Assembly (NCBI RefSeq): GCF_000143415.4
Contig: NW_003314264.1
Location: forward strand, 3,455,435 to 3,519,434
Reading direction: 5' to 3'
From: Selaginella moellendorffii
Taxonomy: Eukaryota > Plantae > Lycopodiophyta
Length of the DNA stretch: 64,000 nt
In this document: positions 1 to 64,000 of the stretch, piece by piece
Numbering within the stretch: the first letter of the stretch is position 1
Layout: the number at the start of each line of letters is the position of its first letter
The notes under the pieces: generated by a model
Databases searched by the model: none
What the model saw: the letters and a program-made list of their open reading frames with translations, nothing else
Told to the model about the DNA's origin: nothing
Translations under genes and position numbers: made by a program

Positions 1-268
1 GATCACCGGAGCTCCAATCGTCAAATTTGGAACAAAATGCCTGTGGGATCACACAAGATCAGAGCTCTCCTAGGCCACATTTCTTACCCATCCTGCAAAA
101 CAACGCAATTCTCTCACTCGATCTCAAATGCGCTCGCTCGCAGCTGGGATCACATACCATAATGTCCATGTGTAGCCAATCCGCGCCGCAATCCAGCATG
201 CGCTGCGCCTCAGCTGCGAGATTGGCGAAGTCGGAGGAGAGCATCGAAGGCGCGATCTTGGCGCTCAT
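1..268 (-). CDS. RPE: Cytosolic ribulose-phosphate 3-epimerase, 5' part (exons 268-158, 92-88, 40-<1); continues off the window
   Basis: [37 protein letters not shown] + GATGG micro-exon + [14 protein letters not shown] rebuilds the canonical HxDIMDGHFVPN motif; GT-AG introns at 93-157 and 41-87. Confidence 0.93.
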
Positions 269-365
269 CTTGCAAATTGATCACGCACTTCGCACCCTAC
301 AAGCCCTTAAATTTTTATCAAAGATTTCATAGAGAAAGGTTTAGCTCGCACGTTTGATACAAGGC

Positions 366-446
366 GTTGACATGGCCGAGTTGGTCTAAGGCGCCAGATT
401 AAGGTTCTGGTCCGCAAGGGCGTGGGTTCGAATCCCACTGTCAACA
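366..446 (+). tRNA. tRNA-Leu (anticodon AAG)
   Basis: GTTGACA/TGTCAAC acceptor stem, A-box TGGCCGAGTTGG, anticodon arm CCAGA-TTAAGGT-TCTGG, long variable arm, GGTTCGAATCC T-loop, TTTT shortly downstream. Confidence 0.97.
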
Positions 447-580
447 ATCCCATTTTATCCTTGTTTAGGCTAGTTTTCTTAATACTATACTTAAACCAGT
501 GTTTTTTTCTAATCATATTATTATTTATTTTATTTCTACAAAAATAAACCAAACTTGATTAATAACATCTTATCCAAAAT

Positions 581-1922
581 CTAAGGCTGGGCACTAAGGC
601 TAGGGAAAAATGAGTAGCTACACTCTACATCATCAAACCTTCCTTGGTTTTGCTCGTAGCATGGAGCAATCCACGAAGAATCAATCATGTCATACGCAAA
701 AGGGTACAGTGTTCCAAAGGTGGCCTTCTTGTAGAAGCACGAGAACACCACCATATCCCCAGCTACCTCAAGCTTCCAATCGTGGTCCTCTTCCTCATGC
801 ATTGGCGAGCATGCCAAATCCCTCCACAGCACCCGCGACACAAGCACCCATCCCGCTAGCTCGTAATTTAACTCCCATATGGAAAATCCCAGCGAACGGT
901 AAGTTGTAACGTCTTGCCAAAACACCAGCTGCGAGGCTAGATAATACTTCCCCTTGTACGTGAATACGAGTCGGCTTAGGGGCGTCCAACCTTCCCAATC
1001 ACCTCCTCGATCGATCTCCGGATCAAGGTTTGCGATGGCCGCCCTGTCGTAGTGTGACCAGAGCCTGCTGCTAGGATCATACGCGAGAATGAGATGAGCC
1101 ACATGGTAAGTATAGATCGCATTGCCTCGAAGCGGTGATCCCTGCGATGTGTCGAAGGAGAAAGGCAGCCCACTCTCCCATATCCCTGCCTTGGAGTCGT
1201 ACTGCATAGGATAGACGAGGTACATTTTCTCGTCCGAGAAGAATTTCATACCATTCTCGTCAGCTGGGCCAGCATCACTATCCTTGGTGTAGAGCACCAC
1301 AATCTGATACGACCCCTGATCTTGATCGTGTAGCATGGAGATCGTCAGGGAAGGAGGGGGCAATACGTCGCATTCCTCGATGGGTGGAGGAGGGAGCGTT
1401 CTCCAGGAATTGGTGATAGGGTTCCCCACGGCCAGCGCCAACGAGGATTCGTGCTCCATAAGCCTGCCACAGACCAGCCCATTTGAAGAACAAAGGCCCA
1501 CGAAATGTGAGCCATGCGGTCCCATGGTCAAACAGCAGCTGGCTGGGCCGCCCTCTTTTGGACGCCACAGCTCGACATGGTTCTGCAGCGTCATCCGGTA
1601 ATCGTAGTAGTTATCGAAATCGCCACTGGCAAGGGAGAGGAAGAAAACTTGAAAGGAAAGGACTCAAGAATCTGCATACTTATACGTACATGTCATCTGG
1701 CACCTCTGTTCTGACCCGGAGTGCACACCATAGTTGCCGTAGCGACGGGCTGGACGCATACACTGTGGTGAAGCGCCGCGAGAGCACCGCGCGGTACCAT
1801 GACTTGCAGACGGCTCGCAGCCTGAAGAGATCTCGCAAGTTGTGCAAGAAGCTCAGGATGTAGAGCACCAAATCCTCTTCTTGCAAGCGCTCAAAAGCAC
1901 CACAACAGCAACTCTGATCCAT
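581..1922 (-). CDS. F-box protein with C-terminal beta-propeller/FBA-like region (exons 1922-1690, 1625-581; about 425 aa)
   Basis: N-terminal F-box LQEEDLVLYILSFL..LFRLRAVCKSW; a 64-nt GTACGT..CCAG intron joins it in frame to ORF 581-1594, which has SSNGLVC and VGNPITNSWRTLPPPP motifs. Confidence 0.85.
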
Positions 1923-1994
1923 TTTGACCGCAGAGAGGAAAATGGAATGGGATTGTTTATTTTAAAATATGACAGATCTATTTGTGGCATTCTT

Positions 1995-2300
1995 GGTTGA
2001 TAAGTTGAAGTTACAGGAGGTAACATTGTTCTTGATCCTCCACGGATATTGTGCAAGCTAATTCGAAAATGGGTCTGATTTGGGAGCAAGGAGGTGTGTT
2101 GAGTACATTCTCTGGATGGTACCGCGAGCTGGTGGTGCTTTAAGGGTGTTGTGATGGCTCCCATTCAATTGCAATTGGCTCCCCTTCAGGTTGCCGAGCT
2201 AGGCTAGCCATTAGATGCTCAAGGCAGGCAGCTTGCCAAACGCGAGTTCCTGAGTAGTGCTGGAAACAAGAGAACTTACAAGAATGGTGCTATAGTTTAT
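1995..2300 (-). pseudogene. Frameshifted duplicate of the secreted Cys-rich peptide gene at 3187-3579
   Basis: Different frames give FGKLPAL, HPENVLNTPPC and QTHFRISLHN, matching the intact copy; flanks 1932-1990 and 2290-2435 resemble 3103-3155 and 3575-3700. Confidence 0.7.
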
Positions 2301-3001
2301 TTTTCATACTACACACAGGTATATTCATAGTCCTATGCTTTTCAGTTGGGCATGACAGTAACTATAACACAATCAACATGAAGAGTTTGCAGTATTTCTT
2401 TGCATTTTTCCTTCATGATACGAGCAGTGTTGATGTTATACAATCTTAAAAATATTCTAAGAATATTTCTTTCTACCTTTCCATCTCACGTAAAAACTCA
2501 GCAAAATTTAAATAAATAATAGAAAGATCATTAAAACTACTTTTCATATAAAATATTTATAAAAATTAATAAATTTACTATTTTCAGAATAAAACTAATT
2601 ATTAAATTTTATATTTTTGCCAAAAAATAGTTTCTTTTATTAAAAATTAAAAATTTTTGATCACTTTTGATCTGCACAATCCTTGGCAACCATGATTCTA
2701 AATTACAGTTCACAAACAACCAACTTATCTTGTAGATTCAAAGCTTTTTCCCACATGCTTGCAAGATAATTGTGCATCTAAAAATGGATTTAGTTACAAA
2801 AATAAAAAACTTTGCTTAAACCATTTTTACTTTTTTAACAATCTACGTTTTATTTTAGTTTTAATAAAAGAATACTCTCGAATATCCTAGGAATATAATA
2901 GGATATGCCTAGAATCTATTAATTTACCGGAATTTGGGAGCCAAGCACTCCTTCTGGCTACAGCAATTGGGAAAAACGGAGCTGGATTATGGACCGCTGG
3001 T

Positions 3002-3095
3002 TTGTGGATGAGCAACAGCCGCTCAAGCGATGGTAACGAGAAGATCTTGGACGGGATGGGCCCACGGCTCTAGGCGATTGTAAGCGTCTTGAGCT
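3002..3095 (-). other. Captured fragment (about 95 bp) of the LRR-RLK coding sequence at 18482-18581
   Basis: 3002-3063 matches 18482-18543 with 5 mismatches, then AGGCGATTGTA and AGCGTCTTGAGCT also match. Confidence 0.85.
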
Positions 3096-3186
3096 TACTC
3101 AAACAGAAAATGGAATGTGATTGTTTATTATGTTTGACAGATTTATTTGTGGGATTTTCGGTGTTTATACAGCAGCTCTAGTAGTA

Positions 3187-3579
3187 TTACACATAGCAGC
3201 AGCCGTTCTCCACCGATGGGCTATTTTTTATGGAGCGCACACTGAAACATTGACCACGATAGGCGAAACCAGCTCCTTTGCAGTTATGGAGGCTACTTCG
3301 ATAGTGAGTCTGACTTTGCAAGCAGGGAGGTGTGTTGAGGACATTTTCGGGATGGCAACTTGCATACAGAGCTTCCCCGCGAGCTGATGGCGTCTTGGGA
3401 ATGGCGTCAAGGCTCACATTTGTGTCCCTGTGAGGTTGATGAGCTGATGTTGCCTCTCCAGTGCTGTTGAGGCTAGCCGACTGCTGCCCAAGAGCAGGCA
3501 ACTTAGGAAATTCGAGGTGAATAGTGGGAGAAACAAGTAGAGAAGTTGCAACAACAAGAAGAATAAGATATGCTGCCAT
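3187..3579 (-). CDS. Putative secreted small cysteine-rich protein (130 aa)
   Basis: Hydrophobic signal-like N-terminus MAAYLILLVVATSLLVS, polar pro-region, 6 Cys in the C-terminal 56 aa, TATA-like TTATAAATA about 35 nt upstream, and a decayed tandem paralog. Confidence 0.55.
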   Translation of the reverse strand: MAAYLILLVVATSLLVSPTIHLEFPKLPALGQQSASLNSTGEATSAHQPHRDTNVSLDAIPKTPSARGEALYASCHPENVLNTPPCLQSQTHYRSSLHNCKGAGFAYRGQCFSVRSIKNSPSVENGCCYV

Positions 3580-6500
3580 TATTTATTTTTGATAGTAGAC
3601 ATTGGAGTCATATTTATAATGAACTATAAAGAGTTTGCAGTACATTCACAAGCTTTATTTCTTCACATTCTTTTTGCATGATATGAGAGGTGTTGACCAG
3701 TTGTTCTTATTGCTCCATAGGTTTTTTTGGCGAATTTGTATCATTCAGAAATCCCGCAAGTAAATGTAGATTAAATCTTGGCAATAAGAGACAAGTTAAG
3801 CTTGGCTTGAAAACTTTTCTAGAAGTGGAGACATTGGCAGTTGATATGGATTGCCACCATCGCCTTGAGTGGCCTTGCAAGCACCCTCAAACGCTTTACT
3901 ACAAATAGTCGCCCATTCCATCTTTGTCCATCAACAGCTTCGTCACTCCCCTGAACATCCCACCTCAAGAAAACTTCTTGATTGAGAGAAAAAGAAAGAA
4001 AGAATGGAAGGGCGAGTTTCTTTCGCTTGATCATGGCTTCCAAATCTGGCTGGCGCTAGAATGTTTTCCATGTTTAAAAGAGTAAACTTGGTATGGGTAT
4101 CACGTCAGCAACAATGGACAGCCCCCGCAAACTTAGTAGATCTTGTCCCACTCATCATCATAAAACAGAAGAACTCGGAAGTCCGACGCTGCCACCATAT
4201 CTCCCATTCGGGCAGTTCATCTTGAGCAGTGCTAGGAGCCATCTGTATCACTGTATAATCTGACTAACTCACCGGACAGTCGTGGGATTTCATTTCAACG
4301 TGAAGCTGTGGTCTCATGTTCCAGTGCTTTTTTATCCTTCACATCTCCTGCAGAGACCACCTCCTAGACTCTGAAGATGGTTTCTCCAGATCATTATAAA
4401 CTCGGCAGGAAGGTAGCAGCTTGAGAATTAGATCACCTTACCAAGCCTCTGGCGGAGGGCGATGTGGCAGTTCCTCGTCCCAGTCATGCTGGGCTGAAAC
4501 CTTTGAGCTTCGTTCATACCTGAACCTGACATTGAGCTCCAGCTGCTTAAAATTTGGAAATGCGCATATCAAAACTTATTGGATCAGCTGGTTTAGGATT
4601 GTAGGCAAAAACGTGACAAATGTTTATATGGGTTTAAGGATTTTGAACAATGTGTATTAGAATAGCAGTAGTGGATATACCTAAAATATACTTAGAATTA
4701 TGGGATATTCTAATCATCCTTCTATATTTAAAAGAGTAAGGGTGACATATTCAATCGAGATTCTTTTCGAGAGATGAAGACACGTGGGAAAAACAGCTGA
4801 TAAATCCAATTGCCAATTCTATATCTCCAAAGCTACACTTGTCTGAAATTGTATATCTTTGAATCTGCTGTCCTATTCCAGCTTGAGTTACAGCTTTTGA
4901 TTTATTCTCTAACCAGAAGATCCTTAAAAGCGCCGAGAATTGTGAATATGAAAGCAATGAGTGTTCCAATTCGAGTGTCATCCTGCACTCACACAGCAAC
5001 AGATCTAATGTTCATCACATATCTTGGTTGGTTTGTGTGCTCAATGACACTGACTAACAGACCATTTCAGTATTTCCTTTAGCAGATCCCAAACTGCAAT
5101 AGAAGCATTGCTACTGTAAGAACAAAAATATTATTTTCTCTTGTGTTTTAAAGTTACTGCTGAGGTCATGGGAGCAGCAGCGCCTACAATTTTCAGACTC
5201 AAAGTAGGAGCAAGTAACTGATTTTCCATTCTCGCCCTGTTTCTTCTTGTTTGTACTGTTTTCTAGAAGATTAAGTGAAACATTTTGTCAAGTATGCCTT
5301 GTAAACCTGATTGGAAGCTTTGCTCAAGATGAAAAAGAAAACACTCTCTGGCACTGTCCAGCTTCCAGTGGAACTGTGGAAATGGATCAAGTTTCTCTAC
5401 TTCCTCATCTTATTGTGTCCCACTTATTGAATTGTGAGTGATTAGAAAGCTCTTTAAATTTATGATAACGAATTAAATATACAAAATTTTAGGAGACCAC
5501 TACTTCACTTTGGTTCTTTGGAATGATCCTGGTGAAAAACTTTGAGGCTTACAAAAGTGAACACTCAGAAGCAATCACATGTGGAAGCAGTGTTTTAAAA
5601 CTGATTACATGGTCCTTGCATGTTTATGGTCTAGAAGTCTACCCCTTGTCCCACTTGTCCATTTTGATTCTTTGGAGGATGAGAGAATGTAGGAGCTGGA
5701 AGACTACGCTGTTCAAAAGGCCGAGGAGACCACGGCTGCCAATTACAAAGCTCTCAATCTTGCTCAATAGATCACTTCCGTCATGCTTCATGAGCAGTGC
5801 TCATCAGATCTCGCACACTCACAATACTGTTGTAGACATTGATCACGAACTTAGCTGAGTCAATGACACTTTCTATCTGATTTCTCTTACCCATCACTTT
5901 TGAAAGTTTCATTGGATTCCATGGTGAGAAACTGCTCGGTAGTCTTGGAGGCCTTTTTTTGAGGACCAGACTCATAACATAGCAGGACCAATACTTTCTC
6001 TATGTGATTCATTCAAGAGAAAAACCTATCATATGGCGCAAAGATCCACTTTGGGATTGAACTGGAGTAACTCCAGAGGTGTGACTCATTACACAGCAGC
6101 CCTTGCTGACTCATTGTTCATTTCTGGGTCACATCATCTCCAAAGCCTCATCTTTTGTCACCCTATTTTTGGCGGCTATAACTTGGATATTGCTGGTTCC
6201 AGCAGAGACCTCTCTAGGAGTCGATAGTGTCTCCTAGATTTCCAATCCTTCTCCTGATGAGTAGCAAGCTTCCAGATTGAATGAGCAGTAAAACTTGCTT
6301 AGAACTTTTTACCATTACTCAACCCTGAGATACTCTTTGATCCTGGGAGCTGCCTACTTCTTCCCCAAAGAAAACAATGTTGTGAAAGTAGGGCTTTGCA
6401 AGGGAACTCTACTCTGGAAGCATTGAGAGGATAAAAACTAGCACCTCATGGCTACCTCTGCATAGTATCATTAGATACCATGAATCTAAGCAGTAAGAAA

Positions 6501-7999
6501 GCTAGGAATGCAAGCTAGGAGCATGAATGTTGGGCTAAAGGACCTGTTTCAAATGGCAAGAGCATGAATGGATATGTCAAGATTCGTGCTTGAGGTCGAG
6601 CACATGCCATGCGGTCATGTCCTCGGTGGGGCAGGACATGGCTACACTGTTGTCATTCATGCTTTTTTCTAACTGTTAAAAATGTTTTCTACACTAAGAA
6701 GCCTTTCTGTTGGCAGTATGGCACAGACCGATTGTGCTCCATAGAAGGTACAAGTCCTCCAAGGCTTCAAAGCTGCAATGCCTGCTTGGCTTCAATCAAA
6801 ACTTGTCTGGGTAAGCTATGACAATCTAAAAACGTTAAATCTATTAACCACTTAAGTAACACAAGTTCAGGAAATATTATTAGAACCTCAAAAATGAATA
6901 AATATTAATTTACAGAATCATTAAAGTATATTTTTATATCAGAAAACTAATTTACATTTACAGAGTTTTATATCTACTTCCCATCAGAGCTGGGATCCCT
7001 GATTTTATTTTCTGCTGGAATCCCTGCTAATCTTTTTTCATTTATTTTTAAATGATTACAAATTAAAAGCAAATTAATTATTTGTAAACTTGATTTCTCT
7101 TATAAAAGGCTTTGTGATTATTATTACTCTTATAGATTTTATAAATGCTCATAATAAATCTTAGAAACATACAATACACACTAATTTATTCTATGTTGCA
7201 CTATTAGCTATAAGTTTTCTATCCCAATAAAATGTTTTCAAATACTTATTTTGGTCCAGGGCAGCGGAGCTGGATTCCCTGCTAGTATAAATATATTTAT
7301 AATTTATAAACTTCCCTAAACATTTCCTAGTATATTTTAGTATCTGTGTGTTTATAAATTATGAACATGTTTATAATTACAATAATTCAGCCTAAACTAT
7401 TTGTAATCACAATTTTAGGGGAGGTACGGGAGGTGTATCTTGGGGTGGCCGGCCTGGTAAAAGTTTTTTAAAGTTTTAAATTTGCAAGCTTGCAAAATAT
7501 ATTTTAAAAAAAATATGTATGTTTAAATTGTTGTGACATATATGTGTGACTCACAAAATAATATTTTAAGCACAATTTTTATCTTATGCATTGCCCACCA
7601 CATATGCATGGTAAAGTTTAAATTAATACCACATATGCAATTTTATATAAATGGTTAACTTTATGTGTTTCTTACTAACAATGCTCATTCTTTAGTTGTT
7701 TTTCCTTGCATTGTGTAAATTTTAACTCCATGTTGGTTTTTTTTTACATGTCAACAAGGTTTAGACCTAGGGCTTGTGGGCATGATATTTTTCAGCACAT
7801 GAGCTAGATTTCTTAGCACATTTTGGATATTGTAAGTTAAGCTCACCATCACATTTCTTTGGTGAGAGTAATAAAAAACCCTTTACACAACAAACTATTA
7901 CAATGTCAAAAACTTCAACACATAATTAAAAATGTGAGATTAAGAACACAAGAAATCCACTTAAGAACAGTAGTACAAAACAATATTAAAACTGCTTTA

Positions 8000-8817
8000 A
8001 ACCATGCAATACAAAGGCTAATGCCAAATTTTTGAAGTTATATGACTACTCTCAAGGTGTGTTCAAGTTTTATTGCTAGAGAAGAAAGCAAGGAGATGGA
8101 TGGAAGTTTCATGAAACTAATAGCACTAGAGCAAGGTATGGATTTGCATTGCTAAATAGCTCAAAGCAACAAAAGTGGAAATAGGGATTCAAAGCTTGCA
8201 ACAATGTTGGGGCTTGGTAATTGGGATGAAGAGCTTATATAGAGATTTATCACTGTGGATTGGAGAGCAACTAAGTCATAATAATGTGTCTAGTTGACTT
8301 TTATTGCAAAGTTGGAACTATGGTCTTGGCTCAACAAGTTTTTGACTCAATACCATCAAAAAATCTTATGACCTAGACAATACTTGTAGCTAGATATGGT
8401 CACCAAAGAAATGTTGCCTTCATATTTAACAACTTTCACATTATGTAAGATCCCAACCTTCATTATGATAACTTTATATTCCTCTTGATTATCAACTCTT
8501 GTAGCCATGTGGGGCTTGTGAAACAAGGAAAGAAGTGTTTGTATGCAATAGAGATGAAATATAGGATTTTTTCTGGGCATGAGAACTACCATGGAGTGAT
8601 TGATCTCTTGGGACAAGTAAACCAATTAGATGAGGCAATAATGGTGTTAGAATCTATGCTTCTAGAGTTGAGTTGTGTAACTTGGGTTACCACTCTCAGT
8701 GCATGTAAGAAGTGGAAAAATATATAGATTGGGAAGATTGTGTATGAGACTTTGGTGAAGATTGATAAGAGGAATAAAGTTGTATATATGCTTATAGCTA
8801 ATTTATATAAAAATTAA
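8000..8817 (+). pseudogene. Decayed PLS-class PPR gene (L2/S2/E motifs)
   Basis: SCSHVGLVKQGKKCL..ENYHGVIDLLGQVNQLDEA..VTWVTTLSACK..YMLIANLY with stop codons; boundaries approximate. Confidence 0.75.
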
Positions 8818-9391
8818 CATTTTCATGCTTTCTGAAAGAACAAAAGTTGGTGGCCGTAACAGAAAATGCACTAATTAAGCACTTCATTGTAATGTGTGAT
8901 GTTGTGATAAGACAAGAAGTTCCTATTCAATACCTCAATTTTAGTAATGGTGCTTTTCATCCCACTAATCCATAGATCACTCATGAATTTCATCTTTAAT
9001 GATATTGTAAAGGAAAAGAATAGTTCTTGAATATTTATCTCACATATATAAATTAGCACTGTATACTTGCTTGCGTAAAAACTGCATTACGTAATTGCTC
9101 ATGTAAACATTCACTAGATTTTGTAGTGATATCATGTTATCTAGGATGACATGACATCAATTTTACAATCTAAGGTGTCATACCCATGCATATATGGTAT
9201 ACCCCATGTCATAATTATGTTTGGATTGCTTATATAGCAATCAAAAAGTGATTGTGTGCATAATATTTTTGCATGCAACTCAAAACATAAAAATAAATCT
9301 ATACATGTATAAATATATAATACTCCCATGTGCAAGTTGCCATACCTAAATCACATTTTTAAAAGTATGAAATAGTAGATGGACTATGATT

Positions 9392-9677
9392 NNNNNNNNN
9401 NNNNNNNNNNNNNNNNNNNNNNNNNNNNNNNNNNNNNNNNNNNNNNNNNNNNNNNNNNNNNNNNNNNNNNNNNNNNNNNNNNNNNNNNNNNNNNNNNNNN
9501 NNNNNNNNNNNNNNNNNNNNNNNNNNNNNNNNNNNNNNNNNNNNNNNNNNNNNNNNNNNNNNNNNNNNNNNNNNNNNNNNNNNNNNNNNNNNNNNNNNNN
9601 NNNNNNNNNNNNNNNNNNNNNNNNNNNNNNNNNNNNNNNNNNNNNNNNNNNNNNNNNNNNNNNNNNNNNNNNNNNNN
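9392..9677. other. Assembly gap (N run)
   Basis: Run of N. Confidence 1.
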
Positions 9678-10558
9678 AACTATAAGGACAACACAATAAT
9701 AGTTACCATAACTGTAGCACACGTTATCTCTCTCCCGTTAAGTCAACTGGAAAATGGGCAATTGCTTGATGAGAGAGCCCTTAGTGGCTATTTTATCCCT
9801 ATTTATCCCCCAAGGTTCCAAGAATCCACGGTGCTAGTATATCTAAATCTCATCCCATAATCACATGCGCTACAATAACTAAGTCACTTTATGGTCCAAT
9901 CTAATAAGTCTTAGCAGTTTTTATTTCTTTCTTTGCCGTGCTATCTTCACTAGAGCATCCTCACCACAACTTCATCTGAACACATTTAAATTTGAAACCA
10001 AACTCTAAATTTATTATACTATACAATGAATGCTAATACCCTATGAGCTTCTTTTGTTTAGCCCTTGCACCCTAAAATGGTGTCAAATGAAGTTTCAACA
10101 TACCAATAACTTAATGTAAGAAGGTGAGTACTCTAGCATAAACTAACGCAGCCAGTGAGAACCAAATTAGTGTCTCAGCCATGATTTTGGCCACTATACA
10201 TGTCAATTTAATAAAAAAACATCCTCTGTAAACCTGAAATAACTTTAAATTCCATATAGAAAACCACTTCATTTGAAAAGTTCCTAGCCAACACCAAAAT
10301 TCAAGTTTGAAAACCATTAACAATTTCAAATTTGGGAAATCTAAAGTATATGCAGCTGGTTTTTATATATGGTTTTTCTAGTAAAAACCATGGTCACCAG
10401 CTCCCTGTGGGTGAACCCCAATGACACAGAGTACCTTTGTTGATCTTGAACTGTGGCTGTGTGAAGTGGTAGTCAGAACTGGAAAACTAGTGAACCAGTT
10501 TGCAAAGTGTGTTATCTAGTTTAGTATAAAATCTTGCAAGATCTATCTTGGCACAGGT

Positions 10559-10791
10559 TGTTATGATCCGGCGCAAAAAGACAAAGATTTCGTTGCCCTA
10601 GACTATGCTACGCCACCTCTTGAGGTTCCTCACCACCCAACCACCCCCGAGCTACCTCAAAAGCTCCACTGCGCCGCCGCTCCACTGTGAGCCCTAGGGT
10701 AGGTTAAGTCCCTTACCCTAACATGCCTTAATCTACCCTTGAGCCTCCCTTTGACCCACGTTGACCACGTAGTCAAAGCTGGCGCCTAACA
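10559..10791 (-). repeat. 3' LTR of element 1
   Basis: Identical to 15226-15458. Confidence 0.97.
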
Positions 10792-10865
10792 ATTCTTCCC
10801 CCCCAACAAAGTCCTTGTCCCAAGGACGAGTTGTACCGGTGATCACCCTTTCTGGGGAATCCTGC

Positions 10866-12041
10866 TCAAGCTCCTGGTCCATTTTCCACAGCCGTATACA
10901 TCAAGGAGGCATTGGGCCCGTCACTCCGAGATAGTACACCTTTCAATTGGCTGACATAAAATACTGGATGAATTTTCACCCCAGCTGGCAGCCGCACCCG
11001 ATAAGCCGCTTTACCAATGCGCTCCAGCACTTCATATGGACCAGCATATCGATGGGAGAGTTTATCACTCTTCCCTATCCGTAAAGGCACCAAGGTGTTC
11101 CGCCGCTCACTTGACGGAAAGATCACTCGCACGAAGACGAGATCACCCACCTTATATTCCCGGAATTGGCGATGCTCATGAGCAAACTTCTCCGCTCTAT
11201 CCTGAGCTGCTTGCAAATTCCGTTTGCATACCACCAGAATCTCCTCAAGTTCTGTGGCCAGATCAGTTGCCTCGGAATCAAGCTTTTCTTGAACGTCCTT
11301 ACTCAAATGCAATCCCAACTCCACCGCTGTTCGAGGATGCCTTCCAAACATCGCAAAGTAAGGACTTAGCTTGGTTCCACTGTGTTGGCTATTGTTGTAA
11401 GCAAATTGCACCAACGGAAGATATAGATCCCACTGTCCTTGCCTTTGACCAATGCTACAACGTAGCATATCCTCCACCACCTGATTCACACGCTCAGTTT
11501 GCCCATCCGTCTGAGGATGATCTCCACTCGAGAGTTTCAAAGTCACTTGCATAGCCTTTGCAAAACTTTTCCAAAATCCACTGGTGAACTTTGAATCTCG
11601 ATCACTAATGATGTCCTCTGGCAAACCAAAATCAGGAAAAACCTTCTCCAAGTAAACCGCAGCCAAGTCTGAGGCAGTGACAGTCTTCCGAAGAGCCAAC
11701 AACCGCACATACTTCGTCAACCGATCTACTATGACCCATACTTGCTCCTTTTGCCTCTGTGTTCGTGGCAAACAAGTGATGAAGTCCATAGAGATACTAC
11801 ACCAACGGCTCTGAGGAATAGGTAAAGGTTGCAAAAGTCCCCCCGGCTTCTCCCGTGGCACCTTAACCCGCTGACAAAGCTCGCATGATTTACAATACTT
11901 GAGGATATCAGCCTTCATATTCCTCCAATAAAAGTTGCGCTTAATCAACTCATACGTCTTCTTCCCCCCAAAATGACCGGCCTCTGGACGATCATGATAG
12001 TGGAATAAAACTTGAGTAATTAACGCATCCACCCGTGGCAA
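10866..12041 (-). CDS. Integrase part of element 1 pol (HHCC, DDE, GPY/F; no chromodomain)
   Basis: HDRPEAGH..CELCQR, ISMDFI, IISDRD, HPQTDGQTER, AGPYEVLERIG. Confidence 0.93.
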   Translation of the reverse strand: MPRVDALITQVLFHYHDRPEAGHFGGKKTYELIKRNFYWRNMKADILKYCKSCELCQRVKVPREKPGGLLQPLPIPQSRWCSISMDFITCLPRTQRQKEQVWVIVDRLTKYVRLLALRKTVTASDLAAVYLEKVFPDFGLPEDIISDRDSKFTSGFWKSFAKAMQVTLKLSSGDHPQTDGQTERVNQVVEDMLRCSIGQRQGQWDLYLPLVQFAYNNSQHSGTKLSPYFAMFGRHPRTAVELGLHLSKDVQEKLDSEATDLATELEEILVVCKRNLQAAQDRAEKFAHEHRQFREYKVGDLVFVRVIFPSSERRNTLVPLRIGKSDKLSHRYAGPYEVLERIGKAAYRVRLPAGVKIHPVFYVSQLKGVLSRSDGPNASLMYTAVENGPGA

Positions 12042-12094
12042 ATAGACACGGCCATTGTAGTAGAGAATCCGGCGAAGGGTTCCTTGTCTACTGG

Positions 12095-12194
12095 NNNNNN
12101 NNNNNNNNNNNNNNNNNNNNNNNNNNNNNNNNNNNNNNNNNNNNNNNNNNNNNNNNNNNNNNNNNNNNNNNNNNNNNNNNNNNNNNNNNNNNNN
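12095..12194. other. Assembly gap (100 N) inside element 1 pol
   Basis: Run of N. Confidence 1.
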
Positions 12195-12226
12195 AAGGAA
12201 AAACCTCGCATACTAGCCGGGACCCG

Positions 12227-15202
12227 TCACACATTTGATTTTCCCGGACGATGCTCAATAGTGAAACTCCCCAAACTCCATGAGTTTGACCATCCAACGA
12301 GCTTGCCTAGTGTCAACTCCTTCTGTGTGAAAAGATACACAAGTGGTTTGTGATCTGTCAACACCACGAACACTGCACCATAAAGATAGTGCCGCCATGT
12401 CCGCAAAGCATGAACAATAGAGAGTAACTCTTGCTCATATGTGGAATAGCGTTGCTCCGCGGAATTCAAAGTTCGACTCTCATATGCAATAGGCTGTCCC
12501 TCTTGCATGAGAACTCCTCCCAGTGCATAACCACTCGCATCGCATGTCACCTCGTAAGGTTTCGATGGATCAGCAATGCGAAGCACTGGAGCCTCGATCA
12601 ACAATCGTTTCAGCGCCACAAAACTCTCCTCTTGTGGCGTCTTCCACTCGAATGGCACATTCTTGCGTAACAACCGCGTCAACGGAATAGCCACCTCTGC
12701 AAACTTATGCTGGAAACGTCGATAGTAACTAGCCATACCAAGAAAACTGCGCAACTCGGCCACTGTAGTCGGTGTAGGCCAGTTTTCCACCACAGCCACC
12801 TTCCTTGGATCCGTCTTGACACCCTTAGATGTCACAATATGGCCTAGATATTCCACCTCCGACTTTGCAAATTCACATTTGCTCTTCTTCGCATAAAGTT
12901 TGCTGTCTCGAAGTAACAAAAGAACCTTGCGCAAATGCACCCTATGCTCCTCCATATTCTTGCTAAAAACAAGAATATCATCCAAGAAAATCTCCACAAA
13001 CTCATGAAGATAACGCCCAAATACCTCCGTCATCAACCGAGTAAATGTGGCCGGTGCATTCGTCAAACCAAACGGCATAACGGTAAACTCAAAATGTCCG
13101 AAGCTTGTGTTGAATGCCGTCTTGGAGATAGATGCATCATCCATTGCAATCTGATGATATCCACTCCTCAGATCAATCTTGGTAAACACTCGTGTTTCAC
13201 CAAGCTTGTCTAGGATATCATCCACACGTGGCATTGGCATCTTGTCCTTCACTGTCTTCTTGTTTAAAGCACGGTAGTCAATACACATCCGCATTGAACC
13301 GTCCTTCTTCTTCACAAGCAAGACCGGAGCACCAAATGGAGACTTACTTGGCTGAATAAATCCAAACTCAAGTAACTCCTTGACTTGTCGCTGAACTTCT
13401 TGCTCCTCCGCATAACTTAACCGAAATGGACGCCGGTAAATTGGCCGCGTCCCCGGCTCCAATGTAATCCCATGCTCCACACCTCGTAATGGAGGCAATC
13501 CATGAGGAAGTTCAGATGGAAAAACATCAGAAAACTCATCAAGTACATCCCGTACTGCTGCTTCTCCCCCACACGTGCCTTGGTCCCCCAAGTCACGAAC
13601 AAACAGCAAGTAACTTGAAAGTGCTTTTCCATTACGACAAGCCCGCTTCAAAGATGTAGCAGAGAGCATAACAACTGGTGGTTGAACGCCCTCGCCAAAC
13701 CACACATCTTTAACGCCACCATACTCCAGCGAGATACGCTTAATGCTCCACTTTATCTCTGGATCCACCTTCACCAACCATGGTATCCCAAGAATGAGAT
13801 CCACACGATGGATATCCGCGAGATAAAAAGTCTCCACAAGTGTGGTTTTGCCAACCAACACTTCCAGCCCCTCGACACAAGCATCGAAATGCTGAGCAGA
13901 GGTAGCTGCACCTTCCACTGTGTATGGAACAACTCCACGTGTGTTCAGGCGATGCTCCGCAACAAACTTTGCCGAAACAAAGTTGTCATCGCTCCCACTA
14001 TCCAGTAAAATCCGCACTGGATCGCCACGGAACACGCCCTCCAGCATTAAAGCTGATTCACGCGTATCCTCAAGCTCCATCTTGTTCCACACACAGTTGA
14101 GTTGACGAGCAACGATCGAAAGTCTCTTCCTCCGACCGGAATGGTCGTTCTCGTCATCCTCACGCTGTAAAGCTTGCAACTTTTTAGTATCGGACTTACC
14201 GTGAGAAGAAGATTGGCCATTCTTCTTGTCCTGCTGCTTGTTCTTCAACTGCGGACAATCAGCCTTGTAGTGTCCAAGTTCGCCGCAATGATGACAACCC
14301 TGTCTATAATTCTTCACAAAGAACTTCTGCTTCTTGGACCCCTTTGCATCCGAGGTAGTCACCACCGACTTCAACTTGTGATGCTTGTTCCCATCCTTGT
14401 GTCCACGGCGATCATCACGACGATTCTCGACAGAAGGACTCTGCGAACGCTTGCGAGACTTGTGCTTGTCATTATCAAGTCGACGAGCCGCATCAAAGAG
14501 CTCCTCCAAACTCTTTGTAGGCTGAGAATGACGCAAGTGTTGCCGCATGCTCTCACTATGTAGGCCATCAATGAAGTAGGATTTGTTCTGATCTGGATCC
14601 TTCGTTGGAACACGACTAATCAAGCGAGTAAGCTTCTCAATATAATCCCCAAGCGTCATTTTCCCTTGCTGGAAATGGCGAAGTTCTGTACGAGCATTCT
14701 CCACGTCGTAATGAGGGGCAAAACGTAAACGGAAAGCAGCTTCAAACTCATCCATGGTAGATACTGGTGATTTCTTATCCGCAACACGGGACTCCTCAAG
14801 CCAATTCCACCATCGAAGACCCGCATCACGCAAAACCATCGGAATAGCCACTAAAGCCTCTGCATCTGGAGTTCCTCTAGCAGCCAAAAACTTCTTCACA
14901 TTGGCTAGCCAAGCAAGACACTCGTCCACACCACCATCACCGGAAAAGGTTGGAATCTTGAGTCGATCTACCAAAGAAGGCTTACTTGGAGCGCTACCCC
15001 GTCCAGCCTCGAGTGCCTCAACACGCCCACGCATGGTATCCATCATGCCATGCATCTCGTCTTGCATCTCTTGCTGATTTTTATTAAGGGCTCGCAGCTC
15101 ATGAACCACATCTTGAATGGTCCAAATCTCTGCAGCTTCGTCGGCACCATCGTCGGCACCACCATCGATGATAGGATTCCAGCGTTCAGCTTGGTCGGCC
15201 AT
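12227..15202 (-). CDS. Gag-protease-RT-RNase H polyprotein of element 1 (single ORF; ATG at 15202)
   Basis: CHHCGELGHYKADC zinc knuckle, LLDSGS protease, MPFGL and FLDD RT motifs, DASG..EQELL..TDHK RNase H. Confidence 0.95.
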   Translation of the reverse strand: MADQAERWNPIIDGGADDGADEAAEIWTIQDVVHELRALNKNQQEMQDEMHGMMDTMRGRVEALEAGRGSAPSKPSLVDRLKIPTFSGDGGVDECLAWLANVKKFLAARGTPDAEALVAIPMVLRDAGLRWWNWLEESRVADKKSPVSTMDEFEAAFRLRFAPHYDVENARTELRHFQQGKMTLGDYIEKLTRLISRVPTKDPDQNKSYFIDGLHSESMRQHLRHSQPTKSLEELFDAARRLDNDKHKSRKRSQSPSVENRRDDRRGHKDGNKHHKLKSVVTTSDAKGSKKQKFFVKNYRQGCHHCGELGHYKADCPQLKNKQQDKKNGQSSSHGKSDTKKLQALQREDDENDHSGRRKRLSIVARQLNCVWNKMELEDTRESALMLEGVFRGDPVRILLDSGSDDNFVSAKFVAEHRLNTRGVVPYTVEGAATSAQHFDACVEGLEVLVGKTTLVETFYLADIHRVDLILGIPWLVKVDPEIKWSIKRISLEYGGVKDVWFGEGVQPPVVMLSATSLKRACRNGKALSSYLLFVRDLGDQGTCGGEAAVRDVLDEFSDVFPSELPHGLPPLRGVEHGITLEPGTRPIYRRPFRLSYAEEQEVQRQVKELLEFGFIQPSKSPFGAPVLLVKKKDGSMRMCIDYRALNKKTVKDKMPMPRVDDILDKLGETRVFTKIDLRSGYHQIAMDDASISKTAFNTSFGHFEFTVMPFGLTNAPATFTRLMTEVFGRYLHEFVEIFLDDILVFSKNMEEHRVHLRKVLLLLRDSKLYAKKSKCEFAKSEVEYLGHIVTSKGVKTDPRKVAVVENWPTPTTVAELRSFLGMASYYRRFQHKFAEVAIPLTRLLRKNVPFEWKTPQEESFVALKRLLIEAPVLRIADPSKPYEVTCDASGYALGGVLMQEGQPIAYESRTLNSAEQRYSTYEQELLSIVHALRTWRHYLYGAVFVVLTDHKPLVYLFTQKELTLGKLVGWSNSWSLGSFTIEHRPGKSNV

Positions 15203-15225
15203 CGCAACCAATCCTCTGATACCAA

Positions 15226-15458
15226 TGTTATGATCCGGCGCAAAAAGACAAAGATTTCGTTGCCCTAGACTATGCTACGCCACCTCTTGAGGTTCCTCAC
15301 CACCCAACCACCCCCGAGCTACCTCAAAAGCTCCACTGCGCCGCCGCTCCACTGTGAGCCCTAGGGTAGGTTAAGTCCCTTACCCTAACATGCCTTAATC
15401 TACCCTTGAGCCTCCCTTTGACCCACGTTGACCACGTAGTCAAAGCTGGCGCCTAACA
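15226..15458 (-). repeat. 5' LTR of element 1
   Basis: Identical to 10559-10791; PBS adjacent. Confidence 0.97.
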
Positions 15459-15793
15459 CAGGTGCACTACACTAGAACACTCTAAGATGGCACAGTACGT
15501 CAGGTGTAAGTTCAAAGCCTAGGTGTTTTGTGGTGATCACATGATGAAGGGAATCTTGGGAAATGCTATCAAGTGTTTATCTTGTTAATAGAATTCCCAT
15601 TGCTTAAATTATATTAATTATTATTGATTAACAGCAGAAAATCTCAACCGTTAGATCAAGGAATATCTTAGGATATACCTAGTTGAAAATCTGGTTTGCA
15701 TTAACAATTTGATAATTTTTGTATCCGCGAATTTTTATTTGTTGTTTCGAAAGCAAAAAAGTTAAATACTGATTGATGAGTAGCTATATAATT

Positions 15794-18700
15794 CTATAGG
15801 GTGGTGGTGGTGTCCATAACGATCATCTCGCTCTCCAATCCACTCATATTGAAGTTGTGAGTCGACGAAGACAGAAGCCGCTCGTGATTGCTTGCCGACG
15901 TCTTGAGCAAAAGCTTCTCGTTGATCTGCCTGTTCTTCCTCCTCCCGCTGTTACAGCTCGACTCCTGGCCCATGTGGTCCTCCGACGACGACGAGCTCTT
16001 GCTGTTCTTGTGCGCAACCTCCTCGGGGACGTGCTTGATCTGCTCCAGCACCGCCACCACGTCCTTCATGCTCGGCCTTTCCACGGGCGACTCCTTCACG
16101 CACATTAGCGCGATCCCCAGGCACTGGAGCATCTCGTGGATGAAAGGATCGGGCATTCCTCGCAACCGTGAGTCGAGCGCCTCCACCCGGAGCTGGTGCT
16201 GCTGTTGCTGCTCCTCCTGCTGCCGCACCATCAGTCCGTGGACCCAATCGACGACGTTCTTGTCTTGCTCCAGTGCTCGGCGCCCGGTTAACATCTCGAG
16301 GAGGACAACGCCGTAGCTGTAGACGTCGCTCTTGGTCGTGATGTTTACCCGGCAGCTATACTCTGCAAGAAGCTTCTATTTAGAGCACGCCATTCACTGC
16401 AATAGGATGCAAAAAAGAAGCTCTAGACACTCTACACTCAAAAGCCGGCTAAAGGAAAGACTAGAGGTGTCCCACTGTCCACCACCAACAGTGACAAAAG
16501 CTCACTCGTGAGAAAGAGAAGAGACATGTCCGTGGCAAGCAGAGAGTTCTTCCTCTCCACGCTCATCTCCTCATCAAATCATCACCAACATCGGCCCGAG
16601 ACGAATAAGATCACACTTTTCTTCCCTGGCAGCAGGCACCACCAAGCTACGAAGCCATGATGGCAAACTCCGAACAATCTCACGCTCGCACTCAAATGCC
16701 CACCTCATTTTAAATCACAAATGAAATCCCCGGTTGGGGCATCTATCCGCACGGCAGCTCTAACAACAAACACAAACAAGAAAAAGGTGGCGGACATGAA
16801 TTGGATCGCAAGCCAATGAAACCAAAATCACCACTCGCAACTCCACGACAAACAGCGCAAGGAAGCACACTCTCATGGAAAAGCCACAAGCAAGCAAACC
16901 GGTATGTCCAAGCCGGGCATATGAAGCAAGAGAGAAAGATCGATGAACTTACCAGGAGCAATGTAGCCAGTGGTGCCCGGGATCTTCCCCGGGTACACGA
17001 AATCCTCCTCGGCGAGCACCTTGGCCAGCCCAAAATCCGCAATGTAAGGCTCCAGCGAGTCGCCCAGCAGGATATTGTTGGCCTTGATGTCCCTGTGCAA
17101 GATTGGCGGGTTGCAATCGTGGTGGAGGTACGCGATCCCCTGCGCCGCGCCCAGCGCGATCTTGTACCGCAGCTCCCAGTCGAGGGAGCGCTTCTTGTCC
17201 GCGTCGTGGAGCAGCTCCTCGAGGTTGCCATTGCTCTTGAAATCGTAGAGCAGCAGCGCCGTCTTGGTGTTCGTGCAGTAGCCAATGAGCCGGACGATGT
17301 TCTTGTGCCGGACCTTGGATCCCAGCGTGTGGACCTCCGAGTTGAAGCTCGCGCGGTTGGCGCTGGCTCTCCTGCTGCTGCTGAAATCGATCTCCTTGAT
17401 CGCGATCTCGTTCCCATCCGGCAGCTTCGCTTTAAACACCGATCCGGAGCTCCCTCTGCCGATTGGCACCGCATTGCCGAAGCTTTCCACCACGTCCGAG
17501 GCGGAGATGCTCGGGTTCCACTTCTGGTATGGCGTCATCTGCCACAGCCACGGGCTACCGCGGGCGGCACTGTCCGAGAAGCCGCGGCACCGGCGGTACA
17601 GAAGGACCGAGCCCAGCAGCACGACCAGCGCGGTACCGCCGAAGAGCAGCGCCACCACCACGGGGGGCCGCATGGACCGCCGTACGGGCGACCCGGGGCC
17701 GTCCGTACCGCACTGTGGGCCGTCGAGCGTGCCGCGCGACACGCCCGACATGGCGCATAGCTGGCGGTTGCCCGCGAAAGAGACGGCCATGTTGCGGAAG
17801 GCATCGGTGGATGGGATGATGCCCGTGAAGGAGTTGTAGGAGACGTTGAGGAAGTTGAGGTTGGCGAGCTTGTCAAGGAGCTGGACGCCGCCAAAGAGAT
17901 TGTTGTGCGCGAGATCGAGGCGGACGAGGTGCGTGAGATCGGCGAATCGCTCCGGGATGGATCCCGTGAGGGAATTGGAGTGGAGGTCGAGCGCGATGGA
18001 GAGGCTGACCAGCCCACCCAGCGTCGCCGGGATCTCCCCGGACAGCCTGTTGTTGGCGAGCTCCAGCGAGAGGAGCTGCTTGCACAGGCCGAGATCGTCC
18101 GGGATCTTCCCCGTCAATCGATTGTTCGAGAGCTTGAGGTACTCGAGCGCTTGCATGTCGCCGATCTGCGGCGGGATCTTTCCCTCGAGCTGGTTGGAGG
18201 AGGCGTCGAGCAGCTGGAGCGCCCGCAGCCGGCCCAGCGACGCGGGCACCGGGCCCGTGAGCTCGTTCTTCACCAGGATCAAGCTCTGCAGCGACATGAG
18301 GCTGCCAATCTCCTCGGGGATCTCCCCACTCAGCCCGTTCCCCTCGAGGTCGAGGAATGTGAGATTCCGGAGGCTCCCCAGGCTCCTGGGGATGCCGCCC
18401 ACGAGGAGATTCTCCTTGACGCGCAGCCGGACGAGCACGGAGTCGGTGACGCCCACCTCGGGCAGCACCCCGGACAGCCGGTTGTGGATGAGCAGCAGCC
18501 GCTCCAGCGATGGCAGCGAGAAGATCTTGGGCGGGATGGGCCCCGAGAGGCGATTGTAGGAGAGATCGAGCGTCTTGAGCTGGGAGCAATTGACGATGCT
18601 GTCCGGGATCGGGCCCTCGAGCTGGTTCTCCCAGCAAAAGAGGAGCTGGAGATTGGCGAGGCGGCCGATGGAGTCGGGCAGGGGGCCGGAGAGCCGGTTG

Positions 18701-19782
18701 GTGTCGAGCTCCAGCACCACGAGCTCCGTGCAGTCGCCAAACTCGGGCGGTATGCTGCCCGTGAGGTTGTTGATACTCACCAGGAAGCTCTGGAGCGAGG
18801 AAAGCTGGCCGACCTCGGGCGGTATACCGCCCGACAGCGAGTTCGTGGAGAGGTCAATCTCGGTCAACATTTTGCAGCCGCCGATGGAGGGCGGTATGCC
18901 GCCGGTCAGCTCGTTCTGCCACAGGAGCAGCCGCCGGAGCTGCGTGAGTTGACCAAGGTTGACCGGGATGGTGCCCGTGAGCTTGTTCTGGAAGAGGTGG
19001 AGGTTTTGGAGCGCCGTGCATTCGCATAGCTCGTCGGGTATGGAGCCCGTGAGCGCCGCGCCGTAGAGGAGGAGCGACTCGAGGCTCTTGAGCCTGCCGA
19101 AAGTGGGAGGGATCGGGCCCGAGATGTTGGTCACGGCGAATCCAAACATGGTGAGGCTGGAGCAGTTCCCAATCTCGTGCGGGATCGGACCCGAAATCCC
19201 GGCATTGCCGCCGCCCCGGATGATCCTCAGCTTCTGAAGGTGGCCGATCTCAGGCGGGATGGTCCCGTTGAGGCGGTTGTCGAAGAGCTGGAGCGTGTCG
19301 AGGCTGGAGCAGCCTTTGATCGAAGGTGGGATCCGGCCGACGAGCTGGTTGGCCTGGAGGTTGAGGATCTGGAGGCGGGGGAGGTTGCCAATGGTGTCTG
19401 GGATCGCGCCACTGACTTCGTTGTTGGAGAGGTCGAGGAACTCGAGCTTGGAGCAGCGGCCGATCTCTGGCGGTATCCTGCCAGTGAGATTGGTGGAGGA
19501 GAGATTGAGGGACTGGAGCTCGGTGAGGAGACCGAGCTCTCGCGGGAGCTGGCCGTGGAGGTAGTGCCCCGCAAGCGAGAGAGAGGTGACGCGGCCCGTG
19601 GTTGGCGAGCACGAGACACCGAGCCAGCTACACGGGCCCGAGGAAGAGTTCCAGCCCAGGGTGTTGTTGAATGTGTGGGCGAATGCGAGCAGGGCTTGGG
19701 CATCTTGAGACTCATCTTGCAGCTGCGCCACTGCTTGAAGAACGATCAAGGTGGCGAGGAGCAACACATGCCTCCTGGCCAT
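15794..19782 (-). CDS. LRR-XI receptor-like kinase, RGI/RGFR-type (exons 19782-16953, 16362-15794)
   Basis: Signal peptide, CSWLGVSC cap, more than 20 plant LRRs, TM helix, kinase motifs HRDIKANNILL/DFGLAK/GTTGYIAPE; phase-1 intron in APE; RxGG (IRGGGN) and RxR (VRLRV) motifs. Confidence 0.95.
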
Positions 19783-19854
19783 GCTGCCCGAACTGATCAA
19801 ATTTTGCTCCCTCACATTGTAGATGGCTCCGTAATCGCTGGAGCAAATTCACAC

Positions 19855-19867
19855 CCTCCTCCTCCTC

Positions 19868-19902
<35 letters not shown>
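19855..19902. repeat. Compound (CCT)n(GCT)n microsatellite in the likely 5' UTR of the RLK
   Basis: Read directly from the sequence. Confidence 0.9.
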
Positions 19903-19903
<1 letters not shown>

Positions 19904-22186
19904 GCTGCTACTCCCAAGCCATAAAACCAAAAGAACGAGCTAACAACTCTTCGCTCTTGCTCTCCAAAGATGATGCTCAACCAAGTGGGACAAGGGACAT
20001 AGAGAGCATAGAGGAGGAGGTGGAGCTGGGAAAGTATGACCTACAGCTTTGGTTGCTTGTGTGCTTCTTCTACCTGGGATTTAAAAAACAAAAGCCCTTT
20101 CTCATGTACTTTGCAGTGAGGATTGGATTGCTCCTGGCAGCTGCAGCTGCTGCTGCTACTCCTGCTACTCAATTGTCTCTCACTCACTCAACTCCTGCTC
20201 AGCCCCAGTTGTTTTTCTCTTCTTTTTCTGTGTTAATAGTGTTTCTCTCCCTCCTTTTCCTGTTTAACCTTTCTTTTTTGTATGCAATAAGTTGTGGCCA
20301 TGCTTTTTTGAATCAGAATCAAGGGCAGTACAAGCCCCACTAGGTACCACCATCAACTCACAAAACCCCACCATCCACCAATGTTCCCCTCACAACAATA
20401 TTAGCACTGCCCCTCTCAAATCCCTGAGATTTCTGCAGAGAGAAACGGTGGTGAAAGGTGAATGGGATACAGCCATTTCAAGAAGGCAGAAAAACATCAG
20501 TTTCAGTTTTGTACTGCCAACCCACGTGATTGATTCAAATCCGCCGAATACACAAGCAATCACCATAGAGTTTCTCCCAGAAGGAAATAACGATACAACT
20601 CTCAGCAAAATCATCGTATTTTCCCTCTTGATAGATATGGGTTGACAACCTTTTCTCCCACTCCCAAATTCTTTACAGATCACCCATATCATTCATATTC
20701 CAAATGCCTTTGCCTATTATCATCCGTTCATTCCAGTTTTAAAGCGAAAATGGGGGGGCGGCCCCGAGCTATCTTTATCTGGAGATCGTGGAATAAGCAC
20801 AGTTTTCCAGCCCCACACTACACACTGCAATCACTTCGTAAACAGCAGCAATGCAATCCCCGGCAGGATCACACACATCAATATCTTTTGAGGAAAAAGG
20901 AAAGAGGAAAACTTGAGTTTGATTGATTGATCCACTGAATTGAGATTGGGCTTGTTTTGGATCGACATAGGCTAGCTAGCCAGGAATCCATTCTCCTGGT
21001 CGGTAAAGAGACAAACTTCGTCTCCGGCCAGCAAACAAACCTAAGAAGCTCTCCTCCCTGTGTAAGTTCCGTTAGGAGGGTCAACGAGTATTTTAAGGAT
21101 TTTTAAAGAGACTCGGTCGCATCAAGCACGAGCCTGGAGAAGAGAGCGATGAGATCAACTACGGCCACTTCCAACACCGGAATGAGGGTGACAGTTTTTG
21201 GGGGCATTTTCATTGCCTGCCACCTTTTCGAGTTTTGTATTGGCTTTGTTGGTTAAATGATGCATTTGCTCCCTTGATTAGCAATTTGCGTGATGTTGCG
21301 CGCTGGGATCTAAATCATGGGTTGGTATACTATACACATGTATGTATTAGCTTCACTTGGCCAATGCGGTGACCTTTGCAGGTATAATATATATAGTTTG
21401 TCTTGCTGTTTTGGTGATCAATCATGCTCAATCACAAAAGGACAGCCTCGTATGATGATGGAAGTATACAATCTATATTCCCACTAGCATTAGGCTTCTA
21501 GTGCATTGGATTTGCTTGAGCACCAGAGAACACAAACAAGGACAGGGGATGGAAATCTAGTGCGTAATGCGTGATGTCATGCTTAATTCGAGTTTTCATC
21601 TATCTATCTATACGATGTTTTGATATTCTCTCAATGGCCAACTTGAAGCATGAGACTGGATGTAAAATGCAAGGGTTTGTGTCATCTGTGACATGAGCAT
21701 CTCGCACCAAGACGACATTTTTTTTAGTTTTTCGAGATAAAAGTTTAGTTTTTTGGCTGCCCACACCTGAGCATAACGCATGCTCTACGCACCAGAAGTC
21801 AAGCACTGGAAATCGGGCAAATTGGAAGCACGCAAGCAACGCAAACCAGTGCTGGAAAACCATATGCACTGTCATAGCTCCAAAAAATTGCCCACTTTTC
21901 TTTGTGTGTAGTGCTTGTGTTGTGCCCAAAGAAAGAGGTATCCGGATAGATGATTGAAGTGGCGGCCTGACATCCCAATCATAGCTCTCTCTCCCTCTTT
22001 TTTCCTTTTGGGTGTTCTTCCTTTCTCGTGGGGTTTGTTCTCGGCCAAGTGCCACAATGGGGCATCTCACATTTGCCCATCTCTCTTTAATCTGCCAAGG
22101 CAAAAGTACACCATGTGAAGTTGGCAGAGATAAGAAGGTTCTAGCATCCAAAAAAAGAAAAGAAAAAAGAGCAAGGGCGAAGAATT

Positions 22187-22259
22187 TGGAGATGCCGGGT
22201 ATCGATCCCGGTGCCTCTTGCATGCTAAGCGAGCGCTCTACCATCTGAGCTACATCCCC
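22187..22259 (-). tRNA. tRNA-Ala (anticodon AGC)
   Basis: GGGGATGTAGCTCAGATGGTAGAGCGCTCGCTTAGCATGCAAGAGGCACCGGGATCGATACCCGGCATCTCCA, followed by oligo-T tracts. Confidence 0.95.
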
Positions 22260-22372
22260 GTGATCTCGTTCTCGAATTCTTTGCGCGGGGAAAGAAGAAA
22301 CCCGAAATCCTGGAGCCCTAATGCTGGCGCCCTCCATCGGTGGCGCCTTGGCGATTCGCGGCGGCCGGGGAG

Positions 22373-25300
22373 ATGCTCGTCTTTGGTGGATTGGCGCACG
22401 CGCCTTTGCAGCTCAGGTTGATTGTAGCAGTGATCCGTTCCCTTGTTTTTACTCATTTGCTTGTTTTCTAGAGCTTTGACGGCGTCCAATCTCTGCGGGA
22501 AGCATTTGCTATCCAGGATTCCCAGTATCCAGGGTCTGCAGCGTTGCAGGCTAGGGAAGAGAGAGAGGAGTCTCTCGACGATCGTTGCAGAGGTAATTGT
22601 AGGCGGTGAAGTGGATGGTAGCTTCAAGAAGAGCAGCAAGAAGAAAGTGAATGACAATGAGAAAAACGCGAATGGAGAAAATCTCTCGAAAGAGGAGGAG
22701 GAAGAGGCCTCGACCGCCGGACGAAGAAAACGGAATGCTGCTAAACTGGCAGGAACACCGGTTAGTGCAGAGCTAGAGCTAGGCAGTGGCTTAGCAAAAG
22801 GAAGGAAGCGCGTCACGAAAAAAATCCAGGAAGCAACTGCTTTGGGTGGCGAGGAGAAAAGCGTCGCAAAAACCAACCTTTCGAAAGGGGAGGTGGAAGA
22901 GGCCTTGACATCCAGGAGCCCCGGACGAAGAAAAAGGAATGCTGCTAAACCGGAAGCTGGCACGGGTACACCGGTTAATGGAGAACTAGGCAGCGGCGTA
23001 GCAAAATCAAGGAAGCGTGTCACGGAAAAAATCCAGGAAACGACTGTGCAGGACAACGCTGCAAGAAAAGATGGCGAATCCAATCTATTAGAAGCAGAAG
23101 GCTCAACGATCAGGAAGCCTACCTCCAGGATAATGAGAAGTTTGTCTCGGGCAGCTGACGATGGTACCAGTTTTAGCAAAGAAGATTCCGGGGACACTCA
23201 TGGAGATGAAAAGCCTGTTGCCAGAAGAAGGAAGCCATCTAGTGAAAGCTCCGAGACAACTAGAAAGCGAGGGACGAAAAGGCACAAACTTGAAGGTGTC
23301 CAAATGGCCGAGGTGACGACGGAGGATGCCATTCTAATTTCCAGCAATGATAGTACGACGGATGATGCGATCCATATGGAGGGTTCTCGTTCGAGCTCGA
23401 GCTGCGATTCTTCCACTGCTCTACCTTTGGAGGAGGCAGCTGTGGACGCGTCTTTGACACGAAACAGCGGCCAGGAATCCAAAGGTACGGTGAAACAGGA
23501 ACAAGTTTTAGTTGATGGGACCAATGGAACAGCTTTACAAGTTCCTTCCAGGTGCAGTGTTGAAGGTTCCAAGTGTCCGACCTTCGATCTTTCCCAGGCT
23601 ATGGATTCAATGGCCACCGAAAGCTCCAAGCCAGAAAATCTCAGCAACGTGAAAGTAGAAACTTTTCCAGACGTGTGCTCTCAGTGGGACCAGGCGAATT
23701 CAGCTCGGCCTCTCTACTTGGAAATAGAGAAGAGGAGAGTAGAAGAGCAAGAAAGGCGTGCAAGCTCTCCGTCACCTAGAAAGAAAAAGTTCAATCTCGT
23801 GTCCGAGGTCAGGTTTACGCTGGATACTTGCTCGAAGTTTGGAGACGTCAACGGAGCTCTGTCTGCTTACAGCTCAAACAGAGAAGCTGTGAAGTTCGAC
23901 CTCTACAACTACAACGTGTTGCTGTATCTGTGTTCCTCCGCAGCATTGGGAGTTTTGGCACCGGGCAAGCAAAGCAGGCAAAGGCCTGATTTTTCAGATA
24001 ATCAAGCTGAGAATGGACTGGAAGCTTACGCGGAAGATGAAGTGGAAGAAGATGGTGTTGTTCTGCGCGGCAACATGGCTGGCCTGAGCGGAAGAAATCT
24101 AATGGGATTTACGAAGGAGATGATGGACGGGTTCCTGAGGAAAGGACTGGAAATCTTCGAGCAGATGCAAGCAGAGAATGTGGCACCAAATGAAGCAACT
24201 TTCACAGCTCTTGCAAGGCTTTCAGTAGCAAAACGTGACGGTGACTTGGCCTTTGAAATCGTGAAGGCGATGATAGCTGCAAAGATCCCACCCAAGCTCC
24301 GGTGTTATGGTCCTGCTTTGTACGTCTACTTCAAGCGGAACGACCCGGAAAAGGCTTTCGAAGTTTACAACCACATGCTCGTTCATGGTGTTCAACCCGA
24401 GGAGGCGGAACTGGAAGTTCTTTTGCATCTCAGCTCGAAAGCCTGTCTTGGGGATCGAGTGTATTTACTCCTCCATCACCTTCGAGAGACTGTCAGGGAT
24501 GTCTCGCAGTCAACTGTCAGTGTCATCGAGCGATGGTTCAAGAGCGATTTCGCTGGTAGAGTTACAGGAAATTCTCTGCCGGGAGACTTTGACGTCAGAT
24601 GCTCATCTCTTGCGAAAGGAGGGGGCTGGCATGGCTTGGGATGGCTGGGACAGGGAAGATGGAACGTTGGATATACGTCGCTAACCGCAGAAGGCGTGTG
24701 CTGCCGCTGCAACGAACAAATGGTTACCATCGATATTACTCCTGAAGATACCGACGTTTTTGCCAAGTGCATTGCCTCCTTGGCGTTCAAAAGGGAGAGC
24801 AATAACAGTTTTGGTATTTTCAAGGTATGTGTGTTGCAAATATGAACCTTTTTCACGACTTGTCATTTTGCAGGATTGGCTGGACAGGAATGGACCTTTC
24901 GAAACAGTCGTCGACGGAGCAAACGTGGGGTTCTACAACCAGAGATTCAACGGAGAGCTGAATTTTGCACAGGTGCTGCTAAGGTTGCGATTGGTCTTTC
25001 TTCAGTAAACTTACCATTTCTTGCAGCTGGAGACCGTAGTGGCAGATGTACAACGACGATCTGGCAAGTGGCCTCTTATCGTGCTGCACGTTGGAAGGAC
25101 GATGAAAGGCTCGGGCAGATCGAGCTACGCTCAACAGTTACTGCGGCACTGGTCTAATGCAAAGGCCTTGTACATAGCACCGGCGGGATCAAACGACGAC
25201 TGGTAAGGTTCTTATCGATAGCTTTCTGCTGGTTACTGTTTTGGTTCCTAGGTACTGGCTGTATGCTGCTGTCAAGTGCAAGTCGCTGCTGGTTAGCAAC

Positions 25301-25637
25301 GATGAAATGAGAGATCATATCTTCCAGCTGCTGGGAAGAGAATTTTTTCCCACTTGGAAAGAGCGGCACCAGGTAAGAAGTTTAGATTCGAGGTCCAATC
25401 TAAAGCTTGGAAAACTTTGCAGGTTCGGTTTCACGTTACAAAGCATGGTCCAGTGTTTCACATGCCACCGCCATACTCAATTATCATCCAGGTAAGCGGG
25501 ATATTTCTCTTTGGCCTACCAAGGAATTCCTTTTCGTGCAGGAAACCGAGAGGGGCTCGTGGCACATACCTGTAAGTGGTGGGGACGATATTTCATCTCC
25601 TCGGAAATGGCTTTGTGTTACGAGAGGCTCCACATAG
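22373..25637 (+). CDS. PRORP: Protein-only RNase P (PPR + NYN nuclease), about 985 aa; exons 22373-22416 (tentative), 22472-24824, 24874-24972, 25027-25202, 25252-25372, 25423-25491, 25542-25637
   Basis: YNVLLYLCS, NEATFTALARL, PKLRCYGPAL, GGGWHGLGWLG, CxxC, VVDGANV, SNDDWYWLYAAV, SNDEMRDH, WKERHQV, SWHIP, WLC. Confidence 0.95.
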
Positions 25638-25923
25638 GCACAGGTTGAGTGTTCGATTCACTCACGTCCACTTTCGTTGTAGAAAATATCAACGTTAAGA
25701 GTTTCACGTCAGGCTACCTTTCCAAAAAAGTCGGAAGACAAACCGGTCTTATAACACACTTTTCTCGTGGTAAGAGACAGTGAATTTGGATCTGGAGCAT
25801 TGCTGGTCCTGAATCTCTCCTTCTAGGTGTGGCCAACCGTGAGGATTTGGAGCGTGTGCTATGCTGCAACTTGGATTTATCTCCTGTTCGTGGTAAAGAT
25901 CTGAAACTCCAACTATAGGAACT

Positions 25924-28432
25924 ATGGGGGGAGGCGCAGGTAGCTCTGAATCCGAGCCCCTTGTAGCTCCACAAGTCGAGGCGGAAGGGGACGACCAGTC
26001 TCCAGTTGAGGAAGTAGCTCTTACAGTGGATACGCGGGATGACCCAACACTTCCGGTGGGAACGTTTCGGATGTGGTTCCTAGGACTTCTGTCGTGTATT
26101 CTGCTATCGTTCCTCAATCAGTTCTTCTCCTACCGAACAGAACCATTCATCATCGGCTTGATATCCGTGCAAATAGTCGCATTGCCGTTCGGGAGGTTCA
26201 TGGCCAACGTTCTTCCCGAGAGAAGCTTTCGAGTTCCATTTACCAGTTCCAGCTTCAGTTTAAATCCGGGCCCGTTCAACGTCAAGGAGCACGTTTTGAT
26301 CACCATATTCGCGAACGCGGGAAGCGGTTTCGGGAATGGAGGTGCCTATGCAATGGGAATTGTCAACATAACCAGAGCTTTCTACAAACGAAGCATGGGC
26401 TTTACTGCGGGACTTCTTCTCGTGATGACAACACAGGTTTGATACTTCGCTTTATACTTTTGAGATTGCATTAAATCTAAGACTGTGTTTGCCAGGTTTT
26501 GGGATATGGTTGGGCTGGACTCATGAAGAAGCACCTAGTGGAGCCCGCTCATATGTGGTGGCCTGGAAACTTGGTTCAAGTTTCTCTCTTCAGGTAGAAT
26601 CATACCACTTAATCCTGGCAAACATTCTTTTTTTCTCTTCCAGGACTTTGCACGAAGAAGATCAGCAGCAAAAAAAGGGCTTTTCTCGGAGCCAATTCTT
26701 TGCCATCGTCATGACGCTGAGTTTTTGCTACTACGTACTCCCAGGGTACATGTTTATGATGCTAACTTCCATGTCTTGGGTTTGCTGGATTTTTCCAAAG
26801 TCCGTGCTGGCTCAGCAACTCGGCTCGGGTTTAAAAGGTCTCGGCCTCGGCTCTTTCAGTCTAGACTGGGCGACTATCTCAGCGTACCTCGGCAGCCCGC
26901 TGGTTACACCGTGGTTCGCGATTTGCAACGTTATCTTTGGCTATCTCGTCGTCATGTACATTGTCACGCCGGCCTGCTACTGGAGCAACATATACGACGC
27001 AAAGATCTATCCTTTGTTCTCGAGCTATCTCTTTACAAAAGATGGCCAGGTTTACGACGTGACCAGCGTCGTGGACAAGAACTTTGATCTCGACTTGGAA
27101 GCTTATGCTCGCAAAGGCCCGGTTCACATGAGCACCTTCTTTGCCTTTTCATATGGGCTCGGGTTTGCCGCTGTAGCCTCTACACTGACTCATGTGGCTT
27201 GTTTCCATGGAAAGTAAGTCTCTTCTCTATGGCGTTTCGATGCTAAAGCTTTTGTTTTTCAGATACATTTGGGAGCGTAGCCGAGCTGCGCTAACTGAGA
27301 AGCCAGACATCCACACCCGACTCATGAGGAAGTACCCAGACGTTCCTCAGTGGTGGTTTCATACTCTTATGGTTATCAGCATCGCCGCCTCAATCGCCAC
27401 CTGCGCATACTACAAGGCAGAGCTTCAACTGCCATGGTGGGGTGTCTTGCTCGCTTGTGTTGTGGCTTCTTCGTTCACCCTGCCAATCGGAGTCATTACT
27501 GCAACTACAAACATCGTGAGTTAACTCTCGCTTCGTGTTTCTTCTTTCAACTTCTCTTGAATTGTCAACTTACAGACCCCGGGACTCAATATCATCACAG
27601 AGTACCTCATGGGATATCTCCTTCCTGGCCAGCCCATGGCAAACGTTTGCTTCAAGACGTATGGCTACATAAGTATGACACAGGCCATCTCATTCTTGCA
27701 AGACTTCAAACTCGGCCATTACATGAAAGTTCCACACCGCTCCATGTTCCACGTCCAAGTGAGTCACATAGCCACAAGAGAAAGGATGATCTCAAAACAA
27801 GTTTTGTTCACTTGCAGTTCATTGGAACAATCGTCGCTGCGATCGTCAACATGTGTTGCGCGTGGTGGCTTCTTGGCTCCATCGAGAACATCTGTGACAA
27901 GTCTCTACTGCCTCCAAACAGCCCCTGGACCTGTCCCAGTGATAGAGTTTTCTTCGACGCATCCGTCATCTGGGGGCTCATTGGGCCAAAGAGGATGTTT
28001 GGCTCCCACGGCGAGTACAAGGAGCTCCAGTGGTTTTTCCTGGGTGGAGCTCTCGGCCCCGTGCTGGTCTGGCTGGCTTCCAGGACCTTCCCAAACGTGA
28101 AGTGGATTCCTCTCATCAATCTCCCGGTGATTCTCGGCGCCACGGCTTACATGCCCCCAGCAACGTCCGTCAACTACATCTCCTGGAGCATCGTCGGCAT
28201 CATCTTCAACTACTTCATCTTCCGGTACCACAAGGGATGGTGGCAGCGGTACAACTACGTCTTCTCGGCGGCCATGGACGCTGGTGTGGCTTTCATGGGG
28301 GTGCTGCTCTACCTGTGCCTGGGGATCGAGAACCGAAGCTTGAGCTGGTGGGGAAACAACGTCGACAATTGTCCCCTGGCCGACTGTCCAACTGCGAAAG
28401 GCATTGTCATCGCAGGATGCCCGGTCTACTGA
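25924..28432 (+). CDS. OPT: Oligopeptide transporter (OPT family, PT clade); exons 25924-26436, 26496-26593, 26644-27213, 27263-27515, 27576-27758, 27818-28432
   Basis: [18 protein letters not shown] and [11 protein letters not shown] signatures, many TM helices, GT-AG introns. Confidence 0.95.
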
Positions 28433-28459
28433 ACAACTCTCACGCCATCCGCTGCTCAA

Positions 28460-29343
28460 TCAAGAGGGATCTTCGTCTTCCACGATGATGATCTCCACCG
28501 TGCGCATCTGGCGCTTCTTCTTCCTCTTCTTCCCTTCACTGTGATCATTCTTTTTCTGTAAAGCATTGTCGACTTCTTTTCCTCTCACTTTCGGTCTCTT
28601 ATTGGTGTCAACTGATCTTAAAGCCTCAGGACCATCGAGAATATGAGTACCGGAGCGTCGTGTCAGGATCAAAAAGTGAGCAACCGACTTGTAACCAAGT
28701 TCGATTGCCTGGAGAAACAAACAAATAAAACACGGTGGCCAGTCAACAACACACGAGCACGTACCCGCCTGGCCATCAAACCAGTTGGAGCCCAGCCTTT
28801 TCTCCGTCGACATCGGCTACAGTTACATATGTCTCTACAAACGGGGCACTTCCAGTTTTCATCCCCGAGCACCTCGTTCACGTTCTCTCCGTATCTGGCT
28901 CACAAATAAAAAAGAACTAAAGAAGATCAGAAAAAAGAGAAAAAGACGAACCTCTTGTAGAGACAGTCACCGCAAAACTGGTACCTTGTCTTGCAAACCT
29001 TGCAGTAACTGCGAGGCCCCTTGGTTTTTTGCCTAAGAACAATCAGTGAGAAGCTAAACAAAGGGGAAAAAAAAAGTTTTTCTTGTCTTTCTTGCCTGCA
29101 TTGGTGACAGGTATTCGTGTTCTCATTGTCATAGATCCGTCCAATGTGCTTCCACTCCTCCTTGGCATACCCCAGCAGCTTCTCGTGATCTTGGGTGTAA
29201 ATCTCGGGCCTGCGACTGAGCCGGCCGATCAATCCCGCGAGAAAGAAGCGAGCTTACCTGTAGCCGCGCCTCCGAGCTCTCTTCTTCCTCTCCGCGAGCT
29301 CTGGAAGCTCCATATCGCGGGCGGCAATCCCGGCACTGTCCAT
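28460..29343 (-). CDS. CDCA7-like zf-4CXXC_R1 protein (about 219 aa); exons 29343-29258, 29209-29096, 29032-28952, 28894-28765, 28708-28460
   Basis: RIYD..TCHQCRQKT..YCKVC..QFCGDCLYKRYGE..WKCPVCRDICNCSRC..GWAPTG..GYKSVAHFL. Confidence 0.88.
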
Positions 29344-29967
29344 CGCAACCCAAAAGCCCTAAGTACTAAGCTAATCGCGTTAGGGCTTTTGGGAGGGAGG
29401 AGGAGCGTGAACGATCGCGCCGAAAGCACAGGTACGTCTCGATCGCTCTGCTCGATCGCTCCACTCCGATCGGGCCGGGACGCGCTCGGCGCTCGCGTCC
29501 CAGGTACAAGAATAGCGGCTTTGCTTGTGATGGAGAAGAACTTGGAAGATGAGGAGAATGCCTAGATGGAATGGATGGATGAATGGATGGACGGATCAAT
29601 TCTCTCCTAGGAAGCGTTTAATTCGGCTGTCAGTGGCCAGCTCCAGCAAAGTCGATCGGGCCTGGAATTAAGAAAGAAAAGGAGAAAAAGAAGAGCTTTG
29701 TCGCGTGCTACGCGTCCAAAGAGTGCCACGTGGACGGCCAGGTGGCGAGCTCAGCCATACGGGTGTGAATATGGATCACTCTAGCAACAGTGATAGGTGG
29801 CCGATAGAAAGGGAATGCGATTCTTCCTTGCAACAGTGGCTGGCCGTCAAATCGTTGTAGGTGCCGGCTATTTGACTCGGAAAAGATCGCAGGGGTCGTT
29901 TGTCTAGAAGGCTTTGTTTCGTAGACGCCAGGGGAAAGGAGAGAAAGAGGAAAAGAGAGTTTTGGCT

Positions 29968-30996
29968 ATGGAGCAGCAGCGGCAGCTTCTCTGCGACGAT
30001 GTTTTCTGCGGTGCGATGCGGTGGATGGACGGGGAAACTCTGGCAATTGCCGGGTGTGTGAGCTCCAGCTTTCACAGGGAATCCAGGAACGAGCAGCTCT
30101 GGGAGGATTTGTGTGCCGGGAAGTGGCCGTCGGTATCGTGTGCTCGGCCACTCATCCAGCAGCTCGGGGGTTTCCACAGGCTCTACTCGGAGTGCTCCAG
30201 GCTCGTCTCGCCGGATGGTTCACCGCCGCCGACCAAAGCTGCGGTTTTTAGTCCGCAGGCCTCGGATTTTGCTTCGCTCGTCGACGTCCAGTTCCAGGGG
30301 AAGACTTTGTTTTCCAGGTTCGTGGATGGGATTCCAGGCACCGGCACCGAACTGACGACCGAGTGGTTCTCGAGCTGCCCGTTTAGAGTGGACTTGATAC
30401 AGGAGTCGTCGTGTCTTCCCCAGCAGGATCGTGGTGGTCGAATGGAAGAAGACACGCCGTCGAGCTCTTCATCCTCTTCCACGGAGATGGGAAAGCTCTG
30501 GAAGGAGATTTGCGAGGGGATGAAACTGAGCTGGATCCTTATCGACAAGGGGAGCAAGCAGGCAGCGAACTTGTCGAGCTGGAGGCCGGTCTTGGGTCAG
30601 AGGCACTGGCCGACCGACATGGATTTCATCCTTCGATACGGCTCGATCCTCTCGCAGTGTCTACCGAAGCCAGTCGAGTGCAGCATAATTCTCAAGTGTA
30701 GGTTGCTGCGATCGTCAGGCTCGTCGATCGAAATCAAGCTGACGGAGCTGAGCATGCAACTCAAGGACGTTGGCAGCGGCGAGCATCTGAATGGAAGGGA
30801 CGGATTGCCGGTGTTGTGCCAGGCTGTGAGCTTTGCCAAGTGTAGAGACGAGGAGCGCGTGTTGAGAACTCACAGGGAGCTGCTCAAGCGGCAGAACGAG
30901 CTCAAGGTCCACGAGCTCAAACACGAATGGTGTTTGGATGTTTACGTGCTGGTGCTCGTACTCGCGGCTCTGGCGCTTCTCCTGTGGACGGTTTAA
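29968..30996 (+). CDS. Intronless F-box protein (At2g27310/At2g36090-like) with C-terminal hydrophobic anchor
   Basis: DGETLAIAGCVSS..LWEDLC..WPS F-box; CPFRVDL, LSWILID, AANLSSWRPV and RHW motifs; hydrophobic tail. Confidence 0.85.
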   Translation: MEQQRQLLCDDVFCGAMRWMDGETLAIAGCVSSSFHRESRNEQLWEDLCAGKWPSVSCARPLIQQLGGFHRLYSECSRLVSPDGSPPPTKAAVFSPQASDFASLVDVQFQGKTLFSRFVDGIPGTGTELTTEWFSSCPFRVDLIQESSCLPQQDRGGRMEEDTPSSSSSSSTEMGKLWKEICEGMKLSWILIDKGSKQAANLSSWRPVLGQRHWPTDMDFILRYGSILSQCLPKPVECSIILKCRLLRSSGSSIEIKLTELSMQLKDVGSGEHLNGRDGLPVLCQAVSFAKCRDEERVLRTHRELLKRQNELKVHELKHEWCLDVYVLVLVLAALALLLWTV

Positions 30997-31849
30997 GATG
31001 TAAATTTTTTTGTTCATCTTTTTTTCTTTGTGAGATATCAAAACAGGATTTTTCCGCATGAATGAATGAATGATTCGATTGTATAGAAGGTTCCGAACTT
31101 GCCAGTGTACGTGTGTCGGTAATGGACCGGATAGGTTGCCCATGAGAAATCTATTCCGCAAGTTGGCTTTTAACGCGTCCTGTTAAAACCATTTCCTCTA
31201 CGAGCCTTGTAACTCGATCATGCACGTCCTCACTGAGATTGTATTCATCTTCCTCAATTTGTAATCTTGAGGATATACTAAACTGTTAAATAACTTAATC
31301 TCATTAAAGAAATTTATGTCAAGGGATAGTCTAAAATTGAGTTGAGCACAAATCAATGTAAGTATTACAAAGGAAATCTATATTTAAAGAATTAAGGTTG
31401 TGACAAACTTTTAAAATATTGAAACATACAATTTAGATTCACTCGACATCCTGTCATGATTTGGACAACAAGCGGTACACTGGTTCTGATACACTTGAAA
31501 AGGTACCAGGGGAGCCATCAGCTGAAGAAACGTGCCAGATTCTGAGAGATGTGGAGCTACTTGATCTAGAAAATCCAGCATACAGTCGAAGAGACAACAC
31601 TTCGACCAAACAAGAAAAGCATGCTTCCAACAATGCTTCAGGCCACAAGTCTGGTTCCATCAACGAACAAGAAGTATCTACTACGGATACGTGGACCAAA
31701 GTGTGGGAAGCTGATCAAAAGGATCCCGTAGCCAACGGTTTGGACAAGCAGTCGAGAGTATTTACCGGCTTTAGTTCCATCAGCAAGCGGCTTACTAGCA
31801 CGGACATGTCACTGCTTTTGAGCATGAACTTTCAGTTCTTTGTGTGGCA

Positions 31850-33090
31850 CTCAACGCAAGGAGTCAGGAGGTGGATATCTGTGTCTCTTGTGGTCCTCTG
31901 GGGAAGCACGGTGTACAACTATATGTATACCGTATTTCCCTTGACAACAACTTGCTATCGGAGGCAACGTTGCTACAGTCCTTTTCACTGACAGACTCTC
32001 TGAAGGTTTGTTCTGTGTTTCTTTCTATTTGACTTACATTATTTTCACAGCAGCGAGCGGAGTTTGGAATTCAACTCACTCCAGATGGAGACAACCTTCT
32101 GTTGCTGGGAACTTTTGCTGTTCATAGACCTGAGCTTCCCAGTTAGTCAAATATAGTGCGGGTGGTTTCTCTTGCTGAACGTGATCCGAAGGCTGAACTT
32201 TTTGCGACTGCCGCAATGAGATGCCTTTTGATGACAGGACGTCTTTCTTTGGTCACTGCTGGAGATGAAGGTTGTATCAAAGAATGGTGCATGGATCCGT
32301 CTTGGAGGTAATCGCTTTTCATGTTTGTATTTCCTTGCATTAATCATGTCCTATTCAGGCATTCTCTGTACACCTGCAAGGTATAACAGCAAGACTTTCC
32401 GGAGCATTTTAAAGCTAGCCATCGTTCCTCAAGCACCTCACCTTGTTCTTGGATGTGACGCAGATGGTTATTTTGCAATCTGGTATTTCTATCTCCGGTT
32501 TGCAGTCGTCCAAGAAACTCACTCTCTTCTCTTACATCTTACAGAAATATCTCCAAAAAACAGCTACTTTCTTCATGCCACATTTCGAGATATACTTTTT
32601 CAGACATTCATATTGTAGATCTTTCTTTGGTGGATGATTTCAGAGATCAAGACTACGATTTCTGTGTCTGTCTTCTGACCAACGATGCAAAACATCAGAA
32701 CCACTGGAGAATGGCCCTGCTAGAGAATAATGACTTGTTTGCTGGCAATGATCTTGCAAACAGGTATGAAAATCTACTGGAACGTTTTGTTCATAACATT
32801 CGATTGCAGGATATGCTCAGCAGCCGTCATGGGACGTTATGGGATTGCTGACACTGACGAGGGGCAAGTTTTTCTTTGGGAATTTTCCACCGGAAAAAGA
32901 GTGGTTGAAATGTTTGAACAAGGTATGAAACTCTTGTTTTTCAAGTCGTCTCTTATGCAAGCGTGCTATGTAGGATAAAAAATCGTACAAGTGAAAACTA
33001 CAACGTCGTCGCGTTTACTGGCAACTGTTGGAGAGGATGGGCATGTTGTTCCGTATGTGTAGGAGGTATGGCAATACAAGTTTGTAACTC
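31850..33090 (+). pseudogene. Decayed multi-exon WD40-like gene resembling the C-terminus of Arabidopsis At1g26330-type proteins
   Basis: QLTPDGDNLLLLG, ILKLAIVPQAPHLVLGCDADGYFAIW, WRMALL, GQVFLWEFSTGK; in-frame TAG at about 32143; the similarity is recalled from memory. Confidence 0.55.
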
Positions 33091-33095
33091 GAGCT

Positions 33096-34220
33096 TCATT
33101 TTCCCTGAACTTTCAGTTCGGAATCTGAAAGGAACGCTACAGCAGCTCGTCTCCCTGACAGAAGTGCTCCATCGAAAGTTGCTGAGACTTGATGATCTCC
33201 GCACAGGTACAAACCTGCATCAACTTTTGGTTCTTTCGAGAGGTTGGTCGGCGGAGTCTGATCGGGTTGAGCAAACAAGATCCTGTACGTCTTCAAGTGC
33301 TGCCACTTCGCTACTGTTTCCCGCCCAAACCATCCCTCAAGCTCGGACCTCACTATTTTCTCAAGGTCGGCATCTGAACTGGCGGAATATCTTCCGATCA
33401 ATGTTACGGAGACAAGATCTTTTCCAGCAGGGGCGTACGAAGAGCAGACGGTGCTGGGAAAGCACATATTGTTGATGACGCCTTTGCCAAATTGCCAGTC
33501 CCGTTCAAGAGCAGGACAGCTTTCTTGATTGGGGCTCTATCAGGAGAACAGTGCTGCGAGCAGGCCTATTGGTGCTTTCCCAAGCTGTTTTGCTGCTCAG
33601 CAAACGAGCTGCTTCCGGACCTTCGACTGCCACTATTGTCCCGTACTTGGACTTGACGTATCAATCCGACAAGCAGCTCTTGTACTCGGGAGCTCAACTT
33701 GAGTGATTCGTCTGGAAGGCCTCGAGCAAGCTGCTGTGATATTTCGCCGATGCCTTTAGCGGGAAGGCAGTTCTGTCCCAGAACCAGGCACTTGAATCTG
33801 GAAGCCCCTGTCCAGGACGTAGCCTTGGAGGGTGTCACTTCTCACTCGACTCCAACTCCATCCGACGCTTCAAGCAGCTGGAATGTGACGCCTTCTTTGT
33901 GCAAACGTCGTGCTCCCGCGAGACTAGCATGGCCTGCTCCAACTAGTACAACCTCAACCTCTGGAGGAGAAACGTTATCAGCAGATTGAGATACTCCATT
34001 CTCAGTTTTGGTCGACCGTCTGGACTGCTCGCAAGGAACTCGGGGATGGCTTAAGCCGAGAGCAAAGTGCTACTTGGTTGTGGTGGTGATTTTGATGTGG
34101 AAGCGGAACCATGTTGATCGGCAGGATGTCACCCACAACCAACGAAGAGGAGACCAGCGAATTGATGGAGATGAACAACCGGGAACTCAGGGTGCTGCAG
34201 TGCTTGGCTGCAATTATCAT
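33096..34220 (-). pseudogene. Internally deleted flavin amine-oxidase/phytoene-desaturase-like gene
   Basis: VVLVGAG..LLEASDGVG FAD motif, LPAKGIGEISQQLA, C-terminal LYLCGDH..TFDGALLSGRRAA; frameshifts, stops and missing middle. Confidence 0.75.
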
Positions 34221-34429
34221 CGGTGTTCTTCGTGATGGTGTCAAGGTTTGCTCTTGCAAGAAGCTTTGATTTCTTTGACATGTTAAACGTGAGAATGTGT
34301 GTGCTCCAGGGATTGCAAGGCTGCTTGGAAGGCAGAAAAGCAGGCTATTCGTGGTGGACGCTCTTCAACTATTTTGTCGTTGCTGCTGGGCTCGTATCGT
34401 TTGCGTACCGTCATCTACATGCTGAAGAG

Positions 34430-34730
34430 GACGCCGCAACTGACCGACCGCACCAGGCTTCCCCTCATTGTGGATGCTGCGATCAAGGATACGGTCAACT
34501 TGAAGCAACTATTCCAAGTAAGTGCGCTTCCTCTTTTCGGTTTTGGTTTGTTTGTTGCCAGTGCTGGCTGATTTGATGATTCTAACGCAAGATTTGTGTG
34601 TAGGTCGCTGCTATTGCTGTTCTATGCGTCCAGTCGGAGCCAAGCTACAGGCCTTTGATTGGAGACGTGGTGAACTCTCTGATCCCCCTGGTCCCTTGAG
34701 AGCTGGGTGGTGCTTTGAGGGCGATTGATC
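34430..34730 (+). pseudogene. C-terminal fragment of a receptor-like kinase, intron retained
   Basis: PQLTDRTRLPLIVDAAIKDTVNLKQLFQ / [31 protein letters not shown]. Confidence 0.7.
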
Positions 34731-35019
34731 AGGCAGGAGCCACTGCAGCACACTCCAACTCCCAACACGGCGTGTAAAACAAAGGATGTGAGTAACCATG
34801 CGTAGAATGCAACAATTTTGTAAAGAAGCATGGTTACATTTAAATAAAAACTATTCTTAATTAATTAGCCTCTAATGCACTTAAATTGGGGTTAGGGTGT
34901 CACAACTTCGTCACTGTCGATCAAACGCGATCCCAACCATCTATGTTTACCCATTAGGGAGAAGCTAGGTAAAAAAATTGGCAAGCGATGGTGATGTGCA
35001 AGTTTGGGGATGACAATTG

Positions 35020-35205
35020 TCATGAGCTCCTCAAGCTGTAGAAGCTGGGATCTGGCAGTGAAGGGCAGGTCTATTTGTTGAGTGCTCGTCACAGGGCTGG
35101 CAAGAAGTATGCAGGGAAATTAGTGAATGAAGCTTGGCTCATGTCCAAGCTTGTGTCTACCTGGAATCGTTGTGAGGGAGAGAGAAGCCAGGAGGTGTTA
35201 TGGGA
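35020..35205 (+). pseudogene. Ser/Thr kinase pseudogene, N-lobe (continues at 49775)
   Basis: KLGSGSEGQVYLL..KKYAGKLV (Gly loop and AxK). Confidence 0.6.
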
Positions 35206-35418
35206 GCGTAGAATGCACAATATAGCACCCCCCTTTATTTAGGGTGGGCTCTATTTGCTTATTTGGATTTGCATGCCACCTCATTGCTTACATGGCATTA
35301 CTATAAATTAAAGATTGTTCTAGTATATTATTTTCAATTATTTTTAAGTATTTAAAAGTACTATAACAGCATTATCTTGATTGTATAGCTTAATATGACT
35401 GCATAGAATATTAAATGC

Positions 35419-35585
35419 TGGGAGGGCCAAGTGTATGGCTATGATGCCATATACTAATATTAGCGTAGTGGTAGTTGTCGGATTGGTTTTAATCCAGACT
35501 ATTCGCTCCTGTATATAAACTAGGGTTTTTGGGTTAATTGATATACACATTTCTATATTCCTTTTCCATATCCTATGCACTCACA
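35419..35585 (+). repeat. 5' LTR of element 2
   Basis: TG..CTCACA, homologous to 49168-49342. Confidence 0.9.
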
Positions 35586-35812
35586 TTGGTGGAGGTGAGG
35601 GGCACATTTGATTGTCCTTGAGAAGTGCTTGAATTTGGGATTTTGGTTTATATCTAACTTTTGCATCACCTAAATCTAGTTTTTTTCCATTCCCTTTCTT
35701 TTGTTCTTCCCTTTCAAGATTTTGGTTTAGCTTTTTTTGCATTGTCTAAATCTCCCATTTCCTTCTCGCTTTTTGTCATTTCTCTTCTTTTGCTCTTTCT
35801 TCATCCGTCTTC

Positions 35813-36746
35813 ATGGTAGATCAGCAATCTCCTCCTTTGACTCTAGAGCAGCAGTTGGTACAATTGCTTGATGCTATATGCTTGCAATTAAACAACCAAA
35901 CTCAGTTGATGGTGGCGTTCACGGCATGTGGTACAACTCCTTCTGCTTTTGGTGCTAATCCTCGCGTTCGGTTGGAGTTCTTTCGCAGGAATCCTGGGGA
36001 TGATGTGTACCATTGGTTCGATCACTTCACGGTGATTGCCATATATCATTCTTGGGGATGATGCTCAATGTTTGCGTGAGTTTCCCATGTGTCTCCAAGG
36101 GACGGTGTTGCAATGGTACAATGGTCTGAGCACAGCCACTCGTGAGGATTGGAGTGTTCTTTCGAATGTCTTCAAATGCGCTTTCAGACATGCCGACAAC
36201 TATGATGATGCCTTCCAACAATTGCATCATCTTTGCCAAGGGCCATCTGAGTCGGTGATGCAATTTGGCGTTCGTTTCCGAAGTCTTTTACTTCAGGCGG
36301 AGCCAAATATGTTAGAGCGGATCAAGCTAGGAATGTTGTGGCTAGCACTTCATCAAGATCTTGTCGGACTTGTGCATGCACTTGCTCCCACCACTCTTGA
36401 CGATGTTCTTAGCTTAGCACAACGTTATGAGACGTTGCCTCTTCCACTTCTCGCTATACGTCCTTCAACTCCACTTCCTTTGGGTGATGGTCCTGCTCCA
36501 ATGGAGGTTGATGCTGCTGCTGCTCGAGTCTAAGGACAAGGTCGAGGACGTGGTCGTGGCCGTGATATTCGCTGTTGGGCATGTGATGAAGTTGGTCATA
36601 CTTATCGGCGTTGTCGATGCTTTCTAGATTGGCGACCTCCATTTCCTGGGTGGAGACCTTGGCGTCAGCAACGTCCTGTTGGTGCTGCTGCAGTGGATGG
36701 TTTGAACACCGAAATACATTCGGGAAACGAGGAGTCGCACGAGTAA
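35813..36746 (+). pseudogene. gag of element 2 (frameshift and nonsense lesions)
   Basis: LQGTVLQWY, LCQGPSESV, PAPMEVD, CWACDEVGHTYRRC zinc knuckle, ends SGNEESHE*. Confidence 0.85.
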
Positions 36747-39037
36747 TGGAGGGACCTTGCGCAAATAAGTCAGTGACCCCTCCATCTTTCTTTTGGGAGT
36801 ATCATCAAGGGGTTTACTCGGCACCAGTTCATCCAGTGTTTATTTTCCAAGCTCGTTTTTATAACAAAAGGTGTCATATTATTCTCTATGTGTTGGTTGA
36901 TACAGGTTCAAGTTTATCTTCTATTGCTCGACCTGTTGCCACACGTTGCCGTCTACACTTGCGTCATGCGGTGGAACCAGTTTTCATTCTTTATGGCAAC
37001 GGCCGTACACATGCATGTACATGGGATGAGGTGGACCTAGTTGTGCGTGTGGGCGATCTCGAGTTTGAGTTGCAGTCATTGTGGGTGGTGCCGAGTTAAG
37101 CTTTTGACCTCATTTTTGGTATGGATTGATTGTAGCACAATCATACCAAGTGTGATTTTAAAGCTTCTCCCCCTTGTCTCATACTTCCTTATGTTTCATC
37201 CATTCCTCTCACTTCTGTACCTTTTTGTCCCTCTACTTCTACCTCTGCTTCCATTACTTTTGTTCCCCCGTTATTTCCTCCTATGTTTCTATCTTGTTCT
37301 GCTCTTCCTTTTTCCAATCCCTCTGATGATCTTTGTGTTGCAACGGTGGACCGGCTCATGAAGGAGTATTTTGATCTCTTTGAATTTGACCTATCGTCTA
37401 GGGCCAAGATTGCCACGTGTCATCCAATTCCAACTGGGGATGCTCGTCCAATCAAGGTTCCCATTCATCGTCGGTCACCCAAGGAGATCCGGATCTTACG
37501 TGCAAATGTCAAGGAGATGTTGGAAAAGGGTGTTATTTAGAAGCCGCAGAGTTCTTGGGCATGTGAACCTCATCTTGTGACAAAGCCTAATGGGAGTATT
37601 CGTTTCTGCATCAACTATCGTCCGTTAAATGAAGTGATGATCTTAGATGTGTACCCTCTTCTTCACACTGCGGATCTCTTGGATTGTCTGGGGCGAAGTC
37701 ATTAATTCACCAAGCTAGATATTGCTTCTGGGTACTGGCAAGTACCAATGGCCGAAGAAGATATTCCTAAGATTGCTTTTTGTACACCATTTGGTTTGTA
37801 CGAATTCTTGGTGATGCCATTTGGTTTGAACAATGCTTCAGCAACTTTCTAATGGATGATGGATAAGGTTCTTTGCGATATGTTGGAGGAGACTATTGAC
37901 TTCATTAATGATGTCTTGATCCACTCGGAGGGGACGTGAGAGGAGCACGTTCGTGATGTTTGTAAAGTGTTGAATCGGCTATGCAACGTTAGCTTAAAGC
38001 TAAAGCGGTCAAAGTGCGTATTTGGGTCCAAGGATATAACTTATCTTGGGGACCGTATTCCTCATAAGGGTTTGCAAGTTGATCTTGACAAACTTGTGGC
38101 TGTTCTAAAGTTCCCTACTCTGAAGTGTGTGAATGATGTGCAGTGCTTCTTAGGCAAGGTGCAATATCTCAGTCGTTTTATGGATCATCTTTCTAATCGC
38201 ACTGCACCGTTGCGAGCGTTGCTGAAGTCATCAACATCATCTTTCATCTAGTCTCCGGATTGTGAGCGGGCGTTCGGGGATCTCAAAGAGCTATTGACGA
38301 CTCCTTTGGTTTTGGCATATCTTAACTACACTTGACCTTTTATTTTGCGCGTGGATGCTTCTGACATTGGTCTTAGAGGTGTGTTGATGCAAGAGAGCTC
38401 GAGTGTGCCTAGTTAGCGCCATCCCATTGCATATATAAGCCGTATATTACAACTAACGGAAATGAATTACTCCACGACAGAGGAGTGTTTAGCAGCAGTT
38501 TGGGGTTCAAGAAACTTTATGCATATCTATATGGTTCTCGGATGTTACTTGAAAGTGATCATGCTACTGTTACTTCATTATTAAAGCAGAAGAACCTAGT
38601 TAGTTGTACTACTCGATAGGCTTTGAAATTTAAGATATATGATTTTGATGTTATTTATCGCCTAGGGAGTTCTATGCCTGATGCTGATGCCCTTTCTCGA
38701 GCTCTTCTTCCTTCTCCATTCTCTTCTCATGTTTCTTATGAGCTTGTTGTTCCAGCCTCTGTGGATTTTCTAGATGAGGATTCTGTGCCGTCGGCAGTTG
38801 TTGTACTTGACATTTAGTGTCCACAAGGCGTAGAGCAAGATCTACCTTCTCTTGATGAGGTTCGCGAGGCTCAAAAGATTGAGCCGTGGATTTGAAGGCT
38901 TCAAGATGGGTTTGAGAATCCTGCATCACTTGTTGATGACTTGCCTTTTTGGCATTTACATTCTCAATATCGCCTTAAAGATGGCCTTCTTTATTTTGTG
39001 GGGACGGATCTTGATGATCATTTACGGCTAGTGGTGC
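36730..39037 (+). pseudogene. pol of element 2 (protease, RT, RNase H, start of integrase); integrase continues at 40633-41078 and 48426-49040
   Basis: LVDTGSS, VMPFGL, RVDASDIG; removing the insertions restores LRLVVPSIFIL..HDS..GGH and DNGLAFMAKAF..SAYHPQSNG. Confidence 0.88.
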
Positions 39038-40627
39038 TGTGAGACACAAAATCCCTAAGCCCCAAAGTGGAGCCGGAAGGGTGCCATGTGGTAGTGGCTG
39101 AAGTGAAAGCCAAACGAGTGTAACACGTTTGGATCGAAAGCTTCGATTTGAAATGTCAAGAGTGGGAGTGGAACTCCCAGCGAAGGGCTCGAGGAACGAG
39201 TATGAAGCGAGCAATAAGCGAGGCTCCAAAAAGGGGCCCAAAAGGACCAACACGTGACACGTGGATGAGTCTGAGATGGAGTCCGAGATGGACTCGAGTT
39301 GGAGTCTGAGATGGACCCAAGATGGAGTCCGAGATGGAGTCCGAAATGGACTGAGATGGAGTCCGAGATGGACCGAGACAGAGTCCGAGATGGAGTACAA
39401 GATGGAGTCCGAGATGGACCCAAGATGGAGTCCGAGATGGATCCGAGACGGAGTCCGAGATGGAGTCCGAGATGGACCTGAGATGGAATCCGAGATGGAG
39501 TTCGAGAAGGACCCGAGATGGAGTCCGAGGTCGAGACCGAGACCGAGACCGGGACCGAGACTGAGACCAGGACCAAGACCGAGATCGAGACCATTAGGAT
39601 CGAGGCCGAGTCCGAGTCCGAGTTCGAGTCTAAGAGGGTGAAAGCCCAAAGCGTTCGTCTCCCAGACCCTAGGGGGTTTGGTGAGCTCCAAAAGTATAGT
39701 AGGGGGAAGACTGCAGTGGAGCCAGTTTGGCCAAGAAAGGCCAGTTTGGCCCAGGAAAGTTGTACCCAGTGTTGGGTGATGAGCTGCCCACTGGGAAGTC
39801 CAAGACTAGAGTGAACATGGACCGACAAGTGGGGTAGCTTGGTGAAGTGTTCAAGAGCTGACTCTAGTTCCCCCAGGAGATTGATTGGCCGATGCTCCCA
39901 GTCCAAGTGTGGGTGGCACTACCTACTTGGATACCAGGCGTGGCTCAATGGAACCTCGCTCTAAGCCCATGGCTAGAGCACCCAAAGGTGGAAGGTGGGA
40001 AGAGTACCCACGAGGCTTGCGTAAGACCATGGTGTTCCGAAATGTTGCCCCAAAGGCCCAGACTGTGGAAAGGAAGAGGAGTAGTCCTCTAGTGTAGTGA
40101 CCAAGGATATAGTTGTGCGGTGAGGAAGTCCTAGAGGACAGTGGGACTTAGTGGTCAGGCTTGTGGGCCTTGATCCAGTGGCAGTGTTGGCGAACACGGC
40201 CAAGGACAAAAAGGGACTAGGTGAGGGCCAGAAAGGAGATATTGGGGAAGGCTATTCCCCATGTCTATAGGCATTTTAAGGATGCTAAGGAGTGGATCTG
40301 GGATGACCACTCATGGACGGATGGCCCAGTCTTGGAGAGACAGGATTGCAATGCAAGTGGTATTGGACCACCAATGTGACCAAGGTGATTGGGCATGGCC
40401 TAGCGTAACAGGCTGGTATGTTGGTGGTGCTTTGGGGTGTCGGTCATGGGATCGGATATGTGAAGCACTTGGACCAAGTGCAAAGGTTGAGTGGCAGGGA
40501 GGCCATTCTTGAGGCTAGCAAGCCCAAGTCCAAAATAGGACATATGGAGGTTGTGAGTGAGACTCCTCCAAGTGGTCGGAGGTGTGGTTAAGTGACTAAA
40601 GTAGAATGGAAAAATTAGTCGCTTACA
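39038..40627 (+). mobile_element. Solo LTR (1590 bp) of the hairpin-rich LARD-like family
   Basis: TGTGAGACAC..CGCTTACA termini, TSD GGTGC/AGTGC (1 mismatch), homologous to the LTRs at 41079 and 46835. Confidence 0.93.
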
Positions 40628-41078
40628 AGTGCCTTCTATCTTTATTCTGCAGTTTCTCCATGCCTACCATGATTCTCTTGTTCTAGGTGGGCATATGGGA
40701 CATTGTCATGTAACCAAGAAATTGCGCAGGTCTTTCTATTGGCCGGAAATGCAACGTGATATTATCCGATATGTGTGTATCTGCGTTTGGTGCCAAGCTC
40801 GTAATACTCCCCCTCGAGCTGCCAAAGGACAGTTGGAGTCAATTGCAATTTCCCATCCGTTTAAGTTGGTGGTGTTTAATCTTATGGGACCTTTTCCACG
40901 GTCAACTGCTGGCAATGAGTATATTATTATTGCTTTTGAATATTTGATTCGTTGGGTGGAAGTTGGTGCTCTTGCTAGCACCTCTGCAACTGCTGTTGGA
41001 TACTTCCTTCTCAATCGAGTGGTGTTCTAGCACTCTTGTTTAGAGTGGATTCTTTTGGATAATGGTCTTGCATTTATG

Positions 41079-44000
41079 TGTGAGACACAAAATCCCTAGG
41101 CCCCAAAGTGGAGCCGGAAGGGCGCCATGTGGTAGTGGCTGAAGCGAAAGCCAAACGAGTGTAACACGTTTGGACTAAAAGCTCCGACTTGGAAGGTCGA
41201 GAGCGGGAGTGAAACTCCCAACAAAGTGCTCGAGGAGCGAGCACGAGACAACCAATAAGCAAGGCTCCAAAAAGGGACCCAAAAAGGACCAACACATGAC
41301 ACGTGGAAGTGTCCGAGATGGAGTCTGAGATGGACTGAGACGGAGTCCGAGATGGAGTCCGAGGTGGAGTCTGAGATGGACTGAGACGGAGTCCGAGATG
41401 GAGTCCGAGGTGGGCCAAGACGGAGTCCGAGATGGAGTCCGAGATGGACCAAAACGGAGTCCAAGATGGAGTCCGAGATGGACCGAGACAGAGTCCGAGA
41501 TGGAGTTCGAGATGGAGTCCGAGGTGGGCCAAGACGGAGTTTGAGATGGACCAAAACGGAGTCCGAGATGGAGTCCAAGGTGGACCGAGACGGAGTCCGA
41601 GATGGAGTCTGAGATGGACCCGAGATGGAATCCGAGATGGAGTCCGAGAAGGACCCGAGATGGAGTCCGAGGTCGAGACCGAGACCGGGACCGAGACCGA
41701 GACCAAGACCAAGACCGAGACCGAGACCGAGATCAAGACCGAGACCGAGGCCGAGGCCGAGTCCGAGTCCGAGTTCGAGTCCGAGTCCGAGTTCGAGTCT
41801 GAGAGGGTGAAAGCTTAAAGCGTTTGTCTCCCAGACCCTAGGGGGTTTGGTGAGCTCCAAAAGTATAGTAAGGGGGAGGACTACAGTGGAGCCAGTTTGG
41901 CCAGGAAAGGCTAGTTTGGCCTAGAGAGGCTGCACCCAGTGTTGGGTGATGAGCTGATCACTGGGAAGTCCAAGACTAGAGTGAACACGGACCGACAAGC
42001 GGGGTAGCTTGGTGAAGTGTTCAAGAGCCGGCTCTAGTTCCCCCGGGAGATCGTCTGGCCGATGCTCCCAGTCCAAGTGTGGGTGGCACTACCTACTTGG
42101 ATACCTGATGTGGCTCAATGGAACCTCGCTCTAAGCCCATGGCTAGAGCACCTAAAGGTGAAAGGCAGGGAGAGTACCCACGAGGCCCGCGTAGGGCCAC
42201 GGTGTTCCGAAATGTCGTCCCAAAGTCCCAAACTATGGAAAGGAAGAGGAGTAGTCCTCTGGTGTGGTGACCAAGGACACAATCACACAGGGAGGAAGTC
42301 CTAGAGGACAGTGGGACTTAGTGGTCGGGCCTGTGGGCCTTGATCCAGTGGCAGTGTTAGCGAGCATGGCCAAGGACGAAAAGGGACTTGGTGGGGACTG
42401 GAACGAAGATGTTGGGGAAGGCTAATCCCCATGTCTGTGGGCATCCTAAGGATGCTAAGGAGTGGATCTGGGATGATCACTCGTGGATGGATGGCCCAGT
42501 CTTTGAGTGACGAGATTGGGATGCAGGTGGTGTCAGACCATCGTTATGACCAAGGTGAATGGACATGGCCTTAGTGTAACAAGCTGATATGTTGGTGGTA
42601 CCTTGGGGTGTCGGTCATGGGATCGGTCACGTGGAGCACTTGGACCAAGTGCATAGGTTGAGTGGCGGGGATGCCATTCTCGAGGCTAGTAAGCCCAAGT
42701 CCAAAATAGGACTTACGGAGGTTGTGAGTGAGACTCCTCCAAGTGGTCGGAGGTGCGGTTAAGTGACTAAAGTAAAATGGAAAAATTAGTCGCTTACAAC
42801 TTGGTATCGGAGTTGTTCCTTAGTCCGACTCTAATTGGTGGCCAAGTATATCACCACTTGTATTGGAATCGGAAGGTCCTAGATATGGACCTATCCTAGA
42901 GGAGTAGCATGTCAAAAGGACATGGCTCTCCACTCAAGTTCATGCATAAACTTGTGCACGATATGGTGGATGGAAAAGGGCCAGTAAGGGAACGACTTTG
43001 GGATTTTGGGAACAGTATAAGGGTTTCCTCAGAGAGCTGAGGATGTGATCCAGATGAGCGTTTGACGCAGCAAACGAGCTAATGTAGTTGTGGTAAACAA
43101 CTATAGTTGGGATCACGGGGAAGATGCAGACTCCAAAACAGTAAAGGAGTCACAAGATGGTACTCATAAATTTGAGATTGGAATTGTTGACCGTGGGTGG
43201 TCAAATACAGAAGAGGACACCAGTCCTTGAAATGGTAGCTGGGGCTACCTCTAACAAATGCTGGAACAACCCAAGGAGTTGGGGGTGTACTTAAAGATGA
43301 GTTGCTATTCTCATCACATGGACAAGTAGTCATAAGGGGCAAAGGTTAGCCCCAAGAAAATCATCAAGTGTCAGAGTAACACTTGCAAAGATCATCCTTA
43401 TGAGTAGGACATGAATACACGAAGTTGTATTCCAGTGAGTTGGCACCTCTAAGACTAAGACCTCGCAAGTTGTAGGATTAGCAAAGTCCAAAATGCTGGA
43501 TGACTCAAGCGGAGTCAGGGAATGGTCCTAAGGGATTGGTTAGAGCATTTGGACTGAGGTGTATGGTGCCCCATGAGGTATGGGGAGGATCATAAGATCC
43601 AAGTATGAGAACAGTAGGTATCTCATTGATGGTAGAATTGCCATACTAAAGTTGTGGGAAAGATGTTCCCAGAAGAAAGCAACTTTGGCCCAAAGTTGGG
43701 TGCAAACACTATGGTGCGGTGCTAATAGATAGTTAGCATGAGGAACAATTATATTGGTCTTAGGCAAAGTCCTAGACACTAATAAGTAGTGTCATAAGGG
43801 TAGGCTCGTGGGGCCAATGGTGTGGAGACACCAAATGTGCCAAGGTGTGATACCTTGAGGTTATGATGGTGGGTTCATAAGAACCCCTTGCCAAGGGAAT
43901 CCCAATGAAAGCGGGAATGGCATGGCTTAAGCTGGAAGGCATGCGGTTGGAGTGTGGTGACCTAAATAATGATAGAGGTGTGGAAGCACCAAGCAATGAG

Positions 44001-47000
44001 TTGTAAGACTTGACAACTATGGGGCAACTAAGCAAGAGGTGCAAAATAATTGGTTAAATGGGTAGAAGGTAGCTACCCAAGACTTCTTAATGGCATAAAG
44101 AAGTTAGATATACTTTTACGGGAGATAAATTGCTTATGTTGCGATATAATAAGTCAATGTCGTAAACGGGAATGCTCATTGTCATGAGGCCATCATTGGG
44201 ACACCCAAACACTCTAGAACATCAGGAGGTGGTGTTTCGTGTCACAAGGGCAATAGATAAGGCCCAAGGGACTAAGTCCCTAGCGAATGATGGATAGTAG
44301 GTGCTATCCAAATGTCCAAGGTTATGGAGACAGGAGAAGACTGTCTACCCGAATTGGACAGAGCCAAAAATTGAATTTTGGCAAGGCTAGTGATGGGCAT
44401 GTAAAGGCCTATAAGCAGCAACGTTAATCCCAATGTGTGGGATCATAAGGTGAACATGCCCAAGATTGAGGAACCACTCCCTAGGCTATTGGGTAGGTTC
44501 ATCCCTAAGAATACTTGCTAAGGCATAGTAAAATATGCAAAGCTTTCCTCCTAGTCTGGAGGAGAATAACCAAAGGAAACATATGGGGCCAAAAGGCAAG
44601 TAGTATTGGGATGGAACTGAACCATAGAAATCGAAGAGCATATCTAACGGTGGTTATGCAAGTTGGGAGTGGAGAATCAAGAGGGTGCTCGAGGATGTTG
44701 TTGCTAGCAACCGTGATGCCATGGAGAGTCTAAAATATGGAATTGTCCATGTTAGACTATATGGCAACTATAAAGCTTGCAAAAAGGAAGGCCTTAGCAA
44801 GCTAAGGGATAGAGTTCCTTCAAGGTTCCCAAAGACGATTCTAGGTAGCTTAGTACCTAGAAAGGCCAAGTGTAAATGGTTCATGAAACACGCAAAATCA
44901 GAGTGGCGCAGCAGAAGTGTGGTCTTGAAACTTGCCATGAGGCAAGGCTATCAAGGTTAGGGAAGTAGTTCCCGAGTGTTCAAAGAGAGGGCTTTGAACG
45001 AAAGTCGATGGTCAAGGACTTTCACGCTTATGCAGGAACCATATTATAGTGGTCGGAGGACTTGCCAAGCGAGATTGGCAAGTCGGGGGAACAAATACCC
45101 TAGTTGAAGGTGATAACTTCAAAAAGGGTGGGCCATGGGGCCAAGCATGGAGGAGTCCATGCATGATCACAGAATTGTTAGGTGAGAGGATTTGGCAGTG
45201 TGGAGGAACTAGGTTCTTAAGCTGTAGCGTGCTTTAAGTATAAGTTGGTGCACCGGCGTGGGGAGTCACGCCAAGCATCCTACGTGATGCCATCCGTAGA
45301 TGCATATACGGAGGTTGGGTTCGAGTCCCGACCCTCTAGTGCTTGGGTTCGAGTCCTAAATCACTAGGGCGTGGTGATGGTTTGGAATATGAGGACACTT
45401 ATATTTCGGTGGTCATGGACTCTCAGTGAGGAGACTGGTTTGGGCACACCGCCAAGTGAGGGATGCCTAGGAGTCGTGATGCACGGTTAGATTGCTTAGA
45501 GTGAAAGCTCGGCATATCTAATTTGAACACTTTGGTGCAAAGAGCACCAAGGACGTGGTGAATGAGATGGGGACACCCAGTCTTAGTTGCTATGGATCCT
45601 TGGCCGGAAGGGTTGGCTTGGGCACACCGCCAAGTGTGGGGGATGCCCCCAGGGTCATAGTCAACAACATAGAGGGGTCTGGAAGACCTAGTTCCTATGG
45701 GTAGACCTATTAAGGGGTCAAGGTGAGATCACTAGGTGATCTTGTGGCTAAACAAGGACAAGGTCTTTATTTGGGTTAAGGAATATGATTCCGAGTTCAA
45801 AGTGTTGATTTGAACTATTGATAATGGTGTGGCTTGGTCAAGGTGACCAAGTGGAAAGAACACATAAGGGAAATGAGCTATGTCAATGCTGTGGCATAGT
45901 AAGTCCGAGGAAGGTAGTCTCTATAAAAGATCCAAGAAAGGATCTCAAAAGTTGGGCCATGGATAGAGCCCACAGCAGAAAATGTTAAAGAGACGTACTA
46001 GGGGTGAACACCCTCTAGATTTGGCAAAGCAAAGTGTTTGCTATGGAACTGAAAGGAAACCTCAAAAATGGAGGTAGTGATTCTATGTTGTTGGGTGCAA
46101 CAATCAAGGATAGGAGCAAAAGACTAGTGGCTAAGAAAAAAGCCATGGGAATCCCAGGAAAGAATCCAAATGGCAAAGTTAAGCCGAGAACACTAATGTG
46201 TTGGGTGTTAATGGATTGTGGGAAAGGCAATGTTTCCCCAAGGGTGGATTCCCAACCACTCCAATTTGGCGAAGTGGATGCTCTAAAGGGGGGAGCGGTA
46301 AGGTAGCCAAATAATAGGGCCGTGGGCAGCCCTACCACCAATTATGATAACTGAAATTTAGTGTCAAAGGTGGCACGATATCGGAGAGAGGATGATGGTA
46401 TCCTCAAGTAAAGAACTTCCTAGGATAGGGAAGTGGAGTTGCACCATGTGCAACGTAAGGTGTCGGAGACACCTAGGAAATTGACTCTGAGAAGTCAAAA
46501 CTAAAAGTTCCAAAGTGCAAGGTTATGTCAATGGAATCTGAGACTACTCAAGAATGAGTAGTGGAATTGAGTTAGAGAGGGAGTCTCTAATGGGTTTAAC
46601 GAGAAATGAACCAATAAAAGGGAGCAAACCACCCCAGGTGGTCGAATGAGTCTCTATATTGGAGAGACTATGCTCCTTAGAGGATGGACAAGGCATGGTG
46701 CGCCTTTGGTGTCAAACTATAGACAAATATTGGCTGGGTGCCAAGGATGGAACTGGTAATACATATGGGTGTTACTTTATAAGAGGGTTTACCGTTTGAT
46801 GAGGACATCGAACTTCGTCTATGGGTGGTGGAGTTGTGAGACATAAAATCCCTAGGCCCCAAAGTGGAGCTGGAAGGGCGCCATGTGGTAGTGGCCGAAG
46901 CGAAAGCCAAACGAGCGTAACACATATGGACTAAAAGCTCCGACTTAGAAGGTCGAAAGCGAGAGTGGAACTCCCAACAAAGTGCTCGAGGAGCGAGCAC

Positions 47001-47303
47001 GAGGCAACCAATAAGCAAGGCTCCAAAAAGGGACCCAAAAAGGACCAACACATGACACGTGGAAGTGTCTGAGATGGACCGAGACAGAGTCCGAGATGGA
47101 GTCCGAGACGGAGTCCGAGGTGGGCCGAGACGGAGTCCGAGATGGAGTCCGAGATGGACCGAGACAGAGTCCGAGATGGAGTTCGAGATGGAGTCTGAGA
47201 TGGAGTCTGAGATAGACTCGAGATGGAATCCGAGATGGAGTCCGAGAAGGACCCGAGATGGAGTCCAAGGTCGAGACCGAGACCGGGACCGAGACCGAGA
47301 CCA

Positions 47304-47342
<39 letters not shown>

Positions 47343-48420
47343 TCGGGACCGAGACCGAGGCCGAGGCCGAGTCCGAGTCCAAGTCCGAGTCCGAGTCCAA
47401 GTCCGAGTCCGAGTTCGAGTCTGAGAGGGTGAAAGCCCAAAGCATTCGTCTCCCAGACCCTGGGGGGTTTGGTGAGCTCCAAAAGTATAGTAAGCGGGAG
47501 GACTGCAGTGGAGCCAGTTTGGCCGGGAAAGGCCAGTTTGGCCCAGAGAGGCTGCACCCAGTGTTGGGTGATGAGCTGATCACTGGGAAGTCCAAGACTA
47601 GAGTGAACACGGACTGACAAGCGGGGTAGCTTGGTGAAGTGTTCAAGAGCCGGCTGTAGTTCCCCCGGGAGATCGTCTGGCCGATGCTCCCAGTCCAAGT
47701 GTGGGTGGCACTACCTACTTGGATACCTGATGTGGCTCAATGGAACCTCGCTCTAAGCCCATGTCTAGAGCACCTAAAAGTGAAAGGCAGGGAGAGTACC
47801 CACGAGGCCCGCGTAGAGCCACGGTGTTCCGAAATGTCGTCCCAAAGTCCCAAACTGTGGAAAGGAAGAGGAGTAGTCCTTTGGTGTGGTGACCAAGGAC
47901 ACAATCACACAGGGAGGAAGTCCTAGAGGACAGTGGGACTTAGTGGTCGGGCCTGTGGGCCTTGATCCAGTGGCAATGTTGGCGAGCACGGCCAAGGACG
48001 AAAAGGGACTTGGTGGGGACTGGAACGAAGATGTTGGGGAAGGCTAATCCCCATGTCTGTGGGCATCCTAAGGATGCTAAGGAGTGGATCTGGGATGATC
48101 ACTCGTGGATGGATGGCCCAGTCTTTGAGTGACGGGATTGGGATGTAGGTGGTGTCAGACCATCGTTATGACCAAGGTGAATGGACATGGCCTTAGTGTA
48201 ACAGGCTGATATGTTGGTGGTACCTTGGGGTGTTGGTCATGGGATCGGTCACGTGGAGCACTTGGACCAAGTGCATAGGTTGAGTGGCGGGGATGCCATT
48301 CTCGAGGCTAGTAAGCCCAAGTCCAAAATAGGACTTACGGAGGTTGTGAGTGAGACTCCTCCAAGTGGTCGGAGGTGCGGTTAAGTGACTAAAGTAAAAT
48401 GGAAAAATTAGTCGCTTACA
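41079..48420 (+). mobile_element. Non-autonomous, non-coding LTR retroelement (LARD-like), densely structured
   Basis: LTRs 41079-42798 and 46835-48420, perfect TSD TTATG, iMet-type PBS TGGTATCGGAG at 42802, purine-rich PPT before 46835, 4-kb interior without a recognisable gag/pol ORF. Confidence 0.93.
41312..41800 (+). repeat. Hexamer-based minisatellite (CCGAGA/TGGAGT/CCGAGT units) inside the LARD LTR; also at about 39268-39630 and 47068-47420
   Basis: Read directly; copy number differs among the three LTRs. Confidence 0.9.
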
Positions 48421-49167
48421 TTATGGCTAAGGCATTTCATGTTTTGACGTCTCGGTTGGGGATATGCCACACTTTCATGAGTGCTTATCATCCACAATCA
48501 AACGGTCTGGTGGAATAGCTCGTTTGGACATTCAAGGGGATGATTACGAAGTATGTGAATTTTTAGCATTCGGATTGGGATGGTTATTTGCCGTCTCTTT
48601 GGTATGCATATGTCACAAGGGTGCAGAGTTCTGTCGGTGCTTCACTATATAAACTCTTATATGGTCATGATCCAATATTACCAATGGAGTTGGGTTTACC
48701 TGAGGTGCGGATGCTAGGTCATGGGATTAGTATTTGACAAGCATTCTTCCACTTGTCCGAGCAGAGTCTGCCGAACACTTAGGCCGCATACAAGTGGGAC
48801 AACAACGGCGGTACAACTCCCATCATCATCCACCTGCGGAGTACAAAGTGGATGATTTGGTGTTAGTCCATTTTCCCCATCTTATGGTACGTGGTTTATC
48901 TAAGGGGCTCCTTGCATAGTGGAAAAGACCGTATTGGGTGTTGCGGTAAATTGAACCACAAGTTTATGAGGTTCGGCATGACGTCCAGCAAGCTAATCCT
49001 ATAAAGATTGTGCATGTGCAGTGGTTGAAACACTTCATACAAAGGGATCAGGAGCAGTTAATACCACCTACAGATCCGTTGATGCCTCCTCCTGACGTTC
49101 CTCCAGATCCTGGCTTGTCTACAAGAGAACCTTGATGGTCTTTCATTGTTCCGAGAGGAGGGGATGA

Positions 49168-49342
49168 TGTGAGGGCCAAGTGTATAGCTACGATACCGTA
49201 TAGTAATATTAGCATAGTGGGATTTTGGTAACTGTCAGATTGGTTTCAATCTAGACCACTCGCTCCTGTATATAAGCTAGGGTTTTTGGGCTAATTGATA
49301 TGCACATTTCTATATTCCCTTTCCATATTCCATGCACTCACA
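49168..49342 (+). repeat. 3' LTR of element 2
   Basis: TGTGAGGGCC..CTCACA after the PPT. Confidence 0.9.
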
Positions 49343-49774
49343 ATGCAACTTCCTTTCTTTCAATATATATTTTTCTCTAAATATATTCTTGAAAGTAAGA
49401 GCTGTATAATCATTTTGGTTTCCCATAACAAGAAAGGGATTTTTTCATTGCATTCCATGTTGATTCAATATGATTTGTATGAACTCTAGTCACGGGATCA
49501 ATAAAATTCTAGGAGTGGTTGATTGTATAATGAGTAAAGGTCAATTGATTCAACCATTCTGAATAATAACCAGCCCAACAATCACTATATATAATTGTTC
49601 CTAAAAAATTAATCTATTAACAACATCTACTAATTAAAGTTCAATATTACTAATTTAGAGTTAATTGTTAAACATTTAAGGTGTGACTAAGCGTGCCATG
49701 GAGGAAGCAAGGAGTGAGCGTGGCAAAGGGGCAACCACGTAAAAGAGGGGGGTGTTGTATTATGTATTTCTCTT

Positions 49775-50340
49775 GGGACTATTGTTATGGAGCTTTGCAG
49801 CCATATCTTGGCAAAGTGATTGATCTAGGGCGGGGCAGTGACTGAGGAAGAAGTAGCAAAGACTATTAAAACACTAGTAGAGACACTCAAGTGGATGCAC
49901 TCAAGAGGGGTCATCCACCGCAATCTCAAGCCTCACAACATCTTTGAGAGGCTCAATGCTAGTGCAATGGATGAAGTGGTGATTGGAGATTTTGGCATGG
50001 CCACAGACAAGTAGTGGGATATGTGGTAGTACTGTGGAACAATGAAGTACATGGCACTTGAGGTGGTAGCAGTGAAGAGTGATGGAGCTTGAGGACCATG
50101 AGCGAGCTACACGGAGGCCGTGGATGTGTGGGGGTTGGGAGTCATTGCGTACGAGCTGCTGAGAGGGTATCAAGGAGTTGAATTTGATTTTTGAGAGCCA
50201 AAGCATTCCTGAGTGGTTTTGCATCGTGTGAAGCAGAGGATCTCATCCAAGGAATTCTAGCTGTGGAGCAGAGGAAGAGGGTGACTCTAGATGCTGTGCT
50301 TGTGCATCCTTGGATCTTCAAGCATTATGGTAGTGGGGAG
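49775..50340 (+). pseudogene. Ser/Thr kinase pseudogene, C-lobe
   Basis: IVMELC, MHSRGVIHRNLKPHNI, IGDFGMA, CGTMKYMALEV, VDVWGLGVIAYELL, RVTLDAVLVHPWI; stops and frameshifts. Confidence 0.8.
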
Positions 50341-50726
50341 TGTCAGGAATCCCCCAATTCTTGCCACATTCCTGACTCTCGCCGGATTCCTGACCTGCAG
50401 ACCACATTCCTGACTCTCGAGACACTTCCCTATTCCTGACTCTCGAGACACTTCCCGATTCCTGAGTCTCGAGACACTTCCCGATTCCTGAGTCTCGAGC
50501 CACATTCCTGATGATGATGTGGCGCCTCCTCGACCTCAGCTGTATTTAGGCCGTCCTCGATCCAAGAATGGTGGAGCTTCATCAACCTATAGTATATATA
50601 GGTTAGCCTTGTTCCATTTCTCCACAATCTGAATCAACACCAGTCTAAGGCCTCTTCTTTGTTTTCACTAGCTTTTTCTCTTTGTCTTTAGCATTTTCCA
50701 GTCTTGATCTTGTTGGGGTCTTGACA
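50341..50726 (+). repeat. 5' LTR of element 3, with 26-bp internal tandem repeats (one more unit than the 3' LTR)
   Basis: ATTCCTGA(C/G)TCTCGAGACACTTCCCG units; TATATATA at about 50593. Confidence 0.93.
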
Positions 50727-50824
50727 GTTTGATTCAGATTGTGTTTTTTGCTTTTCTTTTAGCTCGTTTTGATTATTTGATTGCCTTTGTCTTTTTCCCC
50801 CTTTTCTTTTCTTTCTTCTTGCCA

Positions 50825-51796
50825 ATGGAGTCTCCAAGCCATCCTGATTTCTTTGCCGAAGTCCTTGCAAAACTCCAGTCTGAGAATACCGAGCTGAAGG
50901 CGACCCTTCTTCGCATGCAGCAGGAGCTTGCTTCACTTTCGGCTCAAGGATCCAGCAAAGTTCCTGAACCGAAGGTGAGTTTCCCGGCAAAATTTTCAGG
51001 CAAGCGTTCGGAGCTTCGTGGATTTTTGAACCAAATGGAGCTGATCTTTGCACTTCAACATTGGCGGTACCCCACTCCCGAGTCTCAAATCGGCGCGATT
51101 GGGACGTTGCTCGAGGGTGCAGCTTTGTCATGGTTTTCTCCTCTTCTGGAGAAGAGCATGAAAGGGGTTGTGGTTCCGGAGCTGATGGATCTTCAATTGT
51201 TCAAAGAGAAGCTCGAAGCATGTTTTGGCGAGACAGATCGGGTTCGGGCTGCTACCACAAAGATGAGACGTCTCTCTCAGGGGTCTCGTCCTGCCTCGAT
51301 TTACGCTGCAGAGTTCCAACTCCTTGCCTTGGACACTCAGTGGGATGAGCAGGCCCTGATTGACCAATTTCGTTTCGGCCTCAACAAGGGTGTCAAGGAT
51401 TTGTTGCTCACCATGGAGGATCCCAAGGACTTGTCGGACGCCATCAACAAAGCTGTTCGATGTGACAATCGTCTCTTTGAACGTCGTCAGGAAAGTCGCC
51501 GCGCCGCTGTTTTTCCGTCCCAGACTCAGGAATCCCAGCTTGAGTCTTCGGGGCATAGTCCTGAACCTACTGCTCCGGTCCCGATGGATATTTCTGGTAC
51601 TTCCCGACTCATTAGAGGGAAGTTGAGTCCTGCTGAGAGGCAACGTCGAATATCTCATAATCTTTGCCTCTACTGTGCTGATCCTAATCACAAAGCAGCT
51701 GTGTGTCCCAGGAAGCCTCCCCGATTGCTCGAGTTCACTCTGCCTCAAAGTCCACTTCTGTTGCAGTCGGGAAACGACCCTGTCCAAACAGAGTAG
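50825..51796 (+). CDS. Gag of element 3 (intact ORF)
   Basis: PAKFSG..GFL, LEGAALSWF, LSQGSRP..YAAEF, PVPMDI, CLYCADPNHKAAVC. Confidence 0.92.
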   Translation: MESPSHPDFFAEVLAKLQSENTELKATLLRMQQELASLSAQGSSKVPEPKVSFPAKFSGKRSELRGFLNQMELIFALQHWRYPTPESQIGAIGTLLEGAALSWFSPLLEKSMKGVVVPELMDLQLFKEKLEACFGETDRVRAATTKMRRLSQGSRPASIYAAEFQLLALDTQWDEQALIDQFRFGLNKGVKDLLLTMEDPKDLSDAINKAVRCDNRLFERRQESRRAAVFPSQTQESQLESSGHSPEPTAPVPMDISGTSRLIRGKLSPAERQRRISHNLCLYCADPNHKAAVCPRKPPRLLEFTLPQSPLLLQSGNDPVQTE

Positions 51797-54700
51797 GAGC
51801 TGTCTGTTTGGACTCCCCAAATAAAAATCACTTTTCTTCCTTATCAAGCTCCTCACCACCTTTCATCAAAGCCACCACCAATTCCCGCAACTTCCGCGTC
51901 CCATGTCTCTTTTCTTTCACCGGACAATCAGGACTCAAGGCTTTGGCGCTACTGGACTCGGGTGCAACTTCCTGCTTCATGGACACGGACTTTGCTGCCT
52001 GATATCACGTTCCTCTTTCTCCTACCATACGGGATTTGAGGGTTGAAGGCATCGGCGGGCATTTTGTGTCTCCATCTTCTGGACTTAGGGAAACATTGCC
52101 CGTTCGAGTACACATCGGGTCCACCGTCACCGATATCGCCTTCAACATCATCAACAGCAAGTCCTCCTCTGTGGTGCTCGGTCTTCCTTGGTTCCAACTA
52201 CATCAGCCTCAGATTTGTTGGAAGGACTTACAGCTCATCTCTCCCACATCACCATCTCCCACGGCTTCCCCTGGTGTTCATCGAGTCCGAATCAGGAAAA
52301 GTTCCCTAAACTCAAGTCGGGGTTCTGTTCCTGACTCTACGAAGTTTTCATCCTCTTCTCTTTCCTCTCTTCCATCTTACACTGGACAGTATCCTCGTCT
52401 CATCATTCCATTTAGTCGTACCCCTTCTCCTATCTCCACAATCACTATGAAAGAACTCCTTCATGAAGAACCTCTTTTTCTTTTTGCTTTGCATGTTTCT
52501 CCTGTCAGTCTTCCTGAGAAGTATCATGATTTTGGGGATGTGTTTGACAAGAAAAAAGCTAGTGTACTGCCTGTTCATCGGCCTTATGATTGTCCCATTG
52601 ATTTACAGGAAGGAGCGTCACCTCCGTAGGGGCCTATCTACGGGTTATCCCCGTCCGATCTTAAGGCCCTCAAAGAGTATGTGGATGAGAACCTTGCCTC
52701 GGGCTACATTCAGCATTCGCAGTCCCCGGCTGGAGCGCCTGTCTTCTTTGTCAAGAAGAAGGATGGGAGCTTGCGGCTAGTCATTGACTACCGAGGTTTG
52801 AACAAGGTGACTGTTCGGAACCGTTATCCGCTGCCCCTGATCTCGGACCTGTTGGAACGCCTCGGCGGTGCCCGCTTCTTCACCAAGATCGACCTCCGTG
52901 GAGCATACAACCTGATCCGGATCCGGCTTGGTGATGAATGGAAGACTGCGTTCCAAACCCGCTATAGCCACTTCGAGTACACTGTCATGCCATTTGGCTT
53001 GACAAATGCTCCAGCGGTTTTCCAACACATGGCGAACGACGTTTTTCGGGAGTTTCTTGATCAGATGGTGATCGTCTACCTCGATGACATCCTCATCTAC
53101 TCAAAAACTCAGGAGGAGCATGACGAACATGTTCGCAAGGTGCTAGCGAAGCTGCGAGAACACGGCCTATACGCGAAACTTGAGAAATGTTCCTTTGATC
53201 AGCAGTCTGTGGAGTTCCTTGGGTACATTGTCACTCCTGAGGGTATCACGATGGATCCTGCTAAAGTCAAGACTATTCTCGAATGGGAGCCTCCACAATC
53301 AATGTCGGACGTTCAGGTTTTCCTTGGCTTCGCCAACTTCTACGGCAAATTCATTGATCACTACTCTGACATTGTCCTTCCTCTCACACATCTCACTCGC
53401 AAGGATGTTCCCTTCTCTTGGTTTGCTGCTGCCCAGCAGGCCTTCAACACACTCAAGGCGGCCTTCAGTTCTGCTCCTGTCTTGATCCATGCTGATTCCT
53501 CACAACCTTTCTTCATTGAGGCTGATGCCTCCGACTTTGCCATTGGTGCTGTGCTGTCTCAACTCGGAGCGGATCACAAACTTCATCCGGTCACTTTCCA
53601 TTCTCGGAAATTCCAGCCTACGGAGATCAATTACGAAATCCACGACAAGGAGCTCCTTGCCATCGTGGATTCCTTTGGAGAGTGGCGCCGTTTCTTGGAG
53701 GGGGCGAGCCATCAAACAACAGTCTGGACGGATCACAAAAATCTCGAGTACTTTGCCACTTCCCGAGTTTTAAGCCGTCGTCAAGCAAGGTGGGCACAAT
53801 TCCTGAGTCGGTTTGACTTTGTTATCAAGTACAGACCTGGAAAGTTTCAAGGCCTTCCTGATGCTCTTTCAAGGCGCTCCTATCTCAGTCTCAGGCCTGG
53901 TAATCCTGCCTTCGATCAACAGGATCAAGTTATCCTCGGTCCTGATCGGCTTCAAGTTATGGCAATTTCCCTGGCCCCTCAGGACTCCTCCTTGATGGAT
54001 GCAATCAGAAACGATCTTCAATCCGATGATCTCGCTAGCGACATTTTCCCCCATCTTCAGGCTGGACACCCAGTGACTCCCGACTGCCAGCGATTTGACG
54101 AGTTCGAGTTCTTAGATGGCTTATTGTACCGTGGGGAGCAGCTTTACGTTCCTGAAGGTGATGCTCGAAGGTTGGTCCTGATGGCGTGCCACGATAGCCC
54201 GACTGCTGGTCACTTCGGCATTGCGAAAACCTATGAGCTAGTTGCACGGGACTTTTGGTGGCCTCACATGGACGACTACATCAAAGCTTTTGTTACCTCC
54301 TGTGACACTTGTGCCCGGAATAAGGTACCTCGCCACCTTCCTTCAGGTTTGCTTCGTTCCCTTCCGGTCCCTTCAGGTCCTTGGGAATCCATCTCCATGG
54401 ATTTCTTGAGTGATCTTCCGAGTTCTGGAGGCTTCAACAGCATTTTAGTCGTGGTGGATCGCTTCACAAAGATGGTGCACTTCTTGCCATGTACCAAGGA
54501 GTTTTTGGGCGAGGACATGGCAAAACTGGTATTTAGGGAAATTTTCCGACTTCATGGGATTCCTATAGATGTGGTTTCAGATCGGGGGCCTCAGTTCATC
54601 TCTCATTTCTGGCAACGGTTTTTGCAGCTGCTTGGAGTGAAGGCCAACCTCTCTTCGGCATATCATCCTCAAACTGATGGGCAGTCCGAGCGAACGATTC

Positions 54701-55542
54701 AGACGTTGGAACAATTCTTGAGGTGCTTCATCAACTATCATCAGGATAACTGGTTCAATATCCTTCCCCTTGCTGAGTTTTCCTATAACAACTCTGTTCA
54801 CTCCTCTCTTCGAGTTTCCCCCTTCTTTGCGAACTCTGGCCGAAATCCCTGATTCAATCTCTCACTTCCTTCTCCATCTGAATCCTCTCGTTCAAATCCC
54901 CGCTCTGAGGCATTTATCTCCAACCTCCAGGAAATCCACAACTCCATCTCCTTCCACCTCCATCGTGCTCAGGAATCTCATAAAACATTTGCCAATGTCC
55001 ATCGTCAGGATTGTCCCCCTTACAATATCGGGGATAAAGTCTGGCTCCTCAGGCGAAATATCTCCACCACCAGGCCCTGTCCAAAACTCGATTTCAAATG
55101 CCTTGGTCCTTTCCCTATCACTGCCATCATTAATCCTGTCACTTATCGCCTTGCACTTCCCTCCTCATATCAAATTCACCCCATTTTTCACTCCTCTCTC
55201 CTTGAGCCTTATATTCCCAGTCCTATTCCAAATCGGGTCATTCCTCCGCCTCCACCAGTGCAGCTCGAGGATGGGTCTGAGTACGAGGTTCAGGACATCC
55301 TTGATTCCAAGATTTCACGGTCTAAACTCTACTATCTAGTGGACTGGAAGGGTTACGGACTTGAGGAACGCACTTGGGAACCTGCGGACAACCTGATTCA
55401 TTCTCCTGACCTTGTTCAGGACTTCCACCGCCGCTATCCTTCTCGTCCCAGTCCTCATTTTTTTTCTCCCTCTCCCATCCCTCGCCGCTCATCCCATCCT
55501 CCTCTTCGTTCTCGTTCACATCCTCGTTCCACTCGTTCTTGA
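51776..55542 (+). pseudogene. pol of element 3 (PR-RT-RH-IN-chromodomain), in the -1 frame, with three nonsense codons
   Basis: LLDSGAT, YLDD, DASDFAIGA, SMDF, SDRG, HPQTDGQSER, YEVQDILDS..YYLVDWKGY..TWEP; stops at 52000-02, 52627-29 and 54850-52. Confidence 0.92.
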
Positions 55543-55553
55543 GGAGGGGGTGC

Positions 55554-55914
55554 TGTCAGGAATCCCCCAATTCTTGCCACATTCCTGACTCTCGCCGGAT
55601 TCCTGACCTGCAAACCACATTCCTGACTCTCGAGACACTTCTCGATTCCTGAGTCTCGAGACACTTCCCGATTCCTGAGTCTCGAGCCACATTCTTGATG
55701 ATGATGTGGCGCCTCCTCGACCTCAGCTGTATTTAGGCTGTCCTCGATCCAAGAATGGTGGAGCTTCATCAACCTATAGTATATATAGGTTAGCCTTGTT
55801 CCATTTCTCCACAATCTGAATCAACACCAGTCTAAGGCCTCTTCTTTGTTTTCACTAGCTTTTTCTCTTTGTCTTTAGCATTTTCCAGTCTTGATCTTGT
55901 TGGGGGTCTTGACA
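55554..55914 (+). repeat. 3' LTR of element 3
   Basis: Homologous to 50341-50726. Confidence 0.93.
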
Positions 55915-56332
55915 GGGAGGTCTTGGCAACAATGACAAATTGTGGAGTGAAAAGAAGATTTTCTAGCATCGGCAAGGACTTATCGCGAAAAAGATTTTAG
56001 GGGGATAGCTATTAAAACCAACAGTATGGTAAGTATATCGTTTTCTTCCAAGTTTTCAAGAACAATTGAAGTTAATTTTAATTTTTTTGCTTTTCTGGAA
56101 ATTGGTATTGCTGGTGGACTGAGAACAATGATGTTGGAGATACATGTGAACAGCATACGAAGAATAAAAGAATGAATAGAATGAGAGCACTGCTAAAGTT
56201 GATGAAGGGGCTTTTCTCTTCCAGAAAACTTCATTCAGGTGGAACACATTTTCAAAAACAGCCTTCCACCACAAAATTCAATATATAGAAAGAAAAATTC
56301 AAACCAAAGACACCATCATTACGTACCGGGAC

Positions 56333-56900
56333 ATGAACTCTCACCCAGACGAGGCCACAATCATGAGTGCGCTTGCGGCACTGTTGGCTCTTGCGGATTT
56401 TGACAATCAACACTTGAGCTTTCGAGCCACTCCAGCAGTGGAGTCCGCACTCCTGAGCTTGCACGCCAAGTGTGGGATGCTGTTCGAGAAGAACCACGAG
56501 AAGTATCTAGTCTCTAGGATGGTGGCAGCGTGCGCACAGCACGGAGATGGGTCTGAGGCCCTCGCGCTGATCCACCGGATGGAGCTGGAGGGGATCTCCT
56601 TGAATGGAGTGATGCTGTCGGGGTGCTCGCATCGTGCTCCCATACCGGGCTGCTCAAATGGGGGATGTTCTATGCAGGTGGCTGAGCTGCTAGCATGGGG
56701 TGGCGATGGAGAGTGAGCAGTACGGGTTTGTGGTGGAGCTGCTCCGGCGGTGTGCTGAGGCCAAGGTGCTGCTCCGTAGTATCCCGCTGGAGCCGCGCTG
56801 TGGGTGATGCACACGAGGAGGTGAGCCTTCCGGACCATGCCACCTGGGGGTTGGATCCCGGTGACACTGCGTCTGATGTGCTCCTCGCCATGCATACTAA
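56333..56900 (+). pseudogene. Heavily deleted PLS-class PPR remnant
   Basis: PDEATIMSALAA, SALLSLHAKCG, MVAACAQHGDGSEALALIHRMELEGI, LSGCSH, LDPGDTASDVLLA. Confidence 0.7.
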
Positions 56901-57514
56901 CTACGGGAATTTTGTGGTCAGCACCCAGCTCTTGTTCTCCAGACTTGTTTTGTTCTTCAGTAATTCGGGAAGGAAATAGAAAGCGAGTGTTATCTCTGCA
57001 GCCAGGAGACAAGGGTGTGGGGTTGTCTCAGATCTTTCACATGCTCAATCACTTGCACTCTAGATCTCTCATGTGAACAATTACTTGCACTCTCAATCTC
57101 TTGCGTGTTCAATCACTCCCGCACGTGCTCAAACAAATAATGCCTAACCCTAATCTTAGTAAACCTAACCCAATCTCACATCTTGACAGTTCATTCCAAA
57201 TAACTTAAATCTCGGCCATCTGTTTCATTATTATCACATCAGTATATCACAGATCTTATTTTATCTTATCATTATTATTTTATGCCAATTTATGATTCTT
57301 TATTTTAAATATTTTAATAACAATAAACTAGCACTTGGCAATGTTTAATTTATTCAAGATATGATATTTATCTATCCCAATTTTATAGAAAGGATGCATT
57401 CTCATCAATATTTTGTACATTTTTTGGATTTATTACAGAAACTTTGAAGAGTATAAGGCATGATGCATTATTATATTAAATATGTTGTACTATATTAATC
57501 TATAATATGGATGG

Positions 57515-57801
57515 ATGCTTTATTTTGTTAAAGTGGAACTTTTCATTATCCCACTTATGGTGTGTGGCCACATGCCATTTTTATAACAACAATAAAAAAT
57601 TGAAGTTTTAGCTTTATAATTTATAAATTAAAAACTTTTCATATGATTTTGTGTTATAATATTGTGAAATATAAAAAATAAATTAAAAAACTGATAGAAA
57701 TATTAATAAATATTAATTAAGTACTAGGAAATGGCATGTGGACACATGCTAATTAATGTCCCACTTTACTGAATAAGTTCCACTTTAACAAAATAAAGCA
57801 T
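57515..57801. mobile_element. MITE-like foldback element
   Basis: 27-bp perfect TIR ATGCTTTATTTTGTTAAAGTGGAACTT, inner IR (CCACATGCCATTT/AAATGGCATGTGG), AT-rich core, ATGG on both flanks. Confidence 0.75.
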
Positions 57802-58569
57802 ATGGCATAAATTTATTTTGTGTTATATAAGAACCTAAGCTATAGGCATGTGCTCTAAATGTCATTAAGCAATTTTCACACTTATGGATAAAATTTGACT
57901 TGTATTAAGAATTGAATCTATGTCATTAAAGAATTATTCTTATTGACATCATCTAACATTTAAGATTTGATAAACTAATGATACTTCACACATATTGACA
58001 ATTGGATCAGATATCTTGGATTGGCATATCATAGTATAATATTATTACTAACATCATCATTGACAATTAGACTTCATATGCTAAAAACTCTTCCTTGGAT
58101 CTATGTGCATGCATGCATTGGACATCATAACATATAGCAGTAACATTACAATTGTCACACTTACACATATTAGATATGCTATACTATTTATATTCATTTT
58201 GTATGTTATTGACATTCTTCTTATTGCTCTTCTTAAATTTCAATTAATATTTCACTGTGGATTTTTACAAGCAAGAGAGATAGAAAGTTCCAAAACCTAA
58301 AGAAAAGGATGGAGAAGTTTCTTCTATGCTACTTTCATTCTCTTAGAGTTTTGTTTCTGAAAAAAATTTTATGTCAACATTTTGATCTTTGTCTTAGCTC
58401 TATTTCATTAGAGGCTAGAGTTTTTTCTTTTTGGTGTGGCAAGGGTAGATAGTAATTGGATTTACAAAATTCCAAGTGCAAGGAGATTCAAGTTTTTGGA
58501 TCTCTAAAACATACTCTAGCCAAATTGAATATGAAGCAAGAGTTAATCATCATCCTCTCCTCTTCTTAC

Positions 58570-60240
58570 GATCGCTTGTCAATTTTTTGACCTAGCTTCT
58601 TCCCAACAAGTACAAATCGATGGCTGGAATCACATTTGATCAACAGTAACGATCTTGTGAAAGACGGAAGCCCTAGCCTGAATTTATTTCAGAATATAAA
58701 CCGGATCAATTGCCCTCAAAGCACCACTAGTGTGATTAGAGTGTTCACAGAGAGTTCACCATGTCTCCAATCAAAGGCCTGTAGCTTGCCTGCAACTGGA
58801 TGCATAGAACAGCAACAACAGCAACCTACACACGAATCTGGCATTAGAATCATCAAGTTAGCTAGTACTAGCAACAAACAAACCAAAATCGAATGAGGAA
58901 GCACACTTACTTGGAAGAGTTGCTTCAAGTTGACAGTATCCTTGATTGCGGCATCCAGAGTATGCTTAGTGTAGGAAATAGTAGCGAAATGGCAGCACTT
59001 GAAGACATAAAGATCTTGTTTGCTCAACCCAATCAAAGTCTGCCAACCAACCTCTTGAAAGAACCAAAAGTTGATGCAGGTCTGTACCTGTGTTGAGATC
59101 ATTGAGTCTCAGCAACGTTTGATGGAGCACTTCTATTGCTGAAGTGCTTTTCTCAGATTCCAAACTGAAAATTTAGGGAAAGTGAAGCTCGGGTTACAAA
59201 CTTGTATTGCCATACCTCCTACACATATAGAACAACATGCCCATCCTCTCTAACAGTTGCCAATAAATTGGCATAACTGCTCCACATAAGTCTCAATGGC
59301 TGGGATTAACACTTTGGACATTGGTTTTAGTACAACAATTTCATACCTTGTTCAAATATTTTAGCCACTATTTTTCCCGTGGAAAATTCCCAAAGAAAAA
59401 CTTGCCCCTTGTCAGTGCCAGCAACCCCATAATGTCCTATGATGGCTACTAAGCATATTCTGCAATCAAATGTTATGAACAAAAAAGTTCCAGTAGAGTT
59501 TCATACCTGCTAGCAAGATCCAAACAAGGCATTATTCTCTAGTAGGGCCATTCTCCAGTGGTTTTGATGTTTTGCATTGTCTTTGACAGTGGTCAGAAGA
59601 CAGATACAGCAGTCTCAATTTGTGAAATCATCCACCAAAAAAAGATCTACGATATGAATGTCTGAAAAAGTATATCTTGAAATGTGGCATGAAGAAAGAA
59701 GATGTGAGAAGAGAGTGAGTTTCTTGGACAACTGCAAACTAAAGATAGAAATACCAGATTGCAAAGTAACTATCTGCATCACATCCAAGAACAAGGTGAG
59801 GTGCTTGAGGAACGATCGCTAGCTTTAAAATGCTCCAGAAAGTCTTGCAGTTATATCTTGCAGGAGGGAGATTTGTTTCATATAGAGAATGCTTGAATAG
59901 GATGTGATTAATGCAAGGAAATACAAACATGAAAAGCAATTACCTCCAAGACAAATCCATGTGCCATTCTTTGATACAACCTTTACCTCTAGCAGCGACC
60001 AAAGAAAGAGGTTTTGTTATCAAAAGGCTTCTCATTGTGGCAGTTGCATAAAGTTTAACCTTTAGATCACATTCAGCAAGAGAAACCACCTGCACTAGTT
60101 CGACTAACTAGGAAGCTCGGGGCTATGGCAAAAATTGAAGGCTATTGCTGTCTAGAGTGAGTTGAATTTCAAACTCCACTTGCAACTGCAAAAATAATGT
60201 AAGTTAAATGTACCAAGAAGAAAGAAAGACAAAACAAACT
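58570..60240 (-). repeat. Inverted, more decayed copy of the 32.0-35.0 kb pseudogene block
   Basis: Reverse complement aligns with about 31995-33315 and 34470-34990 (e.g. ILKLAIVPQAPHLVLGCDAD, KEPKVDAGLYLC, DAAIKDTVNLKQLFQ). Confidence 0.9.
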
Positions 60241-60759
60241 TCCAGAGAGTTTGCTTCACAATTTTTATAAAAGTTAAAACACATATAGCTACAAGTAGGA
60301 AAAGTGATATTTTATAATGTTATATCAATCAAAGAGCACCACTAAGAGTGGCAAGGGTGAAGTGTATGAACAAGTCCTATAATATTTTGATGAAGTGTTG
60401 GCCATAATATACCTAATTTGATTTGCTCCAATATATTTAGCTTTGCACAAAGCAAGAGGCTCTCCCAATTGCATAACTAACTTCAATGACCCATGATGGA
60501 AATGATGCAATTATTTAAAGGCATCATCATAGTCATTATTATGGTCAATGTGTGTTCTAAGACATCTAGGATAAGGTTTTAATTTGCACAAGTGGGTGTG
60601 CTTAAACTATTGTACTACAACTCCATTTTATGGAGACATGTGAGAAACTTGTGTAGATATTAGGTGTTATGCTAAGAATGATAGGTGCCAATCATTATAA
60701 AGTGATCAAATCAATGGCATAAAATTCTTCAAAAAGAAATTTCCTGCATGCTCGCTATG

Positions 60760-63700
60760 TTTTTCTTTAGTTCTTATGTTGCTTCGCAGTATGGAAATCC
60801 TTTTCACTTCACATAGAATTCCTCACTTCGCATCTTTGTAACTTGCTCTTGCACGCATTGAGATGGCCTTGACATTGTATTCCTCTTCCCTTTGGATAAC
60901 CTCAAATAAAGGTTTTACTTGGTCCTTGCGAAGTGGATCCTCAAAGTACATTTTGAGTAAGTTCACATGGAACACAGGGTGCATCTTCCCCATCTCTCGA
61001 GGAAGTTGGAAGCGGTAAGCCATTTTACCAATTCGTGCCTCAATTTTGTAAGGCCTCACGAATCTACTTAAAGCTTAAACCATTTGTTCAAAGAATAGCT
61101 TTGCCACATCTTCCGCATCCATTTCCGTTGTGGTGGGTATGAAATGTGCCATTTTCGAAAATCACGAATATCACATTAAACCCCTCACTTGGGGGGAGTC
61201 CCATAATAAAGTCCATCATAAGACATTTCTACGGACGATCTAGAATTATGATGTTTTGTAACAAGCCCCTACTAACCTTAGTCACGGCTTTGACCTGCTG
61301 ACATGTTGGACATGTCTTTATATAGTTTTGGACGTCCTTAGCCATATTTGGCTAGTGATACTTCCTCTTGCATAAGCCCATTGTTTTGGGCACTTTGTTG
61401 TGTCTCTCAAGAGGTCCATCATGACAATCTTCTAAGGCTACTTTTCTTAGTTCCCTTTCTGGAACATACACCCTTATTTGTGTATAATAGATGAGTCTAT
61501 TGCGTTTCATTTAGCTTGTTTTCTCTTTTGTTGGAAACTAACCACTCTGGTGAGCTTCCCACGCCTCTTGGTTCCTCAGCAACACTTCTTGTGTTAGACC
61601 ATTGTTCTTATATGCTATTCGCACATCATCCTGAAAGGTTGCTATTGTGCTAGATATTGCCAACTTCAAGCTCACTTTTCGACTTAGAACATCCACGACG
61701 ATGTTGCTCTTCCCAAGTTTATAAAGAATCTTGCAATCAATTTCAACTAAAGCATTAGCCCACCAACCCTATTTCCCTCTCAGGTCGGGCTGTGACAAGA
61801 AGTGTTTTGTTGCCACATTATCCGTGTAAACTTTAAAGTGTCTTCCAAGGTAGTGTCACCACTCCTTGAGCACCTTAACCACCACAAACAATTCTTTTTC
61901 GTGGGCAAGCCACTTTCATTGAGCTTTGTCCAACTTCTTCGAAAAGAACGCTACTAGATGGTTGTTTTGTTTCAACACTGCACCCAATGCAAAATTTGAA
62001 GCATTTGTTTCTACCTTAAAGTCCTTACCAAAGTTTGGTAACACTAACATGGGAGCTTTCCTTAACTTCCTTTTGAGGTGGACAAATGCTACTTTGCATT
62101 CCATTGTTCATATCATCTTTTCTTTTCCCGTTTGATTCATTAAAGGTAGAGTTACTCTCGAATAATATTTGATAAAGTTTCAGTAGTAGTTGCCTAGCCC
62201 TAAGAATGCCTTTAACTTGTGTACATTTGATGGTCATTCCCATTCTTAGATCGCTTGGACTTTCTCAAGATCCATCTTGAGCCCATCCTTGCCCACCACA
62301 TCCTCGAGAAGCTTTACCTCTTGTTGAGTAAAGTTACATTTGCTCTTTTTAGCATACAGTTGGTGTTCCTTTAGTTTCTTAAACACCTTCCTCAAGTGTT
62401 TGGCATGCTCCTTTAGTGTCTCGCTATAGGTCAAGATGTTGTCAATGTAGACAACCACGAAATGATCCAGATAGGGTATGAAAATGTGGTTCATTAGTGT
62501 CGAGAATGTTGCTGGTGCATTGCACAGCCCAAAGGGCATCACTAGAAACTCAAAGTTTCCATACCTTGTCTGACAAATTGTCTTCTCAACATCTTCTTTT
62601 GCTACTCTGATCTGGTAGTATCCTAACCTTAGGTCAATCCTTGAAAAGTATTTTGCCTTTCCCAACTTGTCAAATAAGTCCTCAATTCTTGGTAAAGGGT
62701 ATTTGATCTTCTTTGTATATTTGTTAAACACATATGTATAGATCCATCTTTCTTTTTCACAAATAACACCAATGCACCATACGGTGATCTACTCAACCTA
62801 ACATACCCTTTTTCCACCAACTCTTCAAGTTGGTGTTTGAGATTTTCAAGTTCTTTTTCATTCAACCGATAGGGGGAACAAACTACTGCCTTAGCACCCT
62901 CGATTAGCTCGATCTTATGTTCTATCAGTCATTCGGGGGGTAACTCTACTGGTAGCTCCTTTGGCATGGTATCTTGGAATTGGTCTAACATCGGTTGAAT
63001 CACTAAAGGTACTTCTTTTATTCCCGTCTTTTTATCATTCCTCACCGAGAGTAAGCACAAAAATGTTACCTTGGTTCCTTTAGTGAGTTGTCCTTTCGTA
63101 GACACCAGGCTTAAGCAAGAGTCTTTGGCCTTACATTGCCCTACCTTTAGATCTTGAGCCTCCACCTTGGATCATTCTCCTCAGGCATTCACCAGTACCA
63201 CAAAGTTTTTATTTTGTCCATGCAGGGCTACCATAAACCAATTGAACTAATTGAACCAATCCATCTTGAAAATTATGTTAAATCTCACTATGTCCAATAC
63301 AGTGAAATCCATATCTATTTTTCATGTCCCTACTTCAACTCTTGCTTATCGAAATACCTCATTGGTGCATTGGCTACCTTAAACAAACTTTATAGTCTTT
63401 GGTTCACTTAGCCGTTGCACCATTTTCCAAAGCACCCATGTCAATAAGGATTTTAACAAAATTACCTCCAAGCTTCCCTTAAAGGGCTAGTAGATATCCG
63501 AATGACTCTCTACCAAAATTGCTCATGTAATGAGTAACTTTGAGCTAGGGACTAAATCACGTACCTCAGTTTGGATTTCACCTGATTTAATAGCCATATT
63601 GGCTCTAGCCTTCTTTGGGTAGGGACATTCCCTTGAAAAGTGTCTCGCTTCACCGTAGTTGAAGCATATGTTGTTTACCACGCTATTAACAGACTTGACC

Positions 63701-64000
63701 TTTTTATCCATGGGTTTGTCTTTTTTTGCTTAATTCCCCCACGTACTTACTTGTTAGCCACTGGATCTACCTTTTCGAAACCAGGGACTCATTCTTAGAG
63801 AAACTTTTCTTCAAGTTTTCTTTGCCATATATCCCCCTTGGTTTGGCCCTTTTGCTAAACGTGAACCCCGACCTTATTATGTTCCTCTTTCGTAAGTTAT
63901 CATTGAAATGCACCTTGATAGTTGCATCCAATACTTTCTTGTAATTGTCAAGTTCTAATACATCACCTTGGCGGTGAGCCAGGTTTGCAAACCTGATATG
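60760..64000 (-). mobile_element. Degenerate Ty3/gypsy (chromovirus-like) element, 5' end beyond the window
   Basis: Zinc-knuckle remnant CFNYGEARHFSREC, RT YPLPRIEDLFD..VMPFGL..VYIDN, RNase H ETNASNFALGAVL, GPY/F RPYKIEARIG..HPVFHV, chromodomain remnant EEEYNVKAI; LTR not identified. Confidence 0.88.

Follow-up and report, generated by a model that had tools for sequence, protein, structure and literature searches.

A helper-dependent, non-coding LTR retrotransposon of a Selaginella-like lycophyte with an interior rich in short, perfect hairpins

Non-coding LTR retrotransposons and their helpers

Non-coding LTR families occupy large parts of plant genomes, and little is understood of how they obtain packaging and reverse transcription at their helpers' cost. 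In the VL30 element of the mouse, the packaging signal is a localised region and not a dispersed array of hairpins. VL30, like the element described here, is a non-coding LTR element, a packaging parasite of murine leukaemia virus particles (PMC4859993, PMC4997597), but it belongs to animals and is unrelated in sequence.

Among plant elements, the LARDs, such as the barley element Sukkula (Kalendar et al. 2004), have an internal domain that is reported to specify a conserved RNA secondary structure (PMC7215508). The present element shares with LARDs its LTRs, primer site (PBS), polypurine tract (PPT) and target-site duplication (TSD), a multi-kilobase interior without gag or pol, its presence in many copies and its reliance on a helper. 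It differs in its lycophyte host and in the length of its LTRs (1.6–1.7 kb, against about 4.4 kb), and no description of a LARD was found with a roughly ten-fold excess of short, perfect hairpins, purine or GNG loops and flanking CCAAG. The RLG_Sabrina and RLG_WHAM elements of wheat are likewise very abundant, non-autonomous and of the gypsy type, and share with their helper, RLG_Wilma, only the PBS, the LTR termini and a few motifs (PMC9744471). However, they still encode GAG, whereas the present element encodes nothing, and their description makes no mention of hairpins or secondary structure (PMC9744471).

Retrozymes and TRIMs, too, are LTR elements that encode nothing, have a PBS of the Met-tRNA type and produce highly structured RNAs (PMC5680766, PMC10886601), but they measure under 1–4 kb, compared with 7.3 kb and LTRs of 1.6–1.7 kb here. 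A TRIM identity was rejected because the element is too large (TRIMs stay below about 4 kb and have short LTRs), and a retrozyme identity because the hammerhead required in each LTR is not found by Rfam at E ≤ 1. Template switching is known to produce, in one step, short and perfect inverted repeats separated by short spacers (PMC5453318, PMC8794818). Such hairpins have been described as scattered in genomes or structured RNAs, rather than at about 15/kb in one mobile element.

Anatomy, coding capacity and family

The element was identified in a 64,000-nt stretch of DNA (the window) and is a complete non-autonomous LTR retrotransposon of 7342 bp (41079–48420, + strand) with two LTRs, PBS, PPT and TSD (Table 1). 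The initial annotation had described a PBS, a PPT, perfect TSDs and an absence of gag and pol, and all of this is borne out. TTATG stands at either flank, within the 4–6 bp range of target-site duplications, and the LTRs are in direct orientation with TG...CA ends. By pattern match, the primer-site sequence TGGTATCGGAG begins at 42802, after the 5' LTR; the initiator-Met-type primer site is TGGTATCGGAGC, and the last PBS base (42813) is C in most family copies, according to the majority letter of the family contigs. The tandem array differs in length between the two LTRs. With the array left out, the LTRs are 97.1% identical and 31 of their 35 differences are transitions; with a divergence of 2.9% between its LTRs, the element is young. 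It splits a host gypsy integrase gene, which resumes after 48425 in the flanking sequence. A solo LTR lies 450 bp upstream within the same integrase gene, flanked by GGTGC and AGTGC.

Table 1. Features of the element and its insertion site
Feature	Position	Strand	Basis
Solo LTR, same family as the element	39038–40628	+	Alignment; 88–89% identical
Host gypsy integrase, zinc-binding domain	40629–41078	+	Pfam Integrase_H2C2, E = 9e-15
Left target-site duplication, TTATG	41074–41078	+	Letters read; same as 48421–48425
5' LTR, 1720 bp, TGTGAG...TTACA	41079–42798	+	Alignment to 46835–48420
Tandem array in 5' LTR, 12-nt (GTCCGAGATGGA-like) and 6-nt units	41311–41804	+	Tandem Repeats Finder (TRF), repeat search
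Non-coding interior, 4036 bp	42799–46834	+	60% purine (sense), 59 perfect hairpins, 22 CCAAG
PBS, initiator-Met tRNA type, TGGTATCGGAGT	42802–42813	+	Pattern match
Pair of T-arm-like hairpins in tandem, GGTTCGAGTCC, loops of 7 nt, B-box-like	45315–45374	+	Pattern, fold, TRF
PPT, G-rich, GGGTGGTGGAG	46823–46833	+	Letters read; adjoins 3' LTR upstream
3' LTR, 1586 bp	46835–48420	+	Alignment to 5' LTR
Right target-site duplication, TTATG	48421–48425	+	Letters read

Hidden coding capacity of the interior was rejected: no Pfam domain is found at E ≤ 1, the gag and pol sequences of the window give no tblastn match to it, and the period-3 signal is absent (2.7, against 27–43 in coding controls). The longest ORF has 108 aa, and protein searches for further family copies with spurious interior ORFs gave no match. 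An Rfam scan at E ≤ 1 returned only two sub-threshold chance matches to SCARNA18, and Rfam and ARAGORN gave no known RNA family, ribozyme or tRNA. The T-arm-like region at 45315–45374 consists of a 28-nt unit in 2.1 copies (TRF) that is predicted to fold into two hairpins with 7-nt loops, and ARAGORN calls no tRNA there. The GGTTCGANTCC pattern occurs three times in the window, where 0.12 would be expected.

Since the element encodes no protein at all, it must borrow Gag, reverse transcriptase and integrase from an autonomous element. No autonomous element with the same LTRs is present in the window, and the only other PBS-like match (15213–15224, − strand) lies in an unrelated gypsy element. 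Gypsy elements of the window encode a CCHC zinc knuckle and represent a candidate type of helper. With an internal domain free of gag, pol and env, a total length of 7342 bp, above 4 kb, and abundance both in the genome and in relatives, this is a helper-dependent, non-coding, LARD-type LTR retrotransposon of a Selaginella-like lycophyte.

In two related organisms the family reaches very high abundance: 104,485 of the 2.8 million contigs of run X1 map on 5.25 kb of the element, as do 2,569 contigs of a second, related organism (X6), with the same majority letters. Most family contigs are 90–99% alike, and their depth over the interior is about one quarter to one half of that over the LTRs. Transitions dominate the substitutions, and the counts of G>A and C>T track base content. 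The family is nearly silent in two RNA-seq runs from the same species, which contain 4 and 13 family reads among 9.2 million reads each, lying in both orientations. A metagenome scan for other copies yielded only two chance matches of 22–24 nt.

Hairpin excess and sense-strand features

Defined as perfect Watson–Crick stems of 6–10 bp with loops of 3–10 nt, hairpins number 59 in the interior (42799–46834), compared with 6.1 ± 2.0 in dinucleotide shuffles, about ten times more than chance. The most frequent stem lengths are 6 bp (35 observed, 4.4 expected) and 7 bp (17 and 1.2), followed by 8 bp (5 and 0.33), while 5-bp stems are near chance (22 observed, 16 expected). For mirror repeats (9 vs. 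8.7) and direct repeats (4 vs. 8.5) with these arm and spacer lengths, the interior is at chance level, and these two controls reject an artefact of composition or local repetition. Inverted repeats with spacers of 11–40 nt are also at chance level, so that the excess is confined to spacers of 3–10 nt. The stems are only slightly enriched in GC, all differ from one another in sequence, and stop abruptly, hardly any extending beyond a mismatch.

The individual hairpins listed in the initial annotation are all present at their positions, but the picture it drew of stem-loops placed wall-to-wall, one every 20–30 nt, is too dense. Robust hairpins have a mean spacing of 65 nt and occupy about 36% of the interior bases, and the proposed total of more than a hundred is reached only by counting stems of 4–5 bp, which are near chance. 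The array was also said to run through both LTRs and the whole interior; it is strong in the interior and only about four-fold in the LTRs (7 hairpins vs. 1.7, the 12-nt array left out). Two further claims hold. The pattern is missing from the neighbouring coding retroelements, which fall within the 0–5 hairpins/kb of the rest of the window, against 11–18/kb in the bins between 43 and 47 kb; the genes of the window lack it as well. Nor is the interior a tandem repeat: hairpin positions are random (spacing CV 0.73, 0.72 expected), a spectral analysis of the interior gave no peak, and an origin from tandem or degenerate repeats was rejected, TRF and self-BLAST finding only a 19-nt duplicate and the 28-nt double unit.

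Folding energies reflect this excess equally on both strands. In 150-nt windows, the z-scores of the interior are −2.40 (+ strand) and −2.51 (− strand), well below those of 31 control windows (−0.45 and −0.36), and the two strands do not differ in z-scores, in folding energy or in the count excess. When the interior is folded in 800-nt pieces, 49 of the 59 hairpins persist in the predicted minimum-energy structure of the + strand, which has 104 hairpin loops, against 73 in shuffles. The initial annotation's impression that imperfections are often G-U on the sense strand is contradicted by the pairs that flank the stems: of 59, 10 are G-U and 7 A-C, just as composition predicts. Stems that tolerate G-U likewise exceed shuffles to the same extent on either strand. 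With G-U pairs no commoner than expected and both strands equal, the stems alone cannot tell which strand folds, or whether RNA or DNA is concerned.

The sense strand, as defined by PBS and PPT, is distinguished instead by its loops and by one motif. The loops of the interior are rich in purines, as had been claimed (71.3% purine; chance hairpins, 60.2%; p = 3e-5), and poor in C (7.9% vs. 16.6%, p = 5e-6). In tests that were partly post hoc, GNG is found in 27 of 81 loops (15.8 expected, P = 0.0015), GAG in 13 (5.1 expected) and GGAG in five (1.15 expected). The motif CCAAG occurs 22 times in the interior where 6.2 would be expected, a 3.5-fold excess that is again partly post hoc, and its reverse complement only five times; the LTRs contain eight copies (2.2 expected). 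Thirteen of the 22 interior copies lie −5 to +6 nt from the 3' end of a hairpin (5.4 at random, P = 0.0004, partly post hoc). In the LTR, CCAAG shows no such link with hairpins, and it has no wider consensus around it. The evidence on the proposal that the RNA was optimised by selection for folding is mixed: two checks came out negative, strand asymmetry in z-scores or energy excess and an excess of G-U pairs, but three features are specific to the sense strand: purine-rich, C-poor loops, the excess of GNG and GAG, and CCAAG at the 3' feet of stems. The further ideas of the initial annotation, stems too short for Dicer and an RNA shielded from decay, are speculative.

Origin and possible role of the hairpins

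Retroviral nucleocapsid binds exposed G residues in the loops of stem-loops such as GGAG and GGUG. For the packaging of MMTV RNA by Gag, a purine loop is described as critical (PMC8096270). Our preferred reading, which we regard as plausible if short of probable, gives the RNA of this LARD-type element many hairpins that bind Gag. The genomic (+) RNA would be a purine-rich strand bearing about 60–70 short stem-loops independent of one another, their loops rich in G/A and poor in C, often with CCAAG at the 3' foot of the stem. Such an array could serve as a multivalent platform for the Gag of the helper, bound through its CCHC zinc-knuckle nucleocapsid, and multivalent binding would allow an RNA that encodes nothing to compete for a place in virus-like particles. 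The perfect inverted copies themselves most likely arose by fold-back template switching and would have been retained later. We infer that the hairpins fold in cells, bind Gag and are maintained by selection.

The main rival to Gag-binding hairpins is that the same fold-back switching, during reverse transcription over the family's many replication cycles or during DNA replication, left the hairpins as a neutral and functionless by-product, which simply piles up with the interior free of coding constraint. This is a possibility to be taken seriously, though a doubtful one. Single events are known to make perfect hairpins (PMC5453318, PMC8794818), and perfect Watson–Crick stems with abrupt ends, tight spacers of 3–10 nt, random positions, no excess of G-U and an equal excess on both strands all agree with copying error. 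One event of this kind may be visible at 46400–46401, where two neighbouring letters of this copy depart from the family majority and convert a stem of 4 bp to a perfect one of 6 bp, the kind of change that a template switch makes. However, no such excess is found in the LTRs or untranslated parts of the other retroelements of the window, and the composition of the loops, the GNG loops and CCAAG at the 3' feet are strand-specific in a way not expected from copying error. The peak of stem lengths at 6–7 bp, with almost no excess of 5-bp stems, also counts against it. When variant sites were compared singly with the family majority, differences affected only one of the 59 stems, among the 40 listed of the 434 variant sites, which hints that the hairpins were already present in master copies. 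Against the Gag-binding reading, in turn, stand the three LTR copies, in which changes break stems and none is compensatory, the random hairpin positions, the slight GC enrichment of the stems, the missing G-U excess, the equality of the strands, the near silence in RNA-seq and the lack of a CCAAG–hairpin link in the LTR.

It is improbable that the palindromes act as DNA and not as RNA structure, forming cruciforms, or hairpins of single-stranded cDNA or of the chromosome, with effects on reverse transcription, integration, recombination, chromatin or silencing. Strand symmetry and pure Watson–Crick pairing would suit such a role, and the substitutions, mostly transitions with G>A and C>T in proportion to base content, resemble those of methylated repeat DNA. 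Stable cruciform extrusion in duplex DNA, however, needs stems longer than the 6–8 bp seen here; the stem sequences are all different and hence offer no common protein site, and the asymmetries of loops and motif indicate a single-stranded sense molecule. Nor is the interior likely to be a relic, whether of an old tandem array of hairpin units or of hairpin-rich DNA captured from the host, for example from an rDNA spacer. The recurrent CCAAG, the 28-nt double T-arm unit and a short duplication within the interior (45440/45618) could be remnants of this kind, but there is no tandem structure, periodicity or residual likeness between hairpin units, LTRs, PBS, PPT and TSD set clear limits to the sequence, and Rfam gives no match to rRNA or anything else.

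A bolder version of the packaging-platform reading, offered tentatively, is that the interior evolved as a "super packaging signal" in which some 60–70 stem-loops with GNG or purine loops and a CCAAG foot are set on an unpairable purine-rich string. If so, it would bind the nucleocapsid of the helper's Gag at many sites, and the RNA would out-compete its helper for encapsidation.

Whether the hairpins were selected as RNA structure or came from copying errors, the element offers a clean and very abundant example in which one measurable feature, about 60 discrete hairpins, dominates the interior. If the hairpins are neutral, the element would preserve a record of fold-back template switching in retrotransposition, denser than any seen elsewhere. 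If they are selected, they would define a dispersed packaging architecture, and if the super packaging signal is real, an array of dispersed stem-loops would be a so far undescribed design principle for the RNAs of parasitic retroelements.

The element and its family

The element at 41079-48420 is a non-autonomous retrotransposon of the LARD (large retrotransposon derivative) type. The initial annotation was right to read it as an LTR retroelement: it is complete, and the primer-binding site, polypurine tract and perfect target duplications are all present. The LTRs are 97.1% identical when their internal tandem array, which is unequal in length between the two, is left out, and 31 of the 35 differences outside it are transitions. 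This divergence corresponds to about 1 million years at 1.3e-8, a rate of grasses (PMC9744471) not calibrated for this plant. The repetitiveness of the array is all that keeps a 254-codon frame open on the minus strand.

The insertion site lies in a degenerate gypsy element, in its integrase gene; the N-terminal region of that integrase took two independent insertions of the element's family, 450 bp apart. The pairing of solo LTR and full element may be due to chance or to an insertion preference. A young gypsy element, with 287 bp LTRs (50432-50718 and 55619-55905) that are 99% identical, is nested downstream. Of the plant genes, the PRORP frame has its best match in Selaginella moellendorffii, with a protein only 71% identical, which makes the host a Selaginella-like lycophyte but probably a species other than S. 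moellendorffii.

Features of the window
Feature	Position	Strand	Description
tRNA-Leu(AAG) gene	366-446
F-box-like plant gene	581-1594		weak match
tRNA-Ala(AGC) gene	22187-22259
PRORP/PPR plant gene	22443-24845
OPT transporter exon, plant gene	27350-28432
Solo LTR, element's own family	39038-40628		88-89% identical; 450 bp upstream of element, same integrase gene
Integrase_H2C2	40629-41030		Pfam domain of interrupted gypsy integrase
Target duplication	either side of element		TTATG
5' LTR	41079-42798	+	TGTGAG...TTACA; aligns to 3' LTR over full length
Tandem array	41311-41804 and 47067-47426		12-nt (GTCCGAGATGGA-like) + 6-nt (CCGAGA), inside LTRs
Primer-binding site	starts 42802	+	initiator-Met type, pattern match
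Two tandem T-arm-like hairpins	45315-45374		interior; GGTTCGAGTCC, 7-nt loop; Pol III B-box-like
Polypurine tract	ends 46833	+	G-rich
3' LTR	46835-48420	+	TGTGAG...TTACA; aligns to 5' LTR over full length
Young gypsy element	50432-55905		nested downstream
Its gag	50729-51796
Its RT-RNaseH-integrase frame	52681-54852

The interior (42799-46834) is non-coding, and the reported lack of gag and pol is confirmed. Its longest reading frame has 108 codons, Pfam at E<=1 matched none of the eight interior frames of at least 60 codons, tblastn of the gag and pol proteins encoded in the window found nothing there, and the period-3 signal is 2.7 vs 27-43 in coding controls. An Rfam scan of the element gave just two sub-threshold matches, both chance. 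ARAGORN found no tRNA in the interior, and the T-arm-like pair is not called as one.

The family is abundant: in a public sequencing run of the same organism (X1), 104,485 of 2.8 million contigs fall on 5.25 kb of the element, mostly 90-99% alike, and the interior is covered roughly a quarter to half as deeply as the LTRs. It is also present, with identical majority letters, in a run of a second, related organism (X6). Differences between copies are mainly transitions, with G>A and C>T counts that track base content, as expected for methylated repeat DNA. Of the 59 stems, only one is affected by the 35 interior differences from the family majority that were compared in this copy. This hints, weakly since the comparison covered only 40 of 434 variant sites, that the hairpins were already present in master copies. 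A G>A change at 45274 breaks a 6-bp stem of the family majority in this copy, and an adjacent double change at 46400-46401 makes another stem perfect. With 4 and 13 reads, in both orientations, per 9.2 million in two RNA-seq runs, the family is essentially silent in both samples.

Hairpins of the interior

The hairpin excess of the interior is real and very large when measured against dinucleotide shuffles of the same sequence. Mirror repeats, direct repeats and wider inverted repeats lie near or below the shuffles, so that tight hairpins alone carry the signal.

Repeats in the interior and in its shuffles
Class	Observed	Shuffles
Perfect hairpins, stem >=6 bp, loop 3-10 nt	59	6.1±2.0
5-bp stems	22	16
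6-bp stems	35	4.4
7-bp stems	17	1.2
8-bp stems	5	0.33
Mirror repeats, hairpin geometry	9	8.7
Direct repeats, hairpin geometry	4	8.5
Inverted repeats, stem >=7 bp, spacer 11-20 nt	3	1.8
Inverted repeats, stem >=7 bp, spacer 21-40 nt	4	3.2

The interior carries 11-18 hairpins per kb and the remainder of the window, coding retroelements included, 0-5, so the pattern is indeed missing from the neighbours. At 150 nt, the mean folding z-score of the interior is -2.40 on the + strand and -2.51 on the - strand, compared with -0.45 and -0.36 in 31 control windows. Folded in 800-nt pieces, the + strand reaches -1378 kcal/mol vs -1134 for shuffles, and the predicted fold retains 49 of the 59 hairpins.

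The observation is thus real and striking, but the array is less dense than described. Rather than running wall to wall, hairpins hold about 36% of interior bases; rather than recurring every 20-30 nt, robust ones lie on average 65 nt apart, with no periodicity and a spacing statistically like random placement (CV 0.73 vs 0.72). A count above one hundred needs near-chance 4-5 bp stems (104 hairpin loops in the predicted fold, 73 in shuffles). The LTRs share the enrichment, at about 4-fold (7 vs 1.7 expected outside the array). For LARDs, a conserved RNA structure has already been reported (PMC7215508); what is unusual here is its form, some 60 short, perfect, sequence-unrelated hairpins, randomly scattered.

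Strand, origin and possible function

The initial annotation had described the imperfections on the + strand as often G-U. Neither such an excess nor a strand difference in folding was found, and both results count against its reading. The energy excess over shuffles is alike for the two strands, at about -245 and -250 kcal/mol, and G-U-tolerant stems surpass shuffles by ~25 on either. Pairs flanking the stems are G-U in 10 of 59 cases and A-C in 7, as composition predicts, so the G-U claim is unsupported. Stems hardly ever extend beyond a mismatch. By themselves, they do not tell which strand folds, or whether RNA or DNA does. A DNA-level role of the hairpins is less likely than the two readings given below, as is their inheritance from a hairpin-rich source such as an rDNA spacer; the sequence here clearly forms the interior of an LTR element.

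Three features, loop composition, loop motifs and CCAAG, are strand-specific, all on the strand that the primer-binding site and polypurine tract mark as sense. The hairpins are carried by this purine-rich strand, with G/A-rich loops, as had been noticed, and a CCAAG foot. In hairpins of at least 6 bp the loop purine share is 71.3% vs 60.2% in chance hairpins (p=3e-5) and that of C 7.9% vs 16.6% (p=5e-6); without a rise in T, the shortage of C is not simple deamination. The motif tests were partly post hoc and done on one copy: GNG occurs in 27 of 81 loops, where linker sequence predicts 15.8 (P=0.0015), GAG in 13 vs 5.1 and GGAG in 5 vs 1.15, while CCAAG is the most over-represented interior 5-mer (22 vs 6.2 expected, z=6.7; its reverse complement, only 5), with 13 of the 22 lying within -5 to +6 nt of a hairpin 3' end vs 5.4 at random (P=0.0004). 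The LTRs, too, hold more CCAAG than expected (8 vs 2.2), though no association with hairpins is seen there, and the motif reaches 5.5-8 per kb in the element and solo LTR vs 1.2 per kb elsewhere in the window, at a CCAAG:CTTGG ratio of ~3-4:1. No wider consensus surrounds it.

Fold-back template switching is a one-step source of hairpins (PMC5453318, PMC8794818). Stems that are perfect, end abruptly and lack G-U suggest that each hairpin here was born in this way. The main rival holds that such switching alone, acting neutrally, yields the whole pattern. The same stem properties speak for it, but the other retroelements in the window lack the pattern, stem lengths follow a peaked distribution and both loops and motifs carry strand-specific features, which makes it somewhat less probable than the favoured reading below. 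That RNA folding is under selection is plausible, though unproven, with the sense-strand features in its favour and the missing G-U signature and equal strand energies against it.

The favoured reading, still a tentative one, is multi-site binding of Gag by a hairpin-rich genomic RNA, because gypsy elements within the window encode a CCHC knuckle and because nucleocapsid binds GNG loops. Purine loops are also among the recognised determinants of packaging (PMC8096270). The genomic RNA of the element would, through its hairpins, bind the zinc-knuckle Gag of its helper at many sites.
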